Translations under genes and position numbers: made by a program | Shown: in pieces, positions 1-64,000 of the stretch | How the letters are laid out: each line of letters starts with the position of its first letter | How positions within the stretch are numbered: the first letter of the stretch is position 1 | Notes under the pieces: model-generated | The model's input: the letters and a program-made list of their open reading frames with translations, nothing else | Databases searched by the model: none | Told to the model about the DNA's origin: nothing | Assembly (NCBI RefSeq): GCF_057098645.1 | Contig: NZ_CM169472.1 | DNA length: 64,000 nucleotides | Direction: 5' to 3' (one strand)

Positions 1-296
1 GGCTGCGTTATGCCGATTCAGCCCGCGTCGTTAATGAGGCGCGCCCGCATTCCGATTTACCGTCAAAAGCTGCGGCGATGGTACGTGAAAACGTCATTGC
101 TCAGTTGGCTAATTTGCAAACTCATCCATCGGTGCGCCTGGCGCTCGAAGAGGGGCGGATCGCCCTGCACGGCTGGGTCTACGACATTGAAAGCGGCAGC
201 ATCGCAGCGTTTGACGGCGCAACCCGCCAGTTTGTGCCACTGGCCGCTAATCCTCGCGTTTGTGCCATACCGCTACGCCAACCGACCGCAGCGTAA
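1..296 (+). CDS. cynT: Cyanate-inducible carbonic anhydrase CynT, C-terminal part (5' end outside window; reading frame begins at base 3)
   Basis: Frame-3 translation ...[65 protein letters not shown]... matches the CynT C-terminus; followed by cynS and cynX as in the cyn operon. Confidence 0.85.
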
Positions 297-308
297 CCTT
301 ATTTTTAA

Positions 309-797
<489 letters not shown>

Positions 798-829
798 CAG
801 CCATGCGTAACCATCAAAAGACGTTCACG

Positions 830-1984
830 ATGCTGCTGGTTCTGGTGCTGATTGGTCTTAATATGCGACCACTGCTCACCTCCGTCGGGCCACTGCTACC
901 GCAATTGCGCCAGGCAAGCGGAATGAGCTTTAGCGTGGCTGCCCTGTTGACCGCTCTGCCGGTGGTTACCATGGGCGGGCTGGCGCTGGCCGGAAGCTGG
1001 CTTCATCAGCATGTCAGCGAACGTCGCAGCGTCGCCATCAGTTTGTTACTGATTGCCGTCGGTGCATTGATGCGTGAGCTTTACCCCCAAAGTGCGCTGC
1101 TGCTTAGCAGCGCACTGCTCGGTGGGGTGGGGATCGGCATCATTCAGGCAGTGATGCCTTCGGTGATTAAACGGCGGTTTCAGCAGCGCACGCCACTGGT
1201 GATGGGGCTGTGGTCCGCGGCTCTGATGGGCGGCGGTGGACTTGGTGCCGCCCTGACGCCCTGGTTAGTTCAACATAGCGAAACCTGGTATCAAACACTC
1301 GCCTGGTGGGCGCTGCCTGCCGTTGTTGCGCTCTTTGCCTGGTGGTGGCAAAGCACCCGCGAGGTCGCCTCTTCCCACAAGACAACAACCACTCCGGTTC
1401 GCGTGGTTTTCACTCCTCGCGCGTGGACGCTGGGTGTTTACTTCGGTCTGATTAACGGTGGTTACGCCAGCCTGATTGCCTGGTTACCCGCCTTCTATAT
1501 TGAGATTGGTGCCAGCGCGCAGTACAGCGGTTCCTTGCTGGCATTGATGACGCTTGGGCAAGCCGCAGGAGCTTTGCTGATGCCTGCTATGGCTCGCCAT
1601 CAGGATCGGCGCAAACTTTTGCTGTTGGCACTGGCGTTACAACTGGTGGGTTTCTGCGGCTTTATCTGGCTGCCGCTGCAATTGCCGGTATTGTGGGCGA
1701 TGGTGTGTGGGTTAGGTCTGGGCGGCGCGTTTCCGCTCTGTTTGCTGCTGGCGCTCGATCACTCTGCGCAACCGGCTATTGCTGGCAAGCTGGTGGCGTT
1801 TATGCAGGGGATCGGTTTTATCATCGCCGGGCTTGCCCCGTGGTTTTCTGGTGTGCTGCGTAGTATCAGCGGCAATTACCTGATGGACTGGGCATTTCAT
1901 GCGCTGTGCGTCGTTGGGCTGATGATTATAACCCTGCGTTTTGCACCAGCACGTTTTCCGCAGCTGTGGGTCAAAGAGGCATGA
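830..1984 (+). CDS. cynX: Cyanate transporter CynX (MFS), about 384 aa
   Basis: ORF 803..1984 is a multi-TM MFS protein; recognised N-terminus MLLVLVLIGLNMRPLL begins at the internal Met at 830. Confidence 0.88.
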   Translation: MLLVLVLIGLNMRPLLTSVGPLLPQLRQASGMSFSVAALLTALPVVTMGGLALAGSWLHQHVSERRSVAISLLLIAVGALMRELYPQSALLLSSALLGGVGIGIIQAVMPSVIKRRFQQRTPLVMGLWSAALMGGGGLGAALTPWLVQHSETWYQTLAWWALPAVVALFAWWWQSTREVASSHKTTTTPVRVVFTPRAWTLGVYFGLINGGYASLIAWLPAFYIEIGASAQYSGSLLALMTLGQAAGALLMPAMARHQDRRKLLLLALALQLVGFCGFIWLPLQLPVLWAMVCGLGLGGAFPLCLLLALDHSAQPAIAGKLVAFMQGIGFIIAGLAPWFSGVLRSISGNYLMDWAFHALCVVGLMIITLRFAPARFPQLWVKEA

Positions 1985-2013
1985 TGCGACGCTTGTTTCT
2001 GCGCTTTGTTCAC

Positions 2014-2074
2014 GCCGGATGCGGCCTACGTAGGTCACTGAATTTGTAGGCCTGATAAGCGAAGCGTATCAGGC
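2014..2074. repeat. REP-type palindromic element between convergent cynX and lacA
   Basis: gccggatgcggcctacg...gtaggcctgataagcgaagcgtatcaggc, the typical REP consensus. Confidence 0.6.
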
Positions 2075-2086
2075 AATTTTTATAAT

Positions 2087-2698
2087 TTAAACTGACGATT
2101 CAACTTTGTAATCTCTGAAATAATATTGCTTATCCCGGTCGTTTATTTCGCGAATAACCCGGCAAGGAACGCCAGCAGCCACGACGTTTGGTGGAATGTC
2201 TTTTATGACGACACTACCCGCGCCAATAACAGAATTATCCCCGATGGTGACGCCAGGATTAATGACCACATGACTTCCGATCCAGACGTTATTGCCAATC
2301 GTTATCGGAAAAGAGTACATCTCACCGTTTTTTCTCAATTCATGGTGTACAGGGTGTCCCGTAACGGAAAGAGTAACATTGGGTGCAATCAATACGTTAT
2401 CACCGATCGTTACCGTGTAGTCGTCTACAATGGTTAAATTGAAATTTGCATAAAAATTGCGGCCTATATGGATGTTGGAACCGTAAGAGAAATAGACGGG
2501 TGGTTCTACCCAGGCGTTTTCCCCTACCGTGGCAAACATTTCTTTAATCAGGCTTTCTCTTTTTTCAACTTCTGATGGATGCGAGTGATTAAACTCATAC
2601 ATTAACGTTTTCCCACGAAGTCTTTTTTCCGGTAAGCCTTCGCACATATCGGTAAATAGCTTGCCTGCTTTTATTCTTTCGGTCATTGGCATGTTCAT
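2087..2698 (-). CDS. lacA: Galactoside O-acetyltransferase LacA, 203 aa
   Basis: Hexapeptide-repeat acetyltransferase; recognised start MNMPMTERIKAGKLF is internal to the longer ORF 2087..2749. Confidence 0.93.
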   Translation of the reverse strand: MNMPMTERIKAGKLFTDMCEGLPEKRLRGKTLMYEFNHSHPSEVEKRESLIKEMFATVGENAWVEPPVYFSYGSNIHIGRNFYANFNLTIVDDYTVTIGDNVLIAPNVTLSVTGHPVHHELRKNGEMYSFPITIGNNVWIGSHVVINPGVTIGDNSVIGAGSVVIKDIPPNVVAAGVPCRVIREINDRDKQYYFRDYKVESSV

Positions 2699-2763
2699 TG
2701 CGATCATTCCGTTATGATATGTTGGTCGGATAAGGCGCTCGCGCCGCATCCGACATTAATTGC

Positions 2764-4062
<1,299 letters not shown>

Positions 4063-4068
4063 TTATTA

Positions 4069-7181
<3,113 letters not shown>

Positions 7182-7187
7182 TCACAC

Positions 7188-7250
7188 AACATACGAGCCG
7201 GACGCATAAAGTGTAAAGCTTGGGGTGCCTAATGAGTGAGCTGACTCACA
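7188..7250 (-). promoter_or_regulatory. lacZ promoter: -10 TATGTT, -35 TTTACA and CAP site
   Basis: Minus strand gctTTACActttatgcgtccggctcgTATGTTgtgtg; CAP palindrome ttaatgtgagtcagctcactcatta further upstream. Confidence 0.8.
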
Positions 7251-7265
7251 TTAATTGCGTTGCGC

Positions 7266-8348
7266 TCACTGCCCGCTTTCCAGTCGGGAAACTTGTCGTG
7301 CCAGCTGCATTAATGAATCGGCCAACGCGCGGGGAGAGGCGGTTTGCGTCTTGGGCGCCAGGGTGGTTTTTCTTTTCACCAGTGAGACGGGCAACAGCTG
7401 ATTGCCCTTCACCGCCTGGCCCTGAGAGAGTTGCAGCAAGCGGTCCACGCTGGTTTGCCCCAGCAGGCGAAAATCCTGTTTGATGGTGGTTAACGGCGGG
7501 ATATAACACGAGCTGTCTTCGGTATCGTCGTATCCCACTACCGAGATATCCGCACCAACGCGCAGCCCGGACTCGGTAATGGCGCGCATTGCGCCCAGCG
7601 CCATCTGATCGTTGGCAACCAGCATCGCAGTGGGAACGATGCCCTCATTCAGCATTTGCATGGTTTGTTGAAAACCGGACATGGCACTCCAGTCGCCTTC
7701 CCGTTCCGCTATCGGCTGAATTTGATTGCGTGTGAGATATTTATGCCAGCCCGCCAGACGCAGACGTGCCGAGACAGAACTTAATGGACCCGCTAACAGC
7801 GCGATTTGCTGGTGACCCAATGCGACCAGATGCTCCACGCCCAGTCGCGTACCGTCTTCATGGGAGAAAATAATACTGTTGATGGGAGTCTGGTCAGAGA
7901 CATCAAGAAATAACGCCGGAACATTAGCGCAGGCTGCTTCCACAGCAGTGGCATCCTGGTCATCCAGCGGATAGTTAATGATCAGCCCACTGACGCGTTG
8001 CGCGAGAAGATTGTGCACCGCCGCTTTACAGGCTTCGACGCCGCTTCGTTCTACCATCGACACCACCACGCTGGCACCCAGTTGATCGGCGCGAGATTTA
8101 ATCGCCGCGACAATTTGCGATGGCGCGTGCAGGGCCAGACTGGAGGTGGCAACGCCAATCAGCAACGACTGTTTCCCCGCCAGTTGTTGTGCCACGCGGT
8201 TGGGAATGTAATTCAGCTCCGCCATCGCCGCTTCCACTTTTTCCCGCGTTTTCGCAGAAACGTGGCTGGCCTGGTTCACCACGCGGGAAACGGTCTGATA
8301 AGAGACACCGGCATACTCTGCGACATCGTATAGCGTTACTGGTTTCAC
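7266..8348 (-). CDS. lacI: Lactose repressor LacI, 360 aa, GTG start
   Basis: VKPVTLYDVAEYAGVSYQTVSRVVNQASHVSAKTREKVEAAMAELNYIPNRVAQQLAGKQS...; the ORF track extends three codons upstream, the recognised start is the GTG at 8348. Confidence 0.96.
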   Translation of the reverse strand: MKPVTLYDVAEYAGVSYQTVSRVVNQASHVSAKTREKVEAAMAELNYIPNRVAQQLAGKQSLLIGVATSSLALHAPSQIVAAIKSRADQLGASVVVSMVERSGVEACKAAVHNLLAQRVSGLIINYPLDDQDATAVEAACANVPALFLDVSDQTPINSIIFSHEDGTRLGVEHLVALGHQQIALLAGPLSSVSARLRLAGWHKYLTRNQIQPIAEREGDWSAMSGFQQTMQMLNEGIVPTAMLVANDQMALGAMRAITESGLRVGADISVVGYDDTEDSSCYIPPLTTIKQDFRLLGQTSVDRLLQLSQGQAVKGNQLLPVSLVKRKTTLAPKTQTASPRALADSLMQLARQVSRLESGQ

Positions 8349-8383
8349 ATTCACCACCCTGAATTGACTCTCTTCCGGGCGCT

Positions 8384-8412
8384 ATCATGCCATACCGCGA
8401 AAGGTTTTGCGC
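8384..8412 (-). promoter_or_regulatory. lacI promoter (-35 GCGCAA, -10 CATGAT)
   Basis: Minus strand gaatggcgcaaaacctttcgcggtatggcatgatagcgcc, identical to the classical lacI promoter; the -10 overlaps the stop codon of the upstream GlxA-like gene. Confidence 0.75.
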
Positions 8413-9338
8413 CATTCGGCGGGGCTGACGCCGAAGTGAGATTTAAAATGCTGACGCCAGGTCACAGGTGAGAGAAAACCCACCTCAGCCGCTATCCGCT
8501 CAACGGGCAACTGACTGGATCCCAACAGTTCCTGGCTACGGCGTAAGCGTTCAGTAATGAGCCATTCGGCGATACTCGAACCGGTCGCTTTCATAAAATG
8601 GCGAGTTAATGTGCGGCGACTCATCATTACTCGCTGCGCCAGCGAGTCGAGATCATGCTGTTGCGCAATGTTTTGCCGCAGGTAATCCAGCAGGAGATTA
8701 ATGCGTTCATCATGGGTATTTTTCGGCACTGGTTGCTCAATAAACTGCGCCTGACCGCCAGTGCGATATGGCGGTACGACCATCCGTCGGGCAATATGGT
8801 TAGCATAGTCGCTGCCAAAATGTTGCCGAACAATATACAAACAGCAATCCAGCGCCGCGGCAGTACCGGCAGAGGTAATAATGCCGTCATCGTCTACGTA
8901 CAACGCGTTAATATCCAGATGTGTTTGTGGAAAACGTGCCTGAAATTCACGCTCGAACTCCCAGTGTGTGGCGGCACGCTTATTTTTCAGTAAACCTGCA
9001 TAGCCGAGCACAAACGTGCCCAGGCAAAGCCCGACAATCTGTGCGCCGTTATCCCGTGCGGTCGTTAAGGCTTCCAGCAGTTTTTGTGGCGGTTTTTGTG
9101 TAATTGTTCCCCAGTAAGGAATTATCACAATATCCGCCTGGATGACTGCGGTATAGTCATGGGTGGCGGTTACGGAAAACCCATCGGCAGAGTCCACGTT
9201 TCCCGGCTTTTCAGCGCAGATAATTACGTGAAAGTGTTTTTTCTCCGCCATTTTTTCGCTAAATACGATAAACGGTACGGAAAGGTGAAAAGGACTAAAA
9301 CCGGCAACGGCGATAATGGCAACAGTTAGCGGGCGCAT
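8385..9338 (-). CDS. GlxA-family transcriptional regulator (N-terminal DJ-1/PfpI-like domain, C-terminal AraC-type HTH), 317 aa
   Basis: N-terminus VAIIAVAGFSPFHLSVPFIVF is a class-I glutamine-amidotransferase-like fold; C-terminus ...RRTLTRHFMKATGSSIAEWLITERLRRSQELL... is an AraC-type helix-turn-helix. Confidence 0.8.
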   Translation of the reverse strand: MRPLTVAIIAVAGFSPFHLSVPFIVFSEKMAEKKHFHVIICAEKPGNVDSADGFSVTATHDYTAVIQADIVIIPYWGTITQKPPQKLLEALTTARDNGAQIVGLCLGTFVLGYAGLLKNKRAATHWEFEREFQARFPQTHLDINALYVDDDGIITSAGTAAALDCCLYIVRQHFGSDYANHIARRMVVPPYRTGGQAQFIEQPVPKNTHDERINLLLDYLRQNIAQQHDLDSLAQRVMMSRRTLTRHFMKATGSSIAEWLITERLRRSQELLGSSQLPVERIAAEVGFLSPVTWRQHFKSHFGVSPAEWRKTFRGMA

Positions 9339-9357
9339 AACACTCTTTATCTCCGAA

Positions 9358-10134
9358 TTAGAATGTCAACGTTTCACCATCTTCTGGTACGTTTACAAAT
9401 TCGATAATTTGATTATCTCTGGCGTATTCCTTGAGCGCATCACGCGTCAGCAAACAGTGGTTTACGGCCTCCATATGTGTCGCGACAATTTGCGCTTCTG
9501 GCAGGGTAAAATGTGTTTTGAGAATATCTTCTGCTCCCATAATTATCGCGCCATGCCCCAGAACATGCGCAAATCCGGCATTCAACACAACCACTTCTGG
9601 TTGGAAAGTTAGCATTGTAGCCTCGACGTCGTCACGCCAGAGGGTATCGCCAGCCAGATAGAGCGTTTTCTCTGTCGGGTGCTGGAAAACAACGCCGCAG
9701 GCTGCGCCTAAACGCTTCGCCATAGCCGGGTCGGCATAGGTGCGATCGGAGCCGTGCTGCCCTGTCGTTTTATGCAGAGTAATATCGCCAAATTTAGTCT
9801 CGTCGGTAAGTACGGTAAGATGCGTAAATCCCTGTTTATTCAGTGATTCAGCATCTTGCTCATTTTGCACATAAATCAGTTTATCTTTAGGGACGACGCG
9901 GGAGGCTGTTTCGTCCCAGTGATCTTCATGCAAATGGGTCACGATTAGGGCGTCAACGTTGAGTAACGTTGTTAAATCGCACGGTAATTCTACCGTTGGA
10001 TTGCGGATTTCTGCGCGTGCCGTTCCGGCAAAACCCGGATAACTTCCTTTAGGCGCGAGTAACGGGTCGATAAGAAATGTTTTGCCAGCGTATTGGATAA
10101 TTTGGGTGGCATTACGAATTTGCGTAATTTTCAT
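9358..10134 (-). CDS. Metallo-beta-lactamase-fold hydrolase, about 258 aa
   Basis: HxHxDH motif (THLHEDHWDE) and downstream His/Asp ligands; likely ATG start at 10134 (the ORF track begins four codons earlier at a GTG); 19 bp upstream of the GlxA-like gene on the same strand. Confidence 0.8.
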   Translation of the reverse strand: MKITQIRNATQIIQYAGKTFLIDPLLAPKGSYPGFAGTARAEIRNPTVELPCDLTTLLNVDALIVTHLHEDHWDETASRVVPKDKLIYVQNEQDAESLNKQGFTHLTVLTDETKFGDITLHKTTGQHGSDRTYADPAMAKRLGAACGVVFQHPTEKTLYLAGDTLWRDDVEATMLTFQPEVVVLNAGFAHVLGHGAIIMGAEDILKTHFTLPEAQIVATHMEAVNHCLLTRDALKEYARDNQIIEFVNVPEDGETLTF

Positions 10135-10248
10135 GATTTGCCCCACATCACAGTATTGATGTCATTAGCGTAGCGTGCAGCCCGTACTGTGCATGTGGGC
10201 AAATGGGCGAATAACGATGAGAATGGGCCAATTTACACATTGGCGTAA

Positions 10249-11082
10249 CTAGCGTAAATGCACGCCGCTTCGCCGTCCGGCCACCAGAATAGCCTGCGAT
10301 TCAACCCCTTCTTCGATCTGTTTTGCTACCCGTTGTAGTGCCGGAAGATGCTTTTCCGCTGCTTGTTCGATGGTCATTGCGCTCGCCATATACACCAGAT
10401 TCAGACAGCCAATCACCCGCTGTTCACTGCGCAGCGGTACGGCGATAGAGGCGATCTTTTCCTCCTGATCCCAGCCGCGGTAGTTCTGTCCGTAACCCTC
10501 TTTGCGCGCGCGCGCCAGAATGGCTTCCAGCTTTAACGGTTCCCGTGCCAGTTGATAGTCATCACCGGGGCGGGAGGCTAACATTTCGATTAATTCCTTG
10601 CGTTCTTGTTCCGGGCAAAAGGCCAGCCAGGTCAGGCCCGAGGCGGTTTTCAGAAGCGGTAAACGTCGCCCGACCATTGCCCGGTGAAAAGATAATCGGC
10701 TGAAACGATGGGTGGTTTCGCGTACCACCATTGCATCAACATCCAGCGTGGACACATCTGTCGGCCATACCACTTCGCGCAACAGATCGCCCAGCAGTGG
10801 GGCCGCCAGTGCAGAAATCCACTGTTCGTCACGAAATCCTTCGCTTAATTGCCGCACTTTGATGGTCAGACGAAAACTATCATCGGAGGGACTACGCCGG
10901 ACATATCCCTCTTCCTGCAGCGTCTCCAGCAGTCGCCGCACAGTGGTGCGATGCAGGCCGCTGAGTTCCGCCAGCAGCCCGACGCTGGCACCGCCGTCAA
11001 GTTTATTTAACATATTTAATAACATTAGACCGCGGGTTAAGCCGCGCACGGTTTTGTATTCCGTCTGCTCATTGTTCTGCAT
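10249..11082 (-). CDS. mhpR: IclR-family activator MhpR, about 277 aa
   Basis: MQNNEQTEYKTVRGLTRGLMLLNMLNKLDGG...; the ORF track extends to 11196, the recognised start is the internal Met. Confidence 0.92.
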   Translation of the reverse strand: MQNNEQTEYKTVRGLTRGLMLLNMLNKLDGGASVGLLAELSGLHRTTVRRLLETLQEEGYVRRSPSDDSFRLTIKVRQLSEGFRDEQWISALAAPLLGDLLREVVWPTDVSTLDVDAMVVRETTHRFSRLSFHRAMVGRRLPLLKTASGLTWLAFCPEQERKELIEMLASRPGDDYQLAREPLKLEAILARARKEGYGQNYRGWDQEEKIASIAVPLRSEQRVIGCLNLVYMASAMTIEQAAEKHLPALQRVAKQIEEGVESQAILVAGRRSGVHLR

Positions 11083-11114
11083 ATTAATTGACATTTCTAT
11101 AGTTAAAACAACGT

Positions 11115-11131
11115 TGTGCACCTGGTGCACA
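11115..11131. promoter_or_regulatory. Perfect palindrome in the mhpR–mhpA divergent region (candidate MhpR operator)
   Basis: tGTGCACCtGGTGCACa between mhpR and mhpA. Confidence 0.6.
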
Positions 11132-11272
11132 TTCGGGCATGTTTTGATTGTAGCCGAAAACACCCTTCCTATACTGAGCGCACAATAAAAAATCATTTAC
11201 ATGTTTTTAACAAAATAAGTTGCGCTGTACTGTGCGCGCAACGGCATTTTGTCCGAGTCGTGAGGTACTGAA

Positions 11273-12937
11273 ATGGCAATACAACACCCTGACATCCAGC
11301 CTGCTGTTAACCATAGCGTTCAGGTGGCGATCGCTGGTGCCGGTCCGGTCGGGCTGATGATGGCGAACTATCTCGGCCAGATGGGCATTGACGTGCTGGT
11401 GGTGGAGAAACTCGATAAGTTGATCGACTACCCGCGTGCGATTGGTATTGATGACGAGGCGCTGCGCACCATGCAGTCGGTCGGCCTGGTCGATAATGTT
11501 CTGCCGCACACTACGCCGTGGCACGCGATGCGTTTTCTCACCCCGAAGGGCCGCTGTTTTGCTGATATTCAGCCAATGACCGATGAATTTGGCTGGCCGC
11601 GCCGTAACGCCTTTATTCAGCCGCAGGTCGATGCGGTGATGCTGGAAGGGGTGTCGCGTTTTCCGAATGTGCGCTGCTTGTTTTCCCGCGAGCTGGAGGC
11701 CTTCAGTCAGCAAGATGACGAAGTGACCTTGCACCTGAAAACGGCAGAAGGGCAGCGGGAAACGGTCAAAGCCCAGTGGCTGGTAGCCTGTGACGGTGGA
11801 GCAAGTTTTGTCCGTCGCACCCTGAATGTGCCGTTTGAAGGTAAAACTGCGCCAAATCAGTGGATTGTGGTAGATATCGCCAACGATCCGTTAAGTACGC
11901 CGCATATCTATTTGTGTTGCGATCCGGTGCGCCCGTATGTTTCTGCCGCGCTACCTCATGCGGTACGTCGATTTGAATTTATGGTGATGCCAGGAGAAAC
12001 CGAAGAACAGCTGCGTGAGCCGCAAAATATGCGCAAGCTGTTAAGCAAAGTGCTGCCTAATCCGGACAATGTTGAATTGATTCGCCAGCGTGTCTACACC
12101 CACAACGCGCGACTGGCGCAACGTTTCCGTATTGATCGCGTACTGCTGGCGGGCGATGCCGCGCACATCATGCCGGTATGGCAGGGGCAGGGCTATAACA
12201 GTGGCATGCGCGACGCCTTTAACCTCGCATGGAAACTGGCGTTGGTTATCCAGGGGAAAGCCCGCGATGCGCTGCTCGATACCTATCAACAAGAACGTCG
12301 CGATCACGCCAAAGCGATGATTGACCTGTCCGTGACGGCGGGCAACGTGCTGGCTCCGCCGAAACGCTGGCAGGGTACGTTACGTGACGGCGTTTCCTGG
12401 CTGCTGAATTATCTGCCGCCAGTAAAACGCTACTTCCTCGAAATGCGCTTCAAGCCGATGCCGCAATATTACGGCGGTGCGCTGGTACGTGAGGGCGAAG
12501 CGAAGCACTCTCCGGTCGGCAAGATGTTTATTCAGCCGAAAGTCACGCTGGAAAACGGCGACGTGACGCTGCTCGATAACGCGATCGGCGCGAACTTCGC
12601 GGTAATTGGCTGGGGATGCAATCCACTGTGGGGGATGAGCGACGAGCAAATCCAGCAGTGGCGCGCGTTGGGCACACGCTTCATTCAGGTGGTGCCGGAA
12701 GTGCAAATTCATACCGCACAGGATAACCATGACGGCGTACTACGCGTGGGGGATACGCAAGGTCGCCTGCGTAGCTGGTTCGCGCAACACAATGCTTCGC
12801 TGGTGGTGATGCGCCCGGATCGCTTTGTTGCCGCCACCGCCATTCCGCAAACCCTGGGCAAGACCCTGAATAAACTGGCGTCGGTGATGACGCTGACCCG
12901 CCCTGATGCCGACGTTTCTGTCGAAAAGGTAGCCTGA
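11273..12937 (+). CDS. mhpA: 3-(3-hydroxyphenyl)propionate hydroxylase MhpA, 554 aa
   Basis: FAD-binding N-terminus [29 protein letters not shown]; first gene of the mhp operon. Confidence 0.96.
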
Positions 12938-12938
12938 T

Positions 12939-13883
12939 ATGCACGCTTATCTTCATTGTCTTTCCCACTCGCCGCTGGTGGGGTATGTCGACCCGGCACA
13001 AGAGGTACTCGATGAGGTCAATGGCGTGATTGCCAGCGCCCGCGAGCGTATTGCGGCTTTCTCCCCTGAACTGGTGGTGCTGTTTGCGCCAGATCACTAC
13101 AACGGCTTTTTCTATGACGTGATGCCACCGTTCTGTTTAGGCGTTGGAGCGACGGCAATTGGTGATTTCGGCAGTGCGGCAGGAGAGCTGCCCGTGCCTG
13201 TGGAGCTGGCGGAGGCCTGTGCGCATGCCGTCATGAAGAGCGGGATCGATCTTGCCGTTTCTTACTGTATGCAGGTGGACCACGGGTTCGCCCAGCCGCT
13301 GGAGTTCCTGCTCGGTGGGCTGGATAAGGTGCCAGTTCTGCCTGTGTTCATCAACGGTGTCGCCACGCCGCTGCCCGGTTTCCAGCGTACCCGCATGTTG
13401 GGTGAAGCCATTGGACGTTTCACCAGCACTCTCAATAAACGCGTGCTGTTCCTGGGTTCCGGTGGGCTTTCCCATCAGCCGCCGGTGCCTGAACTGGCGA
13501 AAGCCGATGCCCATATGCGCGACCGTCTGTTGGGGAGCGGGAAAGATTTACCCGCCAGTGAGCGCGAATTGCGTCAGCAACGGGTGATTAGCGCCGCTGA
13601 GAAGTTTGTTGAGGATCAGAGAACTCTGCATCCGCTCAACCCGATTTGGGATAACCAGTTCATGACTTTGCTGGAGCAGGGACGCATACAGGAACTGGAT
13701 GCCGTCAGTAACGAAGAGCTTTCCGCCATTGCCGGAAAGTCGACACATGAAATCAAAACCTGGGTCGCCGCTTTTGCCGCTATTTCTGCATTTGGCAACT
13801 GGCGTAGCGAAGGGCGTTATTACCGCCCAATCCCGGAGTGGATTGCCGGATTTGGCTCGTTAAGCGCCAGAACAGAGAACTGA
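12939..13883 (+). CDS. mhpB: 2,3-dihydroxyphenylpropionate 1,2-dioxygenase MhpB, 314 aa
   Basis: [19 protein letters not shown]...; extradiol dioxygenase in operon position. Confidence 0.96.
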
Positions 13884-13900
13884 ATTTGCAGGAGAAGATG

Positions 13901-14767
13901 ATGAGTTATCAGCCACAAACCGAAGCCGCCACCAGCCGTTTTCTGAATGTAGAAGAAGCGGGTAAAACGCTGCGCATCCATTTTAATGACTGCGGACAAG
14001 GCGACGAAACCGTTGTCCTGCTGCATGGTTCCGGCCCGGGTGCTACTGGCTGGGCGAACTTCAGCCGCAATATCGATCCGCTGGTAGAGGCGGGCTATCG
14101 GGTGATCCTACTGGATTGTCCGGGTTGGGGCAAGAGCGATTCGATCGTTAATAGTGGTTCACGATCGGATCTTAATGCGCGCATCCTGAAAAGTGTGGTG
14201 GATCAACTGGATATCGCCAAAATCCACCTGTTGGGCAACTCGATGGGCGGCCATAGTTCTGTGGCGTTCACCCTTAACTGGCCGGAGCGCGTCGGCAAAC
14301 TGGTGCTGATGGGCGGCGGTACGGGCGGCATGAGTTTGTTTACGCCGATGCCAACCGAAGGTATTAAGCGACTGAATCAGCTTTATCGTCAGCCGACTAT
14401 CGAAAACCTGAAACTGATGATGGATATCTTCGTTTTTGATACCAGCGATTTGACCGACGCCCTGTTTGAAGCGCGCCTGAATAATATGCTGTCGCGCCGC
14501 GATCACCTGGAAAACTTCGTTAAGAGCCTGGAAGCCAATCCGAAACAGTTCCCTGATTTTGGCCCACGTCTGGCGGAAATCAAAGCGCAAACCCTGATTG
14601 TCTGGGGGCGCAACGACCGCTTTGTGCCGATGGATGCGGGGCTGCGTCTACTGTCCGGCATTGCTGGTTCTGAACTGCATATCTTCCGCGACTGTGGTCA
14701 CTGGGCGCAGTGGGAACATGCCGATGCTTTCAATCAACTGGTGCTGAATTTCCTCGCACGTGCTTAA
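13901..14767 (+). CDS. mhpC: 2-hydroxy-6-ketonona-2,4-dienedioate hydrolase MhpC, 288 aa
   Basis: Alpha/beta hydrolase with GNSMGG nucleophile motif; start [14 protein letters not shown] preceded by RBS caggagaag; the ORF track extends upstream to 13838. Confidence 0.93.
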
Positions 14768-16529
<1,762 letters not shown>

Positions 16530-16533
<4 letters not shown>

Positions 16534-17543
16534 ACGGTAAAAAACTTTATATCTCGGACGTCACGTTGCGTGACGGTATGCACGCCATTCGTCATCAGTA
16601 TTCGCTGGAAAACGTTCGCCAGATTGCCAAAGCACTGGACGATGCCCGCGTGGATTCGATTGAAGTGGCCCACGGCGACGGTTTGCAGGGTTCCAGCTTT
16701 AACTATGGTTTCGGCGCACATAGCGACCTTGAATGGATTGAAGCGGCGGCGGATGTTGTGAAGCACGCCAAAATCGCGACGTTGTTGCTGCCAGGAATCG
16801 GCACTATTCACGATCTGAAAAATGCCTGGCAGGCTGGCGCGCGGGTGGTTCGTGTGGCAACGCACTGTACCGAAGCTGATGTTTCCGCCCAGCATATTCA
16901 GTATGCCCGCGAGCTCGGAATGGACACCGTTGGTTTTCTGATGATGAGCCATATGACCACGCCGGAGAATCTCGCCAAGCAGGCAAAGCTGATGGAAGGC
17001 TACGGTGCGACCTGTATTTATGTGGTGGATTCTGGCGGTGCGATGAACATGAGCGATATCCGTGACCGTTTCCGCGCCCTGAAAGCAGTGCTGAAACCAG
17101 AAACGCAAACCGGCATGCACGCTCACCATAACCTGAGTCTTGGCGTGGCGAACTCTATCGCGGCGGTGGAAGAGGGCTGCGACCGAATCGACGCCAGCCT
17201 CGCGGGAATGGGCGCGGGCGCAGGTAACGCGCCGCTGGAAGTATTTATTGCCGCCGCGGATAAACTGGGTTGGCAGCATGGGGCCGATCTCTATGCGTTA
17301 ATGGATGCCGCTGACGACCTGGTGCGTCCGTTGCAGGATCGACCGGTACGAGTCGATCGCGAAACGCTGGCGCTGGGATACGCTGGTGTTTACTCCAGCT
17401 TCCTGCGTCACTGTGAAACGGCGGCGGCGCGTTATGGCTTAAGCGCGGTGGATATTCTCGTTGAGCTGGGCAAACGCCGGATGGTTGGCGGCCAGGAGGA
17501 TATGATCGTCGACGTGGCGCTGGATCTGCGCAACAACAAATAA
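16530..17543 (+). CDS. mhpE: 4-hydroxy-2-oxovalerate aldolase MhpE, 337 aa
   Basis: [25 protein letters not shown]...; 4-bp overlap with mhpF. Confidence 0.96.
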
Positions 17544-17585
17544 TATTGACTGCCGAGAACGTGCATTTTGTATGCCCATCCCAGC

Positions 17586-17945
<360 letters not shown>

Positions 17946-18019
17946 ATTAAATAGTTCTGATTACGCGGCTGGCAATGTATCAGTCGCGATTCACCTGCAC
18001 TCGCAACGAGGTTCATCTT

Positions 18020-19231
18020 ATGTCGACTCGTACCCCTTCATCATCTTCATCCCGCCTGATGCTGACCATCGGGCTTTGTTTTTTGGTCGCTCTGATGGAA
18101 GGGCTGGATCTTCAGGCGGCTGGCATTGCGGCGGGTGGCATCGCCCAGGCTTTCGCACTCGATAAAATGCAAATGGGCTGGATATTCAGCGCCGGAATAC
18201 TCGGTTTGCTACCCGGCGCGTTGGTTGGCGGAATGCTGGCGGACCGTTATGGTCGCAAGCGCATTTTGATTGGCTCAGTTGCGCTGTTTGGTTTGTTCTC
18301 GCTGGCAACGGCGATTGCCTGGGATTTCCCCTCACTGGTCTTTGCGCGGCTGATGACCGGTGTCGGGCTGGGGGCGGCGTTGCCGAATCTTATCGCCCTG
18401 ACGTCTGAAGCCGCGGGTCCACGTTTTCGTGGGACGGCAGTGAGCCTGATGTATTGCGGTGTTCCCATTGGCGCGGCGCTGGCGGCGACACTGGGTTTCG
18501 CGGGGGCAAATTTAGCATGGCAAACGGTGTTTTGGGTAGGTGGTGTGGTGCCGTTGATTCTGGTGCCGCTATTAATGCGCTGGCTGCCGGAGTCGGCGGT
18601 ATTCGCTGGCGAAAAACAGGCTGCGCCACCACTGCGTGCGTTATTTGCGCCAGAAACGGCAACCGCGACGCTGCTGCTGTGGCTGTGTTATTTCTTCACT
18701 CTGCTGGTGGTTTACATGTTGATCAACTGGCTACCGCTGCTTTTGGTGGAGCAAGGATTCCAGCCATCGCAGGCGGCAGGGGTGATGTTTGCACTGCAAA
18801 TGGGTGCGGCGAGCGGGACGTTAATGTTGGGCGCATTGATGGATAAGCTGCGTCCAGTAACCATGTCGCTACTGATTTATAGCGGCATGTTAGCTTCGCT
18901 GCTGGCGCTTGGAACGGTGTCGTCATTTAACGGTATGTTGCTGGCGGGATTTGTCGCGGGGTTGTTTGCGACAGGTGGGCAAAGCGTTTTGTATGCCCTG
19001 GCACCGTTGTTTTACAGTTCGCAGATCCGCGCAACAGGTGTGGGAACAGCCGTGGCGGTAGGGCGTCTGGGGGCTATGAGCGGTCCGTTACTGGCCGGGA
19101 AAATGCTGGCATTAGGCACTGGCACGGTCGGCGTAATGGCCGCTTCTGCACCGGGTATTCTTGTTGCTGGGTTGGCGGTGTTTATTTTGATGAGTCGGAG
19201 ATCAAGAATGCAGCCGTGTGCCGATGCCTGA
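18020..19231 (+). CDS. mhpT: 3-hydroxyphenylpropionate transporter MhpT (MFS), 403 aa
   Basis: MSTRTPSSSSSRLMLTIGLCFLVALMEGLDLQAAG...; the ORF track extends upstream to 17975. Confidence 0.93.
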   Translation: MSTRTPSSSSSRLMLTIGLCFLVALMEGLDLQAAGIAAGGIAQAFALDKMQMGWIFSAGILGLLPGALVGGMLADRYGRKRILIGSVALFGLFSLATAIAWDFPSLVFARLMTGVGLGAALPNLIALTSEAAGPRFRGTAVSLMYCGVPIGAALAATLGFAGANLAWQTVFWVGGVVPLILVPLLMRWLPESAVFAGEKQAAPPLRALFAPETATATLLLWLCYFFTLLVVYMLINWLPLLLVEQGFQPSQAAGVMFALQMGAASGTLMLGALMDKLRPVTMSLLIYSGMLASLLALGTVSSFNGMLLAGFVAGLFATGGQSVLYALAPLFYSSQIRATGVGTAVAVGRLGAMSGPLLAGKMLALGTGTVGVMAASAPGILVAGLAVFILMSRRSRMQPCADA

Positions 19232-19332
19232 CGCGCCTTATTAAGCAGGGGCGAAAGGGAATTGCCCCCAATACACCCACGGCGTTTACAGGTATACTCG
19301 CTAAAAATTATTCAGCGGGTTTGGAAACATAG

Positions 19333-19872
19333 ATGGCAAAACTTACCTTACAAGAGCAGTTGCTCAAAGCAGGATTAGTCACCAGCAAAAAAGCGGCGAA
19401 GGTCGAGAGAACGGCGAAAAAATCGCGAGTTCAGGCGCGTGAAGCTCGGGCTGCGGTAGAAGAAAATAAAAAGGCACAGCTTGAGCGTGATAAACAGCTT
19501 AGCGAACAGCAAAAACAAGCGGCGTTGGCGAAAGAATATAAAGCTCAGGTGAAGCAGCTTATTGAAATGAACCGGATCACCATTGCCAATGGCGATATTG
19601 GTTTTAACTTCACTGACGGCAATCTGATTAAGAAGATTTTTGTCGATAAGCTCACACAGGCGCAGTTGATTAATGGTCGTCTGGCGATTGCCCGCTTGTT
19701 GGTCGATAACAATAGCGAAGGTGAATACGCAATTATTCCCGCCAGCGTTGCCGATAAAATTGCTCAGCGTGATGCCAGCAGTATTGTGTTGCACAGCGCG
19801 CTCAGTGCCGAAGAGCAGGATGAAGACGATCCGTATGCCGACTTCAAAGTGCCTGATGATTTGATGTGGTAA
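19333..19872 (+). CDS. yaiL: Uncharacterised Lys/Glu-rich protein YaiL, 179 aa
   Basis: MAKLTLQEQLLKAGLVTSKKAAKVERTAKKSRVQ...; position matches yaiL between mhpT and frmB. Confidence 0.88.
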   Translation: MAKLTLQEQLLKAGLVTSKKAAKVERTAKKSRVQAREARAAVEENKKAQLERDKQLSEQQKQAALAKEYKAQVKQLIEMNRITIANGDIGFNFTDGNLIKKIFVDKLTQAQLINGRLAIARLLVDNNSEGEYAIIPASVADKIAQRDASSIVLHSALSAEEQDEDDPYADFKVPDDLMW

Positions 19873-19888
19873 ACATAGATAAGTCGTG

Positions 19889-19990
19889 CGCAGATGCCTG
19901 ATGCGACGCTATGCGCGTCTTATCATGCCTACGGCTTACGGGCGAAATGTAGGCGGATAAGGCGTTCTCGCCGCATCCGGCAGTCGAGCA
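19889..19990. repeat. REP element pair between yaiL and frmB
   Basis: gcctgatgcgacgct...gtcttatcatgcctacgg...gtaggcggataaggcgttctcgccgcatccggca. Confidence 0.7.
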
Positions 19991-19996
19991 CTATTA

Positions 19997-20830
19997 TCAA
20001 CGCATATTCAGTTTATTGGCGTGGTAGGCAATATGCTCGCCAATAAAACTGGAGACAAAATAATAGCTGTGGTCGTAACCCTCGTGATAACGGATTAACG
20101 TCTTGATATTCATCTCCTGGCAGATCTTTTCAAGATTTGGAGTCCGCAGCTGTTCTGCGTAAAAATCATCACTCAACCCCTGATCAACCATGATTTCCGC
20201 AACGCGTTGACCTTGTGAAATAAGACTCACCGGATCGTAATCCAACCAGGCCTCTTTATTTTCACCAAGATATGCGGCAAAGGCTTGCTGTCCCCACGGT
20301 ACTTGCGATGGGGAGACAATGGGCGAAAACGCCGAGACGCTGACATATTCATCTGGGTTACGTAACGCCAGCACCAGCGCGCCCAGCCCGCCCATAGAAT
20401 GACCAGAGATAGACTTTTTGGTCGTTGCCGGAAAATGATGCATCACTAAATCCGGCAGTTCGTTGCGGATATAGTCATACATTTTGTAATGTTCATTCCA
20501 CGGCGCTTGCGTCGCGTTCAGGTAAAACCCGGCACCTTGCCCGAGATCGTAACGGTCAGCATCTGCGACATGACTGCCTCGCGGACTGGTGTCCGGCGCA
20601 ACAACAATAATGTTGTGCTCAGCCGCGTAACGCTGCATCCCCGATTTAGTAATGAAATTCTGCTCGTTGCAGGTCAGGCCTGAAAGCCAGTACAGCACCG
20701 GCAATTTTTCATTCGCGGCTTTTGGTGGGAGATAGACGCCGACATTCATTTCACATTTCAGTGATTGGGAATAATGCCGATACACATTTTGCCAGCCGCC
20801 AAAGCTGGCATGTTTTTCAATGAGTTCCAT
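19997..20830 (-). CDS. frmB: S-formylglutathione hydrolase FrmB, 277 aa
   Basis: MELIEKHASFGGWQNVYRHYSQSLKCEMNVGVYLPP...; esterase D family with GHSMGG motif. Confidence 0.95.
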   Translation of the reverse strand: MELIEKHASFGGWQNVYRHYSQSLKCEMNVGVYLPPKAANEKLPVLYWLSGLTCNEQNFITKSGMQRYAAEHNIIVVAPDTSPRGSHVADADRYDLGQGAGFYLNATQAPWNEHYKMYDYIRNELPDLVMHHFPATTKKSISGHSMGGLGALVLALRNPDEYVSVSAFSPIVSPSQVPWGQQAFAAYLGENKEAWLDYDPVSLISQGQRVAEIMVDQGLSDDFYAEQLRTPNLEKICQEMNIKTLIRYHEGYDHSYYFVSSFIGEHIAYHANKLNMR

Positions 20831-20922
20831 CAGTCATTATCTCACGGTTAATCCCCCGGACGGCTGCCCGGGGAGAGTATTAAGAACCCCGTCTGAAGTG
20901 GACGGGGTAAACCAGCGGGAAA

Positions 20923-22062
<1,140 letters not shown>

Positions 22063-22066
22063 TCAG

Positions 22067-22342
22067 CTATTTAAGATAGGCACGAACCAGTTCAATAGTG
22101 TCGTCAACGGATTGGCTGACTTCGCGGCTGTAGCAGTCATTTCGGTCAAACGTTTCCCGGATATGGCTTTCAAGCACTTCTGCCATCAGCCCATTAGCCG
22201 CGCCCCGAACGGCAGCGATCTGTTGGAGTATGGCACGGCATTCGGCATCACCCTCCAGCGACCGTTCCAGAGCATCAATCTGCCCTCGAATACGACGAAC
22301 TCGAGTAAGGACCTTTTTCTTCTCTTCCGGAGTACTGGGCAT
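22067..22342 (-). CDS. frmR: Formaldehyde-responsive repressor FrmR (CsoR/RcnR family), 91 aa
   Basis: [53 protein letters not shown]...; the ORF track extends seven codons upstream. Confidence 0.93.
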
Positions 22343-22368
22343 TTCGCACCTCATCATCTGCACGCAAT

Positions 22369-22417
22369 ATACTATAGGGGGGTATGCTATATGTCAATAC
22401 ATACCCCCCTATAGTAT
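22369..22417. promoter_or_regulatory. Candidate FrmR operator: inverted repeat with G6/C6 tracts upstream of frmR
   Basis: ATACTATAGGGGGGTAT-(15 nt)-ATACCCCCCTATAGTAT; TACT-G6/C6-AGTA architecture typical of RcnR/FrmR-family operators. Confidence 0.7.
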
Positions 22418-22501
22418 ATAACACTGGAGAATAATTGTTGTCCGAAGCCTAACCAGGTGAACGGTCCCTCAAGACAGATGGGGACCGTTTATGTGCTATT
22501 T

Positions 22502-23548
22502 TTATGCCGCATCCGCTAAAACAAACATCCCGTAAGGATGGATTTCGAGGTAATAGTGCTCACCAATATCGGGCTGTAAACGGGTGGCGTTTACTTGTAA
22601 TAAAATCTCCTGTCCATGCCACTCTACGGTCACTTCGTACTGCGGCCCCATGTAGGCGACATGGCGAATAACACAACGCTGACTCTCTTCGCCGTGATTG
22701 CTTAAGGTGATGGCTTCCGGGCGAACGCCGACGGTGCCGCTACCTTGCGCCGGGAAATGCGCCGCGCGCGGCAGGCGATAACCGTAGATATCGACATACT
22801 CTTCGCTAAAGTTCGCCGGGAACAGGTTGGCGTCGCCCATAAAACTTGCCATAAATCGGGAGGCTGGCTGACGATAGAGATCCTGCGGTGAGCCAATCTG
22901 CATGATGTGACCTTTATTCATCACCAGCACAGTGTCGGACACCGCGAAAGCTTCACTTTGATCGTGAGTGACGTAGAGCGACGTGATATTAAACTGCTTT
23001 TGCAGCTCGCGGATCTTATCGCGCATACTGCGGCGCAGGTTGGCATCGAGGTTACTTAACGGCTCATCAAACAGCAGCACCTTTGGCTTGAGGATCAACG
23101 CGCGGGCCAGTGCCACACGCTGTTGCTGACCACCGGAAATCTGATCGACATAGCGGTCCTCGAAGCCTTCCAGATCCACCATTGCCAGCGCCTCCTTCAC
23201 CCGCTGTTTCACTTCGCTACGCGACACGCCAAGCATCTTCAGCCCGTAGCCAACGTTTTCACCCAGCGACATATGCGGGAACAGAGCGTATGACTGAAAC
23301 ACCATGCAGATATCGCGCTGTTGAATGGAACGATGCGTGACATCTTCGCCATCAATAAAAATTTGCCCTTCGCTCGGTTTTTCCAGCCCGGCAACCAGAC
23401 GCAAAATGGTGGTTTTGCCACAGCCGGAAGGACCGAGCAGCGTCACCATTTGCCCTTGTGGAATGGTGAGATTGATATTGTCGATAACCGTATTACTGCC
23501 GAATCGTTTAGTGACGTTGCGCAGTTCAACAAAATTTTTCTGACTCAT
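22502..23548 (-). CDS. afuC: ABC transporter ATP-binding subunit, AfuC/FbpC-like, about 348 aa
   Basis: Walker [10 protein letters not shown], signature [15 protein letters not shown], Walker B LLFDEP; likely start [12 protein letters not shown] with RBS ggagcg; the ORF track extends to 23560. Confidence 0.88.
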
Positions 23549-23559
23549 AGTGCGCTCCA

Positions 23560-25638
23560 TTACGCCTGGTTTTTGGCTTTAGAACGGGAGATACGAGCTT
23601 CTCCGATCAGCCAGTCAAAGAGGAAAATAATCGCCAGCATCACCACGATCAGAATCGAACCATAGGCGATGGCTACGCCATATTCGCCGTCTTCAACGCG
23701 GTTAAGAATGTAGGCGGTTGCCACGCGGGTGTCCGGCGTGACGAGAAAGACGATGGCGCTGACCGTCGTGATGGCCCGCACAAAGCTGTAGATCAGGGCC
23801 GAGAGAATGGCCGGGCGCAGCAGCGGCAGTAAAATGTGCGTAATGGTTCGCAGTGAACCCGCGCGCAGGCTGAGTGAGGCTTCATCCAGCGATTTGTCGA
23901 TCTGCCCCAGGCCTGCAATCCCGGCGCGAATACCCACCGGAACGTTACGCATCACCATCGAGATAATCACAATTGCCGCCGTTCCGGTGAGATAAACCGG
24001 AGCGCTGTTAAAGGCAAGAATATACGAAACGCCCGCCACCGTACCCGGTACGGCAAAGCACAGCATGGTGGTGAACTCGATGGTCTTTTTGCCTTTGAAT
24101 TGTTGACGCACCACCACCCAGGCGATGAGCAGGCCAAAGATAGCGGTAATGGGAGCGGCAATCCCGGCGTAGAGCAGGGTATCCAGCAGTGAAGGCCACG
24201 CGCCGTCGCTCATTCCCTGACCAAATAGCTTGATAAAGTTATCCAGCGTCAGGGTGTAGTCCACGCCCCAGTTCACCGTGAAGCTGCCGTAGAAAATGCT
24301 GCCGTAGAGCAGGGCGTTAAAGGCAATCCATATCGCAAGTATGGCGACCACGCTCCATACCAGGGTGACCGGTAGCGGCTGGACGTCGCCACGGTAGGAT
24401 TTGCCGGAAACCGTGACGTAAGAGCGTTTACCAATCCACATATACTGGATGCAGAACACCAGCAGCGAGAACAGCAGCAGGAAAGCGCCAAGGGTGCTGG
24501 CGGCCTGATAATCCAGCTGCGAGCCGGTAATATAGAAGTAAATTTGCGTCGCCAGTACGTCGAAGTTACCGCCAAGTACCAGCGGGTTACTGAAATCAGC
24601 CAGTGACTGTACCACGACGATTAAAAAGGCATTGGCGAGTGCGGGCTTCAACAACGGCACAAACACGCCGTTAAAGGTTTGCCAGCGGCTGGCGCGCAGG
24701 GTGTAGGAGGCCTCTTCCAGCGAGGGATGAATGGTTTTAATGGCCCCGTCGAGGATCATAAATGCCATTGGCGTGAATGCCAGAACCTGTGCCAGCCAGA
24801 TCCCGGTAAAACCGTACAGCCAGTTGGTGTTGGTCAGCCCAAACCACTCCACCATAAATTCCGTAACATAGCCGGAGCGCCCCATCATGAGCGTCACGCC
24901 TAAGCCGACCACAAACGGTGGCGTAACGATGGGCAAAATGGAAAAGATGCGACCAATAATGGCGCTGCGTTTAGCGATGCGCGTGGTATAAATCGCCAGC
25001 ACCAGGCCGAAGAAAGTACAGCCTATCCCCACCGCTATCGACAAGACGATAGAGTTGACGATCACCTGAACAATATGTGCCTGCGAGAGCACGGTCATAA
25101 ACGCCAGCGGGGCGAACTCTCCCGCGTCGTTGGTGAACATCGGGATAAAAATGGCGATGCTCGGCCAGACGATAAAAATGCCAATCAGCGCCACAATCGC
25201 AATCAGTGAGCCGATCACGAAGCGGTCGCCACCCAGCCATTCGAGGCGGGTTAAGGCCAGCGTCATAATCGCGCCTAGTTCGACAAACAGCACGATGGCG
25301 GCGTAGCCTAAACCGCGTCCAACCACGGTGGCGCTGATGACGATAAACGCCATACAGAGCAATGCCCAGCCGGCATCGAAATAATGACGGCTACGTTGTT
25401 CGCGCGTGGCCTCACTAAACGGGCGGACCAGCAACAGGCTCGGGAGTAAATACCACAGCCAGCTGATATTAAAATGCGACCAGCCGTACGCCCCGAGGAT
25501 CTCATCACTCGTGGACTCCAGCAGGCCATAATCGAGGCTCCAGCTCGGCAACAGGACAAATGCCAGCCAACCCAGCAAAACCCAAAGGAAAATCGCATCC
25601 CGCTTTTTCACGGGATGGAGTGCAAGTGTCTGTGACAT
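23560..25638 (-). CDS. afuB: ABC transporter fused double permease, AfuB/FbpB-like, 692 aa
   Basis: Two tandem multi-TM permease halves; its stop overlaps the longest afuC ORF. Confidence 0.85.
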
Positions 25639-25706
25639 AGCAGTTCCGGTATGGTTGGCCGGGGCAGGCGTCTGCGCTGCACCCGGAAAATACGCCTAAT
25701 GCGGGT

Positions 25707-26738
25707 TTATTTACCCATCTTCACTTCGCTGACCCATTTATTAATCAATGCCTTACGAACATCCGTGGAACCATATTTATCCATGTCGTAGTTGATTAAT
25801 TTCAGGTCGTCGAGCTTCAGTGAATTTGGCGACGTTTCGGCGGTGGTATTGGTCAGGATCTGATAAGACTTCCCTTTCTTCCACGCCAGTTCCTGAGCTT
25901 CTTTTGATAATACCCAGTCCACAAACAGTTTGGCGTTGTCGAGGTTGCGCGCGCCTTTCAGAATGCTGACGCCGCCAATTTCGTAGCCTGTACCTTCACA
26001 CGGGGAAATCAACTCCAGCGGCGCGCCCTGTTCTTTTTCCAGCGAGTAGTCATGCAGGAAGCCAATACCAATCGCCGTTTCGCCACGGGCGGCGTTACGT
26101 GCCGGGGCTATGCCTGATTTGGTGTACTGAGAGACGTTGGCGTTCAGTTGTTTTAGATAATCAAAGGCCTGATCTTCCCCCCACAGCTGCGCAAAAGTAG
26201 CCAGGGCGGTGTAGGCAGTACCGGAACTTTGCGGATCGGCAATTTGAATTTCGCCTTTATATTCCGGTTTGGTGAGATCTTTCCAGCACTTCGGCACCGG
26301 CAGGTTTTTCTCTTTCAGACGATCGGTGTTTACGCCAAAACCGAGGATCCCCACATAAACGGCAGAGGACAGATTCCCTTTCACTTTTGCCGGATCGCGG
26401 AATTTCTCCATGATCTGCTCAAGGTTAGGGGATTTATACGCCTGTAGCAGGCCCATCTCGCCAGCCTGCGATTGCGGGTCTAAAGTGCCGCCGTACCAGA
26501 CGTCAGCCTGGGGGTTTTTCTTTTCAGCATCGACTTTTGCCAGGGTGCTTCCGGAACCGTTGCGGATAAACGAGGTTTTTACATCATATTTCTCGCCAAA
26601 CGCTTTGGTTTCGGCCTCACACATTTCATTGGTGGCGCTGCAATAGACCACCAGCCGGCCTTTTGCCTGCGCGGCACCCGTTAAAGTCGCCAGCGCAACG
26701 GCAGAAGCAATCAGAGTAGAGGTAAAGGTCATTTTCAT
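25707..26738 (-). CDS. afuA: Periplasmic substrate-binding protein, AfuA/FbpA-like, about 343 aa with signal peptide
   Basis: MKMTFTSTLIASAVALATLTGAAQA signal peptide followed by a type-II binding-protein fold; the longer ORF (to 27065) overlaps the upstream gene and is an artefact. Confidence 0.85.
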   Translation of the reverse strand: MKMTFTSTLIASAVALATLTGAAQAKGRLVVYCSATNEMCEAETKAFGEKYDVKTSFIRNGSGSTLAKVDAEKKNPQADVWYGGTLDPQSQAGEMGLLQAYKSPNLEQIMEKFRDPAKVKGNLSSAVYVGILGFGVNTDRLKEKNLPVPKCWKDLTKPEYKGEIQIADPQSSGTAYTALATFAQLWGEDQAFDYLKQLNANVSQYTKSGIAPARNAARGETAIGIGFLHDYSLEKEQGAPLELISPCEGTGYEIGGVSILKGARNLDNAKLFVDWVLSKEAQELAWKKGKSYQILTNTTAETSPNSLKLDDLKLINYDMDKYGSTDVRKALINKWVSEVKMGK

Positions 26739-28051
26739 TGTTTTATCCTTCGAGCGTGAGTGGTGGTGATGCCCGCCATCAGTAACGGCATCAGCAGTAA
26801 ACCCATAAGTACTGCGGCGACCGAGAGTAAACTGAACATTCCCGGCCAGCCGTAGCGTTCGATGACCAGCGACAGCGGCCAGCCTGCCAGCGCCGCGCCA
26901 AGGTAAGCGAACAGGCCGAGAAATCCGGTGATTGAACCCGCCGCAGCTTTGTGCCCACACTCCACCGCCGCAAGTCCAATCAGCATTTGTGGGCCAAAGA
27001 CGAAAAAGCCCACGGTAAAAAAGCACACTGCCAGCAGAGCGTAGTGATGAACCGGTGCCAGCCACAGTGCGGCGACTGACACCATCAACCCCAACGTGAA
27101 CAGCAAAATCATTGGCGCTCGTTGCCCGCTAAACAGCAAATCCGATCCCCATCCGGCAAATAACGCGCCGAGTAAGCCGCCCACTTCAAACAGCATTACC
27201 GTGGCGTTGGCGCTGAGCAGGTTGACACCGTGGCTTTCCGTCAGCCAGATATTGCCCCAGTCGTTAAGCGCAATCCGGATCACATAAACCAGTACATAAG
27301 AGACGCCCAGTAGCCAGATCAGCGGATTTTGCAGCATGGTGGTGCGCAACATTTGCCACAGCCCCATCGGCGGACTTTGTTGTTCCTGACGTAACTCCAG
27401 CGGATCGTGACGCCAGTGACCAACTGTCGGTAATCCCTCTTCCTGGGGCGTGCCTTTGAGTTGTAGCGTTAACCAGATCCCTAATGCCATGCTGATTATC
27501 CCCGGTGTCAGCATCGCGGCCTGCCAGCCCCACCAGTGGGCGGCAAAGGCGCTAATCAGCGGAATAATCGCTCCGCCAATGTTGATCGACATATTCCAGC
27601 AGCCCCACCAGAAACCGCGCTCATTGCGTGAGTACCAGTGGGTCAGCAAGCGGGCACACGGTGGCCATCCCCAGCCCTGAAAAAAACCGTTCAGTGTCCA
27701 GACCACAAGCAGAAGCGTAAGTGATTCGCCAAAGGCAAACACCACGTTCAATAACCCGGTGGCGAACAAGCCGACGCCCATAAAACCGCGTTGTCCATGG
27801 CTGTCATGCCACAGTCCGGCGGTAAATTTCGACAATCCGTAGCTGAGATAAAACAGCGAACCCAGCAGGCCAATGTCGCCTTTATCCAGTCCGAGGTCGG
27901 TTTGTAGCGCCGGAAGGACGTAATTCACGCTTTTTCGCGTCAGATAAAATGCGGCGTAGCCAATAATCATGCACATCAGCAATCGCGGACGTAATGTCCG
28001 GTAGCATTGATTAATTTCTCTCGCTGAACGCGCGTGCATGGTTGTCTCCAT
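26735..28051 (-). CDS. UhpC-like sugar-phosphate sensor/transporter (MFS, organophosphate:Pi antiporter family), 438 aa
   Basis: ...YAAFYLTRKSVNYVLPALQTDLGLDKGDIGLLGSLFYLSYGLSKF... resembles UhpC/UhpT/GlpT; its stop TGA overlaps the afuA start ATG (cAATGAaa). Confidence 0.82.
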   Translation of the reverse strand: METTMHARSAREINQCYRTLRPRLLMCMIIGYAAFYLTRKSVNYVLPALQTDLGLDKGDIGLLGSLFYLSYGLSKFTAGLWHDSHGQRGFMGVGLFATGLLNVVFAFGESLTLLLVVWTLNGFFQGWGWPPCARLLTHWYSRNERGFWWGCWNMSINIGGAIIPLISAFAAHWWGWQAAMLTPGIISMALGIWLTLQLKGTPQEEGLPTVGHWRHDPLELRQEQQSPPMGLWQMLRTTMLQNPLIWLLGVSYVLVYVIRIALNDWGNIWLTESHGVNLLSANATVMLFEVGGLLGALFAGWGSDLLFSGQRAPMILLFTLGLMVSVAALWLAPVHHYALLAVCFFTVGFFVFGPQMLIGLAAVECGHKAAAGSITGFLGLFAYLGAALAGWPLSLVIERYGWPGMFSLLSVAAVLMGLLLMPLLMAGITTTHARRIKQ

Positions 28052-28123
28052 GTTGCTGACTATATGAAAATGAAAGTGAAAGGGGATGAGAGAAAATCCG
28101 GGATACCTAAGACTTTTTCCTGG

Positions 28124-29665
28124 TTATCCGGCGATTTGTTGCAAAAATGTGGGCAAGTTAACAATTACCCGCGTGCCGTGCTGTTTTTCGAGCGTTAAGT
28201 CGCCGCCCAGGGCGCTGACGCGCTCACGCATCCCCTGAATGCCAAATCCGGCCATTTTCCCGCTGGCGATCCCCACACCGTTGTCGCTGACTTCCAGATG
28301 CAATACCTCTCCCTGCTGGCGCAGGATAATCGTCACTTCGCTGGCTTCGGCGTGTTTACAGACGTTATTGAGCAACTCCTGTAATAACCGATACAAGGTA
28401 AAGCGCACCGTTTCGTTTTCTGGTGTGGAGTTCAGTTGATAGGCAAACTGGCAATGAATGCCGCGTTCACTAAAGGCAAATTCATTAATCAGATGCAACA
28501 ACGCTTCGCGAAATGTCAGTTCATCAAGCGCGGGAGGCCGCAACTGGCGCAGCAATTGGCGGGTGGAGAGATGAATGCGGCGGGCGAGCTCATTGATTTG
28601 GCTGGCTGCGGATTGAATTTGCGCCGGATCACGCGCCCGCTTCACCAGTTGCGACTGGATCTGAATGGCGGTGATGTTCTGACCGATTTCGTCGTGCAGC
28701 TCTCGCGCCAGGTTTTTTCGCGTGTCCTCCTCGGTGTGGATCAGCTTTTCCGCCAATGCCCGCCGCGCTGCCAGCTCGGCCTCCAGCCGTTGTCGGTAAT
28801 GGTGCAGGTTTAGCGCCAGATGTTGCTGGCGACTGATGGCAATGCCCAGGCCAATTCCCAGCAAGGCCTGGGTCGCGAGGAAAATCTCCAGCTCCACCAG
28901 GTTACTAAAGCCCACGCCAACCTGGCGGGCGATGGTGATCATCATGCTGCCCAAAAGCCCGGAGAGTACGCCACCTTGCCAGCCAAATTTCCACGCCATC
29001 ACCACATTGGGCAAAAAGACCACGATCAACAGCAGACGTTCAATTTCAGGTGACAGCACCATCTGAGTGCCGATACCAATAATAAAAAACAGGCTACACC
29101 AGATGATTAAAGAGGTACGCAAGGGGGGATTATGCGTATCGAGTCCCAGGAGCTGGTAGCGATGCTGCTGGCGCAGAAACTCAAAGATAAGATAGACAAA
29201 CGGCGTCAGTAATACGCCGCCGGTAAATGAGGTCAAACCCGGCAGCATTATTGGGCCTGACATAAAAGGGGAGAGCAGGGCGGTATTCAACAATGAAGCT
29301 GCCGTGACAGTGGCTAACAGCAACGTCAGACGCTGCCAGTAAAGTGGAAAACGGTGCCAGAAGTTTTGTGCAAGGAGGGCAGGAAACAGGCTAATAACCG
29401 GCGTTGCCAGCATGAGATAACCGTTCAATAGCTGTTCACTATGGAGCCAGAACATCATCAGCAAAGGGGGGAGCACCAACGCAGGCCAGTAGCGGCGAGA
29501 GAGCAAAATAACAAGGGCGAGATAAACTCCCTGCGGGAGAAACAACACCGCCTGTTGACCGTTATTGGTCAGATAAAAGCTGAGCGTCCACAGCATCAGC
29601 CAGCCGGTTCCCCAGGCCAGCACAATAAACAGCGAAATCACCCAATGACGAAGATTGCGCGACAT
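28124..29665 (-). CDS. UhpB-like membrane sensor histidine kinase, 513 aa
   Basis: Multi-TM N-terminal domain, H-box ELHDEIGQNITAIQIQ and C-terminal HATPase region; start ATG overlaps the stop of the upstream regulator (TAATG). Confidence 0.85.
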   Translation of the reverse strand: MSRNLRHWVISLFIVLAWGTGWLMLWTLSFYLTNNGQQAVLFLPQGVYLALVILLSRRYWPALVLPPLLMMFWLHSEQLLNGYLMLATPVISLFPALLAQNFWHRFPLYWQRLTLLLATVTAASLLNTALLSPFMSGPIMLPGLTSFTGGVLLTPFVYLIFEFLRQQHRYQLLGLDTHNPPLRTSLIIWCSLFFIIGIGTQMVLSPEIERLLLIVVFLPNVVMAWKFGWQGGVLSGLLGSMMITIARQVGVGFSNLVELEIFLATQALLGIGLGIAISRQQHLALNLHHYRQRLEAELAARRALAEKLIHTEEDTRKNLARELHDEIGQNITAIQIQSQLVKRARDPAQIQSAASQINELARRIHLSTRQLLRQLRPPALDELTFREALLHLINEFAFSERGIHCQFAYQLNSTPENETVRFTLYRLLQELLNNVCKHAEASEVTIILRQQGEVLHLEVSDNGVGIASGKMAGFGIQGMRERVSALGGDLTLEKQHGTRVIVNLPTFLQQIAG

Positions 29666-30294
29666 TAATGCCCCGCCAGCAGATGGTGGTCGAGCGCAAA
29701 ATGTACCAGTTCAATGGTGCTATGGCAGTTCAGTTTTCCCAGCACATTGGCGCGATGCACATGTACCGTTTTATGACTGAGTTCGAGTTTAAAGGCGATC
29801 TCTTTAACGCTGTCTCCTTTGACCAGTAAATCAAACACTTCACGTTCTCGTGGGGTGAGAATTTCCAGCGCCTGGGCGGGTTGCCCGCCGCCGCGTAAAG
29901 CCCGAATCGCATCGGCACAGAGATAATGCCCGCCCAGCCCGACCGAGCGCACCGCCTGTACTAACTCTTCCGGCCCACAGCGTTTGGTTAAATACCCGCT
30001 GGCACCGGCATCCAGCGCGCTTTGCACAAAGGTTGGCGCGTCATAAATGCTAAGAATAATGGCGCGAAATTGCGGTTTTTGTGCACGCAGGCGCTTAAGC
30101 AAACTGAGGCCGTTTTCGTCCGGCATGGCAATATCAATGACGGCAACATTGACGTCATCACGGATTAATGCCGACCATGCCTGCGCGGCACTACTGTACT
30201 GACCAATGACCTCCAGATCGTCTTCCAGAGAGAGTAATTGTGCGAAGCCAGAGCGCACCACCACATGGTCATCCACCAGCACTACCCGAATCAT
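29665..30294 (-). CDS. UhpA-like response regulator (NarL/FixJ family, LuxR-type HTH), 209 aa
   Basis: MIRVVLVDDHVVVRSGFAQLL... receiver domain with Asp in VAVIDIAMPD; C-terminal HTH ...KEIAFKLELSHKTVHVHRANVLGKL. Confidence 0.87.
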   Translation of the reverse strand: MIRVVLVDDHVVVRSGFAQLLSLEDDLEVIGQYSSAAQAWSALIRDDVNVAVIDIAMPDENGLSLLKRLRAQKPQFRAIILSIYDAPTFVQSALDAGASGYLTKRCGPEELVQAVRSVGLGGHYLCADAIRALRGGGQPAQALEILTPREREVFDLLVKGDSVKEIAFKLELSHKTVHVHRANVLGKLNCHSTIELVHFALDHHLLAGH

Positions 30295-30596
30295 ACTTTT
30301 CTTCTCTTATTATCTAATTCTCCTATCATGCATCACGGCGCGGCGCTGGCAATCAACCAGCGACAGATATGGAATGGATGTAACAAAATGGCAATAATTT
30401 GCCGGAGCGCGCACATCTTATCTGGCTTGTGAACCGGCGGGATACGTTCGCCAAAACCGCAAAATGCGCAAACTCGCTAACCATTGCCGATTTTTTTCTA
30501 AAAACGCTTTGTTCTTAACAAGACCTTTTAATTCCTTTATCAAACTGACCCGCAACGAAATACTGCTCCCATAACAAGACAGGGGAGCAGACAATC

Positions 30597-31559
30597 ATGG
30601 CAATTTCATCGCGTAACACTCTTCTTGCCGCACTGGCATTCATCGCTTTTCAGGCGCAGGCGGTGAACGTCACCGTGGCGTATCAAACCTCAGCCGAACC
30701 GGCGAAAGTGGCTCAGGCCGACAACACCTTTGCTAAAGAAAGCGGAGCAACCGTGGACTGGCGTAAGTTTGACAGCGGAGCCAGCATCGTGCGGGCGCTG
30801 GCTTCTGGCGACGTGCAAATCGGCAACCTTGGTTCCAGCCCGTTAGCGGTTGCAGCCAGCCAACAGGTGCCGATTGAAGTCTTCTTGCTGGCGTCAAAAC
30901 TGGGTAACTCCGAAGCGCTGGTGGTAAAGAAAACTATCAGCAAACCGGAAGATCTGATTGGCAAACGCATCGCCGTACCGTTTATCTCCACCACCCACTA
31001 CAGCCTGCTGGCGGCGCTGAAACACTGGGGCATTAAACCCGGGCAAGTGGAGATTGTGAACCTGCAGCCGCCCGCGATTATCGCTGCCTGGCAGCGGGGA
31101 GATATTGATGGTGCTTATGTCTGGGCACCGGCGGTTAACGCCCTGGAAAAAGACGGCAAGGTGTTGACCGATTCTGAACAGGTCGGGCAGTGGGGCGCGC
31201 CAACGCTGGACGTTTGGGTGGTGCGCAAAAATTTTGCCGAGAAACATCCTGAGGTCGTGAAAGCGTTCGCTAAAAGCGCCATCGATGCTCAGCAACCGTA
31301 CATTGCTAACCCAGACGTGTGGCTGAAACAGCCGGAAAACATCAGCAAACTGGCGCGTTTAAGCGGCGTGCCGGAAGGTGACGTGCCGGGGCTGGTGAAG
31401 GGGAATACCTATCTGACGCCGCAGCAACAAACGGCAGAACTGACCGGACCGGTGAACAAAGCGATCATCGACACCGCGCAGTTTTTGAAAGAGCAGGGCA
31501 AGGTCCCGGCTGTAGCGAATGATTACAGCCAGTACGTTACCTCGCGCTTCGTGCAATAA
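30597..31559 (+). CDS. tauA: Taurine ABC transporter periplasmic binding protein TauA, 320 aa
   Basis: MAISSRNTLLAALAFIAFQAQAVNVTVAYQTSAEPAKVAQAD... Confidence 0.95.
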   Translation: MAISSRNTLLAALAFIAFQAQAVNVTVAYQTSAEPAKVAQADNTFAKESGATVDWRKFDSGASIVRALASGDVQIGNLGSSPLAVAASQQVPIEVFLLASKLGNSEALVVKKTISKPEDLIGKRIAVPFISTTHYSLLAALKHWGIKPGQVEIVNLQPPAIIAAWQRGDIDGAYVWAPAVNALEKDGKVLTDSEQVGQWGAPTLDVWVVRKNFAEKHPEVVKAFAKSAIDAQQPYIANPDVWLKQPENISKLARLSGVPEGDVPGLVKGNTYLTPQQQTAELTGPVNKAIIDTAQFLKEQGKVPAVANDYSQYVTSRFVQ

Positions 31560-31571
31560 AAGGAGGCGCAG

Positions 31572-32339
31572 ATGCTGCAAATCTCTCATCTTTACGCCGA
31601 TTATGGCGGCAAACCGGCACTGGAAGATATCAACCTGACGCTGGAAAGCGGCGAGCTACTGGTGGTGCTGGGGCCGTCCGGCTGCGGTAAAACCACCCTG
31701 CTGAATCTGATTGCCGGTTTTGTGCCTTATCAGCATGGCAGCATTCAACTGGCGGGTAAGCGTATTGAGGGACCGGGAGCAGAGCGTGGCGTAGTTTTTC
31801 AGAATGAAGGGCTACTACCGTGGCGCAATGTACAGGACAACGTGGCGTTCGGCCTGCAATTGGCAGGTATAGAGAAAATGCAGCGACTGGAAATCGCGCA
31901 CCAGATGCTGAAAAAAGTGGGGCTGGAAGGCGCAGAAAAACGCTACATCTGGCAGCTTTCCGGTGGTCAACGTCAGCGGGTGGGCATTGCCCGCGCGCTG
32001 GCGGCGAATCCCCAGCTGTTATTACTCGATGAACCGTTTGGTGCGCTGGACGCCTTCACCCGCGACCAGATGCAAACCCTGCTGCTGAAACTCTGGCAGG
32101 AGACGGGCAAGCAGGTGCTGTTGATTACCCACGATATAGAAGAAGCGGTGTTTATGGCGACTGAACTGGTTCTGCTTTCATCCGGCCCTGGACGTGTGCT
32201 GGAGCGGCTGCCGCTCAACTTTGCTCGCCGCTTTGTTGCGGGAGAGTCGAGCCGCAGCATCAAGTCCGATCCACAATTCATCGCCATGCGCGAATATGTT
32301 TTAAGCCGCGTATTTGAGCAACGGGAGGCGTTCTCATGA
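31572..32339 (+). CDS. tauB: Taurine ABC transporter ATPase TauB, 255 aa
   Basis: Walker [25 protein letters not shown]. Confidence 0.95.
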
Positions 32340-33163
32340 GTGTGCTCATTAATGAAAAACTGCATTCGCGGCGGCTGAAATGGCGCTGGCCGCTCTCGCG
32401 TCAGGTGACCTTAAGCATTGGCACGTTAGCGGTTTTACTCACTGTATGGTGGACGGTGGCGGCGCTGCAACTGATTAGCCCGCTGTTTTTGCCGCCGCCG
32501 CAACAAGTACTGGCAAAACTGCTCACCATTGCCGGACCGCAGGGATTTATGGACGCCACGCTGTGGCAGCATCTGGCAGCCAGCCTGACGCGCATTTTGC
32601 TGGCGCTACTCGCGGCGGTGTTGATCGGTATTCCGGTCGGGATCGCCATGGGGCTAAGCCCGACGGTGCGCGGCATTCTGGATCCGATAATCGAGCTTTA
32701 TCGTCCGGTGCCACCGCTGGCTTATTTGCCGCTGATGGTGATTTGGTTTGGTATTGGTGAAACCTCGAAGATCTTACTGATCTATTTAGCGATTTTTGCA
32801 CCGGTGGCGATGTCGGCGCTGGCGGGGGTGAAAAGCGCGCAGCAGGTTCGCATTCGTGCTGCCCAGTCGCTGGGTGCCAGCCGTGCGCAGGTGCTGTGGT
32901 TTGTCATTTTGCCCGGCGCACTGCCGGAAATCCTCACCGGATTACGTATTGGTCTGGGTGTGGGCTGGTCTACGCTGGTGGCGGCGGAGCTGATTGCCGC
33001 GACGCGCGGTTTAGGATTTATGGTTCAGTCAGCGGGTGAATTTCTCGCGACTGACGTGGTGCTGGCGGGGATCGCGGTGATTGCGATTATCGCCTTTCTT
33101 TTAGAACTGGGTCTGCGCGCGTTACAGCGCCGCCTGACGCCCTGGCATGGAGAAGTACAATGA
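32336..33163 (+). CDS. tauC: Taurine ABC transporter permease TauC, 275 aa
   Basis: Multi-TM permease; 4-bp overlap with tauB. Confidence 0.95.
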
Positions 33164-34011
33164 GTGAACGTCTGAGCATTACCCCGCTGGGGCCGTATAT
33201 CGGAGCACAAATTTCGGGTGCCGACCTGACGCGCCCGTTAAGCGATAATCAGTTTGAACAACTTTACCATGCGGTACTGCGCCATCAGGTGGTGTTTCTG
33301 CGCGATCAAGCCATTACGCCGCAGCAGCAACGCGCGCTGGCCCAGCGTTTTGGCGAACTGCATATTCACCCTGTTTACCCTCATGCCGAAGGGGTTGACG
33401 AGATCATCGTGCTGGATACCCATAACGATAATCCGCCAGATAACGACAACTGGCATACCGATGTGACATTTATTGAAACGCCACCCGCAGGGGCGATTCT
33501 GGCAGCGAAAGAGTTACCTTCGACCGGCGGCGATACGCTCTGGACCAGCGGTATTGCGGCCTATGAGGCGCTCTCTGTTCCCTTCCGCCAGCTGCTGAGC
33601 GGGCTGCGTGCGGAGCATGATTTTCGTAAATCGTTCCCGGAATACAAATACCGCAAAACCGAAGAGGAACATCAACGCTGGCGCGAGGCGGTTGCGAAAA
33701 ATCCGCCGTTGCTACATCCGGTGGTGCGAACGCATCCGGTGAGCGGTAAACAGGCGCTGTTTGTGAATGAAGGCTTTACTACGCGAATTGTTGATGTCAG
33801 CGAGAAAGAGAGCGAAGCCTTGTTAGGCTTTTTATTCGCCCATATCACTAAACCGGAGTTTCAGGTGCGCTGGCGCTGGCAACCGAATGATATTGCGATT
33901 TGGGATAACCGTGTGACTCAGCACTATGCCAATGCGGATTACCTGCCACAGCGGCGGATTATGCATCGGGCGACGATTCTTGGGGATAAACCGTTTTATC
34001 GGGCGGGGTAA
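33160..34011 (+). CDS. tauD: Taurine dioxygenase TauD (alpha-ketoglutarate dependent), 283 aa
   Basis: [57 protein letters not shown]...; His-X-Asp iron motif (WHTDVTF). Confidence 0.96.
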
Positions 34012-34019
34012 TACAAGAG

Positions 34020-34078
34020 TGGACGGTCCCCTCGCCCCCTTGGGGAGAGGGTTAGGGTGAGGGGGCGTTCACCGTACT
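34020..34078. repeat. GC-rich imperfect palindromic element between convergent tauD and hemB
   Basis: ggacggtcccctcgcccccttggggagagggttagggtgagggggcgttcaccg; G/C-tract near-palindrome of a kind common between convergent enterobacterial genes. Confidence 0.4.
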
Positions 34079-34117
34079 TTCAACAGGTTAACTCCCCCTT
34101 TCTGAGAGGAAACAAAA

Positions 34118-35092
34118 TTAACGCAGAATCTTCTTCTCAGCCAAATCCAGCGCAAAGTAGCTGAAAATCAGATCCGCACCCGCACGCTTAATCGAACCTA
34201 AGCTTTCGAGCACCACTTTCTCTTCATCTATAGCACCCGCCAGCGCGGCGAACTTAATCATCGCGTACTCACCGCTCACCTGATACGCGCCAATCGGCAA
34301 TTCAGTACGTTCACGCAGCTCACGCACGATGTCGAGGTACGCTCCAGCAGGTTTAACCATCAGGCAGTCTGCGCCCTGGGCTTCATCCAGCAGTGACTCA
34401 CGAATCGCCTCACGACGGTTCATTGGGTTCATCTGATAGCTTTTGCGGTCGCCTTTTAATGCGCTTCCGGCAGCTTCACGGAACGGACCATAAAAGGAGG
34501 AGGCGAACTTGGTCGAATACGACATAATCGCCGTATCTTTAAAGCCAGCAGCGTCCAGCGCCTGGCGAATCGCCTGTACCTGGCCATCCATCGCGGCGGA
34601 AGGGGCGATGAAGTCTGCACCTGCAGCAGCTGCAACCACGGCTTGCTTGCCTAAATTTTCCAGAGTCGCGTCGTTATCGACGCCATGCTCGCACAGCACA
34701 CCGCAGTGACCGTGAGAAGTGTATTCACAGAAGCAGGTGTCTGACATGACGATCATTTCTGGCACGGTCTGCTTGCAGATGCGCGACATACGCGCCACCA
34801 GTCCATCTTCCCGCCAGGCATCGCTGCCGGTTTCATCGGTATGGTGAGAGATGCCAAAAGTCATCACGGAACGAATACCGGCGTTGGCGATGCGTTCAAT
34901 TTCGCGTGCCAGATGTTTCTCTGGAATGCGCATCACGCCTGGCATGGCTTCAACGGCTTTGTAGTCGTCAATTTCTTCTTCAACAAAGATCGGCAACACC
35001 AGGTCGTTAAGGCTAAGTGTTGTCTCTTCAAACATAGCGCGCAGCGCAGGAGATTTGCGCAGGCGACGAGGGCGTTGGATTAAGTCTGTCAT
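34118..35092 (-). CDS. hemB: Porphobilinogen synthase HemB, 324 aa
   Basis: [39 protein letters not shown]...; the ORF track extends to 35125. Confidence 0.95.
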
Positions 35093-35616
35093 GGTCTGCC
35101 TGATGTTTGTGGAATCGAGGGGCATAGTATACCTGAAGCAGGGTAGGGATGTTTTACGAAAGTTGTCGCGATGTTGACAAGAAGAGAATGGAAGAGAGGC
35201 CAGGACATCTTTTTAATAGAAATAGCAATGATATTATATTCACTGTAAATATTTTTAATTTTTATTTATAGATGCCGGTTATTATTTTTACTGATTTGGT
35301 TGAACTGCCAAAAATTGAATTGCTTAAAGTTCATTGTTTATTGATACATTATTTATTTGATTTGTTGTTTTGATATTTTCAGGATCTATGGTTCAAAATT
35401 AATGATTTCATTAACGTGTTGAAATACAGTGTTTTTGTCAGCCTATTCTTTGTGTGTATAGATGTTTTTATATATGTCCACAATCGGACTTAGGGGAAAG
35501 AATAATTGAACCATTCCTCTATAACGCCGCATAATCGTAAACGCGAAACATAAGATGTTTTCTATGCATTGATAATTGATGGATCAACTTATTACGTCCC
35601 TGAGGAGGGATGACAA

Positions 35617-38526
<2,910 letters not shown>

Positions 38527-38527
38527 A

Positions 38528-39216
<689 letters not shown>

Positions 39217-40374
39217 TCAGGATGCGGGGATAACCAACGGTTTATTCCCGCTTAGCTCGGTCACCAGGTCATTGATGCCATCGCTCATATTTTTAAAGCG
39301 CGTCAATGGCGAACGAGTGACCACCACAAACGCGCCAATATTCTTCTGCGGGATCATCGCCATATAGGTAATGAAACCTCCACCACCACCTGTCTTCTGA
39401 ATAATCCCCGGACGACCCTCTTTCGGGGCCATATATACCCAGCCTAAACCAAGCGCATCCGCTTTGCCGGGGACATCCATGCCAATCACTTTCGTAAACT
39501 GCGCGCGCTGATAAATCAACGTCTGCATGCGATCTGCCTGGTTACTGCGCTGATAAAAATCAGATGACAAATACTGCTGCATCCAGCGCATCATATCGCC
39601 AGGCGTGGAATAGACGCCGCCGCTGCCAATTGCCGCCAGCGTGTTATTGCATGGACTGGCACCGCGCTCTGCAACCATTAAACGGCGGCACTGATCCGGT
39701 GAGGGGGTGTAGGTGGTGTCTTTCATCCCCAATGGACGGGTAATCTGCTCTTCAAACAACTGGGTATAAGGCTTGCCGGACGCATTCGCCAGTGCATCTG
39801 CCAGCAGGTCGAACGCAAGGTTAGAGTACGCCGCCTGACTGCCTGGCGCGGCTTTCAGCTTCGCCGTAGAAAGGTATTTCCAGCGTTGCTCGCGCGTTGG
39901 CCAGACAAACACCGGACGATGTGCCGCGCCACCGGGCTGTTCACGGGGCAGGGCGCTGGTATGGGTTGCCAGATTGACCAGCGTAATGGGCGTCCCATTG
40001 TAGGTTGGCACGCGTGCGCCTGGCGGAGCATATTTACTTAGCGGATCGTTTAACGTCACTGTCCCCTGGTCGAGCAATTTCACCAGCATCTCACTGGTCA
40101 TTAGCTTGGTGAGGGAAGCAATACGCACGACCGAATCCAGCTGCGGGCGAACGTTATTACCAGGTCGCGTTTCGCCATAACTGCGAAAGACGCGCTGGTT
40201 ACCGTCGATAACAACCAGCGCCATCCCCGTGGCACCGCTGCCGTAAAAAATATGATCGGCATAACGATCGACAATATCAGAGGCAAACTCCGGTTCAGTG
40301 ATCGGCTGCGCCGCATGGACGGAGGTCAATGACGCCGCACACAGCACGGCAGAAAAAAGCAGACTACGTTTCAA
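39217..40374 (-). CDS. ampH: Penicillin-binding protein AmpH (class C beta-lactamase fold), 385 aa
   Basis: MKRSLLFSAVLCAASLTSVHAAQPITEPEFASDIVDRYADHIFYGSG...; SxxK motif IASLTK. Confidence 0.94.
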   Translation of the reverse strand: MKRSLLFSAVLCAASLTSVHAAQPITEPEFASDIVDRYADHIFYGSGATGMALVVIDGNQRVFRSYGETRPGNNVRPQLDSVVRIASLTKLMTSEMLVKLLDQGTVTLNDPLSKYAPPGARVPTYNGTPITLVNLATHTSALPREQPGGAAHRPVFVWPTREQRWKYLSTAKLKAAPGSQAAYSNLAFDLLADALANASGKPYTQLFEEQITRPLGMKDTTYTPSPDQCRRLMVAERGASPCNNTLAAIGSGGVYSTPGDMMRWMQQYLSSDFYQRSNQADRMQTLIYQRAQFTKVIGMDVPGKADALGLGWVYMAPKEGRPGIIQKTGGGGGFITYMAMIPQKNIGAFVVVTRSPLTRFKNMSDGINDLVTELSGNKPLVIPAS

Positions 40375-40725
40375 CGGTGGTGTCCATAAATTGAATGAAG
40401 GTAACTGAGCGTATTTATACTACTCATTGATGGATTGCAAAGGGCGAATTAGTGCAATAATAGTGTTAAAAACGTAACGGCGCGTAAACACGATCTTTTT
40501 CCTGCTCACCAATGCCTGCATTTGTGATCCTGCGCGTGTTAATCCGCTTATGTAAACAATCTTTGGTTTGTGAAATCCGTCGAAACAATTCTTATGGTCA
40601 GGCTGGCGAACTAAGCGCCTTGCTATGGGTCACAATGGGCGGTTTCATTTGGCTGACGCTTTGTAGTGGTCATGCGGTTAATACACAGCAGTTGTTAAAA
40701 CGATAAGAAGTTAGCAGGAGTGCAT

Positions 40726-41946
40726 ATGTTTAAGTCTTTTTTCCCAAAGCCGGGAACGTTTTTTCTCTCGGCCTTTGTTTGGGCATTGATTGCCGTTATC
40801 TTCTGGCAAGCCGGTGGGGGTGACTGGGTGGCGCGTATCACCGGAGCTTCCGGGCAGATCCCGATTAGCGCCGCCCGTTTCTGGTCGTTGGATTTCCTGA
40901 TTTTTTACGCTTACTACATTGTTTGCGTAGGACTTTTTGCATTGTTCTGGTTTATCTACAGCCCGCACCGTTGGCAATACTGGTCAATACTCGGTACTGC
41001 ACTGATCATCTTCGTCACCTGGTTTTTGGTGGAAGTCGGGGTTGCCGTCAACGCCTGGTATGCACCGTTCTATGATCTGATTCAAACCGCGCTAAGTTCG
41101 CCGCATAAAGTCACTATCGAACAATTTTACCGCGAAGTGGGCGTCTTTCTGGGGATTGCGCTGATCGCGGTAGTGATCAGTGTGCTGAATAACTTCTTTG
41201 TCAGTCACTACGTGTTCCGCTGGCGTACGGCGATGAACGAATATTACATGGCGAACTGGCAACAACTGCGTCATATCGAAGGCGCCGCACAGCGTGTGCA
41301 GGAAGACACCATGCGTTTTGCTTCAACGTTGGAGAATATGGGTGTCAGTTTTATCAATGCCATCATGACGTTGATCGCCTTCCTGCCGGTGCTGGTAACG
41401 CTCTCCGCGCATGTGCCGGAGCTGCCGATTATCGGGCACATTCCGTATGGTCTGGTGATTGCCGTTATCGTCTGGTCGCTGATGGGGACCGGATTGCTGG
41501 CAGTGGTAGGGATCAAACTGCCGGGGTTGGAGTTTAAAAACCAGCGAGTAGAGGCTGCCTACCGTAAAGAGCTGGTTTATGGTGAAGACGATGCCACGCG
41601 CGCGACGCCGCCAACGGTACGCGAGCTGTTTAGCGCCGTACGGAAAAACTATTTCCGCCTCTATTTTCACTATATGTATTTCAACATCGCCCGCATTCTC
41701 TATTTACAGGTCGATAACGTTTTCGGTTTGTTCTTGCTGTTTCCGTCAATTGTTGCCGGTACGATTACGCTCGGCCTGATGACGCAGATTACCAACGTTT
41801 TTGGTCAGGTTCGCGGTGCTTTCCAGTACCTGATTAACTCATGGACCACACTGGTTGAGTTGATGTCTATCTACAAACGTCTGCGCAGCTTTGAACATGA
41901 GCTGGATGGTGACAAAATTCAGGAAGTAACCCATACCTTGAGCTAA
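40726..41946 (+). CDS. sbmA: Peptide antibiotic/microcin transporter SbmA, 406 aa
   Basis: [32 protein letters not shown]... Confidence 0.95.
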
Positions 41947-41958
41947 AAAGGAGAAGTA

Positions 41959-43053
41959 ATGTCGCGCGTCAATCCTCTATCTTCGCTGTCATTGTTGGCG
42001 GTTCTGGTTTTAGCGGGGTGTAGTAGTCGGGCTCCGCAACCGTTGAAAAAGGGCGAAAAAGAGATAGATGTGGCGAGCGTCGTGCGGCAGAAGATGCCTG
42101 CGAGCGTGAAAGACCGCGATGCCTGGGCGAAAGATCTCGCCACCACCTTTGAAAGTCAGGGGCTGGCACCGACGCTGGAAAACGTCTGCTCGGTGCTGGC
42201 GGTGGCGCAGCAGGAGTCAAATTATCAGGCAGATCCGGCCGTTCCGGGCTTAAGCAAGATCGCCTGGCAAGAGATTGACCGTCGTGCTGAACGGATGCAC
42301 ATTCCTGCTTTTCTGGTTCATACCGCGCTAAAAATCAAATCGCCAAACGGCAAAAGTTATAGCGAACGGTTAGATTCGGTGCGTACAGAAAAGCAATTGA
42401 GCGCGATTTTTGACGATCTGATCAGCATGGTGCCAATGGGGCAGACGCTGTTTGGTTCGCTTAATCCGGTGCGCACCGGTGGGCCGATGCAGGTCAGCAT
42501 TGCTTTTGCCGAACAGCATACCAAAGGGTATCCGTGGAAAATGGACGGTACAGTCCGTCAGGAAGTCTTTAGTCGCCGCGGCGGGTTGTGGTTTGGTACT
42601 TACCATTTACTGAATTATCCCGCCAGTTATAGCGCACCGATATACCGTTTTGCTGATTTTAACGCTGGCTGGTACGCCAGCCGTAATGCCGCGTTTCAGA
42701 ACGCGGTCAGTAAGGCCAGCGGCGTGAAGCTGGCACTGGACGGTGATTTAATTCGTTACGACAGTAAAGAACCCGGGAAAACCGAACTGGCAACGCGCAA
42801 ACTGGCGGCAAAACTGGGGATGAGCGACAGCGAAATTCGTCGTCAGCTAGAGAAAGGTGACAGCTTCTCTTTTGAGGAGACGGCGCTGTACAAGAAAGTT
42901 TATCAACTTGCCGAAGCGAAAACGGGTAAATCACTCCCCCGCGAAATGTTGCCTGGCATTCAACTGGAAAGCCCGAAAATCACCCGCAACCTGACTACGG
43001 CCTGGTTTGCGAAGCGCGTAGACGAACGGCGGGCGCGTTGTATGAAACAGTGA
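41959..43053 (+). CDS. yaiW: Lipoprotein YaiW, 364 aa
   Basis: MSRVNPLSSLSLLAVLVLAGCSSRAP... with lipobox LAGC; immediately downstream of sbmA. Confidence 0.93.
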   Translation: MSRVNPLSSLSLLAVLVLAGCSSRAPQPLKKGEKEIDVASVVRQKMPASVKDRDAWAKDLATTFESQGLAPTLENVCSVLAVAQQESNYQADPAVPGLSKIAWQEIDRRAERMHIPAFLVHTALKIKSPNGKSYSERLDSVRTEKQLSAIFDDLISMVPMGQTLFGSLNPVRTGGPMQVSIAFAEQHTKGYPWKMDGTVRQEVFSRRGGLWFGTYHLLNYPASYSAPIYRFADFNAGWYASRNAAFQNAVSKASGVKLALDGDLIRYDSKEPGKTELATRKLAAKLGMSDSEIRRQLEKGDSFSFEETALYKKVYQLAEAKTGKSLPREMLPGIQLESPKITRNLTTAWFAKRVDERRARCMKQ

Positions 43054-43111
43054 TCAAACAGGAATGTCATGCCAGATAAGGCGTTTTAGGCCGTATCTGG
43101 CAACGTAAATC

Positions 43112-43420
43112 TTACTGGCGGCGATGTCGCCAGTGCAGCCATAGCGCCACCACTGCAAAAATGAGGCAGCCTACTAAAAACGGGATCAGCCCGAAAATGG
43201 TGCCGACACCTAAACCAATTTCCACCCGTGGGCGACCTGTTTCCTGGACCTGCATTAAACGCTCATAGACGCCGGGCGCATGCACTAACAGGTTCAGCAA
43301 TTGCGCCCCAGCCCAAAAGCAAAACAGCACAAACAACGCATAGGCAATGTTGCCAGGCGTTGAAGAGGCATTGCGATATTTTCCGCTAAACAGCGATTTT
43401 GACAGGGTGAAATCAGCCAT
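43112..43420 (-). CDS. yaiY: Inner-membrane protein YaiY, 102 aa
   Basis: [42 protein letters not shown]... Confidence 0.9.
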
Positions 43421-43679
43421 AAAAACCTCCGGAAGTCATCTGCTTCTCTTCTGGTGTGATACCAGCGGCTTATGGCAAGTCTGACAGGTCATTTAGATTG
43501 TCAATATCAGAATCATGGTAAATTGATGTTGGGAATATTCCCGAAGCGTGAATCTTCGCTGCGAGTCACAAAATAGCAACTTTAAGTTAAATTTATTAAC
43601 AATTGCGAAAATGTTGTCTACACCACAGACGGTTGTTACAGAATATGCAAGGATGTTGTTTTTCGTTAACGGAGCAGCC

Positions 43680-43892
43680 ATGAATCTGCCTGTAAAAATC
43701 CGCCTTGACTGGCACTACTATGCGTTCGCCATTGGCCTTATATTCATTCTTAATGGCGTGGTGGGGTTACTGGGATTTGAAGCAAAAGGTTGGCAGACCT
43801 ATGCCGTCGGTCTGGTGACGTGGGTGATTAGTTTCTGGCTGGCGGGGTTGATTATTCGTCGTCGCGATGAAGAAACTGAAAACGCCCAATAA
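43680..43892 (+). CDS. yaiZ: Small membrane protein YaiZ, 70 aa
   Basis: MNLPVKIRLDWHYYAFAIGLIFILNGVVGLLGFEAKGW... with RBS aacggag; the ORF track extends upstream to 43548. Confidence 0.85.
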   Translation: MNLPVKIRLDWHYYAFAIGLIFILNGVVGLLGFEAKGWQTYAVGLVTWVISFWLAGLIIRRRDEETENAQ

Positions 43893-43915
43893 GAATATTA
43901 TCGGGCGTTAAAATA

Positions 43916-45010
43916 TTACATTGTGGTTTTCAATGCGTTATCCGCAGCGTGACGCTCCAGCGCCAGCTCAATCAAACGTGTGATCAGATCGGTGTAACCC
44001 AGACCGCTGGCTTGCCACAGCTTCGGATACATACTGATGTTGGTGAAGCCAGGCAGTGTGTTGATCTCGTTGATCACCACTTCGTTCTCTGGGGTTAAAA
44101 ACACGTCTACACGCGCCATGCCTGCGCATCCCAACGTCTGATAAGCCTGAACGGCAATCGCCCGGATCTTATCGTTGATTTCTGGCGCAATGGCTGCCGG
44201 AACTACCACTTTCGCGCCATCTTCGTCAATGTACTTGGTGTCGTAGGCATAGAAATCGCTGGTGAGTACGATCTCGCCACAGGTGCTGGCTTGCGGATTG
44301 TCGTTGCCCAGAACTGCGCATTCGATCTCACGACCTTTGATCCCTTGCTCAACGATCACTTTATGATCGAACTCGAACGCCAGATCGACGGCAATTGCGT
44401 ACTGTTCTTCACTGGTTACTTTGCTGACACCAACAGAAGAGCCCTGATTAGCCGGTTTTACAAACAGTGGTAACCCCAGTTTAGACTCCACTTCGGCAAA
44501 ACTGATGTTGTGACGATTAGCGCGCGTCAGGGTAATAAATGGCGCAATGTTCAGCCCGGCATCGCGTAGCAGATGTTTGGTGACATCTTTATCCATACAG
44601 GCTGCTGAAGCCAGAACATCAGAACCTACAAACGGTAAATTGGCGACCCGCAGCATTCCCTGCAAGGAACCATCTTCGCCCAGCGTACCGTGGACAATCG
44701 GGAAAATGACATCCACCGTCGGCAACGGCTGACCGTTTTGCGCGTCGATAAGCTGATGCTCATGTTTACCTGGCACCTGGGCGAGGCTGGTCGCCGAAGG
44801 GCGCAACGCAATATGGGCAGGATCGTCTGCATTTAGCAGATAATTGCTGGCATCGCTGACGTGCCATTGCCCTTGTTTATCAATGCCCAGCAGCACAACG
44901 TCGAAGCGACTTTTATCAATGGCATCGACAATGTTTTTTGCCGATTGCAGAGACACTTCATGTTCCGCTGATTTACCACCAAAAACGATTCCTACCCGCA
45001 GTTTTTCCAT
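43916..45010 (-). CDS. ddlA: D-alanine—D-alanine ligase A, 364 aa
   Basis: [50 protein letters not shown]... Confidence 0.96.
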
Positions 45011-45472
45011 CTTAAAAACCTATCCCGTCTAACACAAAGTGCATACATTACCACGACAAAACGGGGGATTCGCGGCCTTCTGAAAGATTGTTGCAATCTT
45101 CTGCTGACAAAGCGTGCAACGTACTGGTGAAGAAAGTGTGTTATCTCAAAGATGTGCGCAAGATCACAAAAATGATGAACGGGAAGCTAATTTATTCCTG
45201 GCTTAAATGGCAATGCGGTGAGTTTTTTTCTCTTAATTATAAGTTAACGAAGAGAATATATTCCATAACTTTTATTTATAATAAAGGTTGATAATTAAAA
45301 GCCTATATTTTGTGTGGGTAATTATTTAAATAAGAGAAACGTTTCGCTGGTAATCAAACAAAAAATATTTGCGCAAAGTATTTCCTTTGTCATAAAAATA
45401 ATACTTCCAGACACTATGAAGTTGTGAAACATAATGTTAACTTCTCCATACTTTGGATAAGGAAATACAGAC

Positions 45473-45733
45473 ATGAAAAATCTCATTGCTGAGTTGTTAT
45501 TTAAGCTTGCCCAAAAAGAAGAAGAGTCGAAAGAACTGTGTGCGCAGGTAGAAGCTTTGGAGATTATCGTCACTGCAATGCTTCGCAATATGGCGCAAAA
45601 TGACCAACAGCGGTTGATTGATCAGGTAGAGGGGGCGCTGTACGAGGTAAAGCCCGATGCCAGCATTCCTGACGACGATACGGAGCTGCTGCGCGATTAC
45701 GTAAAGAAGTTATTGAAGCATCCTCGTCAGTAA
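45473..45733 (+). CDS. iraP: Anti-adapter protein IraP, 86 aa
   Basis: [59 protein letters not shown]... Confidence 0.93.
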
Positions 45734-45753
45734 AAAGTTAATCTTTTCAACTG

Positions 45754-45771
45754 CTGTCATAAAGTTGTCAC
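45754..45771 (+). promoter_or_regulatory. Pho box upstream of phoA
   Basis: CTGTCATAAAGTTGTCAC, direct 7-bp repeats with 4-bp spacer, about 60 bp upstream of the phoA GTG start. Confidence 0.8.
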
Positions 45772-45833
45772 GGCCGAGACTTATAGTCGCTTTGTTTTTA
45801 TTTTTTAATGTATTTGTACATGGAGAAAATAAA

Positions 45834-47249
45834 GTGAAACAAAGCACTATTGCACTGGCACTCTTACCGTTACTGTTTACCCCTGTGACAAAAGCCCGGA
45901 CACCAGAAATGCCTGTTCTGGAAAACCGGGCTGCTCAGGGCGATATTACTGCACCCGGCGGTGCTCGCCGCTTAACGGGTGATCAGACCGCCGCTCTGCG
46001 TGATTCTCTTAGCGATAAACCTGCAAAAAATATTATTTTGCTGATTGGCGATGGGATGGGGGATTCGGAAATTACTGCCGCACGTAATTATGCCGAAGGT
46101 GCGGGCGGCTTTTTTAAAGGTATCGATGCCTTACCGCTTACCGGGCAATACACTCACTATGCGCTGAATAAAAAAACCGGCAAACCGGACTACGTCACCG
46201 ACTCGGCTGCATCAGCAACCGCCTGGTCAACCGGTGTCAAAACCTATAACGGCGCGCTGGGCGTCGATATTCACGAAAAAGATCACCCAACGATTCTGGA
46301 AATGGCAAAAGCCGCAGGTCTGGCGACCGGTAACGTTTCTACCGCAGAGTTGCAGGATGCCACGCCCGCTGCGCTGGTGGCACATGTGACCTCGCGCAAA
46401 TGCTACGGTCCGAGCGCGACCAGTGAAAAATGTCCGGGTAACGCTCTGGAAAAAGGCGGAAAAGGATCGATTACCGAACAGCTGCTTAACGCTCGTGCCG
46501 ACGTTACGCTTGGCGGCGGCGCAAAAACCTTTGCTGAAACGGCAACCGCTGGTGAATGGCAGGGAAAAACGCTGCGTGAACAGGCACAGGCGCGTGGTTA
46601 TCAGTTGGTGAGCGATGCTGCCTCACTGAATTCGGTGACGGAAGCGAATCAGCAAAAACCCCTGCTTGGCCTGTTTGCTGACGGCAATATGCCAGTGCGC
46701 TGGCTAGGACCGAAAGCAACGTATCACGGTAATATTGATAAGCCCGCAGTCACCTGTACGCCTAATCCGCAACGTAATGACAGTGTACCAACCCTGGCGC
46801 AGATGACCGACAAAGCCATTGAATTGTTGAGTAAAAATGAGAAAGGCTTTTTCCTGCAAGTTGAAGGTGCGTCAATCGATAAACAGGATCATGCTGCGAA
46901 TCCTTGTGGGCAAATTGGCGAGACGGTCGATCTCGATGAAGCCGTACAACGGGCGCTGGAATTCGCTAAAAAGGAGGGTAACACGCTGGTCATAGTCACC
47001 GCTGATCACGCCCACGCCAGCCAAATTGTTGCGCCGGATACCAAAGCTCCGGGCCTCACCCAGGCGCTAAATACCAAAGATGGCGCAGTGATGGTGATGA
47101 GTTACGGGAACTCCGAAGAGGATTCACAAGAACATACAGGCAGTCAGTTGCGTATTGCGGCGTATGGCCCGCATGCCGCCAATGTTGTTGGACTGACCGA
47201 CCAGACTGATCTCTTCTACACCATGAAAGCCGCCCTGGGGCTGAAATAA
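45834..47249 (+). CDS. phoA: Alkaline phosphatase PhoA, 471 aa, GTG start
   Basis: [51 protein letters not shown]...; active-site region [12 protein letters not shown]; the ORF track extends upstream to 45765. Confidence 0.96.
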
Positions 47250-47255
47250 AACCGC

Positions 47256-47292
47256 GCCCGGCAGTGAATTTTCGCTGCCGGGTGGTTTTTTT
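47256..47292 (+). terminator. Hairpin plus T-tract immediately downstream of phoA
   Basis: cccggcag-tgaattttcg-ctgccggg followed by tggttttttt. Confidence 0.55.
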
Positions 47293-47367
47293 GCTGTTAG
47301 CAACCAGACTTAATGGCAGATCACGGGCGCATACGCTCATGGTTAAAACATGAAGAGGGATGGTGCT

Positions 47368-47688
47368 ATGAAAATTACATTACTGGTTACCTTGCTTTTC
47401 GGTCTGGTTTTTTTAACCACCGTCGGTGCTGCCGAGAGAACCTTAACCCCACAACAACAGCGTATGACCTCCTGTAATCAGCAGGCGACGGCACAGGCGT
47501 TGAAAGGGGATGCTCGTAAGACCTACATGAGTGATTGCCTGAAGAACAGCAAGTCTGCGCCTGGTGAAAAAAGTTTGACGCCACAGCAGCAAAAGATGCG
47601 CGAATGTAATAATCAAGCAACGCAACAATCACTGAAAGGTGATGATCGTAATAAGTTTATGAGCGCCTGCCTCAAGAAAGCCGCCTGA
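47368..47688 (+). CDS. psiF: Phosphate-starvation-inducible protein PsiF, 106 aa
   Basis: MKITLLVTLLFGLVFLTTVGAAERTLTPQQQRMTSCNQQATAQALKGD...; internal duplication; the ORF track extends six codons upstream. Confidence 0.93.
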   Translation: MKITLLVTLLFGLVFLTTVGAAERTLTPQQQRMTSCNQQATAQALKGDARKTYMSDCLKNSKSAPGEKSLTPQQQKMRECNNQATQQSLKGDDRNKFMSACLKKAA

Positions 47689-47704
47689 TACCTGATAGTG
47701 CTAA

Positions 47705-47745
47705 CGGGTGAGCTACTAAAATGGCTCACCCGAAATTTCATACTT
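47705..47745 (+). terminator. Candidate psiF terminator hairpin
   Basis: cgggtgagc-tactaaaatg-gctcacccg followed by aaatttcatacttc (weak U-tract). Confidence 0.45.
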
Positions 47746-47789
47746 CTGCCTTTAGCTCCGTCTCTATAATTTGGGAAAATTGTTTCTGA

Positions 47790-48905
47790 ATGTTCCCAAA
47801 AATAATGAATGATGAAAACTTTTTCAAAAAAGCGGCGGCGCACGGGGAGGAACCTCCTTTAACTCCTCAAAACGAACATCAGCGGTCCGGGCTGCGCTTC
47901 GCCCGTCGCGTCAGACTACCCCGTGCGGTTGGCCTGGCTGGCATGTTCTTACCGATTGCTTCAACGCTGGTTTCACACCCGCCGCCGGGCTGGTGGTGGC
48001 TGGTGTTGGTCGGCTGGGCGTTCGTCTGGCCGCATTTAGCCTGGCAGATAGCGAGCAGGGCCGTCGATCCGCTTAGCCGGGAAATTTACAACTTAAAAAC
48101 CGATGCAGTATTAGCGGGAATGTGGGTAGGCGTAATGGGCGTAAACGTGCTGCCTTCCACCGCGATGTTGATGATTATGTGTCTGAATTTGATGGGGGCA
48201 GGCGGCTCCCGTCTGTTTGTCGCGGGTCTGGTGTTGATGGTGGTTTCCTGCCTTGTCACCCTCGAGCTGACGGGCATTACCGTGTCGTTCAATAGCGCGC
48301 CGCTGGAATGGTGGCTCTCCCTTCCCATTATTGTCATTTATCCTCTGCTGTTTGGCTGGGTCAGCTACCAGACGGCAACCAAACTGGCGGAACATAAACG
48401 CAGGTTGCAGGTCATGAGTACCCGCGACGGCATGACGGGCGTGTATAACCGACGTCATTGGGAAACTATGTTACGCAATGAATTTGATAACTGTCGGCGG
48501 CATAATCGCGATGCAACGTTACTGATTATCGATATCGACCATTTCAAGAGCATCAACGATACCTGGGGCCATGATGTGGGCGATGAAGCGATTGTGGCGC
48601 TTACCCGACAGTTACAAATTACCCTGCGCGGTAGCGATGTGATTGGTCGGTTTGGCGGCGATGAGTTTGCGGTAATCATGTCCGGTACGCCAGCTGAGAG
48701 CGCCATTACCGCCATGTTACGGGTGCATGAAGGGCTAAACACGTTACGCTTGCCGAATACGCCACAGGTAACTTTACGGATTAGTGTGGGGGTTGCACCG
48801 CTGAACCCACAAATGAGTCACTATCGTGAGTGGTTGAAATCGGCAGATTTGGCGCTTTACAAAGCAAAGAAAGCCGGACGTAACCGCACCGAAGTGGCGG
48901 CCTGA
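47790..48905 (+). CDS. dgcC: Diguanylate cyclase DgcC (AdrA/YaiC), 371 aa
   Basis: MFPKIMNDENFFKKAAAHGEEPPLTPQNEHQRSG...; membrane MASE2-type N-terminus and GGDEF domain (RFGGDEF). Confidence 0.94.
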   Translation: MFPKIMNDENFFKKAAAHGEEPPLTPQNEHQRSGLRFARRVRLPRAVGLAGMFLPIASTLVSHPPPGWWWLVLVGWAFVWPHLAWQIASRAVDPLSREIYNLKTDAVLAGMWVGVMGVNVLPSTAMLMIMCLNLMGAGGSRLFVAGLVLMVVSCLVTLELTGITVSFNSAPLEWWLSLPIIVIYPLLFGWVSYQTATKLAEHKRRLQVMSTRDGMTGVYNRRHWETMLRNEFDNCRRHNRDATLLIIDIDHFKSINDTWGHDVGDEAIVALTRQLQITLRGSDVIGRFGGDEFAVIMSGTPAESAITAMLRVHEGLNTLRLPNTPQVTLRISVGVAPLNPQMSHYREWLKSADLALYKAKKAGRNRTEVAA

Positions 48906-48921
48906 CGTCCGGCAAAAGTCA

Positions 48922-49731
48922 TCAGGATTTGCTGAGTTTTTCTGATTTTTCCATACACTTCGTCATCGCTTCGATCACTGCGGCACGGAAGCCTTTCTCT
49001 TCCAGTACGCGTACCGCTTCAATGGTGGTGCCTCCCGGTGAGCAGACCATATCTTTCAGTGCTCCCGGATGTTCTCCCGTTTCCAGCACCATTTTTGCGG
49101 AACCCATTACCGCCTGAGCGGCAAATTTATACGCCTGAGCGCGTGGCATCCCGCCCAGCACGGCGGCGTCGGCCATCGCTTCGATAAACATAAATACGTA
49201 GGCTGGCGAAGAACCGCTCACACCGACCACCGGGTGGATCATCGGCTCAGCAATCACTTCCGCTTCGCCAAAGCAGCGGAAAATATTCAGCACATCAGCG
49301 GTATCTTCTGGGGTTACCAGCGCGTTTGGCGTTACGGAGGTCATCCCGGCATTAACCAGCGCGGGAGTGTTCGGCATGGCGCGGATAATTTTCCGGTCAT
49401 GGCCCAGCGCGCGGGCAAGCTGGTCGAGTGTGATACCTGCAGCAATAGAAACGACCAGAGAGTCTTTATTCAGGCTGGAGGTGATTTCGCTAAGCACTTT
49501 AATCATGATGCCAGGTTTAACGGCGGCAAAAATGATGTCAGCGATTTGCGCCACTTCTTGCGCCGATTCTGCGGCGTTGATGCCGAACTGGTCATGCAGG
49601 GCGGCGACTTTATCCGGGGAGGGGGTGTATACCCAGATTTGCCCTGGAAGCACCTGACCGCTGGCAATCAGACCGCCGAGAATGGCTTTTCCCATATTGC
49701 CGCAGCCAATAAAACCGATTTTCTTTTCCAT
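48922..49731 (-). CDS. proC: Pyrroline-5-carboxylate reductase ProC, 269 aa
   Basis: [42 protein letters not shown]...; the ORF track extends to 49839. Confidence 0.95.
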
Positions 49732-49850
49732 TGCCTCACTCCTGCCGTGAAATTCATTGTTTTGATAATCGCTGGCAGAAGCATAAACAGAACTATGCCG
49801 GAAGGCAAAAGCGCGACACAATAGAGGATTACCCAACAAAGGATGACTTT

Positions 49851-50309
49851 ATGACAATTTGGGTGGATGCCGACGCGTGTCCCAATGTAATTAAAGAGAT
49901 TTTGTATCGCGCGGCGGAACGTATGCAGATGCCGCTGGTACTGGTAGCAAACCAGAGTTTACGCGTGCCGCCATCGCGATTTATTCGTACGCTGCGCGTC
50001 GCGGCAGGTTTCGACGTTGCCGATAACGAAATTGTCCGGCAGTGTGAAGCGGGCGATTTGGTGATCACCGCAGATATACCTTTGGCTGCTGAAGCCATCG
50101 AGAAAGGCGCTGCGGCGCTTAATCCGCGCGGTGAACGTTACACGCCAGCGACCATTCGTGAGCGCCTGACGATGCGCGATTTTATGGATACCTTACGTGC
50201 CAGTGGGATCCAGACCGGCGGACCAGATAGCCTTTCACAACGTGACCGCCAGGCCTTTGCCGCGGAGCTGGAGAAGTGGTGGCTGGAAGTGCAACGTAGT
50301 CGTGGCTAA
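49851..50309 (+). CDS. yaiI: UPF0178-family protein YaiI, 152 aa
   Basis: [35 protein letters not shown]...; the ORF track extends upstream to 49731. Confidence 0.9.
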
Positions 50310-50440
50310 ATGTAATTTATTATTTACACTTCATTCTTGAATATTTATTGGTATAGTAAGGGATGTATTGAGATTTTCACTTTAAGTGGAATTTTTTCTT
50401 TACAATCGAAATTGTACTAGTTTGATGGTATGATCGCTAT
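50310..50440 (+). promoter_or_regulatory. aroL control region: TyrR boxes and a TrpR operator-like site
   Basis: TGTAATttattaTTTACA (50310..50327) and TGGAATtttttcTTTACA (50387..50404) fit TGTAAA-N6-TTTACA; tGTACTAGTTtgatggta (50413..50430) resembles the TrpR operator; -10 tatgat. Confidence 0.7.
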
Positions 50441-50491
50441 TCTCATGACACCGGCTTTCGCCGCATTGCGACCTATTGGGGAAAACCCACG

Positions 50492-51016
50492 ATGACACAA
50501 CCTCTTTTTCTGATCGGGCCTCGGGGCTGTGGTAAAACAACGGTCGGAATGGCCCTTGCCGATTCGCTTAACCGTCGGTTTGTCGATACCGATCAGTGGT
50601 TGCAATCACAGCTCAATATGACGGTCGCGGAGATCGTCGAAAGGGAAGAGTGGGCGGGATTTCGCGCCAGAGAAACGGCGGCGCTGGAAGCGGTAACTGC
50701 GCCATCCACCGTTATCGCTACAGGCGGCGGCATTATTCTGACGGAATTTAATCGTCACTTCATGCAAAATAACGGGATCGTGGTTTATTTGTGTGCGCCA
50801 GTATCAGTCCTGGTTAACCGACTGCAAGCTGCGCCGGAAGAAGATTTACGGCCAACCTTAACGGGAAAACCGCTGAGCGAAGAAGTTCAGGAAGTGCTGG
50901 AAGAACGCGATGCGCTATATCGCGAAGTTGCGCATATTATCATCGACGCAACAAACGAACCCAGCCAGGTGATTTCTGAAATTCGCAGCGCCCTGGCACA
51001 GACGATCAATTGTTGA
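50492..51016 (+). CDS. aroL: Shikimate kinase II AroL, 174 aa
   Basis: [38 protein letters not shown]... Confidence 0.96.
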
Positions 51017-51056
51017 TTTTCGAGCGCCTATACTTAACGTTCATCCCGTGAAATAA

Positions 51057-51257
<201 letters not shown>

Positions 51258-51514
51258 CCGCATCAGACTGCTCGGAAGGGATTCTGAGTGCCACTACAAG
51301 GGATCTGCGTCACATTTTTCATAATTCATGTTTTTCTAATAATTAGAATATTAAACAATAACAATCCATTACTGGAATCATTTGGAATCTTTACATTATG
51401 CCGTGCACGTCTGCTGCTACGCTTTTTGTCATTTGTAGCACAAGTAAGTGTCAGCAGTGGTGCTTAACACTTGCCCGGTAATTAACGACGAAATAAAAGT
51501 AAGGTGGATGAACA

Positions 51515-52192
51515 ATGAGTGCGTCGTTGGCGATCCTGACCATCGGCATTGTACCTATGCAGGAAGTTTTGCCGCTCCTGACGGAATACATTGACGAAGA
51601 TAATATTTCCCATCATAGCCTGCTGGGGAAGTTAAGTCGTGAAGAAGTGATGGCGGAGTACGCGCCAGAAGCAGGCGAAGACACCATTCTCACATTATTA
51701 AATGACAACCAGCTGGCCCATGTTTCGCGTCGTAAAGTGGAGCGAGACCTGCAAGGTGTGGTTGAAGTGCTCGATAATCAGGGTTATGACGTCATTTTAT
51801 TAATGAGTACAGCAAACATTAGTAGTATGACTGCGCGTAATACGATCTTTCTTGAGCCGTCGCGAATATTGCCTCCACTGGTTTCCTCTATTGTTGAAGA
51901 TCATCAGGTGGGGGTTATCGTTCCGGTTGAGGAGATGCTGCCCGTTCAGGCGCAAAAATGGCAAATTTTGCAGAAATCGCCGGTATTTTCATTGGGTAAC
52001 CCCATTCATGATTCAGAACAAAAAATCATTGATGCCGGGAAAGAATTACTGGCAAAAGGGGCTGATGTCATCATGCTGGATTGTTTAGGATTTCACCAAC
52101 GTCATCGCGATTTACTGCAAAAACAGCTCGATGTTCCTGTCTTGCTGTCTAACGTATTGATTGCACGGCTAGCTGCGGAATTACTGGTGTAA
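51515..52192 (+). CDS. aroM: Protein AroM, 225 aa
   Basis: [49 protein letters not shown]... Confidence 0.93.
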
Positions 52193-52263
52193 TTTTGCGT
52201 GACAGCCAGCGCCTCTGGCCCCTATAGTGAAGTAGATGTTCAACTACCAGACAGGGCCAGTTT

Positions 52264-52548
52264 ATGCTTCAAAGTAATGAGTACTTTTCCGGCAAAGTGA
52301 AATCGATCGGCTTTTCCAGCAGCAGCACTGGTCGCGCCAGCGTGGGTGTTATGGTTGAAGGCGAATACACCTTCAGCACCGCTGAGCCGGAAGAAATGAC
52401 GGTAATCAGTGGCGCGCTGAATGTGTTACTGCCTGACGCGACCGACTGGCAAGTGTATGAAGCCGGTTCGGTGTTTAATGTTCCCGGTCACAGTGAGTTT
52501 CATCTGCAAGTTGCCGAACCCACCTCTTATCTGTGCCGCTATCTGTAA
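52264..52548 (+). CDS. ppnP: Pyrimidine/purine nucleoside phosphorylase PpnP (YaiE), 94 aa
   Basis: [94 protein letters not shown]. Confidence 0.94.
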
Positions 52549-52691
52549 TTCCTCGCCTTCCCCTTGAACGGGAGGGCATTTTTCTGAAATATCCTCTCTT
52601 TAACCCATAATAATATTTCCTTTGCTGCGATTTTTTCAATTTCCGATATATTCATAATTCATCAAGGTTGATATAAATATCATTGAAGATT

Positions 52692-54971
52692 ATGAATAGA
52701 ATTAATATATTGGTCATCTGTATGGTCGTATTTTTTATGACTGGCAATGCATGTGCCACAGAGTGGATCAGTAGCGAGGACCTTATCACCTCTGACTTTC
52801 ATCTTATGACGGCAGATGAGCGCAACGTGGTTAAAGCGGCAACCGACGATAGTATGGAAGCTGCTTATATGCTAAAAGATAATATCCGCTGGTATTATCA
52901 TAATGGTGACCTATCATTACCCGCTAACTTCAGCAATCAAAATAAACTGGTGGTGAACGGTAATTTAACGATTTCCGGCGATTATGATGATTATCTGTCA
53001 GGTAATGGTCATCTGATTGTATTAGGTAATGTTATTGTCGATAACTTTATTAATCATGATTTCGCGTATGTCAAAGGACAGATGACAGCGAAAGGTTTAG
53101 TTTATGCTGATTACAATGATCATAACTTTGAAGTGATGAAGGGAATTAGTGCGCGAGGCATTATTGTTTCCGATAAAGCAACGCAATTTGAAGTCATTAA
53201 AGCTGAATTTTATATCAATGAAGATGGAAGTGGTGAAGGATATAACTGGGATGAGAATATTCAAAAAGCCTATTCACTGGTGACTGCCGATCTTTATGAT
53301 CACACTGAAATCGAAACCGATAACATTTCCAATGCGTATCCTGACTATGATAGCGTCGCAGACAACATCGTTCAGGGTTTACCGCTTTTTCGAGATAAAG
53401 CCGCTCCTGAAATTAATGAGAAATTAAAATGGATTGAAACGGGGAAACTCGATAATTTCCCAGCGAATAAAATAAAGCATCAAGATCCACTGGTGGTACG
53501 TTTTTTGACTCATACAGAGAGTTTATCACCCGCCGTTATGCTGCAACTGTTACAGCACCCCGATGACCAGACGCGTGAATCGATGGCGCAGTCCTGGCCC
53601 GCTCAACAGATGCATTTGCTTACCGATGAATTAATTAAAGATGAGGCTGTTGCCAGAGGGCTGGTTAAAAACAGTAATATTTCCGCCGATGTGAATAAAA
53701 AATTAATGTCTGTACCCGTCGAGAGCGTACAGCTGGAGCAGGCCAGACAGGATAATCTTTCTCCAGATATTGTTGCGTCGTTAAGTCATAGCCCCTTTCT
53801 CAGTGTACGCAAGACATTACTCAGCCATTACGATTACGCCTGGCTGGTTCCGACTGCAGTGGCCGATGAGTTGATAAATAACGAAGACCCGGAGTTACGT
53901 GAAAGAATTACCGGAGCAGATTTAACCGCACAACAAGCAGTGATGTTGAGTAAAGATAAATCACTGAAAGTTCGTGAAGCATTAGCCCGGACGCTTACTG
54001 AATTAAAAATTACCCAACTGTCAGCAACCCTGCGTACAGAGGATATTGAACGTATCGCAGAACAAATGTATCTGGATAATAAAGAAAATAAAAATATCGT
54101 AAAAGCGTTATTGATAGCGTTGCCGGAGATGCGTCAACTGTCTCTGGCAAAAGAAGATGTGCACAATTTGCGCGAAGGTGCGCGTTATCTGACATCGAAG
54201 GACGTGATTAGTTATCTATTGACTCAGCATGATGTTCCCACCGTCTGGGATGAGCTGGCACGCGATAAATTATTGCCGCTGGAATATAAGAAACAGTTAT
54301 GGCAACGCACATTAAATTTAATGATGAGCAAACGGCAAGAAGATCAAGAGCAAGCCTACGAAGTACAGCTGGCGCTGATTGATAATGGTGTTGTTGACGA
54401 AGAGATGTTAAATAATGCCATTGATTTACTGGTTGATTTACCCGCTGAATACCGCTATCGAATGCGTAACCAATTATTTGATAATAAAGATTTACCTTCC
54501 GGAATTATCAACAAACTCGATCAACAGTATCGCTTCAACTCTGACTGGGCGCTGGCTGTTGTCAGTATGAAAAATAGCACCCGTAGGCAAAGTGAAAGAG
54601 GATTACACCGCTGGAACCATGAGGATAGCGATATTTTTGCGGAACTGGCGACGATAAAAGATAAATCAGATGATGAATGGTGGCGTGCATTGCTGCAAAG
54701 TCGCAATGATCATTTGCGCCAAACGGCATTACGCAACGCACATACCCCGGCGTCGTTGTTAACGACATTGACTGAGTCTCAGGATCGGTCGCTGGCTATT
54801 AATAATCCACAGCTGGCTGCCGATGTGAAAACGGTGTGGCTAAAAGAGGATCCATCATTGCTTTTATTTGTCGATCAACCCGATCTTTCGCAGTTACGGG
54901 ATTTAGTGAAAACCGGGGCAACGCGGAAAATTCGCAGTGAAGCGCGTCACCGGCTTGAGGAAAAACAATGA
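52692..54971 (+). CDS. Secreted repeat protein of unknown function, about 759 aa (signal peptide, Gly/Asn/Asp-rich N-terminal domain, long array of helical Leu/Arg/Glu-rich repeats)
   Basis: Signal peptide MNRINILVICMVVFFMTGNACA; recurring segments such as SPAVMLQLLQHPDDQTRESMAQ, LSVRKTLLSHYD, SLKVREALARTLTEL, HLRQTALRNAHTPASLLTTL; AT-rich codon usage; the ORF track start at 52683 is a TTG, the first ATG is at 52692. Confidence 0.7.
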   Translation: MNRINILVICMVVFFMTGNACATEWISSEDLITSDFHLMTADERNVVKAATDDSMEAAYMLKDNIRWYYHNGDLSLPANFSNQNKLVVNGNLTISGDYDDYLSGNGHLIVLGNVIVDNFINHDFAYVKGQMTAKGLVYADYNDHNFEVMKGISARGIIVSDKATQFEVIKAEFYINEDGSGEGYNWDENIQKAYSLVTADLYDHTEIETDNISNAYPDYDSVADNIVQGLPLFRDKAAPEINEKLKWIETGKLDNFPANKIKHQDPLVVRFLTHTESLSPAVMLQLLQHPDDQTRESMAQSWPAQQMHLLTDELIKDEAVARGLVKNSNISADVNKKLMSVPVESVQLEQARQDNLSPDIVASLSHSPFLSVRKTLLSHYDYAWLVPTAVADELINNEDPELRERITGADLTAQQAVMLSKDKSLKVREALARTLTELKITQLSATLRTEDIERIAEQMYLDNKENKNIVKALLIALPEMRQLSLAKEDVHNLREGARYLTSKDVISYLLTQHDVPTVWDELARDKLLPLEYKKQLWQRTLNLMMSKRQEDQEQAYEVQLALIDNGVVDEEMLNNAIDLLVDLPAEYRYRMRNQLFDNKDLPSGIINKLDQQYRFNSDWALAVVSMKNSTRRQSERGLHRWNHEDSDIFAELATIKDKSDDEWWRALLQSRNDHLRQTALRNAHTPASLLTTLTESQDRSLAINNPQLAADVKTVWLKEDPSLLLFVDQPDLSQLRDLVKTGATRKIRSEARHRLEEKQ

Positions 54972-55423
54972 CACAACGCCCCTGGAGCAAGTTACAGCGG
55001 GAGAACTATGACTTACTGACGCCAACGATCAACCTGCACATTCACTGTACCCGTTATCCCATGCGCAGCCAAAATGGTGGAAGCACCGATTTACCGCGTT
55101 ATTGGATCACGTTGGATAAAAACGTGATCTGGGATTACCCGAAAGACTTTATTGCAGGTAACGGTGGAGTGCGTAATTTTCACGGTGAAACTTGCTGGTA
55201 TCCTTACCTGACGGATATTTGTCCAATTTCTGATTTATTGCGTGAATATATTGACACCCCAAAAGCGGAGCTGTTAACAAAACAATTTACCAGCGATAAA
55301 TGGGGGTTAGTGAATATTCTGCGTGCTGCTGACAGGCGAATAGGGATGAGACGATTCGATCAGTTACGGCGTAAAACGCATAATATTGCTGCGCTAAAAA
55401 TTATTGCCCGCCGTAGCGAATAA
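54968..55423 (+). CDS. Hypothetical 151-aa protein translationally coupled to the upstream repeat protein (possibly the ykiA position)
   Basis: MTQRPWSKLQRENYDLLTPTINLHIHCTRYPMRSQNGG...; start ATG overlaps the upstream stop (caATGAca); RBS gagga; contains several Cys/His residues; no signal peptide. Confidence 0.65.
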   Translation: MTQRPWSKLQRENYDLLTPTINLHIHCTRYPMRSQNGGSTDLPRYWITLDKNVIWDYPKDFIAGNGGVRNFHGETCWYPYLTDICPISDLLREYIDTPKAELLTKQFTSDKWGLVNILRAADRRIGMRRFDQLRRKTHNIAALKIIARRSE

Positions 55424-55448
55424 TTATATGCCTGGTGTGGCTTCGTAC

Positions 55449-55482
55449 GCCGGATAAGACGCGGCAGGCGTCGCATCCGGCA
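55449..55482. repeat. REP element between the 151-aa ORF and rdgC
   Basis: gccggataagacgcggcaggcgtcgcatccggca. Confidence 0.7.
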
Positions 55483-55500
55483 TTAAAGGAAAATCAGCAA

Positions 55501-56412
55501 TTAACGTTGTGCTTCACCACCTAATCCTTCAATCAGGTTTTGAATTAACGCTGCCAGTTCACCAGTCATCAGGATGAAATCGGCATCAAAACGCTGGGCG
55601 AAATCTTCACGGTCGATATCTTCGTTTTGATCGCGCAGCTCGTCGCAGAACTTCAGACGCTTGAGCGAACCATCGTCGCACATCACAAACTGAATGCGCT
55701 GCTGCCAGTCGAGCGCCAGTTTAGTCACCACTTTTCCGGCTTCAATGTGATTGGTGATCTCTTCGCTGGTCAGATCTTGTTTCTTCGCGCGGATCACTCC
55801 GCCATCTTCCAGCAACGATTTCAGCTCGGCTTCATCAAGCAGCTGGAAGCCCTGTGCCGCACTACCGGAACGTACCCATTCGGTCAGCGTCAGTTCAATC
55901 GGGTTTTCCATGCTCAATGGTACAACCGGTAACGACCCCAGGCTTTTACGCAGCAGTGCCAGCGTATCTTCCGCTTTTTTGGCACTGGCGCAGTCCACCA
56001 TAATCAAACCATTAACCGTGTCGATCCACATCATTGTCTGGCTAAAACGGCTGAAAGCACGCGGCAGCAGAGAGTGCAGCACTTCGTCTTTCAGCGAATC
56101 TTTTTCGGTTTTCTTCAGCTTACGCGCCTGTTCCGCTTCCAGTTTGGCGATTTTCGCTTCCAGCGCCTGTTTAATCACCGGAGACGGGAGGATTTTTTCT
56201 TCTTTGCGTGCGCAGATAACAATTTGACCATTGGCAACGTGCGTTAACGCATCGCTGTGCGATCCCATCGGAGGAACCCAGCCCATCTTCGCCATGTCCT
56301 GGCTGCCGCATGGGGTAAATGCCATCGAGGCTAGCTGTTTTTCCATCTCTTCTGCACGCAGCGAAATCTCGCGGCTAAGACGGTAAACCATTAAATTTTT
56401 GAACCACAGCAT
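55501..56412 (-). CDS. rdgC: Recombination-associated protein RdgC, 303 aa
   Basis: [48 protein letters not shown]...; the ORF track extends to 56484. Confidence 0.95.
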
Positions 56413-56536
56413 GATAATTTCCACGGCCTTGTCGTTAAATTTAGCGGGCATGATAACGAATTGTCGGCGGCCTTGCATTGCCAATCCGGTTGTCCGTCTC
56501 TACGCTATTGATATTGAAAAAAATAAGGAGAGTACC

Positions 56537-57445
56537 GTGCGTATAGGTATCGATTTAGGCGGCACCAAAACTGAAGTGATTGCACTGGGCGATGCAGGGG
56601 AGCAGTTGTACCGCCATCGTCTGCCCACGCCGCGTGATGATTACCTGCAGACTATTGAAACGATCGCCACGTTGGTTGATATGGCGGAGCAGGCGACAGG
56701 GCAGCGCGGAACGGTAGGTATGGGCATTCCTGGCTCAATTTCGCCTTACACCGGTGTGGTGAAGAATGCCAATTCAACCTGGCTCAACGGTCAGCCATTC
56801 GATAAAGACTTAAGCGCGCGGTTGCAGCGGGAAGTGCGGCTGGCAAATGACGCCAACTGTCTGGCGGTTTCAGAAGCAGTAGATGGCGCGGCAGCGGGAG
56901 CGCAGACGGTATTTGCCGTGATTATCGGCACGGGATGCGGCGCGGGCGTGGCATTCAATGGGCGGGCGCATATCGGCGGCAATGGCACGGCAGGTGAGTG
57001 GGGACACAATCCGCTACCGTGGATGGACGAAGACGAACTGCGTTATCGCGAGGAAGTCCCTTGTTATTGCGGTAAACAAGGTTGTATTGAAACCTTTATT
57101 TCGGGCACGGGATTCGCGACGGATTATCGTCGTTTGAGCGGACATGCGCTGAAAGGCAGTGAAATTATCCGCCTGGTTGAAGAAAGCGATCCGGTAGCGG
57201 AACTGGCATTGCGTCGCTACGAGCTGCGGCTGGCAAAATCGCTGGCACATGTCGTGAATATTCTCGATCCGGATGTGATTGTCCTGGGGGGCGGGATGAG
57301 CAATGTAGACCGTTTATATCAAACGGTTCCGCAGTTGATTAAACAATTTGTCTTCGGCGGCGAATGTGAAACGCCGGTGCGTAAGGCGAAGCACGGTGAT
57401 TCCAGCGGCGTACGCGGCGCTGCGTGGTTATGGCCACAAGAGTAA
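56537..57445 (+). CDS. mak: Fructokinase/manno(fructo)kinase Mak (ROK family), 302 aa, GTG start
   Basis: [36 protein letters not shown]... preceded by RBS aaggagag; the ORF track extends upstream to 56399. Confidence 0.93.
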
Positions 57446-57465
57446 AAAACGTAGGCAATTGGCGC

Positions 57466-57562
57466 ATCATGCCTGATGCGACGCTTGCCGCGTCTTATCA
57501 GGCCTACAAAATGTGCCAGAACCGCGTAGGGCGGATAAGGCGTTCACGCCGCATCCGGCAAT
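57466..57562. repeat. REP element pair between convergent mak and araJ
   Basis: atcatgcctgatgcgacgcttgccgcgtcttatcaggcctac...gtagggcggataaggcgttcacgccgcatccggca. Confidence 0.75.
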
Positions 57563-57587
57563 AAGCAACGCGCTCCGTGACTGCAAT

Positions 57588-58772
57588 CTACCCCAGAGGT
57601 TTCGCCAGCACCGGAGTATCCGCCGCTTGCTGGCGCTTATAGCGACCATACAGCAGCAATGACGACATCGCAGCAAACGAAAGCAGGGCGGCAGGCAGCG
57701 CCACGTAATTATATGCCAGCCCCAGCGTCAGTATCATACCTCCGCAATATGCGCCGACGGCGCTACCGAGGTTAAACGCTATTTGCCCACCTGCGGCACC
57801 TAATAACTCTCCGCCTTTGGCATTTTGCAGTAACAATATTTGCAGAGGTGCTGAAAGGGCAAATAATCCCGCGCAACAAATAAAAGCAAAAATAAGCGAC
57901 GTTGTTTTCATGCCGCCGCAGAAAAAGAGCATCAGCAGTGCCAGTACAATGATAAAGTCAGTCACTGCTGCAATGCGCAGTGGTGAATAACGTCCTGAAA
58001 TCCTGCCACTTAGCATATTTCCCAGCACCATCCCTAGCCCAACTAACATCATAATAAAGGTCATCGCCGTTTCCGAAAAACCGGAAATAAACATCATGTA
58101 TGGCTTTACGTAGCTGAACCAGGCAAACACACCTGCGTTGCCAAACATGGTGGCGGCGAAAATTAACCACGGGGCCGGGCTGCGCAAAAAGTGAAATTGT
58201 TCGCGCAGCTTTCCTTTCGCCTCGTCGCGAATATCCGGCACCCAAAAATAGACCGATGCCATCACCGCAATATTAAAAACAGCGATCAATAAAAAGGTGT
58301 AACGCCAGCTAAATTCCTGACTTAAATACGTTCCCAGCGGAATGCCCAGCAAATTGGCGACTGTCATCCCGGAAACCATCCCCGCCACGGCGGCGGTGAC
58401 TTTTCCGGGTTTGATAATTTTCGATAACACGATCGCGCCGACGCCAAAAAATGCGCCATGCGGAAAGCCGGAAACCAGGCGACCAATGGCAAGCATCAGG
58501 TAAGACGAAGAGAGCGTGAACATGGCGTTACCAATGACGCACAACGCCACCAGAAACAACAAGATATGTTTGAGTGAGTAGCGGCTGGAAAAGAGTGCGA
58601 TGATTGGCGCACCGACCACCACCCCCAGCGCATAATACGAGATCATATGCCCGGCGGCAGGAATCGAAATTCCTACGTTATGCGCCAGCTCCGTGAGCAC
58701 GCCCATAATGCCAAATTCGGCCATCCCCAAACCAAACGTGCCCAGAGCCAAAGATAAAATGACTTTTTTCAT
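57588..58772 (-). CDS. araJ: MFS transporter AraJ, 394 aa
   Basis: MKKVILSLALGTFGLGMAEFGIMGVLTELAHNVGISIPAAGHMISYYALGVVVG...; the ORF track extends to 58856. Confidence 0.94.
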   Translation of the reverse strand: MKKVILSLALGTFGLGMAEFGIMGVLTELAHNVGISIPAAGHMISYYALGVVVGAPIIALFSSRYSLKHILLFLVALCVIGNAMFTLSSSYLMLAIGRLVSGFPHGAFFGVGAIVLSKIIKPGKVTAAVAGMVSGMTVANLLGIPLGTYLSQEFSWRYTFLLIAVFNIAVMASVYFWVPDIRDEAKGKLREQFHFLRSPAPWLIFAATMFGNAGVFAWFSYVKPYMMFISGFSETAMTFIMMLVGLGMVLGNMLSGRISGRYSPLRIAAVTDFIIVLALLMLFFCGGMKTTSLIFAFICCAGLFALSAPLQILLLQNAKGGELLGAAGGQIAFNLGSAVGAYCGGMILTLGLAYNYVALPAALLSFAAMSSLLLYGRYKRQQAADTPVLAKPLG

Positions 58773-58897
58773 ACCACCATCACAACCACCAGAACGGCTA
58801 CTAATCACCGTAGCCAATAAAGTGATAGCTTGCAGGATAACGACCAGCGAGGCCAAGAGATAATTCGCCCCTCTGTATTCATTATCCTGCTGAATAG

Positions 58898-61800
58898 TTA
58901 TTTCACTGCAAACGCACTTTCCAGTTCGCTGTAGCCCAGGCCGTTGATCTTTTTCACTTTGATCTGCACCGGAATACGCTCTTTCATCGCTTCTACGTGG
59001 CTAATCACACCGATGGTTTTGCCACTGGCGTTCAGGGCATCCAGCGCATCAAGGGCGGTATCCAGCGTTTCGCTATCCAGCGTGCCAAAACCTTCATCAA
59101 GGAACAGCGAGTCAATACGCGTTTTATGGCTGACCAGATCTGAAAGCGCCAGCGCCAGCGCCAGACTGACGAGGAAACTTTCGCCGCCAGAAAGGGTACG
59201 GGTGTCACGTACCGCATCTGCCTGCCAGGTATCAACAACCTCGACTTCCAGCGCTTCGCTGGCTTTGCGCTGTAACAGATAGCGCCCGTGCAGTCGGGTA
59301 AGTTGCTGATTAGCGAGATGGACTAAATTATCCAGCGTCAGCCCCTGGGCAAACTTGCGGAATTTATCGCCCTCTTTGGAACCTATTAGCGAATTCAGAT
59401 ATCCCCAGTCCTCAACCTGCTGCGTCATTTGAGCAATTTGCTGCATTAAGGTTTGTTGTTGCTGACGGTTATCTGCATCCTGCTTCAGCTGCTGGCGAAT
59501 CTCGCCTTGACTCGTGGTGTTTTCACGCAACTTTTGGTGAGTTTGCGCTAACTCTTGCTGAATCTGCTCCACCGTCACAGTGAGAGCCAACCCGTCAGGT
59601 CGGTGTTGCTGATGCTGTGCCAGCGTTTCTGCTGTCTGAGTGACCAGCGTTTGCGCCTGACGGCGCTGGTTTTCCAGATTCTGCTTGAGCTGTTCCAGCT
59701 GCGTTAGTGTTTGTTCATCCATTAGCGCCGCAAGGAACGCCTGCTGATCGTCAAAGACGCTGGCCTGTAGCGCGGTGTCAAACTGCGCCTGGGCTTTTTG
59801 CAGACTTTGCGCCGCCAGAACGTCCTGTTGCTGTAACGTCTGCTGCTGGCTGTGTAATGCGAGACATTGTTCATGTACCTGCCGCCAGTTTTCCAGTACC
59901 ACAGTTTCTTCGCAGTGCGGGAGTTCATCACTTTGCGGCAACGTTTCCAGAATCGGCGTCAGCTGCTGAATACGGTTTTGCAGCGCAGTTAATTCGTTCT
60001 GGCGATGCTGCCAGCTCTGCGCTTCTTGTTGACGTGTCGCCAACCAGCTCTCTTCTTCATCTTCCTGTGGCACTGTCAGTGCATAACCCGCCAATGCCGT
60101 TAAGAGTTGCTGCTGGCGTTGTTCAATTTGCTGTTGATACTGGATAATTTGCTGATTATGCGCGGCAATCTGCCCTTGTAATTCATGCCGTTGGCTGAGT
60201 AACCGCAGCTGGCGTTCGTGCTCATCTTGTGCATCCAGCCACGGTTGAATATCGTCCTGTGGCTGCAACGTGATATTGAGGCTGGCCGTGACGGCTTGCC
60301 ATTGTTGAGTAAGTGCTTGCTCATCTTGTCGGAGGCTTTGCGCTTCGTTTTCATCACGCTGAAGCTGCTTTGTTAAGGCGTCCAGTTGCCCACGTAGCGT
60401 CGCACCTTCTTCACCGAGCTTTTTAACTTCGTTTTCCAGCGCCAGTAATCGAGACTGATTAACACCAGGCTCCAGCGCCTGATACGCCTCGACCGCCGGG
60501 TGGCTGGTGGAACCACAAAGTGGGCAAGGCTGACCCGCCTGTAACTGTGCACGTTGAGCTTCCAGCGTTTTGATGCGCGCTTCCTGCTCGCAAATGGTTT
60601 TGACATCGGCAAGTTGCTGCGTCTTTTCTTTATAACGCTGGCGCATTTCGTTAAGTGCGGCATTACGTTGCGTCTGTTCCAGAGTGACATTCTGGATAGT
60701 GACCATTAACTGCGCCAGACGTTTTTGTTGGGGAACAATCTGCCCATGCAGCGCGACCAGGCGCTGACGCAGTGGGCGTTGCTCGGCATGTTGCGCCAGG
60801 GCGCTAGCAACTTCATCGGCGGTTAACGTCAACGTGATCGCCGCAAGCGTATTAAGTTTTTGCTCAGCATGGGTTAACTGTTGCTGCCATTGCCGCAGAT
60901 GCTCGCGATCGCTGGTTTGTTGGGAGAACTGCGCACGCCAACCCGCCAGTTCGTTGTTCCACTGACGGAAGCGGTCGTGTTCCTGTAACCAGGTATTCAG
61001 GCTTTGTTGCTGCTGCTGTAATTCTGCTGACTGCTTCGCCGCGTGGTGGCGAATGCTCGCGCGAAGCGCCATTGTGCTCTGTAAGCGAGTATTTACTTCT
61101 TCAATCTGCTGGCGAGTATGCGCCAGCGCCGCGCTGTGTTCTGCGATGCGTTCCCAGTGCGGACGAAGATTTCGTGCCGGTTGTGCCAGACTGAGCGCCG
61201 CCAGTTGAGGTTGCGCTTTTTCTTCTTCGGCTAACGCCTGTTGCAAGGCCTGCTGACGGCGGCTGGCTTCTTGCTGCAATTCGTCCAGACGCGTTAACCA
61301 GTTTAGTGATTGTTGTTCTTGCTGCTGCGCGGTAAGTAACAGTTTTTCTTCGTCAGTAAGTACCTGCAAACTCGCTGTCAGCGATTGCACTTGTTCTGGC
61401 GTGAGCAACGCGACGCCGCTGGCCTGTGCTTGCAGCTTCTCCAGCTCAGTGCGGGCCGATTTGTGCTGCTCAAAAACCATCGCCGAGATTTGCCCGTAGA
61501 TTTCAGTGCCAGTTAACTCCTCGAGCAATTCCGCGCGTTCTTTGGGTTTGGCATTCAGGAAGGCAGCAAATTGCCCCTGCGAAAGCAGCATCGAACGGGT
61601 GAAGCGCCCGTAATCCAGCCCGGTTAACGTCGCTGTCAGTTCCAGCTTATCTTTCACTTTGTCGGCGAGAATTTTGCCGTCGGCGCAGCGCGCCAGCTCT
61701 ACGCGTGGCACCTGCAAATTACCGTCGGGTTGGTTACGCGCCCGATTCTGGCTCCAGAACGCGCGATACGCTTCACCTTTCACTTCAAACTCCACCTCCG

Positions 61801-62041
61801 CCAGACATTCAGCGGTATCGCGGGTCATGAGATCATTTTGCGATTGTGAAACGTTAGAGAGACGCGGAGTTTCGTGATACAGCGCCAGACAAATGGCGTC
61901 CAGCAGGGTAGTTTTCCCCGCACCGGTTGGGCCGGTAATGGCAAACAGCCCGTTGCTGGCGAACGGCTCGCGGGTGAAATCAATCTTCCATTCGCCTTTT
62001 AATGAGTTCAGGTTTTTCAGGCGCAGGCTGAGAATTTTCAT
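58898..62041 (-). CDS. sbcC: Nuclease SbcCD subunit C (SMC-like ATPase), 1047 aa
   Basis: [55 protein letters not shown]...; long coiled coil with central CPLCGS zinc hook; C-terminal ABC signature. Confidence 0.97.
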
Positions 62042-63240
62042 GCTTCGGATTCTCCGGCGAGGGTATGCAACGTCGTGGTGAAAAGATGCTGCAGACGTTG
62101 CTGCTGCGATTCCTCCAGTTCTTCCAGTGCCAGACGGCGATTGAACACCTCTTCGACGCTGAGTTCGCTGAGGGTTTCACGCTGTTGGCTGGCTAACACA
62201 CGCTCGCGCTGTTCACGACTCCGGCGTACCAGCAATACTTCAACAGGCAATGATTCGGTTAATGCCTGGATTTTGCGCTGAATATCATGCAGATACTCAT
62301 CAGTAGTGATTTCGATATCCAGCCAGACAGGCGGCTCCTGTGATACATCGCGCCACTGTTCCAGCTGTGCGGTAATCGACGCCAGATCGCCTTTCAGCAC
62401 CGCCATGGGTTGCGTTACCGGTACGTTCAGGTTTTCCACGCTCTCTAATTTGCCGTTTGAAAATGTCACCAGATGGACATATTTACTCTTTCCGCATTCA
62501 TCAAAACTCAGTGGAATGGGGGAGCCGCAATAGCGAACATGTTCCATGCCGCCAATAATCTGTGCGCGGTGAATATGCCCGAGCGCGATGTAGTCGGCTG
62601 GTGGAAAGTTTTGTGCCGGAAACGCGTCCAGCGTGCCAATATAAATGTCACGCACGGCGTCACTTTTACTGGCCCCCACGGTCGTTAAATGTCCCGTGGC
62701 GATGATGGGCAGAGGCTGATCGCCGCGCAGTTTGCAGGCATCGGCATAGTGTTGTTGGTAATAATCGGTAATCGCTGCCAGTAAATGCTGCTGTTTTTCA
62801 ATACCGTTAAGCCCCGCCTGGCTGGTAATAATGTCACGCGGACGTAAAAACGGAATGGGGCACAGCACGGCGCCTGGCGTCCCGTCGCGACGAGGCAAGA
62901 TTTGCGGCGCATGTCCGGCGCTGGCGACCACGGTAGTATTGAGGAACGCCATGATATCGCGCGATTCATTCAGCGTGGCGACCGAGTCATGGTTTCCTGC
63001 CAGTACCACCAGATGACAGCCAGTTTGCTGTAAATTGACAACAAAACGGTTGTATAACGTGCGGGCGTAACTGGGCGGCGAGCCGGTATCGAAAACATCA
63101 CCAGCAACAATAATCGCATCCACCTGATGGGTTTGTGCTGTTTCCAGCAGCCAGTCAAGAAAAGCCTGATGTTCAGCTTCGCGGCTTTTACTGTAGAAGT
63201 TCTGGCCGAGATGCCAGTCTGAGGTGTGAAGGATGCGCAT
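62038..63240 (-). CDS. sbcD: Nuclease SbcCD subunit D (Mre11-like phosphoesterase), 400 aa
   Basis: [51 protein letters not shown]...; 4-bp overlap with sbcC; the ORF track extends to 63282. Confidence 0.96.
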
Positions 63241-63348
63241 AACGGTTCCCTGGCGAAAAAGCATGGGCGCGATTATACCCAAACAGATGTGCCATTTGCT
63301 TTTTTCTGCGCCACGGAAATCAATAACCTGAAGATATGTGCGACGAGC

Positions 63349-63392
63349 TTTTCATAAATCTGTCATAAATCTGACGCATAATGACGTCGCAT
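63349..63392 (+). promoter_or_regulatory. Pho boxes in the phoB promoter
   Basis: ttttCATAAATCTGTCATAAATCTGACGCATAATGACGTCGC, tandem CTGTCAT-type repeats, about 40 bp upstream of the phoB ATG. Confidence 0.8.
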
Positions 63393-63428
63393 TAATGATC
63401 GCAACCTATTTATTACAACAGGGCAAAT

Positions 63429-64000
63429 CATGGCGAGACGTATTCTGGTCGTAGAAGATGAAGCTCCAATTCGCGAAATGGTCTGCTTCGTGCTCGAACA
63501 AAATGGCTTTCAGCCGGTCGAAGCGGAAGATTATGACAGTGCTGTGAATCAACTGAATGAACCCTGGCCGGATTTAATTCTCCTTGACTGGATGTTACCT
63601 GGCGGCTCCGGTATCCAGTTCATCAAACACCTCAAGCGCGAGTCGATGACCCGGGATATTCCAGTGGTGATGTTGACCGCCAGAGGGGAAGAAGAAGATC
63701 GCGTGCGCGGCCTTGAAACCGGCGCGGATGACTATATCACCAAGCCGTTTTCGCCGAAGGAGCTGGTGGCGCGAATCAAAGCGGTAATGCGCCGTATTTC
63801 GCCAATGGCGGTGGAAGAGGTGATTGAGATGCAGGGATTAAGTCTCGACCCGACATCTCACCGGGTGATGGCGGGCGAAGAGCCGCTGGAGATGGGGCCG
63901 ACAGAATTTAAACTGCTGCACTTTTTTATGACGCATCCTGAACGCGTGTACAGCCGCGAGCAGCTGTTAAACCACGTCTGGGGAACTAACGTGTATGTGG
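63429..64000 (+). CDS. phoB: Phosphate regulon response regulator PhoB, N-terminal 190 aa (3' end outside window)
   Basis: [72 protein letters not shown]... Confidence 0.96.

Follow-up and report, generated by a model that had tools for sequence, protein, structure and literature searches.

Two genes between lacI and mhpR correspond to O-island 19

In the window analysed here (the whole stretch of DNA, 64,000 nt), two genes lie on the same strand between lacI and mhpR, encoding a metallo-beta-lactamase (MBL)-fold hydrolase of 258 aa and, 19 nt downstream, a regulator of 317 aa (Table 1). The coordinates and sizes given for this pair in the initial annotation all hold, as does its statement that K-12 has lacI and mhpR without the two genes: the distance between the flanking genes is 1900 nt in the window and 76 nt in K-12 MG1655 (NC_000913.3 367511-367586). 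Among 5426 complete E. coli genomes the full two-gene block was present in 435, always on the chromosome and in one copy per genome, and about 92% do not have it. The first 50 kb of the window differ from E. coli O145 str. RM9872 at only 14 nt. The 19-nt gap between the hydrolase gene and the regulator gene would be consistent with one transcript.

Table 1. Positions of genes, predicted control elements and deletion endpoints around the lacI-mhpR interval of the window
Feature	Position	Strand	Basis
lacI (flank)	7266..8348	-	ORF list and RefSeq annotation of the near-identical O145 RM9872 record (RefSeq start)
ovrA orthologue (z0442), 317-aa regulator	8385..9338	-	Pfam and identity to RefSeq OvrA
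Intergenic gap, 19 nt, hydrolase stop to ovrA start	9339..9357	-	ORF list
z0443 orthologue, 258-aa MBL-fold protein (counted from ATG)	9358..10134	-	PDB 6BRM match, Pfam
mhpR (flank)	10249..11082	-	ORF list and RM9872 annotation
Predicted -10 hexamer TACGCT (with upstream C: CTACGCT)	10167..10172	-	Inferred, TAnnnT spacing across loci
Operator-like element AAATTGGCCCATTCTCATCGTTATTCGCCCATTTGCCCACA, 41 nt, predicted OvrA/SaxC-type site	10194..10234	-	PWM, 45.1 bits
ovrA 3' end, 34 nt surviving in K-12 MG1655 spacer	8385..8418	-	Comparison with K-12
ovrA 3' end, 99 nt surviving in B2-type strains (UTI89, Nissle 1917)	8385..8483	-	Genome comparison
Stretch absent from K-12-type genomes, ~1.82 kb	8419..10242	.	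Right edge approximate (last spacer bases differ)
Stretch absent from B2-type genomes: most of ovrA, hydrolase gene, mhpR through mhpT	8484..19267	.	

Comparison with annotated genomes showed that the block is O-island 19 (OI-19) of the O157:H7/O55:H7/O145:H28 lineage, consisting of ovrA (z0442) and z0443. The initial annotation had missed that the locus is already known and that its regulator is a named and experimentally studied protein, OvrA. The RefSeq product name in O157:H7 is 'OI-19-encoded virulence regulator OvrA' (WP_001247696.1), and the window protein is identical to it at 316 of 317 aa. In O157:H7 EDL933 the island occupies the same lacI-mhpR site with the same two genes at 98.9% nucleotide identity, and nothing substantive differs, the window carrying an O145-type allele. 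Relative to their O157:H7 orthologues, ovrA shows 13 nucleotide changes and the MBL gene six, each set resulting in a single amino acid change; both reading frames are intact and of the same length as in O157:H7, and neither is a pseudogene.

According to the accounts of OI-19 in two articles (PMC8565820, PMC10877973), which draw on Liu et al. (2020, J Infect Dis 221:820), the island consists of z0442/ovrA and z0443, is one of 177 O-islands and has a length given in review as 1834 bp. As described there, OvrA binds the LEE1 promoter at the site GACATTTAATGATAATG and activates ler in O157:H7, a positive role was also reported for the O145:H28 orthologue, and deletion of ovrA had phenotypes, whereas deletion of z0443 had no virulence phenotype (PMC8565820, PMC10877973). 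In these accounts z0443 is called hypothetical or unidentified, the block is handled as an island, and no signal is named for OvrA; PMC2907692 likewise assigns z0443 no function. The assignment of z0443 to the SaxA family, the conserved control region and the deletion polarity presented below go beyond what is described for OI-19 in these reviews.

The hydrolase resembles SaxA and the regulator combines DJ-1/PfpI and AraC domains

The domain calls of the initial annotation, an HxHxDH MBL-fold hydrolase and a GlxA-type DJ-1/PfpI plus AraC regulator, agree with Pfam, which assigned Lactamase_B_2 to the hydrolase (E 2e-11; motif THLHEDH), and DJ-1_PfpI (residues 6-171) and the AraC-type HTH_18 (residues 233-311) to the regulator. 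Its further proposal that the enzyme is lactonase-like or glyoxalase-II-like was not supported, as neither the hydroxyacylglutathione hydrolase (glyoxalase II) nor the lactonase families were matched in NCBIfam or Pfam. The only NCBIfam match was PRK00685 'metal-dependent hydrolase', below its cut-off, and the Pfam matches were all generic Lactamase_B families, while those in PDB were of the SaxA type. Among characterised proteins, the isothiocyanate hydrolase SaxA (PDB 6BRM) is the nearest relative, and the window protein aligns with it over residues 1-258 at 54% identity (E 4e-88). The metal-ligand set of the SaxA family, HxHxDH plus downstream His/Asp/His, is present in full as H67, H69, D71, H72, H127, D163 and H220, all of which are invariant (alignment A1). 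By sequence, z0443 is SaxA-like. SaxA has been characterised in Pseudomonas and Pectobacterium. The reaction converts isothiocyanates to an amine and carbonyl sulfide (PMC7303113). The window hydrolase is about 54-55% identical to 6BRM and to the enzymes of the Pseudomonas and Pectobacterium loci, and is as distant from these as they are from one another. However, the hydrolases of E. coli, Citrobacter, Enterobacter and Klebsiella form a clade apart from the 6BRM type, and Enterobacter cloacae has two hydrolases, 67% and 55% identical to the window protein and 57% and 86% identical to 6BRM, respectively. Because the clades are separate, the substrate of the E. coli enzyme could differ from that of 6BRM.

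The architecture of OvrA is that of GlxA-family/FtrA-type regulators, including AdpA (DNA-binding domain in PDB 3W6V). Its best NCBIfam match was FtrA (NF006902; E 6e-97), but the score of 324.6 bits falls short of the curated cut-off of 425 bits and OvrA was not regarded as an FtrA equivalog. The sensor domain aligns with isocyanide hydratase (PDB 3NON/6NI5; E 3e-12), and Cys105 of OvrA, in the motif GLCLG, takes the position of the nucleophilic, catalytic cysteine; in contrast to that enzyme, OvrA is a transcription factor and carries a DNA-binding domain in addition to its DJ-1/PfpI domain. Cys105 is invariant in six OvrA orthologues. Since an elbow cysteine is common among DJ-1/PfpI domains, this residue is not specific evidence of isothiocyanate sensing.

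The gene pair and an upstream element are conserved as in sax loci

The initial annotation had read the two genes as a unit of a regulator and a detoxifying hydrolase, which is strongly supported by the conservation of the pairing and of a predicted operator. Of 80 species loci, 68 have a homologue of OvrA (44-80% identity) no more than 4 kb from the hydrolase gene. In 55 species the regulator gene follows the hydrolase gene in the same orientation, with a gap of 18-130 nt in 54 of these and of about 895 nt in one, and divergently upstream in 13 loci (Pseudomonas, Stutzerimonas, Advenella), often together with an isochorismatase gene, as in Pseudomonas saxCAB. In Pseudomonas syringae, saxCAB has been described as encoding the isothiocyanate hydrolase SaxA, SaxB and the regulator SaxC (Fan et al. 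2011, via PMC12903958, PMC6922522). Upon isothiocyanate exposure of P. viridiflava, saxA and saxB were reported to be only slightly upregulated, and saxC was not induced. The gene for the exact 6BRM protein is likewise adjoined by an isochorismatase gene and by a regulator 57% identical to OvrA, and the regulators adjacent to Pseudomonas sax genes are 44-46% identical to it.

Upstream of the hydrolase gene, a 41-nt element (read from 10234 to 10194) was the sole positive match to our position weight matrix (PWM) in the 64-kb window, the next best match scoring -1.6 bits. The matrix was obtained by iteration after a strict regular expression for paired half-sites had matched only 8 of the 80 loci, and a matrix built solely from 11 Pseudomonas-type loci also ranked this element first in the window. 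Of the 68 loci with a regulator gene, 67 contain the element, and it is absent from eight loci in which the regulator is lacking; we predict that the OvrA/SaxC-type regulator binds here, at an element that includes TTGGCCC, TCGCCC and TTGCCC repeats. Among 71 loci, 50 have a TAnnnT hexamer starting 21-23 nt past the downstream end of the operator; in the window this is TACGCT, the predicted -10 of the operon promoter, with a transcription start predicted at about 10160. Conservation of both operator and hexamer extends from E. coli to Pseudomonas. The initial annotation had asked for a shared promoter upstream of 10134; scanning with a simple sigma-70 consensus returned no promoter on the minus strand there, while the phylogenetic footprint, which superseded the sigma-70/terminator scan, yielded the predicted operator and -10. 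The published LEE1 site was compared with the operator as well. The LEE1 site is AT-rich whereas the operator is GC-rich, and the resemblance was weak (5.0 bits; 167 of 5000 shuffles, ~3%, scored as high) and was dropped as evidence. A search of the 64-kb window for the LEE1 site with up to three mismatches returned one match at chance level, with three mismatches and inside lacZ; the LEE lies outside the window.

Taken together, the locus has what characterises a sax-type module, namely a DJ-1/PfpI plus AraC regulator beside the enzyme gene and, in common with the Pseudomonas sax-type loci, the 41-nt upstream element. In comparison with P. syringae sax and 6BRM, the putative E. coli isothiocyanate hydrolase matches 6BRM over its full length and has all metal motifs but belongs to a sister clade; E. 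coli lacks a saxB-like isochorismatase gene and efflux genes at this locus, its regulator gene is downstream in the same operon rather than divergent, and the host is a gut bacterium and not a plant pathogen.

The block was lost from K-12 and B2 lineages

The initial annotation had described the two genes as an insertion, a direction that genome comparison reverses. Because the truncated 3' end of ovrA persists in K-12 and B2 genomes and the order MBL-regulator-lacI recurs in Citrobacter, the K-12 state is a deletion. The first 70 nt from position 8349 are identical to the lacI-mhpR spacer of K-12 MG1655, which encodes EWRKTFRGMA followed by a stop codon, i.e., the C-terminus of OvrA, and this tail is conserved in the orthologues of Citrobacter, Enterobacter and Yersinia. 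A longer remnant of 99 nt is kept in 487 of the complete E. coli genomes, and in B2-type strains (UTI89, Nissle 1917) it is annotated as a GlxA-family pseudogene without N-terminus. The order MBL-regulator-lacI was found in C. rodentium and in 8 of 10 further Citrobacter species, and the Citrobacter order including lacZ matches the window. Comparison shows the block as an ancestral enterobacterial two-gene module beside lacI that was deleted twice in E. coli: one event, leaving 34 nt of ovrA, produced the K-12-type genomes, and the other, leaving 99 nt and also removing the mhp cluster, the B2-type genomes. A microhomology at the K-12 junction (CAT/TGG) was too short and ambiguous for any claim.

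In the literature, the block is framed as a horizontally acquired, EHEC-specific O-island for virulence regulation, in which z0443 would be an irrelevant passenger. Its listing among the 177 O-islands, its absence from K-12 and most other complete E. coli genomes, the activation of ler by OvrA and the inconspicuous z0443 deletion all fit this framing, which we nevertheless regard as very improbable, largely refuted by the remnants, since the 'empty' lacI-mhpR sites of other strains are not clean. The Citrobacter gene order and the divergence of the block, which matches that of lacI, also speak against acquisition: in comparison with C. rodentium, dN, dS and dN/dS are 0.19, 1.6 and 0.12 for ovrA and 0.16, 1.3 and 0.12 for lacI, respectively (no dN/dS is given for the hydrolase gene, whose dS was saturated). 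A search at the block for mobility genes or an integrase, a tRNA gene and flanking repeats found none, an Rfam search was negative, and the GC content is 48-52%, so that the block has none of the features expected of a horizontally inserted island, be it a mobility gene, a tRNA target, repeats or a deviant composition, and the site it would have entered is not cleanly empty in other strains. Moreover, the pair and the operator are conserved in Enterobacter, Klebsiella, Yersinia, Aeromonas, Pseudomonas and other genera, which are not known to carry the LEE. More generally, O-islands are defined against K-12 and can be K-12 deletions, a caution that K-12 does not always represent the ancestral state.

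The independent loss of the block on at least two occasions in E. coli and the lack of a virulence phenotype upon z0443 deletion could also indicate a decaying leftover, with genes headed for loss in E. coli and no native function beyond the reported effect on the LEE. We consider this extremely improbable, given that both reading frames are intact with synonymous changes far exceeding replacements, that the operator, at 45 bits, is undamaged, that ovrA deletion has phenotypes, and that z0443 is expressed, its expression being 10-fold RpoS-dependent (PMC2907692).

A possible role in isothiocyanate detoxification

In our judgement OI-19 is rather probably an ancestral, twice-deleted and self-regulated SaxA-type module for detoxifying isothiocyanates, with a regulator that also drives the LEE; the enzyme activity of z0443 and the signal of OvrA are inferred here. 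The SaxA-family metallo-hydrolase would convert isothiocyanates (R-N=C=S), which could originate from the glucosinolates of brassica plants in diet or feed, to amine and carbonyl sulfide. OvrA would be the counterpart of SaxC, an AraC-type activator whose DJ-1/PfpI domain retains the reactive elbow cysteine Cys105, and the trigger may be modification of this residue by the electrophile. Its predicted binding to the 41-nt element, which spans about -74 to -34 relative to a predicted promoter with a weak -35 and possibly of the sigma-S type, would activate the two-gene operon to which it belongs. OvrA has been reported to bind the LEE1 promoter as well and to activate ler in strains that carry the LEE.

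A detoxification unit for another substrate, such as a lactone, a glyoxalase-II-type thioester, an isocyanide, an isocyanate or a carbodiimide, with isothiocyanates irrelevant in E. coli, appears rather unlikely. In its favour, the E. coli hydrolases and the 6BRM type belong to apparently paralogous clades, the closest solved relatives of the OvrA sensor domain are isocyanide hydratases, and the hydrolase has no NCBIfam equivalog. On the other hand, no glyoxalase II or lactonase family was matched, the identity to 6BRM and to the Pseudomonas and Pectobacterium enzymes equals that among these enzymes themselves, and the operator and gene pairing are common to the Pseudomonas sax-type loci, all of which argues against another substrate.

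Going one step further, OvrA might act as a sensor of isothiocyanates, i.e., of dietary electrophiles, that links diet to attaching-and-effacing virulence via Cys105, the hydrolase and ler/LEE, a tentative extension that we rate as possible but somewhat doubtful. Brassica isothiocyanates in the cattle or human gut would then modify Cys105 and thereby switch on the SaxA-like hydrolase, and ler and the LEE would also be tuned in O157:H7, O55:H7 and O145:H28, and possibly in C. rodentium, where this gene pair is also present; from K-12 and most commensal and extra-intestinal lineages the circuit would have been deleted. Among the papers searched, none linked SaxA with O157, and a 2025 review on phytochemicals against EHEC treats isothiocyanates at length and never mentions OvrA or the hydrolase. 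Should z0443 prove to hydrolyse isothiocyanates, with OvrA as its cognate sensor, this would provide a concrete and cheaply testable signal for an activator of the LEE, and a possible reason for a difference between EHEC lineages and K-12 in the tolerance of brassica-derived compounds.

Identity of the block between lacI and mhpR

The initial annotation had placed two genes between lacI and mhpR, and their coordinates and sizes were matched exactly by the ORF list and the sequence, as were its domain calls by Pfam, with Lactamase_B_2 for the hydrolase and DJ-1_PfpI and HTH_18 for the regulator. The distance between lacI and mhpR is 1900 nt in the window versus 76 nt in Escherichia coli K-12 MG1655. 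Across its first 50 kb the window differs from E. coli O145 str. RM9872 by 14 nt, and the RefSeq gene coordinates of that strain coincide with those of the window. Both genes are intact and under purifying selection.

Coordinates of the genes and control elements at the block
Feature	Position	Strand	Size or motif	Remark
lacI (RefSeq start)	7266-8348	minus		ORF list and sequence
GlxA-type regulator gene	8385-9338	minus	317 aa	ORF list and sequence
Gap	9339-9357	minus	19 nt	ORF list and sequence
MBL-fold gene	9358-10134	minus	258 aa, THLHEDH	ORF list and sequence
Predicted -10 with upstream C	10173-10167	minus	CTACGCT	E. coli instance of TAnnnT
Operator-like element	10234-10194	minus	41 nt, AAATTGGCCCATTCTCATCGTTATTCGCCCATTTGCCCACA	upstream of hydrolase gene
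mhpR	10249-11082	minus		ORF list and sequence

The block is O-island 19 (OI-19) with its regulator OvrA; the finding is real, but the locus has already been described. In RefSeq the O157:H7 regulator is listed as 'ovrA: OI-19-encoded virulence regulator OvrA', from which the window protein differs by a single residue (H35R), and OI-19 is a 1834-bp island with the genes z0442 (ovrA) and z0443 (PMC8565820, PMC10877973). As described in these two reviews, OvrA binds a site in the LEE1 promoter (5'-GACATTTAATGATAATG-3'), activates ler and favours both adherence and the colonisation of mice, the orthologues of O145:H28, O157:H16 and O55:H7 behave in the same way, and deletion of z0443, to which they assign no function, had no virulence phenotype. 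Expression of Z0443 was 10-fold RpoS-dependent in a microarray study (PMC2907692). By Megablast, the full block was present at 97.9-100% identity in 435 of 5426 complete E. coli genomes, among them O157:H7, O55:H7 and O145 strains as well as a few without a serotype.

Deletion in K-12 and B2-type genomes

The block had initially been regarded as an insertion, a view that fails on the ovrA 3' remnants found in genomes of two classes and on the gene order shared with Citrobacter. The 76-nt K-12 MG1655 spacer (NC_000913.3 367511-367586; compared locus L095, 1212-1287) is identical to window 8349-8418 over 70 nt and keeps 34 nt of the ovrA frame (window 8385-8418) that still encode EWRKTFRGMA-stop. 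Since this OvrA C-terminal tail is kept in Citrobacter, Enterobacter and Yersinia orthologues, the K-12 stretch is a piece of a gene and not a spacer read by chance, and the fossil thus identifies the K-12 arrangement as the derived state. The second class consists of 487 genomes of B2-type strains such as UTI89 and Nissle 1917. Here only the last 99 nt of ovrA remain, annotated by PGAP as a pseudogene with a missing N-terminus, and window 8484-19267 is absent, and with it the remainder of ovrA, the hydrolase gene and the genes from mhpR to mhpT. The order MBL gene, regulator, lacI, lacZ was found in C. rodentium and in eight of ten further Citrobacter species, with lacI 80-83% identical. The divergence of ovrA from C. 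rodentium (dN 0.19, dS 1.6, dN/dS 0.12) equals that of lacI in extent (dN 0.16, dS 1.3, dN/dS 0.12), and no tRNA, mobility gene or flanking repeat was found at the block, whose GC content is 48-52% versus 54-58% in the flanks. The polarity is one of deletion: remnants, Citrobacter order, matched divergence and lack of mobility signs together indicate that the block is ancestral and was lost at least twice in E. coli, and for K-12 the sequence evidence points to a deletion there rather than to an insertion in EHEC.

The B2-type deletion is a separate event of 10.8 kb in which the whole mhp cluster disappeared along with most of ovrA and the hydrolase gene; at its junction (compared locus L003, 4037-4202) the ovrA remnant is fused to the region upstream of yaiL.

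The hydrolase as a member of the SaxA family

A lactonase-like or glyoxalase-II-like function, as first proposed for the hydrolase, was not borne out, as neither family was matched in NCBIfam and Pfam searches and the best match among all PDB sequences was the 'metal-dependent isothiocyanate hydrolase SaxA' (6BRM; E 4e-88, residues 1-258, 54% identity), followed by the uncharacterised hydrolase 3RPC (E 2e-72). Across ten aligned homologues, the HxHxDH motif and the His/Asp/His positions that follow it do not vary, and the hydrolase belongs to the SaxA family. SaxA enzymes convert isothiocyanates to an amine and carbonyl sulfide and form an MBL subfamily of their own (PMC7303113); by this relationship, the E. 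coli hydrolase is probably active on isothiocyanates. The window protein is 54-55% identical to 6BRM and to the Pseudomonas and Pectobacterium proteins, which is about their distance from one another. Orthology to the crystallised enzyme calls for a caveat: of two Enterobacter cloacae paralogues, the first shares 67% identity with the window protein and 57% with 6BRM, and the second 55% and 86%, respectively, which places the E. coli/Citrobacter/Enterobacter/Klebsiella clade as sister of the crystallised type. A single genome, E. cloacae DSM 26481 (loci L026 and L068), has both the E. coli type and the 6BRM type, each accompanied by a separate OvrA-type regulator and operator; this pair suggests two specificities within the SaxA family.

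Hydrolase-regulator pairing and the control region

The gene order around the exact 6BRM protein is MFS transporter, isochorismatase, LysE-type exporter, SaxA, DJ-1/PfpI+HTH regulator, resolvase and Tn3 transposase, and the regulator is 57% identical to OvrA. This SaxA block (loci L011-L013) occurs in varied surroundings, in one case beside conjugation genes such as TraU, and in this form the module is therefore mobile.

When the flanks of 80 hydrolase loci, from one genome per species, were searched by tblastn for an OvrA homologue (>200 aligned residues, within 4 kb of the locus), one was found in 68, with 44-80% identity and >280 aligned residues in all. In 55 loci (Enterobacterales, Aeromonas, Marinomonas and Salinivibrio; gap <=130 nt in 54) both genes share a strand, with the regulator downstream. 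In the other 13 (Pseudomonas, Stutzerimonas and Advenella) the regulator is divergent and upstream, often with an isochorismatase, which is the layout implied by Pseudomonas 'saxCAB' (regulator, hydrolase, saxB). Pairing of hydrolase and regulator is thus conserved. Among the 12 regulator-less loci, L036, L037 and L082 carry the operator and were possibly cut by short contigs or flanks, seven scored below zero bits, and L079 had too little upstream sequence for scoring.

The window element fits the operator consensus built from 70 loci, AGATTGGCCCGATTTCATCGATAATTGTCCTTTAGGCCACT. When loci were scored with an iterated PWM, 67 of the 68 regulator-bearing ones had an operator above 6.7 bits, the highest value reached by shuffled sequences, and mostly at 30-50 bits; the window operator scored 45.1 bits, against -1.6 for the second-ranked position in the 64-kb window. 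In a test independent of enterobacterial descent, a PWM from 11 Pseudomonas-type loci alone ranked the window operator first among ~128,000 positions (10.9 vs 5.5 bits). In 50 of 71 loci the operator is followed, 21-23 nt further downstream, by a TAnnnT hexamer, and operator and -10 are both conserved; the pairing and the conserved operator uphold the original idea of a regulator plus detoxifying hydrolase. Relative to the promoter predicted from this hexamer, the operator spans roughly positions -74 to -34, an arrangement characteristic of class II AraC-type activator sites that overlap a weak -35. A sigma-S promoter would fit both the C preceding the -10 and the RpoS dependence of z0443 (PMC2907692). 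OvrA is predicted to bind the 41-nt element, and the two-gene operon would be autoregulated. The published LEE1 site resembles the operator centre weakly, with ~3% of shuffles scoring equally.

Through a 20-nt inverted repeat (10136-10155 / 10185-10204, 75% complementary), a second, oppositely oriented copy of TTTGCCCCACA covers the hydrolase gene's ribosome-binding site and start codon, and the other arm of the repeat overlaps the operator at its end nearest the promoter; the repeat might serve as an additional site for the regulator or form a structure in mRNA or DNA.

Sensor domain and candidate signal

The closest solved relatives of OvrA residues 1-181 are isocyanide hydratases (E 3e-12), with whose catalytic cysteine Cys105 of OvrA (GLCLG motif), invariant in six orthologues, aligns. 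Isothiocyanates react with thiols by addition, which makes covalent sensing by OvrA plausible; this elbow cysteine is frequent across DJ-1/PfpI domains, and Cys105 is therefore only a lead for isothiocyanate sensing. We infer that an isothiocyanate, or another electrophile, may be the OvrA signal, which through the published activation of LEE1 by OvrA would be linked to the LEE. Within the papers covered by the literature search, SaxA was not linked to O157 or z0443, and a 2025 review on phytochemicals against EHEC mentions neither OvrA nor a hydrolase; the present analysis adds a specific proposed role for z0443, together with a candidate for the signal to which an already known virulence regulator responds.

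Neighbouring features

A second block (window 22502-30294), absent from K-12 according to the literature, contains an fbpC-type ABC transporter (348, 692 and 343 aa), a UhpC-like transporter, a MASE1 histidine kinase and a response regulator (Z0463) that a microarray paper placed in O-island 20. The MBL-regulator-lacI cluster of C. rodentium is directly adjoined by an ABC transporter with this architecture (compared locus L005, 1-3981), a hint that the second block, too, may be ancestral rather than inserted. On the far side of the lac operon, window 1-1984 holds cynT (carbonic anhydrase), cynS (cyanase) and cynX; carbonyl sulfide, one of the products formed by isothiocyanate hydrolases, is a carbonic-anhydrase substrate. 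An intact 2.9-kb autotransporter gene lies at window 35617-38505 between hemB and iprA, as annotated in a near-identical O145 record.

Follow-up and report, generated by a model that had tools for sequence, protein, structure and literature searches.

O-island 19 of the EHEC O157:H7 strain EDL933, with a published size of 1,834 bp (PMC8565820), comprises the genes z0442 (ovrA) and z0443. According to the accounts given in two reviews (PMC8565820, PMC10877973), OvrA activates ler and the LEE by binding to the LEE1 promoter (Liu et al., 2020, J Infect Dis 221:820), and its action on ler has been reported experimentally for O157:H7, O145:H28, O157:H16, and O55:H7. O-islands are collectively described as "horizontally acquired" (PMC8565820), and the O-island 19 literature treats the segment as an O157-type accessory element, with lacI unmentioned. 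OvrA shares its architecture, a DJ-1/PfpI-like N-terminal domain followed by a C-terminal HTH_18 domain, with the GlxA/FtrA-type regulators of the AraC family. The second relevant system is the lacI promoter of E. coli K-12, of which lacIq and lacIq1 are up-mutations (Calos, 1978; Glascock & Weickert, 1998; both as cited in PMC7049694) and in which an engineered NheI site has been placed over the -10 element (PMC7049694). The gene upstream of lacI has been given as mhpR even for O157 Sakai, which overlooks the two island genes (PMC4549013). A search of the searchable literature for lacI together with ovrA or z0442, and for lacI/mhpR/Citrobacter synteny, yielded no prior description of the overlap reported here.

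We analyzed a stretch of 64,000 nucleotides from contig NZ_CM169472.1 (RefSeq assembly GCF_057098645.1), hereafter called the window, which derives from an E. coli O145:H28 strain and is identical in sequence to strain RM9872. Its ovrA gene (z0442; 8385-9338, minus strand) encodes, according to the open reading frame listing, a GlxA/FtrA-like regulator of 317 amino acids followed by a stop codon. It is the "GlxA-like gene" of an earlier description of this DNA, the original prediction, which had been made from the letters of the sequence. PGAP names the gene either "GlxA family transcriptional regulator" or "ovrA: OI-19-encoded virulence regulator OvrA". The DJ-1/PfpI domain (PF01965, DJ-1_PfpI) covers residues 6-171 (3e-12) and the AraC-type HTH domain (PF12833, HTH_18) residues 233-311 (3e-19). 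The best NCBIfam model is FtrA (NF006902). Because the score of 324.6 bits does not reach the equivalog cut-off of 425, the protein was filed as an FtrA-family relative only; judged by sequence, OvrA is a relative of FtrA and not FtrA itself. OvrA falls into an orthologue group of its own, whose members nearly always adjoin a gene for an MBL-fold hydrolase.

In the window, this neighbor is the z0443-like MBL-fold metallo-hydrolase gene, the second gene of O-island 19 (9358-10134, minus strand; as annotated by PGAP in the identical record of O145 RM9872). Beyond it lies mhpR (10249-11082, minus strand), whose TAG stop codon occupies 10249-10251. O-island 19 of EDL933 is the same locus, with 98.8% nucleotide identity over 1,741 nt and the same flanking genes. 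As the gene is ovrA, its presence/absence polymorphism has been on record since O-islands were defined by the comparison of EDL933 with K-12. On the other side of ovrA lies the lacI coding sequence (7266-8348, minus strand; transferred PGAP coordinates), whose product shares 99.2% amino acid identity with K-12 LacI. The listing of open reading frames over-extends lacI to 8357; the GTG at 8348 was taken as the start codon. The ovrA stop and the lacI start lie just 36 nt apart.

The 317-residue product of 8385-9338 closes with GVSPAEWRKTFRGMA before TGA, that is, the C-terminus of OvrA reads ...PAEWRKTFRGMA, followed by the TGA stop. The bases at this 3' end, gaatggcgcaaaacctttcgcggtatggcatga at 8417-8385 on the minus strand, contain the lacI promoter: the last 33 bases of ovrA correspond to the K-12 lacI promoter base for base. 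The -35 hexamer GCGCAA (8407-8412, minus strand), identical in K-12, consists of the third base of the W309 codon, the R310 codon (CGC), and the first two bases of the K311 codon. A 17-nt spacer separates it from the -10 hexamer CATGAT (8384-8389, minus strand), which is composed of the last two bases of A317, the TGA stop (8385-8387), and one base more. These hexamers are the lacI -35 and -10 elements of the classical literature (Calos, 1978, as cited in PMC7049694), and the expected transcription start, the G of GGAAGAGAG at 8376 (minus strand), corresponds to the 5' end of the K-12 lacI mRNA (Steege, 1977, listed in PMC7049694), which would leave a 28-nt leader. The original prediction had located the promoter in the 3' end of the GlxA-like gene, with the -10 element over the stop codon, and the open reading frame 8385-9338 indeed ends with the K-12 promoter bases. 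The range given there, 8380-8415, was in the right place but about 2-5 bases off, as the bases of the ovrA tail are 8417-8385.

From 8418 to 8340, the window and K-12 are identical base for base, covering the -35 element, the spacer, the -10 element, the leader, and the GTG start. The K-12 promoter thus has the same sequence as the window from -45 to the lacI start codon; it is intergenic in K-12, whereas in the window it is coding sequence of another gene, ovrA. A chance resemblance was rejected, as the matching bases terminate an uninterrupted stretch of homology that extends through lacI, lacZ, and lacY. A simple consensus promoter scan of 8200-10400 did not call the lacI promoter, as is to be expected of a promoter known to be weak, with 2/6 and 4/6 consensus positions, and its assignment rests on the literature for that reason. 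An Rfam scan of 7000-20500 returned only matches to the REP-derived naRNA4, far from the locus.

The corresponding region of K-12 MG1655 (NC_000913.3) reads ...gcatttacgtTGAcaccatCGAATGGCGCAAAACCTTTCGCGGTATGGCATGATAGCGCCCGG... and equals the window from c8418 through the lacI start, while the upstream DNA is unrelated. In BLAST searches, K-12-type genomes matched from query position 1843, which is position 8418 of the window. Both the predicted identity from "cgaatgg" onward and the predicted retention of the final ten or so codons were borne out, with the break exactly at 8418 and ten complete codons, E308-A317, plus the stop retained. The ovrA tail kept in K-12-type genomes (8385-8418, minus strand; 34 nt) comprises the codons for EWRKTFRGMA, the stop, and one preceding base, the last of the A307 codon. 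This remnant is too short for annotation in K-12. The segment absent from these genomes (8419-10252, unstranded) measures 1,834 bp, the size of O-island 19. A CGCC microhomology is present at both ends. The right copy (8418-8421, minus strand) lies inside a perfect hairpin, CGCC-gaat-GGCG (8410-8421), and the left copy (10242-10245, minus strand) is found 4-7 nt past the end of mhpR, on its downstream side. Under a microhomology deletion, 8418-10241 (1,824 bp) would have been lost, and fusion of the two copies should give an mhpR-lacI spacer of 76 bp, as is present in K-12 and in a second junction variant.

In K-12, the last mhpR codon and "cgaatgg" are separated by 9 nt (TGAcaccat, variant K) that match neither island flank. 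The second variant (TAAtgccgc, variant L), present in at least 166 genomes, differs from K by five transitions and keeps the ovrA tail up to 8422, four bases more than K. Given these two junction sequences, either the microhomology deletion was not a clean, simple one, or there was more than one such event. Downstream of mhpR, TGAcaccat was found neither in Citrobacter nor in any of seven E. coli with the island, which included a haplotype ~5% divergent. It may have arisen by a template switch at a quasi-palindrome (ccat-cga-atgg in K-12, cgcc-gaat-ggcg in the intact gene). K and L might stem from independent deletions at the same microhomology rather than from one event plus mutation. For two events speak the 5/9 differing junction bases next to flanks that differ by ~1-2%, the spacer of exactly 76 bp in both variants, as expected from the CGCC repeats, and the four additional tail bases in L. 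However, all five differences are transitions, the last mhpR codon is cgt, not cgc, in both variants, and the simple predicted product, ttacgcc joined to gaatgg, equals neither junction. We regard independent deletions as conceivable but doubtful.

A second, nested deletion was detected in 487 genomes, among them 536, Nissle, and the type strain ATCC 11775. A BLAST comparison of the 536 locus with the window showed that the segment 8484-19267 (unstranded; 10,784 bp) is absent from these B2-type genomes. The loss includes most of ovrA, z0443, mhpR, mhpABCDFE, and mhpT, and the junction is located 65 nt upstream of yaiL. The retained ovrA tail (8385-8483, minus strand; 99 nt) is annotated by PGAP as a GlxA-family pseudogene with a missing N-terminus (ECP_RS24450 in E. 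coli 536). This pseudogene upstream of lacI represents the same ovrA tail as the K-12 remnant but originates from a different, larger deletion of 10.8 kb, which also removed the mhp cluster. Across 5,426 complete E. coli genomes, the full form was found in 435, the K-12-type scar in 4,454, and the B2-type scar in 487, which accounts for 5,376 of the 5,387 genomes with any match. Phylogroup distribution was read from strain names only; on this basis, the K-12-type scar also occurs in phylogroup B1 strains, e.g., O103:H2 and O111:H8. K-12-type genomes hold 34 nt of ovrA and have kept the mhp genes, whereas B2-type genomes hold 99 nt and have lost mhpR through mhpT. As neither state can be derived from the other, both must go back to the full form.

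Citrobacter sedlakii carries a collinear mhpR-MBL-ovrA-lacI-lacZ-lacY block with 71-82% nucleotide identity to the window, and its mhpR-MBL spacer is in part homologous. The ovrA gene of this species ends with RGMA-stop over the same CATGAT, followed by TGATAG, and lacI starts 36 nt past the stop. The -35, spacer, and -10 sequences within the intact ovrA genes of the window and C. sedlakii are identical. We recovered 80 ovrA orthologue loci from Citrobacter, Kluyvera, Erwinia, Aeromonas, Geomonas, Marinobacter, and other hosts. Nearly all of the orthologues contain the motif SP.EWR(K/R)TF, and in most, the MBL gene is a neighbor whereas lac genes are missing. The ten retained codons thus represent real coding sequence: the EWR(K/R)TF tail is maintained even where no lac genes are close by, and the HTH_18 domain of OvrA reaches residue 311. 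The last 34 nt of ovrA are identical at 32/34 positions between E. coli and C. sedlakii, as compared to 71.6% for the whole gene, and third codon positions match at 10/11 sites versus 45% overall (p about 0.002). This signal of dual constraint comes from one species pair; across 16 ovrA genes of Escherichia and Citrobacter, synonymous-site conservation of the tail was no outlier.

We consider it very likely that the full layout, with the promoter inside the ovrA tail, is ancestral and that the region upstream of lacI in K-12 is the scar of an ovrA deletion. The sequence relationships, the haplotype counts, the Citrobacter synteny, and the conservation of the protein tail were observed directly. 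The ancestral gene order would have been mhpR - z0443 - ovrA - lacI - lacZYA, with a single reading direction from mhpR to lacA, and the window would have kept it. A low-level, constitutive sigma-70 promoter for lacI would have resided within the 3' end of ovrA, its -35 element in the conserved Trp-Arg-Lys codons of the HTH tail. In most E. coli, a deletion of ~1.8 kb, probably between the CGCC microhomologies, would then have taken z0443 and all of ovrA except the last ten codons, thereby setting the mhpR stop 9 nt upstream of the retained block and 15 nt upstream of the -35 hexamer. We infer the microhomology mechanism of this event. An independent 10.8-kb deletion in 536, Nissle, and ATCC 11775 would have extended from upstream of yaiL to ovrA codon 285. 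The surviving rearrangements would be those sparing the block from about -45 to +1, because its loss would abolish LacI synthesis; selection on LacI expression has presumably shaped which deletions persist.

To judge from the sequence, what serves K-12 as "lacI promoter" is left over from the coding sequence of ovrA. The original prediction had proposed a deletion in the K-12 lineage. A deletion is supported by the nested scars and the C. sedlakii outgroup, but with the scar present in 4,454 of 5,426 genomes, it is not an event of the K-12 lineage. Likewise, the proposed coding remnant exists in the form of the ovrA tail, but the promoter was not created by the deletion, which it predates, as the intact gene contains the same -35, spacer, and -10. 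Two opposing outcomes, a different break point and an insertion, had been named beforehand, and both were tested: the break lies at 8418, and the direction is that of a deletion.

The base identity leads us to infer that strains with the island initiate lacI transcription at this promoter from the same position. In these strains, lacI might alternatively be transcribed mainly by read-through from the z0443-ovrA transcript, with the internal promoter becoming important only after the deletion and LacI levels differing between O157/O145 and K-12. A terminator scan of 8200-10400 revealed no terminator-like structure in the 36 nt between the ovrA stop and the lacI start, which would permit read-through, and the DNA upstream of -45 is completely different in the two forms, so that UP-element-like contributions could differ. 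The -35 element, spacer, -10 element, and leader are, however, base-identical in both forms and conserved in C. sedlakii, which argues for use of the promoter in the intact arrangement and makes a mainly read-through-driven lacI unlikely.

The compact arrangement of ovrA and lacI could itself be secondary. In the C. freundii complex, a methyltransferase-like ORF on the opposite strand lies between ovrA and lacI, and a decayed second ovrA tail (aatg.cg.aaaacc...tgtggcat.atagcgcg), which starts at the position of the K-12 scar, is located directly upstream of lacI. A spacer of ~770 bp with the opposite-strand ORF occurs in 12/14 Citrobacter loci, and a 148-bp remnant in one more; the loci with the inserted ORF belong mostly to the C. 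freundii complex. An ancestor with the methyltransferase-like gene between two tail copies would have offered these direct copies as a ready substrate for precise deletion, by which E. coli and C. sedlakii would have recombined to the compact form. We judge this quite unlikely. The compact form, with the same RGMA-stop ending and TGATAG, is found in two distant lineages, Escherichia and C. sedlakii, whereas the ORF-bearing loci are from closely related Citrobacter, where a single insertion is the more economical explanation. Even after secondary compaction, the promoter copy would derive from the ovrA tail, and the K-12 sequence would still be a deletion scar. With the compact form as the ancestral one, three rearrangements would have spared the block, namely, the two nested deletions in E. 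coli and the insertion in the C. freundii complex, which would have kept both functions by duplication of the tail.

The borders of O-island 19 contain neither mobility genes nor a tRNA gene; the island consists of two ordinary genes only, the sole repeat at its borders is the 4-nt CGCC, and a GC content of 46-51% does not mark it as a mobile island. Unlike a horizontally acquired island, it has the same genes at the same site in 14 Citrobacter species. As in a deletion scar, the fragment left behind matches the end of the intact orthologue in order and reading frame, and an outgroup has the gene in its intact form. A horizontal insertion into the O157/O145 lineage, with mhpR next to lacI as the ancestral state, accords with the definition of O-islands as EDL933 DNA absent from K-12 and their designation in reviews (PMC8565820), with the island's presence in only 435/5,426 genomes, with the absence of ovrA from every non-coli Escherichia representative among the species-representative genomes scanned, and with an island GC content of 46-51% compared to 55-58% in the flanking lac and mhp genes, but it is contradicted by the nested remnants and was rejected as extremely improbable: it requires an AraC-family gene without its last ten codons that became fused in frame to a promoter encoding the conserved EWRKTFRG tail, it leaves unexplained both the 99-nt ovrA remnant in island-less B2 strains and the same gene order and stop/-10 overlap at 71-82% identity in C. 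sedlakii, it is met by a locus with neither mobility genes nor a tRNA gene nor long repeats on its flanks, and it cannot turn to assembly or annotation artefacts, which are excluded by 4,454 + 487 independent complete genomes. Since the identity amounts to only 71-82%, a recent recombinant import of the island form from Citrobacter likewise appears unlikely. In contrast to the O157-type accessory element of the literature, the intact arrangement is best read as an ancestral state common with Citrobacter that was lost from ~91% of sequenced E. coli.

Deletion of ovrA also bears on the known promoter mutants and on laboratory constructs. The lacIq1 -35 sequence TTGACA is formed with the mhpR TGA stop at the deletion junction, as seen in a laboratory strain (L085), and is absent from island-bearing strains, whose mhpR ends in TAG; the junction explains its origin. 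The lacIq change, GCGCAA to GTGCAA, would alter C8411 and convert R310 to Cys in the conserved tail of OvrA. Because this change would hit a conserved Arg, it suggests that strengthening of the natural promoter may have been difficult as long as ovrA was intact. The segment "gacaccatcgaatggcgcaaaacc..." on common lacI-bearing cloning vectors corresponds to the last ten codons of ovrA, and vectors that reach further upstream also carry the mhpR stop codon. With the deletion, a DNA segment that ranks among the most widely used in molecular biology is given a concrete origin. The finding reveals no new mechanism or new kind of element; the individual parts are all known, and the history is built from known parts.

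With regard to the wider history, we lean, if only slightly, toward a scenario in which a weak lacI promoter has resided inside the coding tail of another regulator since before the Escherichia-Citrobacter split, three independent rearrangements kept the ~45-bp block, O-island 19 belongs to the ancestral core, the OvrA-LEE connection is a co-option, and LacI is coupled to ovrA. The description of O-island 19 and OvrA in the EHEC literature would be corrected to that of an ancestral, mostly lost segment, which bears on how LEE regulation was assembled. If this scenario is true, O-island 19 would not be an acquired virulence island but a part of the ancestral core that about nine-tenths of E. 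coli have lost, and OvrA would be a long-resident regulator that was co-opted for control of the LEE. In pathogens with the island, the supply of LacI may then, unlike in K-12, be coupled to the transcription and translation of ovrA.

In the window, mhpR (11082-10249, TAG stop) is followed, all on the minus strand, by a gene for an MBL-fold hydrolase of 258 aa (10134-9358), a regulator gene of 317 aa (9338-8385), lacI (8348-7266, GTG start) and, beyond lacI, lacZ and lacY. A mechanical ORF list over-extended two of these, setting the lacI GTG at 8357 instead of the true 8348 (extra 8349-8357) and giving mhpR 315 aa versus 277 aa in PGAP (extra 11083-11196). From 8340 to 10260, the window and E. 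coli O145 strain RM9872 agree at every base (100% identity), and the same genes are annotated in that strain. In the regulator, residues 6-171 form a DJ-1/PfpI-like domain and residues 233-311 an AraC-type HTH_18 domain; its top NCBIfam model is FtrA, with a score under the cut-off, and its newer PGAP name is "ovrA: OI-19-encoded virulence regulator OvrA". In EDL933, ovrA (z0442) and its neighbour z0443 constitute the 1,834-bp O-island 19, and OvrA is reported to activate ler (PMC8565820, PMC10877973). The island has a GC content of 46-51%, and neither the ORF list nor the annotation contains mobility genes or a tRNA gene in it. Elsewhere, a REP/BIME-type unit of 101 bp is repeated in tandem 3.4 times at 17584-17926, where matches to Rfam naRNA4 (RF02564) fall on both strands; copies related to it lie near 57469-57560 and at the locus of strain 536.

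The ovrA gene ends with ...GVSPAEWRKTFRGMA, then TGA, and 8417-8385 reads gaatggcgcaaaacctttcgcggtatggcatga. We take the classical lacI promoter elements (Calos 1978, cited in PMC7049694) to be GCGCAA for the -35 and CATGAT for the -10 hexamer. On this assumption, the -35 element (8412-8407, minus strand) overlaps W309, R310 and K311 of OvrA, and the -10 element (8389-8384, minus strand) overlaps A317, the stop codon and one base more. The original prediction, which placed the lacI promoter inside the 3' end of a GlxA-like gene with the -10 over the stop codon, was therefore correct to within a few bases. In K-12 MG1655, the mhpR-lacI distance is 76 bp and the sequence there reads ...catttacgtTGAcaccatCGAATGGCGCAAAACCTTTCGCGGTATGGCATGATAGCGCCCGGAAGAG.... 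Aligned with K-12, the window is identical from minus-strand position 8418 to the lacI start and shows no similarity upstream; in thousands of genomes, BLAST located the break at window 8418 (query position 1843). The predicted identity from 'cgaatgg' onward, with divergence before it, was thus borne out, as was the survival in K-12 of the final ten or so codons (E308-A317 plus the stop, in the ovrA frame). Because of this identity, RNA polymerase in the window strain very likely uses the same weak promoter within ovrA, starting near 8376, a position that we presume from the 5' end of the K-12 lacI mRNA. A scan found no terminator-like structure between ovrA and lacI, and read-through from ovrA may therefore add to lacI transcription. 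A 2025 preprint describes a CRP site at the K-12 lacI promoter, protected from -6 to +22 (10.1101/2025.11.14.688166); this part of the lacI leader region (8349-8383) has the same sequence in the window and falls within the 36-nt ovrA-lacI spacer.

Haplotypes were counted in 5,426 complete E. coli genomes. The full form with the island was present in 435 (O157:H7, O55:H7, O145:H28, O157:H16 and scattered others) and the K-12-type junction in 4,454 (including K-12, O103:H2, O111:H8, O121:H19 and W). In a further 487, among them 536, Nissle 1917 and the type strain ATCC 11775, yaiL is joined to a 99-nt ovrA remnant followed by lacI, a clean loss of window 8484-19267; in B2 strains, PGAP already marks this remnant as a pseudogene of the GlxA family. 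The K-12-type form has a 34-nt ovrA remnant and retains the mhp genes, and the third form has the longer remnant and is missing the genes from mhpR to mhpT. Since neither form can have given rise to the other, both must descend from the full form. The mhpR and lacI flanks of O157 and O145 are about 98% identical to K-12. An island-bearing haplotype in RMDEC465, E600003 and N96 (loci L086, L087 and L088) has flanks 94-95.5% identical to K-12 and may belong to a deep lineage or have been imported from a cryptic clade; in RMDEC465, lacZ is annotated as frameshifted.

As outgroups, species-representative genomes were searched with the OvrA protein, and the loci were mapped by tblastn. In 14 Citrobacter species, the MBL-ovrA pair precedes lac genes, namely lacI and lacZ in 13 and lacZ without detectable lacI in one; mhpR is upstream in 10 of the 14. 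In Citrobacter sp. R56 (locus L006, 8951-9789), the gap of ~840 bp between ovrA and lacZ gave no lacI match, and the repressor gene may have been lost. In C. sedlakii, the entire mhpR-MBL-ovrA-lacI-lacZ-lacY block matches the window collinearly, with 71-82% nucleotide identity, and homology can still be recognised in part of the mhpR-MBL spacer. Its ovrA ends in RGMA and a stop, then TGATAG, and lacI starts 36 nt past the stop. Nearly all of 80 OvrA orthologues, from Kluyvera, Erwinia, Aeromonas, Geomonas, Marinobacter and others, share the tail SP.EWR(K/R)TF, and most have the MBL gene alongside and no lac genes nearby. Judged by sequence, the codons kept in K-12 are genuine coding sequence. 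Haplotypes, outgroup and coding tail show that the direction of change was deletion, not insertion.

E. coli and C. sedlakii both have the overlap, and over the final 34 nt of ovrA they agree at 32 of 34 positions, versus 71.6% gene-wide; third codon positions match in 10 of 11 cases versus 45% overall (binomial p about 0.002). Windows of 34 nt as identical as the tail are confined to the last ~85 nt of the gene. Among 16 ovrA genes, most from the freundii complex, the tail was no outlier for synonymous-site conservation. The case for a dual constraint on the tail is therefore no more than suggestive.

In C. freundii-complex loci (L004, L005, L007-L013, L016 and L017; ~8950-9730), a SAM-methyltransferase-like ORF of ~206 aa lies on the opposite strand between ovrA and lacI, its stop abutting that of ovrA. 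There, OvrA ends in RGD, RGV or RGAA, and a decayed second copy of the ovrA tail lies directly 5' of lacI, e.g. aaatgacgaaaaacctttcatggtgtggcatgatagcgcg in Citrobacter sp. MGH106. This copy is homologous to the tail in E. coli and C. sedlakii from 'aatg' onward, the point at which the K-12 scar also starts. C. youngae ATCC 29220 (L015) has only 148 bp at the position of the ORF, apparently through secondary loss. All three rearrangements, two deletions and one insertion, spare the tail, so that what persists is the block from about -45 to +1. From the position of the three break points, we infer that only deletions sparing the promoter persisted.

The tetranucleotide CGCC occurs at 10245-10242, 4-7 nt past the mhpR stop, and at 8421-8418. 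A join between these copies would remove 1,824 bp and leave mhpR and lacI 76 bp apart, exactly the spacing observed. The second copy is part of a perfect 4-bp-stem hairpin, CGCC-gaat-GGCG (8410-8421), whose position coincides exactly with the right-hand break point of the K-12-type deletion; the K-12 junction forms ccat-cga-atgg in its place. Simple joining would yield TAG ttacgcc/gaatgg (slash, join), and all seven island-bearing strains checked, including one haplotype ~5% divergent from K-12, read TAG tt[a/g]cgcc. Most genomes have TGA caccatc/gaatgg (variant K), and at least 166, E. coli W and O121:H19 among them, have TAA tgccgcc/gaatgg (variant L). Between K and L, five of nine bases differ, all by transition, against a divergence of 1-2% in their flanks. 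A clean CGCC event does not account for these junction bases. The K/L difference may reflect two separate events, repair that was error-prone, or template switching at a quasi-palindrome. The mhpR stop itself varies by haplotype: TAG in the full form (10249-10251), TAA in L (locus L084, 1496-1498) and TGA in K (K-12 locus, L001). A lacIq1 allele in isolate FELIX_MS78 (L085, NZ_CP148133.1, 1490-1525) has a 15-bp deletion giving acgTTGACAcc/acctttcgcggtatggCATGAT. The lacIq1 -35 element TTGACA consists of the last base of the final mhpR codon, the TGA stop and CA (L001 2080-2095), and therefore exists only on the K-type junction.

Overall, the predicted observation was confirmed, and its interpretation is supported with three corrections. 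A deletion was rightly proposed, supported by nested remnants, outgroup and coding tail, but not one specific to the K-12 lineage: the scar, in 4,454 of 5,426 genomes, is the majority state in E. coli. The lacI promoter does derive from ovrA coding sequence, but it predates the deletion rather than being left by it. Finally, the GlxA-like gene is ovrA of O-island 19, as its PGAP name states.

O-island 19 and OvrA are already described in print, as is the classic lacI promoter. A review refers in general terms to "horizontally acquired OIs" (PMC8565820), and in a paper on the lac flanks, mhpR is given as the upstream neighbour of lacI, O157 Sakai included (PMC4549013). In the literature searched, we found no paper naming lacI together with ovrA or z0442, and no statement placing the lacI promoter in the ovrA coding tail or calling the island ancestral. 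The case adds a well-documented new example of familiar phenomena, namely a promoter lying within the gene upstream and a scar left by deletion. It reveals no new mechanism; it is a historical footnote to the lac system and corrects the framing of O-island 19.

What the first reader, a model, noticed from the sequence alone, without database searches (positions are those of the whole stretch)
11115..11131. Perfect palindrome in the mhpR–mhpA divergent promoter region
tGTGCACCtGGTGCACa is a 17-bp near-perfect palindrome centred between mhpR and mhpA. This is the expected place for the binding site of the IclR-type activator MhpR.
Basis: partly seen in the sequence, partly recalled or inferred. 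Interest (0 to 1): 0.2.

Follow-up and report, generated by a model that had tools for sequence, protein, structure and literature searches.

The report
Known MhpR operator upstream of mhpA
The 17-bp palindrome is the already-published binding site of the activator MhpR, which switches on the E. coli genes for degrading 3-hydroxyphenylpropionate; it is real and strongly conserved but ordinary and not new.

Summary
TGTGCACC-T-GGTGCACA lies at window 11115-11131, with perfect 8-bp arms around one central base. It sits in the 190-bp gap between mhpR (10249-11082, minus strand) and mhpA (11273-12937, plus strand) of E. coli O145 RM9872. It matches 16 of 17 bases of the MhpR site GGTGCACCTGGTGCACA that a review attributes to Torres et al. 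2003. K-12 has G at the first base, and this strain's T makes the palindrome perfect. T is the majority allele in E. coli: at least 2,834 of about 4,890 records, against 1,335 with G. The core is two copies of the self-complementary hexamer GTGCAC, 9 bp apart. In 78 of 80 MhpR-encoding loci from about 20 genera, this box (at most 1 mismatch) lies upstream of the regulator gene. The hexamers are nearly invariant and the spacer varies. A conserved -35-like TTGTAG and -10 TATACT follow at fixed spacing, which places the box near -58 of the mhpA promoter. The RNA-hairpin, terminator, CRP-site and chance readings are not supported. Minor corrections: the site is 41 bp from mhpR and 150 bp from mhpA, so it is not centred. 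Such a palindrome is also unremarkable by chance across 64 kb.

The parts
11115..11131 (.). 17-bp palindrome TGTGCACC-T-GGTGCACA, the MhpR operator of the Pa (mhpA) promoter
   Evidence: Sequence. 16/17 identical to the published MhpR motif as quoted in PMC8222616. Conserved box in 78/80 loci.
11116..11121 (.). Left GTGCAC hexamer (self-complementary), conserved core half-site
   Evidence: About 1.9-2.0 bits per position across 50 unique anchored sequences. Invariant in 7 E. coli alleles.
11125..11130 (.). Right GTGCAC hexamer, conserved core half-site, 9 bp from the left one
   Evidence: About 1.8-2.0 bits per position. Invariant in 7 E. coli alleles.
10249..11082 (-). mhpR, IclR-family activator (277 aa)
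   Evidence: RefSeq annotation. Pfam HTH_IclR and IclR_C. NCBIfam NF007341 at 345 bits against a cut-off of 269.
11273..12937 (+). mhpA, 3-(3-hydroxyphenyl)propionate hydroxylase, first gene of the regulated operon
   Evidence: RefSeq annotation. Pfam FAD_binding_3.
12939..17543 (+). mhpBCDFE, the rest of the catabolic operon driven by Pa
   Evidence: RefSeq annotation of the identical genome.
11170..11175 (+). Predicted Pa -10 hexamer TATACT. It implies a start near 11181-11182 and puts the box centre at about -58
   Evidence: Best -10 candidate on the + strand. TATACT is conserved at fixed distance from the box in Enterobacterales and Pseudomonadales. The TSS itself is inferred.
11140..11153 (+). 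Conserved block TGTTTTGATTGTAG containing the predicted weak -35 (TTGTAG, 16-bp spacer)
11075..11096 (.). Weak CRP-like site TTCTGCATATTAATTGACATTT (centre 11085.5, 37.5 bp from the box centre), candidate for the MhpR-dependent CRP site of Pa
   Evidence: 4 core mismatches with a good right half TGACATTT. The right half is conserved in Escherichia, Citrobacter, Pseudocitrobacter and some Kluyvera, but not in Klebsiella or Raoultella. The assignment rests on my recollection of the published positions and is inferred.
11104..11111 (.). Conserved TAAAACAA block next to the box, function not assigned
   Evidence: 1.2-1.6 bits per position. Present in both clades.

Best explanation
The palindrome is the operator of MhpR, the IclR-family activator encoded by the divergent gene mhpR. 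An MhpR oligomer binds the two GTGCAC hexamers, one per DNA-binding domain of a dimer, 9 bp apart. The site lies about 58 bp upstream of the start of the Pa promoter, which has a poor -35 (TTGTAG) and a good -10 (TATACT). With the inducer 3-(3-hydroxyphenyl)propionate, bound MhpR activates transcription of mhpABCDFE. In E. coli it also allows cAMP-CRP to bind a weak site further upstream, so the operon needs both the substrate and the absence of glucose. Shown here: the sequence identity to the published site, the identity of the regulator, and the co-conservation of box, spacing and promoter across genera. Taken from the literature: that MhpR binds here, is 3HPP-dependent and is required for CRP binding. 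Inferred: the exact TSS, the -58 position and which CRP-like sequence is used.
For: Identity to the published site:
- The IclR-family review PMC8222616 lists the E. coli MhpR motif GGTGCACCTGGTGCACA from Torres et al. 2003.
- K-12 has exactly this sequence at the homologous position, and the window differs only by T for G at base 1.

The regulator and its published role:
- mhpR encodes an IclR-type regulator.
- PMC8753852 summarises MhpR as the 3HPP-dependent activator of Pa that is essential for CRP binding.

Cross-species conservation:
- In 78 of 80 loci encoding MhpR homologues (60-99% identity, about 20 genera) a GTGCAC-N3-GTGCAC box with at most 1 mismatch lies within 400 bp upstream of the regulator. 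It is usually 30-43 bp from its ATG.
- Only 3 further boxes occur in the other ~490 kb of locus DNA. All three are in Marinobacterium, in front of a second mhp operon.
- The hexamers carry about 2 bits per position while the spacer and flanks vary.
- TTGTAG and TATACT follow at constant spacing in both Enterobacterales and Pseudomonadales.
- Where mhpA is replaced by an HsaA-like hydroxylase, the box still precedes the mhpB operon.
- A near-identical predicted box, TGTGCAT-N3-ATGCACA, lies at -41 of the Burkholderia xenovorans mhpR homologue in the supplement of PMC8222616.

Within E. coli, both hexamers are invariant in 7 sampled alleles.
Against: - I could not read the primary footprinting papers (Torres 2003; Manso 2009, 2011). 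The -58 and -95.5 positions are my recollection plus sequence inference.
- The generic promoter scan found no sigma-70 promoter passing its threshold in 11000-11320. That is expected for an activator-dependent promoter, but it means the TSS is not computationally established.
- Binding to the T allele specifically has not been tested.
- The palindrome alone is not statistically unusual in 64 kb.
Confidence: 0.95

Rival explanations
1. The palindrome acts as RNA. Read on the minus strand, it would form a hairpin in the 5' leader of the mhpR transcript, followed by a U-rich stretch. It would work as an intrinsic terminator or attenuator, or as a stabilising 5' hairpin.
For: The terminator scan flags TGTGCACCAGGTGCACA followed by ACGTTGTTTT on the minus strand. 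The T-rich block (AAAACAA on the plus strand) is conserved next to the box. Candidate mhpR promoters lie upstream of the palindrome, for example -10 TACAAT at 11152-11147, so it is probably transcribed.
Against: The 59-nt leader folds no better than shuffles (-9.7 kcal/mol, z = -0.20, 77 of 200 shuffles as good). The stem is only 7 bp, and the U-run is interrupted and separated from the stem by ACG. Across genera the hexamer sequence itself is invariant rather than covarying. The inner pair N1:N3 is non-complementary in 15 of 50 sequences. That is the signature of protein recognition, not of a conserved RNA helix. In Marinobacterium a second box sits outside any mhpR leader, in front of mhpB.
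Confidence: 0.03
2. It is a binding site for another regulator, most obviously cAMP-CRP, because TGTGC...GCACA resembles the CRP half-sites TGTGA...TCACA.
For: There is a superficial resemblance of the arms to CRP half-sites. The mhp promoters are known to be CRP-dependent.
Against: The half-site spacing is wrong (7 rather than 6). Both possible registers have 5 of 10 core mismatches, worse than several other positions in the region. The box is equally conserved in Pseudomonas, Azotobacter and Marinobacterium, always next to an MhpR homologue. The published assignment is MhpR.
Confidence: 0.01
3. It is a chance palindrome with no function: two ApaLI-type GTGCAC hexamers that happen to lie 9 bp apart.
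For: About 2.6 palindromes of this quality are expected per 64 kb by chance, and only one is seen.
Against: Assuming equal base frequencies, the chance of a hit with at most 1 mismatch to the 12 specified bases in 400 bp is about 9e-4 per locus, yet 78 of 80 loci have one at a nearly fixed position. The surrounding intergenic sequence has diverged heavily between clades.
Confidence: 0.01

Closest known systems
MhpR operator of the E. coli K-12 Pa promoter (Torres, Porras, Garcia and Diaz 2003, J Biol Chem 278:27575; quoted in PMC8222616)
   Same: Same locus, same flanking genes and the same 15-bp core GTGCACCTGGTGCAC. 16 of 17 bases are identical, and the intergenic region differs from K-12 at only 2 of 190 positions.
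   Different: Base 1 is T instead of G, which makes the outer pair complementary and gives a perfect 17-bp palindrome instead of 15 bp. T is the commoner allele in E. coli and the consensus across genera (35 of 50).
Operators of other IclR-family aromatic-catabolism regulators (PcaU, PobR, PcaR, HmgR, GenR), grouped with MhpR in PMC8222616
   Same: Short palindromes of about 15-19 bp in the divergent regulator/operon intergenic region, bound by an IclR-type protein that often acts as an activator.
   Different: The half-site sequence differs: GTGCAC here, against for example GTCCGAT or GTTCGAT-type half-sites. [quoted passage not shown] The conserved flanks AAAACAA and TGTTTT do not resemble the half-site.
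Predicted MhpR box of Burkholderia xenovorans Bxe_B2330 (supplement of PMC8222616)
   Same: TGTGCAT-aga-ATGCACA at -41 from the regulator's start. It has the same architecture, spacing and distance as here, where the centre is 41 bp from the ATG.
   Different: There is a symmetric change at the innermost hexamer position (C to T on the left, G to A on the right).

Membership tests
MhpR operator (binding site of the IclR-type activator of the mhp cluster) | Sequence matches the experimentally defined site GGTGCACCTGGTGCACA | tested here: met
   16 of 17 bases identical, and the K-12 homologous position is identical to the published motif.
MhpR operator (binding site of the IclR-type activator of the mhp cluster) | Lies in the mhpR-mhpA intergenic region, upstream of the promoter of the catabolic operon | tested here: met
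   Annotation. The predicted -10 TATACT lies 47-52 bp downstream of the centre, and this spacing is conserved.
MhpR operator (binding site of the IclR-type activator of the mhp cluster) | The adjacent gene encodes MhpR (HTH_IclR plus IclR_C, MhpR equivalog) | tested here: met
MhpR operator (binding site of the IclR-type activator of the mhp cluster) | The box co-occurs with MhpR orthologues in other genomes and is specific to mhp promoters | tested here: met
   78 of 80 loci carry it. The 3 extra boxes all lie in front of mhpB operons. The 2 Vibrio loci without a box also lack mhpA.
MhpR operator (binding site of the IclR-type activator of the mhp cluster) | Direct protection or retardation by purified MhpR | not testable with these tools
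   Published for K-12 according to secondary sources. The primary paper is not held. The T allele has not been tested, as far as I could find.
MhpR operator (binding site of the IclR-type activator of the mhp cluster) | Centred near -58 of the mapped Pa transcription start | tested here: inconclusive
   This fits the predicted -10 and my recollection of the published value. No TSS data were accessible, and the generic scan called no promoter.
Rho-independent terminator or attenuator (minus strand) | Stable GC-rich stem immediately followed by an uninterrupted U-tract, with the structure conserved by covariation | tested here: not met
   The loose consensus scan flags it. However, the fold z-score is -0.20, the U-run is interrupted and offset from the stem, and the hexamers are invariant with no covariation.
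cAMP-CRP site | TGTGA-N6-TCACA with few core mismatches | tested here: not met
   5 of 10 core mismatches in both registers over the palindrome.

The most novel reading that the evidence does not exclude
The operator could be a tunable element within E. coli. The T/G polymorphism at the outer pair (11115) might change MhpR affinity between lineages. The 9-bp self-similarity of the site might allow slipped-strand expansions to 3 or 4 GTGCAC copies, as seen in two genomes. Such expansions would move the upstream CRP site by 9 or 18 bp and could switch mhp expression. In addition, because the site is probably transcribed in the mhpR leader, its hairpin might influence mhpR mRNA. None of this is excluded by my data, and none of it is supported beyond the existence of the variants.
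Probability: 0.07. Interest if true: 0.35.

Novelty: already known. Interest (0 to 1): 0.08.

Why it matters
It matters little beyond correct annotation. The site is a textbook-type operator of a well-studied catabolic operon. The checks add some small refinements:
- The perfect 17-bp form in this window is the majority E. coli allele, and K-12's published imperfect form is the minority variant.
- The conserved recognition core is GTGCAC-N3-GTGCAC.
- The box-to-promoter geometry is conserved from Escherichia to Pseudomonas.

These points are useful for regulon prediction and for MhpR-based biosensor design, but not surprising.

Tried and rejected
- Primary literature: I tried to read Torres 2003, Manso 2009 and Manso 2011 by DOI, PubMed id and PMC id, and two MMBR reviews by PMC id. 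None is held. A search for 'MhpR' plus '95.5' returned only irrelevant papers. The PredCRP supplement has no mhp entry. The Footprint-seq preprint could not analyse the mhpR/mhpA CRP sites because the region is deleted in its strain.
- Promoter scan: the generic sigma-70 scan found nothing in the region, so promoter elements rest on my relaxed scan plus conservation.
- Tandem-expansion alleles: counting them with a 70-bp query failed because BLAST joined overlapping pieces on ordinary alleles.
- Rejected readings: the terminator/RNA-hairpin reading, the CRP reading and chance.
- Flanking inverted repeat: I considered the repeat 11097-11110 / 11140-11153 as an extended symmetric operator. Its centre (11125) is offset by 2 bp from the palindrome centre. 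Its right arm coincides with the -35 region, so I do not assign it to MhpR.

Full report
**Observation.** Window 11115-11131 reads TGTGCACCTGGTGCACA. The arms 11115-11122 and 11124-11131 are fully complementary around a single central T. The next bases out do not pair. In this strain it is therefore a perfect 8+1+8 palindrome.

The window is 100% identical to E. coli O145 str. RM9872. There RefSeq annotates mhpR at window 10249-11082 (minus strand) and mhpA at 11273-12937 (plus strand), followed by mhpBCDFE and mhpT. The palindrome lies in the 190-bp intergenic region. Its centre (11123) is 41 bp from the mhpR ATG and 150 bp from the mhpA ATG, so it is not centred between the genes.

**Is it more than chance?** Not on palindrome statistics alone.
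- Markov-1 simulations of the window give about 2.6 palindromes with arms of at least 8 nt and a spacer of 0-1 per 64 kb. One is observed.
- The chance of one falling inside this particular 190-bp region is about 0.012.
- There is no second copy in the window at up to 3 mismatches and no close copy of the 15-bp core.

The case for function therefore rests on homology and conservation.

**Anatomy.** The 17-mer is two copies of the self-complementary hexamer GTGCAC (11116-11121 and 11125-11130) separated by CTG. It is thus an inverted repeat and also a 9-bp direct repeat.

K-12 MG1655 has GGTGCACCTGGTGCACA. Its intergenic region differs from the window only at 11115 (G in K-12, T here) and at 11244.

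Exact-match counts with 61-mers over complete E. coli genomes:

| Allele | Exact matches |
|---|---|
| Window allele (T at 11115) | 2,085 records |
| T at 11115 plus C-to-A at 11097 (outside the palindrome) | 749 records |
| K-12 allele (G at 11115) | 1,335 records |
| Records with any match | about 4,890 |

. The perfect 17-bp form is therefore the majority allele.

In seven sampled alleles both hexamers are invariant. One strain has C-to-T at 11122, the inner pair. Two assemblies carry 9-bp and 18-bp tandem expansions, giving 3 and 4 hexamer copies.

**What it is.**
- The left-hand gene encodes an IclR-family protein: HTH_IclR plus IclR_C in Pfam, and NCBIfam equivalog NF007341 at 345 bits against a cut-off of 269.
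- A comparative review of IclR-family motifs lists the experimentally defined E. coli MhpR site as GGTGCACCTGGTGCACA, citing Torres et al. 2003 (PMC8222616). That is the K-12 sequence at this very position.
- mhpR's own promoter is CRP-regulated, according to Manso et al. 2011 as quoted in PMC12132413.

The primary papers are not in the held library.

**Independent test by phylogenetic footprinting.** I aligned 18 MhpR homologues and fetched 80 genomic loci from one genome per species. The genera include Escherichia, Citrobacter, Klebsiella, Raoultella, Kluyvera, Pseudocitrobacter, Shimwellia, Pluralibacter, Pseudomonas, Stutzerimonas, Azotobacter, Azomonas, Marinobacterium, Marinobacter, Zobellella and Vibrio. 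Protein identity ranges from 60 to 99%.

- In 78 of 80 loci, GTGCAC-N3-GTGCAC with at most 1 mismatch lies within 400 bp upstream of the regulator gene. In most it is centred 30-43 bp from the ATG.
- Assuming equal base frequencies, the chance expectation is about 9e-4 per locus (my calculation).
- In the remaining ~490 kb of locus DNA there are only 3 further boxes. All three are in Marinobacterium. They lie just upstream of a second operon that starts with mhpB (3-carboxyethylcatechol 2,3-dioxygenase, above its NCBIfam cut-off) and an HsaA-like oxygenase.
- In the Pseudomonas and Stutzerimonas loci without mhpA, the single box likewise faces mhpB plus the HsaA-like gene.
- The two Vibrio loci without a box also lack mhpA.

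Per-position information is about 2 bits in both hexamers. It is low in the spacer (CTG, TTA, ATA, TAA and others) and moderate at the outer T/A pair, which is T in 35 of 50 and A in 35 of 50 sequences. The supplement of PMC8222616 independently predicts TGTGCAT-aga-ATGCACA at -41 of the Burkholderia xenovorans mhpR homologue.

**Promoter geometry.** The generic sigma-70 scan calls nothing in 11000-11320, as expected for an activator-dependent promoter.

A relaxed scan gives TATACT at 11170-11175 as the best plus-strand -10, with TTGTAG at 11148-11153 as a weak -35 at 16-bp spacing. Anchoring all 78 sequences on the box shows these blocks conserved at fixed distances in both Enterobacterales and Pseudomonadales:
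- TAAAACAA (rel. -19 to -12)
- GTTTTnCATTGTAG (rel. +17 to +30)
- TTCCTATACT (rel. +44 to +53)

This supports TATACT as the Pa -10. It implies a start near 11181-11182, which puts the box centre at about -58.

A weak CRP-like 22-mer at 11075-11096 (centre 11085.5) would then lie at about -95.5. It has a good right half, TGACATTT. That right half is conserved in Escherichia, Citrobacter, Pseudocitrobacter and some Kluyvera, but not in Klebsiella or Raoultella.

The values -58 and -95.5 coincide with what I recall from the abstract of Torres et al. 2003. That recollection is my own knowledge and was not verified here.

**Mechanism (best explanation, confidence about 0.95).** MhpR binds the two GTGCAC half-sites upstream of a promoter with a poor -35. 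With 3HPP it activates mhpABCDFE. In E. coli it also enables cAMP-CRP to occupy a weak upstream site.
- Shown here: sequence identity, regulator identity, and the co-conservation of box, spacing and promoter.
- From the literature: binding, inducer dependence and CRP recruitment.
- Inferred: the TSS and the CRP-site assignment.

**Rivals.**
1. *RNA hairpin or terminator in the mhpR leader.* The scan flags the minus-strand reading, and the site is probably transcribed from mhpR promoters lying upstream of it. But the leader folds no better than shuffles (z = -0.20). The U-run is interrupted and offset from the stem. Conservation is of sequence, not of pairing. The second Marinobacterium box lies outside any mhpR leader.
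2. *CRP site.* The half-site spacing is wrong and 5 of 10 core positions mismatch.
3. *Chance.* This is excluded by the conservation data.

**Novelty and verdict.** The site is already known. Small additions are the allele frequencies, the GTGCAC-N3-GTGCAC core and the cross-genus promoter architecture. Interest is low.

Noticed in passing
L007:151-220 (E. coli Z1323CEC0010) and L005:281-338 (E. coli Z1323HEC0011); homologous to window 11115-11131: Two complete E. coli assemblies carry tandem expansions of the 9-bp unit TGGTGCACC inside the MhpR operator. They have 3 and 4 GTGCAC hexamers instead of 2. This may be real slipped-strand variation or an assembly artefact. Either way it would shift the upstream CRP-like site by 9 or 18 bp.
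   Followed up: partly
window 11115: The T here (G in K-12) completes the 17-bp palindrome. T is the majority E. coli allele (at least 2,834 against 1,335 exact 61-mer matches) and the cross-genus consensus. The published K-12 site is therefore the less symmetric variant.
   Followed up: yes
window 8385-10134: Two genes, a GlxA-family transcriptional regulator and an MBL-fold metallo-hydrolase, lie between lacI and mhpR in this strain. In K-12, lacI directly abuts mhpR. Most E. coli matches to the 1.5-kb query begin only at the mhpR stop, so the junction downstream of mhpR is variable.
   Followed up: no
window 10249-11196 (minus strand): The longest ORF for mhpR is 315 aa and starts at an ATG at 11196. 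The largest protein cluster in the database also uses this 315-aa model (P0001, 5,956 members). That model would place the operator, and most of the Pa promoter, inside coding sequence. RefSeq's 277-aa start and the 263-285-aa homologues in other genera argue for the short form.
   Followed up: partly
window 11104-11111: A TAAAACAA block 12-19 bp to the left of the box centre is conserved from Escherichia to Pseudomonas (1.2-1.6 bits per position). I could not assign it. It might be part of the mhpR promoter, an extended MhpR contact or a bending tract.
   Followed up: no
window 11092-11094 (minus strand): An in-frame ATG lies four codons upstream of the annotated mhpR start (ATG TCA ATT AAT ATG). 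No Shine-Dalgarno sequence is evident before either ATG. In many Pseudomonas loci the box is only about 31 bp from the ATG, which leaves room for only a very short leader, or none.
   Followed up: no
L041:1601-2766, L046:1609-2777, L066:3801-6219, L075:3823-6230, L057:2671-3836: In some Pseudomonas, Stutzerimonas and Marinobacterium genomes the MhpR box precedes an operon starting with mhpB followed by an HsaA-like two-component oxygenase, instead of the single-component MhpA. Marinobacterium has two boxes, one on each side of mhpR.
   Followed up: partly
L040 and L048 (Vibrio cincinnatiensis, V. furnissii): The MhpR homologues here (69-74% identity) have no GTGCAC-N3-GTGCAC box within 400 bp upstream and no mhpA in the locus. 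In L040, tryptophan-synthase-like ORFs lie upstream of the regulator gene.
   Followed up: no
window 11244: This is the second and only other difference from K-12 in the intergenic region (G here, A in K-12). It lies in the presumed mhpA 5' untranslated region.
   Followed up: no

Follow-up and report, generated by a model that had tools for sequence, protein, structure and literature searches.

The uhpABC-uhpT regulon encodes a response regulator, a MASE1 kinase and an MFS receptor that are paralogous to FusR, FusK and Z0461, and it shares with the locus examined here the order regulator, kinase, receptor, transporter. Its transporter is the UhpT antiporter, whereas that of the present locus is of the ABC, binding-protein-dependent type. 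The hexose-6-phosphate cluster VCA0682-VCA0687 of V. cholerae, which we take to be a member of the Pho regulon, has six genes in the order found here (V. metoecus/cholerae-type locus; identities of 42-76%), and Moisi et al. are said to have found in 2013 that VCA0682, a UhpA homologue, mediates induction by hexose-6-phosphate. The nearest relative is O-island 20 (OI-20) of O157:H7 EDL933 (Z0458-Z0463: afuCBA, z0461, fusK and fusR), which carries both afuABC and FusKR (Sit et al. 2015). AfuABC has been described as a G6P/F6P/S7P importer (Sit 2015), transport having been demonstrated in A. pleuropneumoniae and C. rodentium. Published accounts give the two-component system a role in sensing fucose and repressing LEE (PMC11644481, PMC6199705, PMC12976359): in work on proteins that match those here exactly or almost so, FusK/FusR mediate fucose-dependent repression of ler/LEE, and FusKR influences z0461 and the fuc genes. 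In published EHEC work FusK responds to fucose, and Z0461 has been called a fucose importer.

The six-gene locus between frmR and tauA described here is OI-20 of the EHEC O157:H7/O55:H7/O145:H28 group and has already been published; since OI-20 is textbook EHEC biology, finding the island is not news. The one new element is a resemblance: in gene order and promoter the island looks like a copy of uhpABC-uhpT. We consider it probable (about 0.65) that this OI-20 island is a paralogous copy of uhpABC-uhpT in which the UhpT antiporter has been swapped for an ABC importer and to which fucose/LEE regulation has been added as an output.

Gene content and ends of the frmR-tauA locus

The window (the whole stretch of DNA analysed, 64,000 nucleotides) contains six intact genes between frmR and tauA, all on the minus strand and arranged as the original prediction had described:

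29665-30294, minus strand: fusR (Z0463 orthologue), NarL/LuxR-type response regulator, UhpA paralogue; 209-aa ORF
28124-29665, minus strand: fusK (Z0462 orthologue), MASE1 histidine kinase, UhpB paralogue; 513 aa
26735-28051, minus strand: z0461, UhpC-like MFS protein of the organophosphate:Pi antiporter family; 438-aa ORF
25707-26738, minus strand: afuA, periplasmic sugar-phosphate binding protein; 343 aa
23560-25638, minus strand: afuB, fused double permease; 692-aa ORF
22502-23548, minus strand: afuC, ABC ATPase; 348 aa, RefSeq start at 23548

The family assignments are far above chance (NCBIfam E-values of 3.5e-57 to 6e-211), and the six genes are likewise annotated by RefSeq in the 100%-identical record NZ_CP007133.1. 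Packing is tight: fusR and fusK share 1 nt, z0461 runs 4 nt into afuA (ATGA), and afuB and afuC abut. The true start of z0461 is probably the ATG at 28039, giving 434 aa; GGAG lies 7 nt ahead of this second ATG, and RefSeq takes the 434-aa start in other strains. A 452-aa ORF read from a GTG at the position of the binding protein is too long, the afuA product having 343 aa, and the afuC ORF could extend to 23560 (352 aa).

Comparison with pathogenic E. coli gave matches to both O145:H28 RM12761 and EDL933 OI-20. The whole window is 100% identical to RM12761, so the host background is O145:H28-like and in this differs from EDL933. Otherwise the two loci differ by few substitutions: the locus DNA is 99.2% identical to that of EDL933, with 1 amino acid difference in FusR, 3 in FusK, 5 in AfuB, 1 in AfuC and none in Z0461 or AfuA. 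The six genes, their order and their site are the same, and this near-identity to Z0458-Z0463 at the common frmR/tauA site places the locus in OI-20, an island whose published identity and gene names (fusK, fusR, z0461) the original prediction had missed.

The entire frmR-tauA intergenic space (22364-30596, the interval given in the original prediction) was also compared with other alleles of the site. The K-12 content named in the original prediction (yaiO, yaiX, IS2, yaiP and yaiS) proved exact, the allele reading yaiO, yaiX::IS2A, yaiP, ykiC, yaiS; none of that DNA was found elsewhere in the window, where its presence would have spoken against a replacement. A third allele is empty. Two further features were noted:

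22435-30458, no strand assigned: extent of the inserted DNA, which stands in place of either the yaiO-yaiS block or the sequence of the empty site (from blastn and from alignment of the junctions with the yai and empty alleles)
22460-22489, minus strand: 9-bp stem-loop directly after the afuC stop (read from the sequence)

The block common to copies located elsewhere in other strains spans 22480-30388; in those strains the 7.9-kb block is found next to ulaE or, at tRNA-Sec, next to a tyrosine integrase. Within the window we found no integrase, tRNA target or flanking direct repeats of the kind expected of an integrase-borne island, and because the island ends lack all three we propose no insertion mechanism for this site. 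K-12 has an afuC and truncated afuB in its CP4-6 prophage remnant, with ~86% DNA identity to afuC and the 3' end of afuB; this remnant, which adjoins mmuPM and also occurs on plasmids, is cut by IS1 and lacks afuA, the receptor and the two-component system.

The stem-loop past afuC, which has no T-run, is a possible terminator or 3' end. An Rfam scan of 21500-31500 returned no RNA families. A candidate fusR promoter at 30325-30352 is possible; it comes from a consensus scan of the region whose promoter and terminator sites were no more numerous than in shuffles. A hairpin in the afuA-afuB spacer is not claimed as a feature because its stability was no better than that of shuffles (z = -0.65).

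The predicted AfuABC importer

AfuA is 76-77% identical to the crystallised A. pleuropneumoniae AfuA, and a phmmer search of the PDB matched 4R72-4R75 (AfuA) at 1.5e-169 and 8X1A at 1.7e-173. Its sugar-phosphate ligand residues, as defined in PMC4546632 (S37, T150, H205, D206 and E229), are conserved at five of five positions and invariant in the alignment, and the motifs GSGST, SSGTAYT, FLHDY and GYEIGG are all conserved. The A. pleuropneumoniae system (PDB 4R72-4R75) has identical ligand residues and, like the present locus, a fused permease and an ATPase. A fused double permease and an ABC ATPase adjoin afuA here: AfuB comprises two permease modules that match sulfate/molybdate-type permease models (its Vibrio orthologue contains a BPD_transp_1 domain), and AfuC completes the set. 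The AfuA protein of EHEC is identical to that encoded in the window. These analyses support the earlier claim of an AfuABC-type system, a predicted sugar-phosphate importer.

The database names suggest another function. AfuC scores 699.5 against the NCBIfam 'FbpC' equivalog (cutoff 496; alignment from residue 5 of the long ORF), and if the 'fbpC / ferric ABC transporter' annotation used by RefSeq and NCBIfam were taken literally, AfuABC would be a ferric-iron uptake system. AfuA does have distant similarity to FbpA/HitA (E of about 1e-11), and the FbpABC/HitABC transporters share its binding-protein fold class and have a similar operon layout, but identity is 22%. In an alignment with Neisseria FbpA (sequence verified against 1R1N), the iron ligands H9/E57/Y195/Y196 correspond to T/G/G/F in AfuA. 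All four are thus absent, including the Tyr/His ligands that the original prediction had named as evidence to the contrary, and an FbpA-type ferric binding protein is ruled out. The five retained sugar-phosphate ligands, the overall identity to AfuA and the carriage of G6P/F6P by orthologous systems likewise make ferric uptake extremely improbable.

The regulatory trio and the predicted z0461 promoter

The best curated matches of the three regulatory proteins are UhpA, UhpB and UhpC, as expected of the UhpABC-like trio first proposed, with identities to the K-12 proteins of 50%, 38% and 52.5%, respectively. FusR scores 193.4 bits against UhpA (NF007685), below the cutoff of 258. FusK is comprised of MASE1 (residues 11-281), HisKA_3 (316-380) and HATPase_c (423-505) Pfam domains, the architecture of UhpB, and matches the UhpB model end to end at 380 bits (NF008649; cutoff 408); given a score under the equivalog cutoff and an identity of 38%, we regard it as a UhpB paralogue and not as UhpB proper. 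Z0461 exceeds the cutoff of the UhpC subfamily (NF008661; 587.7 bits against 564) and is 31% identical to UhpT. The transport literature on UhpT and GlpT assigns roles to R46, R275 and D388/K391, the arginines forming the organophosphate-binding pair. Z0461 keeps UhpT R46, K82 and R275 (its R39 and R259 are invariant) and has T/L at the D388/K391 columns, as does UhpC.

Further inspection of the DNA upstream of z0461 suggested three regulatory elements:

28107-28123, minus strand: predicted conserved palindromic operator CCAGGAAAAAGTCTTAG, consensus CYAGGAA-N3-TTCYTAG (footprint in 71 unique orthologous promoters)
28059-28091, minus strand: predicted z0461 promoter core, with box TCTCATCC at 28084-28091 and -10 TATAGT at 28059-28064 (orthologue conservation)
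28148-28163, minus strand: candidate CRP site TGTTAACTTGCCCACA, lying within fusK at its 3' end (8/10 of TGTGA-N6-TCACA)

The centre of the palindrome lies about 63-64 nt upstream of the predicted z0461 transcription start. The E. coli copy pairs at just 4 of 8 positions; the Vibrio locus has a perfect copy, CTAGGAAATATTCCTAG, at the corresponding place. The TCTCATCC box is present in 57 of the 71 orthologous promoters and begins 24-25 nt from the palindrome centre in every orthologue having both (52/52). In each of 67 orthologous promoters (67/67) a CRP-like site precedes the palindrome centre by exactly 40.5 nt, a position corresponding to the CAP site of uhpT. This CRP-like site overlaps conserved fusK codons, so its conservation may be at the codon level; no CRP-like site was present in the K-12 uhpB 3' end.

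These predicted elements match the uhpT type in sequence and spacing, and the match is conserved as far as Vibrio: in the predicted z0461 promoter, as in that of uhpT, the palindrome would fall near -64, the second box near -35 and the CRP-like site near -104, and the -10 is weak. When the palindrome was used as a PWM, the best non-self match in the 164 kb scanned was the known UhpA palindrome in front of K-12 uhpT. Aligned with the uhpT promoter of K-12, the 73-nt z0461 region has 47 identities in 70 positions, and none of 3,000 shuffles reached the score of this alignment. An nhmmer search with the whole intergenic profile matched the uhpT operator at only E=3.4, and we therefore base the claimed likeness on the rank in the PWM scan and on the alignment controlled by shuffles. 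We suggest that the conserved DNA in front of z0461 resembles the uhpT promoter, its palindrome near -64 being of the UhpA type. Since this presumptive regulated promoter precedes the receptor gene, the receptor would be cotranscribed with the transporter, unlike in uhp.

Such resemblance raises the possibility of cross-talk, as FusR and UhpA have a common recognition helix. D54 and the helix LSxKTVHVHRAN are invariant across FusR, UhpA and the Vibrio regulator, and the uhpT and z0461 operators are alike, so that housekeeping UhpA might mainly serve the z0461-afuABC promoter while FusR has drifted to targets such as ler. Retention of the regulator and kinase beside the transporter in every complete locus examined argues instead that the pair is dedicated to it. 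The uhpT site also departs somewhat from the half-site consensus CYAGGAA, and the Vibrio system is reported to depend on its own UhpA homologue. We therefore think it improbable that UhpA is the main regulator here.

Sugar phosphate, fucose and the function of the trio

Gene order was surveyed in 80 loci, the best-scoring of 373 AfuA loci; they represent 80 species, every one of them in Enterobacterales. The order RR-HK-MFS-AfuA-AfuB-AfuC on one strand was complete in 73 loci, that is, in all that were long enough, and in the other 7 it agrees as far as the DNA extends; in none of the 80 is uhpT adjacent. Beyond Enterobacterales the sample comprised one Vibrio and one Pasteurellaceae locus. 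The Vibrio locus has the six genes in identical order, with a 113-nt gap between the receptor and binding-protein genes in place of the 4-nt overlap seen here. The six genes occur together, in one order, in about 30 LEE-less genera, which range from plant pathogens and insect symbionts to a Vibrio.

Because published work ties the two-component system to fucose, sugar-phosphate sensing by the trio is something that we infer; the synteny and promoter analysis strengthens this view without proving it. The trio may be primarily a Uhp-like hexose-phosphate switch for z0461-afuABC, standing beside the published fucose role and not replacing it. In such a scheme, the UhpC-like receptor Z0461 would detect external hexose phosphate and signal to the MASE1 kinase FusK, which would phosphorylate FusR at D54. 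FusR~P would then occupy 28107-28123, the palindrome some 64 nt ahead of the transcription start, and, with CRP, drive a single z0461-afuABC transcript. The z0461/afuA overlap is consistent with a single operon. In O157:H7 Sakai at glucose exhaustion, ECs0415 (afuA) is upregulated 37-fold and ECs0416 rises too. Fucose/LEE regulation in EHEC would be an output added to an older nutrient-uptake switch.

Published work supports a different model, in which FusK is a direct fucose sensor, FusR represses ler, z0461 and fuc, Z0461 is an accessory fucose importer and afuABC is an independent neighbour. According to a review of Pacheco 2012, fucose stimulates FusK autophosphorylation and FusR binds the ler promoter. 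Deletion of z0461 reduces fuc expression and growth on fucose, FusKR represses z0461, and in an independent 2026 study the effects of fucose on LEE were again fusKR dependent. This model does not readily account for the maintenance of six genes in one order in so many genera that lack LEE, nor for a Z0461 that passes the curated UhpC cutoff and retains the phosphate-binding arginines of the organophosphate family, shares 4 nt with afuA and lies behind a predicted uhpT-type activator promoter. We consider it unlikely as a full explanation, less so than UhpA cross-talk.

Some observations also count against a Uhp-type switch. Published EHEC work has fucose as the signal and FusR repressing, not activating, z0461 and the fuc genes. 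The likeness of the two operators is moderate, the CRP-like site coincides with conserved codons, and the gene-order survey covered Enterobacterales and one Vibrio locus. The Pasteurellaceae locus, from Gallibacterium, has afuABC without an adjacent two-component system or receptor. We hold the chances to be about even that FusK, FusR and Z0461 were ancestrally, and still are primarily, a Uhp-type switch targeting z0461-afuABC, with fucose/LEE control a lineage-specific overlay or indirect.

The comparison is of value because FusKR, studied as a fucose sensor controlling virulence, and AfuABC, studied as an importer of sugar phosphates that gut colonisation requires, belong to a single conserved module whose two literatures have not been connected. 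If the Uhp-type reading is true, it would change the interpretation of EHEC 'fucose sensing', and it would predict possible cross-talk of UhpA and FusR at each other's operators. Should the trio be a dedicated regulator of afuABC, sugar phosphates from the host or its microbiota may be among the signals feeding into LEE repression, and the in vivo phenotypes of fusKR mutants may in part reflect lost AfuABC expression. The module, which occurs in roughly 10% of complete E. coli genomes as well as in many Enterobacterales that are not pathogens, would then be a nutrient-uptake trait and not an O157-specific virulence acquisition.

Gene content and alleles of the frmR-tauA locus

As the original prediction had described, six genes lie on the minus strand of the window between frmR (end 22342) and tauA (start 30597), and all six ORFs are intact.

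Genes of the frmR-tauA locus (window coordinates)
29665-30294, minus strand: fusR, 209 aa
28124-29665, minus strand: fusK, 513 aa
26735-28051, minus strand: z0461, 438 aa (434 aa from 28039 more probable)
25707-26738, minus strand: afuA, 343 aa
23560-25638, minus strand: afuB, 692 aa
22502-23548, minus strand: afuC, 348 aa

The genes are tightly packed, with a 1-nt overlap between fusR and fusK, a 4-nt overlap (ATGA) between z0461 and afuA, and afuC abutting afuB. Spacers of notable length occur only between fusK and z0461 (72 nt) and between afuA and afuB (68 nt). A 452-aa ORF with a GTG start for the binding protein was rejected as an over-extension; the methionine of MKMTF is the start in RefSeq and in homologues. 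The pattern ATGGAG...ATG opens both z0461 (28037-28051) and afuC (23546-23560), and the GGAG within these first codons is well suited as the Shine-Dalgarno sequence of the downstream ATG, at 28039 and 23548, respectively. Among strains in RefSeq, the z0461 product is annotated as either 438 or 434 aa.

The locus was 100% identical to that of E. coli O145:H28 RM12761 over a 9-kb stretch and 99.2% identical to that of O157:H7 EDL933, in which the six-gene set likewise is flanked by frmR and tauA. Compared with the EDL933 proteins, AfuA and Z0461 showed no residue differences, FusR and AfuC showed one each, FusK showed three, and AfuB showed five. Sit et al. (2015) placed the afuABC genes of EHEC on O-island OI-20 with the fucose-sensing system FusKR; later papers designate Z0462 and Z0463 fusK and fusR and describe Z0461 as a fucose transporter "for optimal import." Since OI-20 has already been named in these papers, the island is known, and our finding is a rediscovery.

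In K-12 MG1655, the interval between frmR and tauA contains yaiO, yaiX (interrupted by IS2A), yaiP, ykiC, and yaiS. The K-12 content given in the original prediction (yaiO, yaiX, IS2, yaiP, and yaiS) was exact, and yai DNA, which would have argued against a replacement had it lain elsewhere, is absent from the rest of the window. Among 5,426 complete E. coli genomes, three alleles were found at this site: OI-20 with the frmR-side junction of the window (450 genomes), an empty site with an frmR-tauA distance of 305 bp (595 genomes), and the yai block (most of the remainder). Compared with the empty site, the window carries an insertion that spans 22435-30458 and has a GC content of 53.8%, versus 51.6% for the remainder of the window. 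No flanking direct repeats, integrase, or tRNA was found at this inserted DNA. In the empty allele (comparison locus L003, 2436-2510), there are 75 bp with REP-like sequence (TTATCCGGCC...) that the OI-20 allele lacks; the yai allele shares only the first 11 nt of this stretch.

The lacI-mhpR interval of the window (8385-10134) carries genes for a GlxA-family transcriptional regulator and an MBL-fold metallo-hydrolase; lacI directly adjoins mhpR in K-12, so the two genes form a further small insertion that varies among strains. An intact autotransporter gene (962 aa; ehaB in the EDL933 annotation) lies between hemB and iprA (35617-38505), and between ppnP and rdgC (52692-55423) a gene for a 759-aa DUF2773 protein overlaps a 151-aa "SF0329 family" gene.

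The sensing trio and the importer

The top NCBIfam models for FusR, FusK, and Z0461 were UhpA, UhpB, and UhpC, respectively. Z0461 alone passed its curated cutoff (587.7 versus 564); FusK (380 versus 408) and FusR (193 versus 258) scored below theirs. Identity to the K-12 proteins was 50% for FusR, 38% for FusK, and 52.5% for Z0461, and the three are paralogues of UhpA, UhpB, and UhpC. FusK comprises MASE1, HisKA_3, and HATPase_c domains, and FusR retains D54 and shares its recognition helix (LSxKTVHVHRAN) with UhpA. Z0461 retains the arginines that match R46 and R275 of UhpT and is UhpC-like at the positions of UhpT D388 and K391. Analysis of these residues suggests an organophosphate receptor rather than a neutral-sugar carrier.

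The binding protein matched the crystal structures of Actinobacillus pleuropneumoniae AfuA (4R72-4R75; E = 1.5e-169) and of a Vibrio orthologue (8X1A; E = 1.7e-173), with matches to ferric binding proteins reaching only about 1e-11. Mutation of S37, T150, H205, D206, or E229 of AfuA is reported to abolish or weaken glucose-6-phosphate (G6P) binding, and all five residues are kept in the window. When aligned with Neisseria FbpA (sequence verified against PDB 1R1N), the iron ligands H9, E57, Y195, and Y196 were replaced by T, G, G, and F. A ferric-iron binding protein, for which the original prediction had looked to conserved Tyr/His ligands, therefore was rejected, since all four ligands are replaced and the sugar-phosphate residues are kept; the sugar-phosphate reading stands. 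The "ferric" name of afuC/fbpC is historical, and import of G6P, F6P, and S7P has been demonstrated for AfuABC orthologues.

To compare gene order, one genome per species was scanned with an AfuA alignment, yielding 373 loci. The best 80 were kept, all from Enterobacterales (about 30 genera), and their neighbors were classified by tblastn. Among these best 80 of 373, every locus of sufficient length carries RR-HK-MFS-AfuA-AfuB-AfuC on one strand; 73 loci are complete, the other 7 end at a contig or locus edge, and uhpT adjoins the module in none. The same six genes occur in identical order on a Vibrio metoecus/cholerae-type contig. Thus, the trio and the importer have traveled together across at least two orders, and many carriers in this comparison have no LEE. 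A Gallibacterium anatis locus (L091, 8001-13118) has afuABC without adjoining sensor genes and with a class B acid phosphatase gene following on the same strand, which may point to another use of imported sugar phosphates.

A predicted Uhp-type promoter upstream of z0461

Alignment of the fusK-z0461 spacers from 71 distinct orthologues revealed a footprint of three elements.

Elements of the predicted z0461 promoter (window coordinates)
28107-28123: palindrome CYAGGAA-N3-TTCYTAG (half-sites CCAGGAA and GTCTTAG in the window)
28084-28091: box TCTCATCC, starting 24-25 nt from the palindrome center
28059-28064: -10-like TATAGT

This spacing places the palindrome center about 63-64 nt upstream of the predicted transcription start, near 28052. 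The orthologues, with the window left out, supplied a weight matrix with which 164 kb were scanned. The site in the window scored 33.4, followed by matches of 12.8 and 9.4, and the second-best match was the palindrome to which UhpA binds in the uhpT promoter of K-12. When the 73-nt z0461 promoter was aligned with that of uhpT, 47 of 70 aligned positions were identical, and the score of 43 (shuffles, 6.9 ± 7.6) was reached by none of 3,000 shuffled sequences. In Vibrio, a perfect CTAGGAAATATTCCTAG is found at the equivalent place (19.8, versus -1.6 for the next match in the locus).

In 67/67 orthologues, a CRP-like sequence, TGTTAACYTGCCCACA, precedes the palindrome center by exactly 40.5 nt, a position that corresponds to that of the CAP site of uhpT. 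Because it overlaps conserved fusK codons, it is considered only a candidate CRP site; no CRP-like site is present in the 3' end of K-12 uhpB. In O157:H7 Sakai, afuA is reported to be upregulated 37-fold at glucose exhaustion, the largest rise among O157-specific genes, and ECs0416 is upregulated with it. These data fit the predicted promoter.

Distribution of the module and its relationship to fucose sensing

fusRK DNA was present in 519 of the 5,426 complete E. coli genomes. Among the carriers are O157:H7, O55:H7, O145:H28, and O157:H16 strains, as well as numerous isolates of horse, mink, pig, chicken, pigeon, water, and human origin. A review confines FusKR to O157:H7; this is too narrow, because these 519 genomes represent many serotypes. 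A 7,909-bp block (22480-30388) recurs elsewhere at 94 to 97% identity: in strain E7-1N7 (L006, 4001-13662) it adjoins a tyrosine integrase at tRNA-Sec, and in strain AR_0017 (L005, 2357-11635) it adjoins an integrase abutting ulaE. The module therefore also moves on integrative islands. In both strains, an IS4-family element with the terminus TGTGTATAAGAGACAG cuts the afuC end of the block. The complete module is found in Citrobacter, Klebsiella, and Raoultella, with protein identities of 82 to 97% (FusK, 82 to 88%; AfuA, 94 to 97%). Given these modules and the GC content of 53.8%, the suggestion that FusKR came "possibly from E. faecalis" likewise is too narrow. A separate remnant of the K-12 CP4-6 type lies beside mmuPM; it is cut by IS1, retains afuC (86% identical) and a truncated afuB, and occurs both in chromosomes and on a plasmid of 73 kb (L095, 7001-8406; L094, 7001-8407).

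Overall, the interpretation of the locus as a uhpABC-like and afuABC-like island was supported. We conclude that it is probably a second Uhp-type regulon with an ABC importer in the place of UhpT, and we infer its regulatory steps as follows. Z0461 and FusK would detect external hexose phosphate, phosphorylated FusR together with CRP would activate z0461-afuABC, and AfuABC would use ATP to bring in G6P, F6P, and S7P. Published EHEC work reports that FusK is stimulated by fucose, that FusR represses ler, and that z0461 and fuc are repressed. A Uhp-type regulon does not explain away these fucose and LEE data, and the reported repression of z0461 is the main evidence against it. The fucose and LEE effects may be an added output, dependent on growth conditions, or indirect. 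The remaining interest of the island lies in a testable reinterpretation of the primary signal and targets of FusKR-Z0461.

Follow-up and report, generated by a model that had tools for sequence, protein, structure and literature searches.

The locus analysed here raises the question of what function is served by an inverted repeat located immediately upstream of frmR in the window, i.e., the whole stretch of 64,000 nucleotides under analysis. Direct reading of the sequence located ATACTATAGGGGGGTAT at positions 22369-22385 and ATACCCCCCTATAGTAT at 22401-22417, and both the coordinates and the distance to the gene agreed with the original prediction, in which these two 17-mers were described as an inverted pair upstream of frmR. 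The true symmetry is longer than had been claimed: a repeat finder identified a perfect inverted repeat with arms of 20 nt, ATATACTATAGGGGGGTATG (22367-22386) and CATACCCCCCTATAGTATAT (22400-22419), separated by a 13-nt asymmetric spacer. The entire 20/13/20 palindrome (22367..22419; repeat finder and legend of Figure 6a in Denby et al. 2016) occupies the interval from 25 to 77 nt before the frmR ATG, and the 17-mer boxes lie 27-75 nt upstream of this codon. Each arm includes one ATAC-N9-GTAT box. The frmR-proximal box (22369..22385) reads ATACTATAGGGGGGTAT on the plus strand and ATACCCCCCTATAGTAT in the frmR sense, and the distal box (22401..22417) is its exact reverse complement; the box centres, at 22377 and 22409, are 32 bp apart by measurement. 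These are the only two ATAC-N9-GTAT matches in the 64-kb window, where 0.42 would be expected, and a search for the 16-mer TACTATAGGGGGGTAT with up to 3 mismatches found only the two arms in the same 64 kb (0.14 expected). This anatomy was observed directly, and the motif counts and the folding of the region compared with that of shuffled sequences indicated that the repeat is beyond chance.

The gene that follows the repeat, located at 22067..22342 on the minus strand with its ATG at 22342, codes for 91 amino acids followed by a stop codon. Its product was identified as FrmR by the NCBIfam equivalog NF008464 (189 bits versus a cut-off of 133), reached 68 bits on the RcnR model, the cut-off of which is 138, and matched Pfam PF02583, the DUF156 metal-sensitive repressor family. 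Both Pro2 and Cys35 are present. RefSeq annotates the gene order as frmR-frmA-fghA, with frmA at 20923-22032 and frmB/fghA at 19997-20830, both on the minus strand and both transcribed with frmR from the promoter at the operator. The boxes directly precede a bona fide frmR that heads a frmR-frmA(-frmB) operon, and both this linkage and the identity of the gene were shown in the present analysis.

A sigma-70 consensus scan of the region 22000-22700 detected a single promoter-like site, which is on the minus strand and within the palindrome. Its -35-like hexamer, TTGACA (22397-22392), is in the spacer of the repeat and its -10-like hexamer, TAGTAT (22374-22369), is in the proximal box, with a spacing of 17 nt and 10 of 12 positions matching the consensus. 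An alternative -10, TATAGT (22371-22376, minus strand), has a 15-nt spacing, and the assignment of the true -10 to one hexamer or the other is a prediction. The proximal box covers the -10 hexamer and the distal box is found just upstream of the -35 hexamer. The operator overlaps the core promoter elements predicted by the scan, and a repressor that blocks RNA polymerase when bound would be expected to have its site arranged in this way, with a -35 in the spacer and a -10 in the proximal box. The bound repressor would presumably act by covering the -10 hexamer together with the DNA that immediately precedes the -35.

This repeat has already been described at the E. coli frmRAB promoter, Pfrm. 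Denby et al. (2016; Sci Rep 6:38879; PMC5146963) reported a large inverted repeat centred at -29 consisting of tandem type I FrmR sites, in which ATAC and GTAT are on either side of a G/C-rich tract. With the centre of the palindrome at 22393, the transcription start that they predicted corresponds to a position around 22364 in the window, in agreement with the -10 identified by the scan. In the same study, E. coli FrmR bound Pfrm DNA with a Kd of ~220 nM compared to ~3600 nM for unrelated DNA, formaldehyde dissociated the FrmR-Pfrm complex, and FrmR repressed frmRAB in in vitro transcription assays (PMC5146963). Published work also showed that deletion of frmR derepresses the operon, and a later engineering paper refers to ATACN9GTAT as "the FrmR binding site" (PMC11127321). 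A review (PMC6540204) included nothing further on the FrmR operator. It is from this literature that we take the binding of FrmR to this DNA, its dissociation in the presence of formaldehyde, and the repression seen both in vitro and in vivo.

Taking together the identity of frmR, the description by Denby et al. and the conservation of the boxes described below, which support the candidate FrmR operator put forward in the original prediction, we consider it very nearly certain that the repeat is the operator-promoter (Pfrm) of the frmRAB formaldehyde-detoxification operon, bound by the repressor FrmR. In the proposed mechanism, two identical 17-bp FrmR boxes arranged head to head would make up the 20/13/20 palindrome, and tetrameric FrmR, a member of the CsoR/RcnR (DUF156) family, would block RNA polymerase when bound to them. 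Since FrmR would be acting on its own promoter, the operon would repress itself. Formaldehyde would then link Pro2 of one subunit to Cys35 of its neighbour through methylene bridges, a modification expected to remodel the DNA-binding surface and cause FrmR to dissociate, and this release would permit transcription of frmR, frmA and frmB.

Some elements of this mechanism are less firmly defined. Denby et al. left two models, one with two tetramers bound and another with one tetramer bridging both boxes, and described the structure of the FrmR-DNA complex as work in progress (PMC5146963); any number of tetramers assigned to the two boxes is an inference. The box boundaries and the two-box stoichiometry are still a model, as the published work yielded neither a footprint nor a structure of FrmR bound to Pfrm DNA. 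Furthermore, the boxes alone may not be sufficient for repression, since a truncated promoter that kept both of them lost repression in one reporter study (PMC11127321).

The resemblance between FrmR and other members of its family made it necessary to consider that the boxes are mainly bound by a paralogue, RcnR or another CsoR-family protein, instead of FrmR. The type I architecture does resemble that of RcnR sites, and the score of FrmR on the RcnR model points in the same direction. The site has a G6 or C6 run flanked by ATACTATA and TAT, as is characteristic of type I operators of the CsoR/RcnR family. The TACT-G6/C6-AGTA architecture originally attributed to it is only a loose approximation, as the exact RcnR pattern is not present, with one half-site being imperfect and the G-run displaced to one side. 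Each FrmR box reads A-TACT-ATAGGGG-GGTA-T, so that ATAC-N9-GTAT is equivalent to TACT-N7-GGTA, and the spacing of the half-sites, TACT-N7-(A/G)GTA, is the sole feature in common with the RcnR consensus. This consensus, TACT-G6-N-AGTA, could not be matched at 22367-22419 with up to 3 mismatches. Moreover, the box tracks frmR-frmA pairs in which FrmR has Pro2 and Cys35, and both the published binding of FrmR to Pfrm and the derepression caused by the frmR deletion argue against a paralogue as the main ligand, which we regard as most improbable. The comparison indicates that the FrmR operator is of the type I class as judged from its sequence, but is not an RcnR box.

The symmetry of the palindrome could also be exploited in RNA, as a hairpin acting as terminator or processing signal for read-through from an upstream co-directional gene rather than as a protein-binding operator. 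The region folds as minus-strand RNA into a 21-bp stem of -40.8 kcal/mol (z = -7.0 versus shuffled sequences), and the gene upstream, afuC in the window and yaiO in K-12, is on the same strand as frmR. However, the stem is not followed by a T-run, the next bases on the minus strand being TGCGTGCAG, and a terminator scan made no call at the repeat, on which grounds the terminator reading was ruled out. In addition, the distance between the repeat and frmR is fixed whatever the upstream gene is (afuC, yaiO or other), and the single box found in most other lineages cannot make a long stem. A function as an RNA hairpin is consequently highly unlikely. In Rfam, even with a permissive E-value, the matches were limited to eukaryotic miRNA precursors and scaRNAs, all far below their gathering scores, and were dismissed as generic hairpin noise.

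The FrmR operator is highly conserved in Escherichia. Of 5426 complete E. coli genomes, 5408 had an 80-nt stretch including it with at least 90% identity, and when 12 Escherichia sequences were aligned, neither box showed any change in E. coli and the cryptic Escherichia. E. albertii had one substitution, in the proximal G-run, and the remaining variation was confined to the spacer edges, 22386 and 22399, plus position 22363. A segment of 1101 nt around the operator (21900-23000) was 100% identical to that of E. coli O145:H28 strain RM12761. One E. coli genome, FJ_Ec_21 (NZ_CP143627.1), has the spacer inverted, with GCATTGACATATAGA replacing TCTATATGTCAATGC (22386-22400 in the window), and consequently the TTGACA -35 is on the strand directed away from frmR. 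When the flipped spacer was searched in the 5,426 genomes at full length and at least 99% identity, no second genome was present among the matches listed; the configuration reflects either an error in the assembly or an inversion, rare in occurrence, between the two perfect arms.

The repeat is next to DNA that differs among E. coli strains, and its location with respect to the boundary was established by alignment. The comparison with K-12 suggested in the original prediction, combined with the 12-sequence alignment, placed the left edge of the variable frmR-tauA segment at 22435..22445. Unbroken identity to K-12 ends at 22434, and the 12-sequence alignment showed a weaker 10-nt similarity across flank types up to 22444 and none beyond. 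The junction had been expected within about 85 bp of the operator, measured to the afuC stop; this was true but loose, as the actual distance is 15-25 nt from the distal arm. Such proximity would fit a repeat that belongs to the afu island, whether it served for recombination or attachment or formed the end of a mobile element as its terminal repeat. Nonetheless, the operator is wholly on the conserved side of the boundary, yaiO-type strains without afu keep both boxes unchanged, and distant genera without this island also have the box upstream of frmR. The presence of the same repeat in island-free genomes excluded an island-end repeat, and an origin in the island can hardly be credited at all.

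The variable segment itself deserves some description. In the window, the frmR-tauA interval includes fbpC/afuC, afuB, afuA, a uhpC-like gene, a sensor histidine kinase and a response regulator, while the K-12 interval consists of yaiO, yaiX::IS2, yaiP and yaiS. The afu-type flank was present in 450 of the 5426 complete E. coli genomes (~8%). The stop codon of afuC (annotated as fbpC) is at 22502-22504. The region 22502-30294 is annotated as including a ferric ABC transporter (fbpC/afuCBA) beside the uhpC-like gene and the two-component system; the iron annotation is probably a misnomer, since AfuABC transports hexose and heptose phosphates (Sit et al. 2015, PMC4546632). At the other end, identity to K-12 resumes at ~30559, ~38 nt before the tauA ATG (30559-30597), and because this right junction is so near tauA, most of the upstream regulatory region of tauA differs from that of K-12, with only patchy similarity. 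The island DNA between the afuC stop and the operator also has a 9-bp perfect hairpin, AACGGTCCC / GGGACCGTT, with a 12-nt loop (22460-22489). No T-run is found on the afuC strand and its folding is only slightly better than that of shuffled sequences (z = -1.3); it is at best a putative afuC terminator.

The change of flank could in principle affect the regulation of frmRAB, and we considered that island-bearing lineages such as O145:H28 and O157:H7 may have a basal level or an induction threshold different from those of K-12-type strains. This was proposed because the removal of upstream DNA abolished repression in the reporter study mentioned above (PMC11127321), and because RcnR is suggested to wrap flanking DNA non-specifically. 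The proposal is speculative, and an effect of the flank on the set-point of the operon seems unlikely.

The distribution of the box outside Escherichia was assessed in one scan of species-representative genomes, which produced 80 loci with FrmR relatives of 52-100% identity. All 79 loci in which the match begins at residue 1 have a Met-Pro start, the equivalent of Cys35 is found in 80/80, and a frmA homologue is located just downstream in 76 of the 80. ATAC-N9-GTAT occurred 83 times in 11,986 nt upstream of the frmR homologues versus 3 times in 241,778 nt of control DNA. At least one box was found within 150 nt upstream of the gene in 65 of the 80 loci, and two boxes were found in 18. The proximal box has the consensus ATACTCCCCTATAGTAT and starts mostly 43-45 nt from the ATG, with the C-rich strand in the frmR sense in 54 of the 65 cases. 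Its longest G/C run is of at least 4 nt in 46 of the 65 loci, and only 6 boxes have a run of 6. A pure G6/C6 on both arms was limited to the Escherichia loci; in most relatives the run is C4-C5 or is broken by other bases, as in the CTCCAC of several Enterobacterales. The G/C tract, the loss of which from other frmR promoters would have spoken against the operator, retains its C-rich core in these relatives. Comparison of the sequences indicates that the G/C-rich core is conserved and that the pure hexamer run is a local feature.

In loci with two boxes, TTGAC(A) is found in the spacer, at the place of the -35-like hexamer of the window, and the box centres are 32-35 bp apart. This layout was detected in Escherichia, Providencia, Edwardsiella, Pantoea, Serratia, Erwinia, Morganella and Aeromonas, as well as in Deefgea, where TTGCA replaces TTGACA. 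A single box is found in Tatumella, the Pasteurellaceae and most alpha- and betaproteobacterial loci. In many two-box loci, reverse-complementing the proximal box gives the distal one exactly or almost exactly, even when the core is unlike that of E. coli, as is expected if the same protein binds both boxes.

Other arrangements were also observed in this survey. Near-identical frmR upstream regions were found in unrelated genera, with one group consisting of Citrobacter, Klebsiella and Maribrevibacterium and another of an Edwardsiella plasmid, Enterobacter and Morganella, which suggests that they may be part of mobile formaldehyde-resistance cassettes. Loci of the first group have no frmA within 1.5 kb downstream, and their distal box has N10, not N9. 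Seven Lysobacter/Xanthomonadales loci (L032, L036-L038, L055, L058 and L080) are without a full box and have instead TATACT, a C7 run and then ACT. This ACT ends at the frmR ATG or, in L032, a few nucleotides before it, a layout that suggests another arrangement of half-sites or a very short or absent leader.

The operator is already known and published, and the feature is an ordinary one. Our analysis amounts to its re-identification in an O145:H28-type genome and carries little weight as a discovery. It is of use as annotation, as it marks the frmRAB promoter/operator and sets 22435-22445 as the left edge of the segment that encodes the afu sugar-phosphate transporter. The survey adds that the form widely distributed in Proteobacteria is a single ATACTCCCCTATAGTAT-like box, and that the two-box palindrome bracketing the -35 is mainly confined to Enterobacterales, Aeromonas and Deefgea, a distribution that bears on the number of FrmR tetramers per E. 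coli operator.

The closest known system is Pfrm of E. coli K-12, which is at the same locus and has the same tandem ATAC-N9-GTAT type I boxes, arranged as a large inverted repeat that covers the promoter. Neither 17-bp box differs from its counterpart in the window. Three single-base changes separate the two sequences between frmR and the junction, at 22363, at 22386 (G here and T in K-12) and at 22399 (A here and G in K-12), and the perfect arms are of 20 nt here and 19 nt in K-12 because of the change at 22386. Beyond 22435-22445 the K-12 flank is yaiO-type, whereas that of the window is afu-type. The Salmonella Typhimurium frmRA promoter, frmRAPro, is also similar, in that it has a C6 tract between T/A-rich inverted repeats, and these repeats are required for binding (PMC4528141, PMC5016687). 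A Salmonella 33-mer, TTCTGATAGTATACCCCCCTATAGTATATGGAG, binds two FrmR tetramers with a KDNA of ~1e-7 M each (Osman 2015, 2016; PMC4528141, PMC5016687), and a mutant probe in which the ATAC-side flank was replaced abolished FrmR binding (Osman; PMC4528141, PMC5016687). This 33-mer shares 19 consecutive nucleotides, ATACCCCCCTATAGTATAT, with each arm in the window. The Salmonella promoter differs in having one C6 site, with two tetramers reported per 33-mer, while the E. coli operator has two boxes bracketing the -35. The RcnR operator in the rcnR-rcnA intergenic region of E. coli and Salmonella is more distant. As described by Iwig & Chivers (2009), cited by Denby et al., it likewise consists of tandem type I sites recognized by a DUF156 repressor, in which a G/C tract is combined with AT-rich half-sites that resemble TACT/AGTA and are spaced by 7 nt, but its G6-7 run fills the gap between TACT and AGTA and its site centres are separated by 19 bp. 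Denby et al. made the same comparison, with box centres 31 bp apart in Pfrm versus 19 bp for the rcnR-rcnA sites (PMC5146963). In the FrmR operator, the run is displaced from the middle of the box (TACT-ATAGGGG-GGTA) and 31-32 bp separate the centres.

Follow-up and report, generated by a model that had tools for sequence, protein, structure and literature searches.

The window analysed here, a stretch of 64,000 nucleotides, is 100% identical to E. coli O157:H7 strain TR01 over positions 22300-22700. Its minus strand carries frmB, frmA and frmR (22067-22342) and, upstream of these, afuC, afuB, afuA, the uhpC-like gene z0461, fusK and fusR, with tauA on the plus strand beyond fusR. The six genes from afuC to fusR form the island OI-20 (PMC4546632), and z0461 and fusKR are treated in PMC6199705; K-12 has yaiO-yaiX-IS2-yaiP-yaiS in their place. 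Between afuC and frmR lies an intergenic region of 159 nt in which, read in the afu sense, a hairpin begins 13 nt past the afuC stop codon and is followed after 63 nt by the frmR promoter, which points in the same direction. The features at this junction are as follows.

22361..22397, minus strand: frmR promoter, with the -35 element TTGACA at 22397-22392, a -10 element ending at 22369 and the start at 22361
22425..30393, minus strand: approximate extent of the six-gene module (afuCBA, z0461/uhpC-like, fusK, fusR), from homology to an island copy at another locus (C11-type, see below)
22434..22435, no strand: left breakpoint, at which the homology shared with K-12 and most E. coli ends, from genome comparison
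22460..22489, minus strand: stem-loop with perfect 9-bp arms (22460-22468/22481-22489), plus a G-U pair and two inner pairs
22502..22504, minus strand: afuC stop codon TAA, which overlaps the final two T of a T5 run on the plus strand
22502..23548, minus strand: afuC (annotated fbpC), encoding the ATP-binding subunit, last gene of the z0461-afuABC cluster, from annotation and PMC4546632

Direct reading of the sequence placed the left arm, aacggtccc, at 22460-22468 and the right arm, gggaccgtt, at 22481-22489, with the 12-nt spacer tcaagacagatg between them at 22469-22480. The inverted repeat that an earlier note on this DNA had described is therefore real, although its start had been given one base early, at 22459 instead of 22460. 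The loop is 12 nt long, or 7 nt in an alternative fold with a bulged inner helix. The 32-nt hairpin segment had a folding energy of -16.7 kcal/mol on the plus strand and -17.0 kcal/mol on the minus strand (z-scores of -4.0 and -4.5, respectively), and none of 200 shuffled sequences was equally stable. Inverted repeats with perfect arms of 9 bp or more and a loop of 3-20 nt occurred at about 13 distinct loci in the window (29 overlapping hits), compared with 5.0 +/- 2.9 such hits per window in dinucleotide shuffles. At the scale of the window the 9-bp repeat is thus about 2.5-fold enriched over shuffles, and taken alone it is just modestly above chance. The case for the hairpin is strengthened by its position 13 nt from a stop codon and by the fact that a diverged afu copy has a variant hairpin in the corresponding spot. 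A permissive E-value Rfam scan of 21500-23500 returned only chance matches to eukaryotic miRNAs and snoRNAs. As an intergenic palindrome 3' of an operon the hairpin is reminiscent of REP/BIME elements, and REP-like repeats do follow afuC in many other Enterobacteriaceae; unlike these, however, it is a single-copy sequence (median of one place per genome) that does not resemble the REP consensus, and an identity as a REP/BIME repeat was rejected.

We next considered to which side of the junction the hairpin belongs. Homology to K-12 stops at position 22434, as it does for 4,965 of 5,415 complete E. coli genomes with a match to the query, and the frmR-afuC junction is carried by 450 of 5426 complete E. 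coli genomes, in one copy each. The apparent likeness between K-12 and O157 past 22434 (a common GGTGAA) was not significant (p = 0.08). Since K-12 homology ends at 22434 and the junction is specific to these 450 genomes, the hairpin is island DNA and not conserved frmR upstream sequence. It begins 25 nt beyond the last K-12-homologous base, so that the suggested coincidence with the K-12 breakpoint does not hold (22434 versus 22460); of the idea that it marks the island boundary, what stands is that it lies near the island edge, but it lies inside the breakpoint and belongs to the afu module. In K-12 the spacer between yaiO and frmR (L002 6136-6230) has a GC-rich hairpin of its own after yaiO, GCCGCCC-8nt-GGGCGGC, which lacks a U-tract and is followed by a C10 run; this hairpin, upstream of the frmR promoter, is arranged analogously to the afuC hairpin.

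The same six-gene module was found at a different chromosomal site in eight genomes (C11-type), with a tyrosine integrase and ulaE alongside and a convergent phosphoethanolamine-transferase gene beyond afuC. In these strains the module is part of a larger island, in which, as seen in E. coli CUPF09 (L113 8694-9875), the tyrosine recombinase adjoins the response-regulator gene, beside ulaE. Homology between the O157-type and C11-type copies extends leftward past the hairpin for about 35 nt (shuffle p about 0.01), a control segment further left being dissimilar, and on the far side it stops about 100 nt upstream of fusR. From these two limits we placed the module at about 22425-30393, with the hairpin some 35 nt inside its left end. 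This comparison of copies indicates that the hairpin is imported and travels with the afu/fusKR module. At the other end of the O157 island, about 165 nt upstream of tauA (30394-30557) match neither K-12 nor the C11-type module, and most of the O157 tauA promoter region would therefore seem to have been replaced by sequence of a third origin. The tauA leader itself contains a hairpin at 30563-30590, CTGCTCCC-ATAACAAGACAG-GGGAGCAG, whose loop is 12 nt long and whose right arm includes the Shine-Dalgarno sequence; K-12 has this hairpin as well.

At an equal distance after afuC, the C11-type copy has the hairpin GTCCCCTC-AGAGCAA-GAGGGGAC, which shares a GTCCC/GGGAC core with the O157-type hairpin in a shifted register. 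Four substitutions were found in the hairpin within the two lineages, all of them in the loop or the G-U closing pair and none in the Watson-Crick stems. This sparing of the stems is suggestive only, and structural conservation is weakly supported (a rough count gives a combined p of about 0.04) because no more than two or three independent sequence lineages contribute to it. A third form of the afu copy (G8-type) occurs in about 59 genomes, where the left arm has been replaced and the compact hairpin is absent; afuC and afuB are annotated as intact in these genomes and there is no sign of afu gene loss. Because its left arm is replaced there, the hairpin is dispensable at least in the G8-type copies. 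Their homology break lies within the hairpin loop (L004 2975-2992 in E. coli G8, and the same in L006 and L088-L091), and in the genome that represents E. coli in GTDB (L007) the contig, too, stops within this loop. Abutting the break is TGTGTATAAGAGACAG, which we take to resemble an IS50/Tn5-type end; no inverted-repeat partner turned up when the G8-type junction was searched for an IS end, and the end of an IS66 lies about 150 nt further out. Outside E. coli, the afuC 3' flanks of 80 other species were not homologous to the E. coli flank. They contained non-homologous hairpins, REP-like repeats or canonical terminators, and a structured 3' end after afuC is thus the norm in these species. 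An afuC/fbpC homologue at about 80% identity is also present on 334 plasmids, mostly conjugative E. coli plasmids (plasmid hits H71-H90), in which homology to the chromosomal copy ends at the stop codon and the 3' flank is unrelated.

The neighbourhood of the hairpin invites a reading as a terminator, and both strands were assessed for this. On the plus strand the hairpin is directly followed by tatgtgctattttt (22490-22503). T-richness was found on this strand only, as had been proposed, with the tail UUUAUGUGCUAUUUUU after the stem on the plus strand versus CACCTGGTTAGG, which has no U-tract, on the minus strand. With a terminator scanner, neither strand gave a terminator-like site at the hairpin. 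We also computed a re-implemented score d of the d'Aubenton-Carafa/TransTermHP type, which was used as a relative ranking only. The best plus-strand value was +6.2, for a stem ending at 22487 with the proximal tail UUUAUGUG, and the best minus-strand value was -10.6, for the tail CACCUGGUUAGG, which has almost no U and a tail score of 1.7-3.0. Scores of at least 6.2 were obtained at 24 sites in the window compared with 9-15 in five dinucleotide shuffles; this level is reached by chance about half the time, which places the plus-strand score in a grey zone. The minus-strand hairpin is below the terminator threshold. Further into the afu read-through RNA lies the FrmR operator/promoter palindrome CTATAGGGGGGTATG...CATACCCCCCTATAG (22372-22414; 43 nt, -27.5 kcal/mol), which is borderline terminator-like in the afu sense (d = +1.3) and might provide a further barrier on the way from afu to frmR.

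Transcription start sites were taken from Cappable-seq of EDL933 under eight conditions, in which each start was required in three biological replicates (PMC10469882). Positions were transferred as EDL933 = window + 415637, a relation confirmed by both gene ends and an indel-free alignment. The starts and the associated promoter element are as follows.

22361 (EDL933 437998), minus strand: frmR start, 8 of 8 conditions, PMC10469882 Table S4
22376 (EDL933 438013), minus strand: minor start, 1 of 8 conditions, PMC10469882 Table S4
22494..22502, plus strand: extended -10 element TGcTATTTT, from sequence and its register to the mapped start
22509 (EDL933 438146), plus strand: antisense start, afuC, 6 of 8 conditions, PMC10469882 Tables S4 and S6

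The start at 22509 was seen in exponential phase in LB, M9, acid and salt and in stationary phase in M9 and salt, and it was differentially expressed between stationary-phase conditions (Table S10); the EDL933 dataset (PMC10469882) contains 5,967 antisense starts in all, this one included. Relative to it, the TG (22494-95) falls at -15/-14 and TATTTT (22497-22502) at -12 to -7, with an A at -11 and a T at -7. This is what is expected of an extended -10 (TGn) sigma-70 promoter, namely a TG plus hexamer with a mapped 5' end 7 nt after the hexamer. As the motif stands in exact register to the published start, TGcTATTTT is most likely an extended -10 promoter driving the 22509 start and not the tail of a terminator. 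The hairpin DNA occupies -49 to -20 of this promoter, which has no recognisable -35 element; that region is the hairpin loop. The antisense promoter is possibly incidental, since its TG is restricted to the O157-type copy and is absent from the C11-type and G8-type copies. Additional plus-strand antisense starts lie within afuC/afuB at window positions 22882, 22998 and 24540, two of them in 8 of 8 conditions. Upstream in the operon, the start mapped for the uhpC-like z0461 (EDL933 443688, window 28051, minus strand; 7 of 8 conditions) coincides with the A of the annotated ATG, so that the z0461 mRNA is leaderless or the start codon is mis-annotated.

Several explanations of the hairpin have to be weighed against these data. 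The earlier note had read it, together with the T-tract, as an intrinsic terminator on the plus strand that would halt transcription running rightward out of the frmR promoter region and so may insulate the afu genes, and the island, from divergent frmR promoter activity. The sole U-rich tail is indeed on that strand, the score is marginally positive, an antisense start in frmB (EDL933 436137, window 20500) could in principle send transcripts rightward, and in the C11-type context a convergent plus-strand gene lies upstream. In its GC-rich stem at a gene end and its moderately U-rich plus-strand tail the hairpin thus resembles Rho-independent terminators. It differs from them in its long loop (10-12 nt), in a T5 run (22499-22503) that begins 10 nt past the stem and whose last two T are part of the afuC stop codon, and in a score within the range of chance; in the C11-type copy the U-rich tail is even further from the stem. 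There is also little for such a terminator to act on. No plus-strand gene lies upstream, no promoter-like site was found on that strand in 22300-22460, and no plus-strand start is listed between EDL933 437998 and 438146 in any of the eight conditions (PMC10469882 Table S4), which means that these data show no sign of the source proposed for rightward transcription; the frmB start is the nearest one upstream and is about 2 kb away. Antisense transcription into afuC begins 20 nt past the hairpin, and afuC is therefore not insulated. We consider this explanation, and with it the proposed insulation, improbable. A terminator in the opposite orientation, self-sufficient despite the missing U-tract and shielding the frmR promoter from afu read-through, would have the right position and orientation: a strong GC-rich stem-loop of 9-10 bp follows a co-oriented gene, and insulation would be useful with a co-directional promoter so close. 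However, no U-tract (about 5 or more U in 8) is present right after the stem, which bears out what had been said of the afu-sense strand, and intrinsic termination by E. coli RNA polymerase is efficient only where there is a U-tract. With the strongly negative score and the absence of the hairpin from G8-type copies, there is little likelihood that the hairpin ends the operon in this way.

The hairpin might also have no function, being a neutral inverted repeat inherited with the module, next to a T-run that is an accident of the stop codon context. About five such repeats are expected per shuffled window, the left arm has been lost in the G8-type genomes with the afu genes apparently intact, and sequence diversity is very low, a metagenome pattern scan having found O157-type and G8-type copies only and no new variants. 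Its placement directly 3' of the operon and the stems spared by substitutions argue against neutrality, as does the fact that hairpin potential is kept by different stems in a shifted register in the two diverged lineages (a stem of 9 bp around 12 nt of loop in one, of 8 bp around 7 nt in the other). On balance neutrality seems unlikely, yet it deserves some weight. Much harder to sustain is an element acting at the DNA level, such as a palindrome bound by a protein, or a site of recombination or attachment at the island boundary. Measured between their centres, the half-sites are separated by 21 bp, equal to two helical turns, the module end is within about 35 nt, and the loop has CAAGACAG in common with the tauA leader hairpin across the island. 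But the C11-type geometry differs, the sequence is single-copy, and it is 25 nt off the breakpoint of an O157 island in which no integrase or tRNA was found. No direct repeat of at least 9 nt links the two island junctions, the one 8-mer match being consistent with chance (expected about 0.3 times). The tauA leader hairpin has CAAGACAG plus GGGGA in common with the loop and right arm of the afuC hairpin. An attachment site was rejected on the grounds of the breakpoint, the linking repeat and the integrase, and we regard any DNA-level role as highly improbable. Finally, the stem-loop and the antisense promoter could form one compact unit in which sense read-through and antisense initiation interfere with each other, which we consider very unlikely.

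The explanation that we favour, with a probability of roughly 0.6, is that the hairpin is the ordinary operon-distal stem-loop of the z0461-afuABC mRNA, an exonuclease barrier or a weak terminator, beside an antisense promoter. Efficient factor-independent termination at the hairpin is unlikely because no U-tract follows the stem in the operon sense, and we infer that it forms the 3'-terminal structure of this mRNA, with a probable role as a barrier to exonucleases or as a weak pause site or terminator. It would have arrived with the horizontally acquired z0461-afuABC unit of OI-20. Transcripts of afu would terminate or read through further downstream, after which 3'-to-5' exonucleases would trim the mRNA back and halt at the stem-loop, while pausing or weak termination at the hairpin may limit some of the run-on into the co-directional frmR promoter. 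On the opposite strand, TGcTATTTT would fire the antisense transcript from 22509 into afuC.

A precedent is the trp operon of E. coli, where the trp t hairpin is the processed end of transcripts that were terminated at the Rho-dependent trp t'. The afuC hairpin is similar in that it is a stable GC-rich structure that closely follows the final stop codon, within the 3' UTR of the operon as is expected of an exonuclease barrier, and lacks an adjacent U-tract. By analogy its expected role would be to block 3'-to-5' exonucleases. In contrast to the trp t-type case, the untranslated gap to frmR is short, at 159 nt, and shows no C-richness (C/G about 0.8-1.1). In E. coli, 3'-to-5' exonucleases trim Rho-terminated transcripts, and operon-distal stabilising stem-loops of such transcripts are a general phenomenon (PMC7815308); reading the afuC hairpin as a barrier fits this general trimming.

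For the hairpin itself, the significance of these results goes little beyond annotation. If the hairpin and the antisense promoter did work as a unit, afuC expression would be tuned by it, and the afu operon would be coupled to, or uncoupled from, the resident frmRAB formaldehyde operon. The locus illustrates that a T-run beside a hairpin can be a -10 promoter element and not a terminator tail, and here it was public start-site data that decided between the two. The analysis also shows that the mobile six-gene module begins, on its left side, at about 22425. Altogether, OI-20 emerges as a sugar-phosphate/fucose-sensing module of EHEC that was inserted in the same direction as frmR, only 63 nt ahead of its promoter. 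No canonical terminator separates the two, and because of this arrangement it is reasonable to consider read-through from afu into the formaldehyde-detoxification operon.

Follow-up and report, generated by a model that had tools for sequence, protein, structure and literature searches.

In the 64,000-nt stretch of DNA analysed here (hereafter the window), the first gene of a sugar-phosphate cassette and tauA, the first gene of the tauABCD operon, are transcribed away from each other across a 302-bp spacer (30295-30596, 44% G+C). This arrangement raises the question of whether both transcription units depend on one shared control region, created when the cassette was inserted into the tau promoter, or whether two separate promoters lie back to back. 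Our comparative analysis makes it quite probable that the spacer is made up of two promoter modules that act independently, face outward and are joined by filler, that its tauA part depends on an activator, presumably Cbl and CysB, and that the pairing of the two modules is an old synteny.

Identity of the two divergent transcription units

The window comes from an EHEC-like E. coli: over 29500-31000 it matches E. coli O145 RM9872 at 100% identity and an O55:H7 strain at 99.4%. The predicted geometry, a minus-strand regulator gene with its start at 30294 facing away from a plus-strand tauA with its start at 30597, was upheld by the open reading frames, by NCBIfam models and by the RefSeq annotation of the 100%-identical O145 genome, in which the same two genes flank the spacer (Table 1). 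The regulator gene is fusR, the first gene of the fusR-fusK-z0461(uhpC-like)-afuABC cassette, whose members afuABC, Z0461, fusK (Z0462) and fusR (Z0463) are the genes of EHEC O-island 20 (OI-20; PMC4546632, PMC11644481, PMC6199705). Its product is a NarL/FixJ-type response regulator with UhpA as top NCBIfam match (193 bits, under the model cut-off of 258 bits), and its start codon aligned with the starts of 33 out of 33 orthologues. FusK was likewise sub-threshold, reaching 380 bits against the UhpB equivalog cut-off of 408 bits. The nearest NCBIfam models of FusR, FusK and Z0461 are thus UhpA, UhpB and UhpC, which they share with the K-12 uhpABC/uhpT system, and ABC transporter genes come next in the minus-strand series; the cassette differs from that system in the sub-threshold scores of FusR and FusK and in its transporter, the ABC system AfuABC and not UhpT. 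On the other side of the spacer, the tauA product is a full-length match to the TauA equivalog (695 bits, cut-off 490), and tauA, tauB, tauC and tauD were all NCBIfam equivalog matches.

Table 1. Features of the fusR-tauA locus in the window; conservation refers to alignment columns or sequences at the 90% threshold.
Feature	Position	Strand	Basis
fusR (Z0463-type) response-regulator gene	29665-30294	-	209-aa ORF; NCBIfam; RefSeq annotation of O145 relative
Predicted fusR 5' leader with purine-rich ribosome-binding stretch AAGAGAAG	30295-30317	-	-10-to-ATG distance of 29-31 nt in 34/34 sequences
Predicted fusR -10 hexamer CATGAT (CATCAT in other genera)	30325-30330	-	scan match; 6/6 columns conserved at at least 90%; 34/34 sequences
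Predicted fusR -35 hexamer TTGCCA (5/6 matches to TTGACA)	30347-30352	-	scan; all columns conserved at at least 90%
Conserved block upstream of fusR -35, two heptads and then AAAATnGCAATA	30365-30400	.	69% of columns conserved at at least 90%
Non-conserved linker, 60% G+C, weakly REP-like remnant	30401-30458	.	0% conserved columns over 30401-30472
tauA promoter module (138 bp), family-wide 'non-K-12' allele	30459-30596	+	97% identical to E. coli strains with frmR adjoining tauA
tauA block 1 CTAACCATTGCCGATTTTTTTCTAAAAACG, candidate Cbl box	30473-30506	+	68% of columns conserved at at least 90%; partly kept in K-12
tauA block 2 TTTTAATTCCTTTATCAAA	30525-30544	+	80% of columns conserved at at least 90%
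Putative weak tauA -35 TTATCA in block 2, 16-bp spacer to -10	30537-30542	+	spacing to -10
tauA -10 hexamer AATACT	30559-30564	+	inside run GAAATACTGC, conserved in at least 90% of sequences
Position equivalent to K-12 tauA transcription start, in conserved run CATAACAA (30570-30577)	30570-30571	+	reported K-12 start
tauA, first gene of tauABCD	30597-31559	+	ORF; NCBIfam; RefSeq annotation of O145 relative

Conservation and composition of the spacer

Column conservation was scored at a threshold of at least 90% in 25 aligned spacers, using the flanking fusR and tauA coding sequences as control. At third codon positions of both genes 14-21% of columns passed this threshold, and at first and second positions 84-90%; by contrast, the values were 100% for the fusR promoter hexamers, 68-80% for the conserved blocks and 0% for the linker. 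The spacer is an ordinary divergent promoter region, with two separate outward-facing modules joined by non-conserved filler. The original view of it as a control region holds in that it serves two divergent transcription units; its being shared by them is not supported, and no conserved element common to both was seen.

The fusR-side part covers about 106 bp (30295-30400) and contains a predicted sigma-70 promoter and, upstream of it, a block with two heptads. The promoter prediction proposed as a check gave a mixed answer: a sigma-70 consensus scan of the spacer returned a single site, the fusR promoter (9/12 matches), and because 0.5 sites are expected by chance this match is non-significant alone, its significance coming from cross-species conservation. 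The pattern TTG[CT]CA, exactly 16 bp, CAT[CG]AT and 29-31 nt to the ATG was kept in 34/34 sequences, and just 38% of the columns of the 16-bp stretch between the hexamers were conserved at the same threshold. This constant spacing combined with a variable spacer sequence leads us to predict the hexamers as a genuine promoter, which has the hexamers, the 16-18 bp spacing and the placement before a gene expected of the sigma-70 class. The 5' leader that follows is poorly conserved in sequence (17% of columns). We infer a transcription start near 30318, from which this promoter would drive fusR-fusK leftwards; no mapped fusR (Z0463) promoter or transcription start was found in the FusKR literature searched. 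Its good -35 hexamer and its lack of UhpA-like repeats fit a regulator-gene promoter, which it probably is, like that of uhpABC, and reading 30295-30596 against the K-12 uhpT promoter revealed no CCTGG/CCAGG repeats of the UhpA type. Transcription of fusKR is known to be repressed through QseB and QseF (PMC5120142, PMC4810492).

Upstream of this promoter, the heptads ATGGAAT (30369-30375) and ATGTAAC (30378-30384) form a 7-2-7 direct arrangement, and in most genera ATGTAAC occurs twice, as both heptads. The block stands at a fixed distance from the fusR -35, with no gaps in 25 aligned sequences, and no second copy of the heptad pair beyond chance was found in the 64-kb window. We consider it a likely operator or activator site of the fusR module. 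When compared by eye with sites of CRP, FNR, PhoB, OmpR-type regulators, NarL and Cra, the block gave no convincing match, and neither did the 29-nt site published for FusR in ler (PMC11644481). It is also unlike the CCAGG/CCTGG repeats of the K-12 uhpT promoter that would mark a UhpA-type site, and bears no resemblance to the palindrome of the fusK-z0461 gap described below. The K-12 uhpA upstream region was uninformative as a paralogue comparison, being only 75 bp long after ilvN.

Elsewhere in the cassette, the 72-bp gap between fusK and z0461 (28052-28123, minus strand) was almost invariant across 27 sequences (the window and 26 species loci). It reads CCAGGAAAAAGTCTTAG-N7-8-GGACTTTCTCTCATCC...TATAGT...GGAGAC-ATG and contains an inverted repeat, GAAAAAGTC / GACTTTCTC, arranged as GAAAAAGTC-N13-GACTTTCTC (a candidate operator), together with a poor -35 and a TATAGT -10. 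By analogy, this gap looks like a signal-responsive cassette promoter and a functional counterpart of the uhpT promoter, which is consistent with the reported regulation of z0461 by FusKR (PMC6199705). Its candidate operator differs from the CCAGG/CCTGG repeats of K-12 uhpT in both sequence and position, and the inverted-repeat motif is absent from the fusR-tauA spacer.

Between the two modules, the linker occupies about 58-72 bp in the window, and its length differs between species from nearly absent to several kb. Its sequence is limited to E. coli genomes in which the cassette adjoins tauA, and is covered by 450 genomes only. A similarity score of 22 to a REP consensus, which 2.2% of shuffles reached, hints faintly at a REP origin. 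The linker showed no stable RNA fold (z = +1.08), the sole Rfam match of the spacer (E = 0.98) reached 18 bits where the gathering score is 85, and the spacer held no conserved small ORF, its ORFs of 25-64 aa crossing the non-conserved linker or the starts of the flanking genes. The linker (30401-30458) would seem best described as dispensable filler.

On the tauA side, conservation among genera begins at about 30472, so that all conserved tauA elements fall inside the 138 bp common to cassette-free E. coli. In the conservation profile block 1 reads CTAACCATTGCCGnTTTTTTTCTAAAAACG, and the A/T tracts remarked on earlier were located here, in the most conserved tauA-side block, as T7 (30491-30497) and A5 (30500-30504). 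The potential -10 near tauA was also recovered, as the hexamer AATACT in its conserved run, and 70% of the columns of the segment from the -10 to the ATG (30557-30596) passed the threshold. As the hexamers are weak (TTATCA-16 bp-AATACT), we read the tauA promoter as activator-dependent, with a probable start at 30570/30571; the two strongly conserved blocks lie upstream of it, and the block 2 bases flanking the -35 could be an activator contact.

In K-12, van der Ploeg et al. in 1997 reportedly placed the tauA start 26-27 nt before the ATG and the Cbl footprint at -112 to -68. We take these positions to correspond to 30570/30571 and to about 30459-30503 in the window, the latter spanning the position of block 1 with its distal edge at the cassette boundary. 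On these coordinates block 1 would align with the two-thirds of the K-12 Cbl footprint nearest the promoter, and the distal block of the tauA module would be the positional counterpart of the K-12 Cbl site. A similarity between the K-12 tauA block and the region upstream of ssuE, another Cbl-dependent promoter, was dropped as support for a Cbl box: the best 30-mer (19/30) was equalled by 57/300 shuffles and is not significant, and no ssuE-like match was found in the window tauA allele. Cbl controls PtauABCD, and Cbl and CysB are the published tau inputs (PMC11495319). By analogy with K-12, tauABCD would be switched on by both under sulfate starvation.

Alleles upstream of tauA and history of the cassette

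Between frmR and tauA, three architectures were found in E. coli. The K-12 type has the order frmR-yaiO-yaiX-yaiP-yaiS-tauA, with a yaiS-tauA spacer of 615 bp and 30% G+C; in the empty type frmR is followed by about 75 bp with a REP element and then by tauA; and in the window (fus) type frmR is followed by the 8,024-bp cassette (22435-30458) and then by tauA. The alignment with K-12 that the original prediction had called for revealed no intact K-12 upstream region, as the match runs only from 30559 onward. The window was 100% identical to K-12 at -38 to -1, so that the -10, the start position and the leader lie directly upstream of tauA as in K-12, 53% identical at -138 to -39 and 47% at -302 to -139, and the tauA coding sequence was 99.1% identical. 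Compared with an empty-type strain, identity was 97% at -138 to -1, 48% at -220 to -139 and 96.7% in the tauA coding sequence. The breakpoint between the alleles lies at 30558/30559, K-12 and the window being identical from the -10 hexamer AATACT (30559) to the ATG, and the polymorphism boundaries against empty-site strains lie at 22434/22435 and 30458/30459.

We counted these alleles and architectures in 5,426 complete E. coli genomes. The cassette-type (fus-type) spacer was present in 450 of them and the empty-type junction in 595, the window-type tauA promoter allele in 1,009 (about 19%) and the K-12-type allele in approximately 4,363 (about 80%), 804 of the latter being only 80-90% identical to K-12. 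Outside E. coli, the 98 bp preceding the -10 region were nearer to the window allele (~0.6-0.95) than to the K-12 allele (~0.52-0.67) in nearly all of about 70 species; a few of the most distant genera were near ties, and E. whittamii, which also has yaiS, was the one clear exception. Judged across these species, the window allele is the conserved one in the Enterobacteriaceae and the K-12 allele a divergent, AT-rich one. The use of K-12 as the 'native' reference for tauA could not be maintained, since its allele is the divergent one, with 30% G+C, and the conserved blocks (30473-30596) lie on the core side of the cassette boundary. Both promoters precede the same operon, with 100% identity from the -10, leader included, up to the start codon, and the block cores CCGnTTTTTT..CTAA.AA and TAATTC.TTTA occur in both alleles; because the cores of both blocks are kept, the K-12 allele counts as a homologous, diverged version of the promoter and not as unrelated DNA. 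They differ in having 53% identity at -39 to -138, with unrelated sequence beyond, and in base composition (30% G+C in K-12, 41-44% in the window allele). A study of H-NS binding at 'promoter islands', which are AT-rich, lists the K-12 yaiS/tauA spacer as one of them (PMC3661553).

To place the cassette in the family, TauA was scanned in one genome per species, which gave 80 loci whose neighbours were identified by tblastn. In 33 of these 80 species fusR, followed by fusK and a uhpC-like gene, lies directly upstream of tauA and divergent from it; they include many Citrobacter, the Klebsiella oxytoca group, Raoultella, several Enterobacter, Leclercia, Silvania, Lelliottia and Huaxiibacter, with FusR 80-97% identical to that of the window. 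Spacer length is 239-344 bp in 24 of these species; the remaining nine have 419-3,625 bp. In K. oxytoca, C. amalonaticus and E. wuhouensis the genes form a chromosomal block, hemB-(acyltransferase)-tauDCBA<>fusR-fusK-MFS-afuABC, beyond which the neighbour past afuC varies. Given this divergent pairing in 33 of the 80 species sampled, the adjacency is, on this comparison, an old enterobacterial synteny and not an EHEC-specific insertion scar. The idea of an island junction in the spacer therefore survives only as a sharp presence/absence boundary between strains, at 30458/30459; an insertion into the tau promoter is not borne out by the divergent pairing in those species, and the window's tauA promoter is intact.

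The cassette also occurs elsewhere in E. coli. In 65 genomes the match to the window was limited to the first 94 bp upstream of fusR. In the two of these that were examined the cassette has a tyrosine integrase as neighbour, strain C10 carrying it at tRNA-Sec and strain PF9285 next to ulaE, and the fusR-proximal ~94 bp, including the heptads, accompany it to these other chromosomal sites. Such mobility is one reason to ask whether the cassette was instead acquired recently by the O157/O55/O145 lineage, through homologous recombination anchored on tauA and its promoter, with 30458/30459 as the scar. Only the 450 genomes counted above carry the cassette at this site, the site is of the empty type in E. 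albertii and in a cryptic Escherichia clade, and the locus is mosaic, the window tauA coding sequence being nearer to K-12 than to the empty type and the promoter allele the opposite; reviews, too, describe FusKR as laterally acquired (PMC11644481, PMC4810492). However, many genera carry the fusR-tauA pair on the chromosome, hemB lying beyond tauD, and the cassette G+C (54%) is close to that of the window (52%), so that the atypical composition of a mobile island is missing. The annotation of the window cassette locus shows neither an integrase nor a tRNA, and the cassette ends (22435, 30458) carry no target-site duplication or terminal inverted repeats, nothing beyond a single 7-mer match being found. 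We therefore regard recent acquisition as possible but doubtful. The proposed origin of FusKR 'possibly from E. faecalis' (PMC4810492) is at odds with the synteny data, and in either history these comparisons make the donor arrangement an enterobacterial one that was already linked to tauA, not one from Enterococcus.

Under an old synteny, most E. coli would either have lost the cassette, with a REP element left behind, or carry a yaiO-yaiS segment together with the divergent AT-rich tauA upstream allele, and the recombination breakpoint of the K-12-type allele would lie at the -10 hexamer. Pacheco et al. in 2012 and Sit et al. in 2015 are said to have described EHEC O-island 20 and FusKR with Z0461 and AfuABC. 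The window carries the identical genes in identical order; the difference is that the island was published as an EHEC-specific lateral acquisition, whereas here the cassette adjoins tauA in those 33 enterobacterial species.

Probable independence of the two promoters and its implications

The original prediction also suggested that transcription of the island could be coupled to the tauA promoter or interfere with its activation by Cbl and CysB, the two promoters sharing or overlapping their control. The genes are indeed divergent and only 302 bp apart, their pairing is conserved in the 33 species, and divergent promoters about 250 bp apart can affect one another through transcription-generated negative supercoiling. 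However, transcription runs outward from both promoters, so that collision or occlusion is unexpected, and their predicted starts are ~253 bp apart. The two modules are split by a linker with 0% conserved columns, and the spacer varies from 239 bp to 3.6 kb, which argues against a shared operator dependent on phase or distance; in the alignment of 25 spacers, no conserved element kept a constant distance to both promoters. Moreover, all the conserved tauA blocks are present in strains without the cassette, and the fusR module stays a unit in islands far from tauA. Coupling or interference thus found no support in these comparisons, and we consider shared control improbable. Coupling by supercoiling is conceivable, yet the freely varying length of the linker argues against selection for it.

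The heptad block (30365-30400) could in principle belong to tauA, as a distal promoter element such as an upstream CysB site, or act as a bidirectional operator. CysB binds at several positions upstream of the tau promoter in K-12, conservation of the block is strong, and the shortest spacers place it ~20-30 bp from the conserved region on the tauA side. Nevertheless, it is gap-free to the fusR -35 in the 25 sequences, whereas its distance to the tauA blocks varies from tens to thousands of bp; it stays with fusR where the cassette sits in integrase islands with no tauA nearby; and both cassette-free strains and K-12 lack it, although the K-12 tau operon is functional. An assignment to tauA is accordingly very unlikely in our estimation. 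We would give just as little credence to the idea that a functional link, for example a regulator bound at the heptads or supercoiling, has kept fusR and tauA together across at least eight enterobacterial genera and ties taurine scavenging to the sensing of gut sugars or sugar phosphates; if such a link were true, EHEC virulence control through FusKR would receive an input of sulfur status through the spacer. The pair shares its divergent orientation and short spacer with typical pairs of a LysR regulator and its target, which have a shared operator, and with the supercoiling-coupled ilvY-ilvC, but differs from them in having no shared conserved element and a linker of variable length; in addition, and unlike the LysR-type pairs, neither fusR nor tauA is known to encode the other's regulator. 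The favoured reading remains that of two independent modules, of which the fusR module would behave as part of the cassette and the tauA module as part of the core tau operon.

Taken by itself, the spacer is a standard divergent promoter region, and the by-products of the comparison are modestly useful. The fusR promoter, the heptad block and the fusK-z0461 palindrome are testable candidates that may serve studies of FusKR regulation by QseB/QseF and of sugar-phosphate uptake. The textbook K-12 tauA promoter, which was used to define the Cbl and CysB sites, is a divergent allele that, among about 80 species sampled, was seen outside E. coli only in E. whittamii, and results obtained with K-12 tauA may not carry over unchanged to EHEC and other E. 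coli with the window allele, or to Citrobacter, Klebsiella and Enterobacter. Lastly, FusKR-Z0461-AfuABC emerges from these comparisons as a widespread enterobacterial unit linked to tauA, which alters the reading of its origin and of its standing as an EHEC 'innovation'.

Mosaic structure and promoter alleles of tauA

The tauA coding sequence of the window (30597-31559) is 99.1% identical to that of K-12 and 96.7% identical to that of an empty-type strain, in which frmR adjoins tauA, whereas its promoter allele shows the reverse preference, with 97% identity to the empty-type strain and 53% to K-12. As judged from these alignments, the locus around tauA is a mosaic, and the opposite affinities of coding sequence and promoter point to a past recombination event, whose breakpoint would lie at the -10 hexamer (30558/30559). 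Work on how H-NS binds to 'promoter islands' counts the K-12 tauA upstream region as one of them (PMC3661553). Within our species sample, the K-12-type region was found only in E. coli and E. whittamii. In addition, a variant only 80-90% identical to that of K-12 is carried by 804 of the 5,426 complete E. coli genomes.

A perfect inverted repeat, CTGCTCCC / GGGAGCAG, covers the ribosome-binding site of tauA and is kept only in part in other genera. Its arms bracket the tauA start site, which we take from K-12 work to lie at 30570/30571; if this position is right, the left arm would be untranscribed.

Features of the tauA locus and of the loci compared with it
Feature	Locus	Coordinates	Strand	Remarks
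fusK-z0461 gap	window	28052-28123	minus	near-invariant in 27 sequences (window and 26 species loci)
8-bp inverted repeat CTGCTCCC / GGGAGCAG	window	30563-30570 and 30583-30590		perfect
9-bp direct repeat TAACAAGAC	window	30516 and 30572		
yaiS-tauA spacer	L001 (K-12)	2118-2732		615 bp, 30% G+C
frmR-tauA spacer with REP-like element	L002 (empty-site strain AR_0081)	3926-4000		seen in cassette-free strains
Cassette copy	L004 (strain PF9285)	1208-10464		same six genes as window; tyrosine integrase adjacent, beside ulaE
Cassette copy	L005 (strain C10)	1208-10847		same six genes as window; tyrosine integrase adjacent, at tRNA-Sec (selC)

Cassette boundaries and copies at other sites

At the left cassette boundary of the window (22390-22434), the long palindrome adjoining frmR, ATACTATAGGGGGGTATGC...GCATACCCCCCTATAGTAT, is intact, and this candidate is presumably the FrmR operator. 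Upstream of fusR, only about 94 bp are common to the window and the cassette copies of C10 and PF9285, a partial-match pattern found in 65 E. coli genomes.

The fusK-z0461 gap

The gap between fusK and z0461 contains CCAGG and the inverted repeat GAAAAAGTC-N13-GACTTTCTC, together with a poor -35, the -10 hexamer TATAGT and the ribosome-binding site GGAG. Transcription of z0461-afuABC is probably driven from this gap by a predicted FusR-dependent promoter, whose counterpart is probably the uhpT promoter.

Distribution of FusKR in E. coli and other genera

In nine species (L011, L021, L023, L042, L045, L046, L051, L053 and L060 of the TauA scan), linker insertions have expanded the fusR-tauA spacer to 419-3,625 bp, and the fusR promoter hexamers are retained in all of them. 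Downstream of hemB lies a 962-aa ORF (35617-38505), for which the annotation of the identical O145 genome gives an autotransporter outer-membrane protein; in Citrobacter and Enterobacter, too, the locus has autotransporters at its flanks.

Reviews have described FusKR as restricted to O157:H7 and as a recent acquisition, possibly from Enterococcus faecalis (PMC4810492, PMC11644481). We also found it in other E. coli, O145 and O55:H7 among them, with 450 genomes carrying it at the tauA site; furthermore, FusKR adjoins tauA in many enterobacterial genera.
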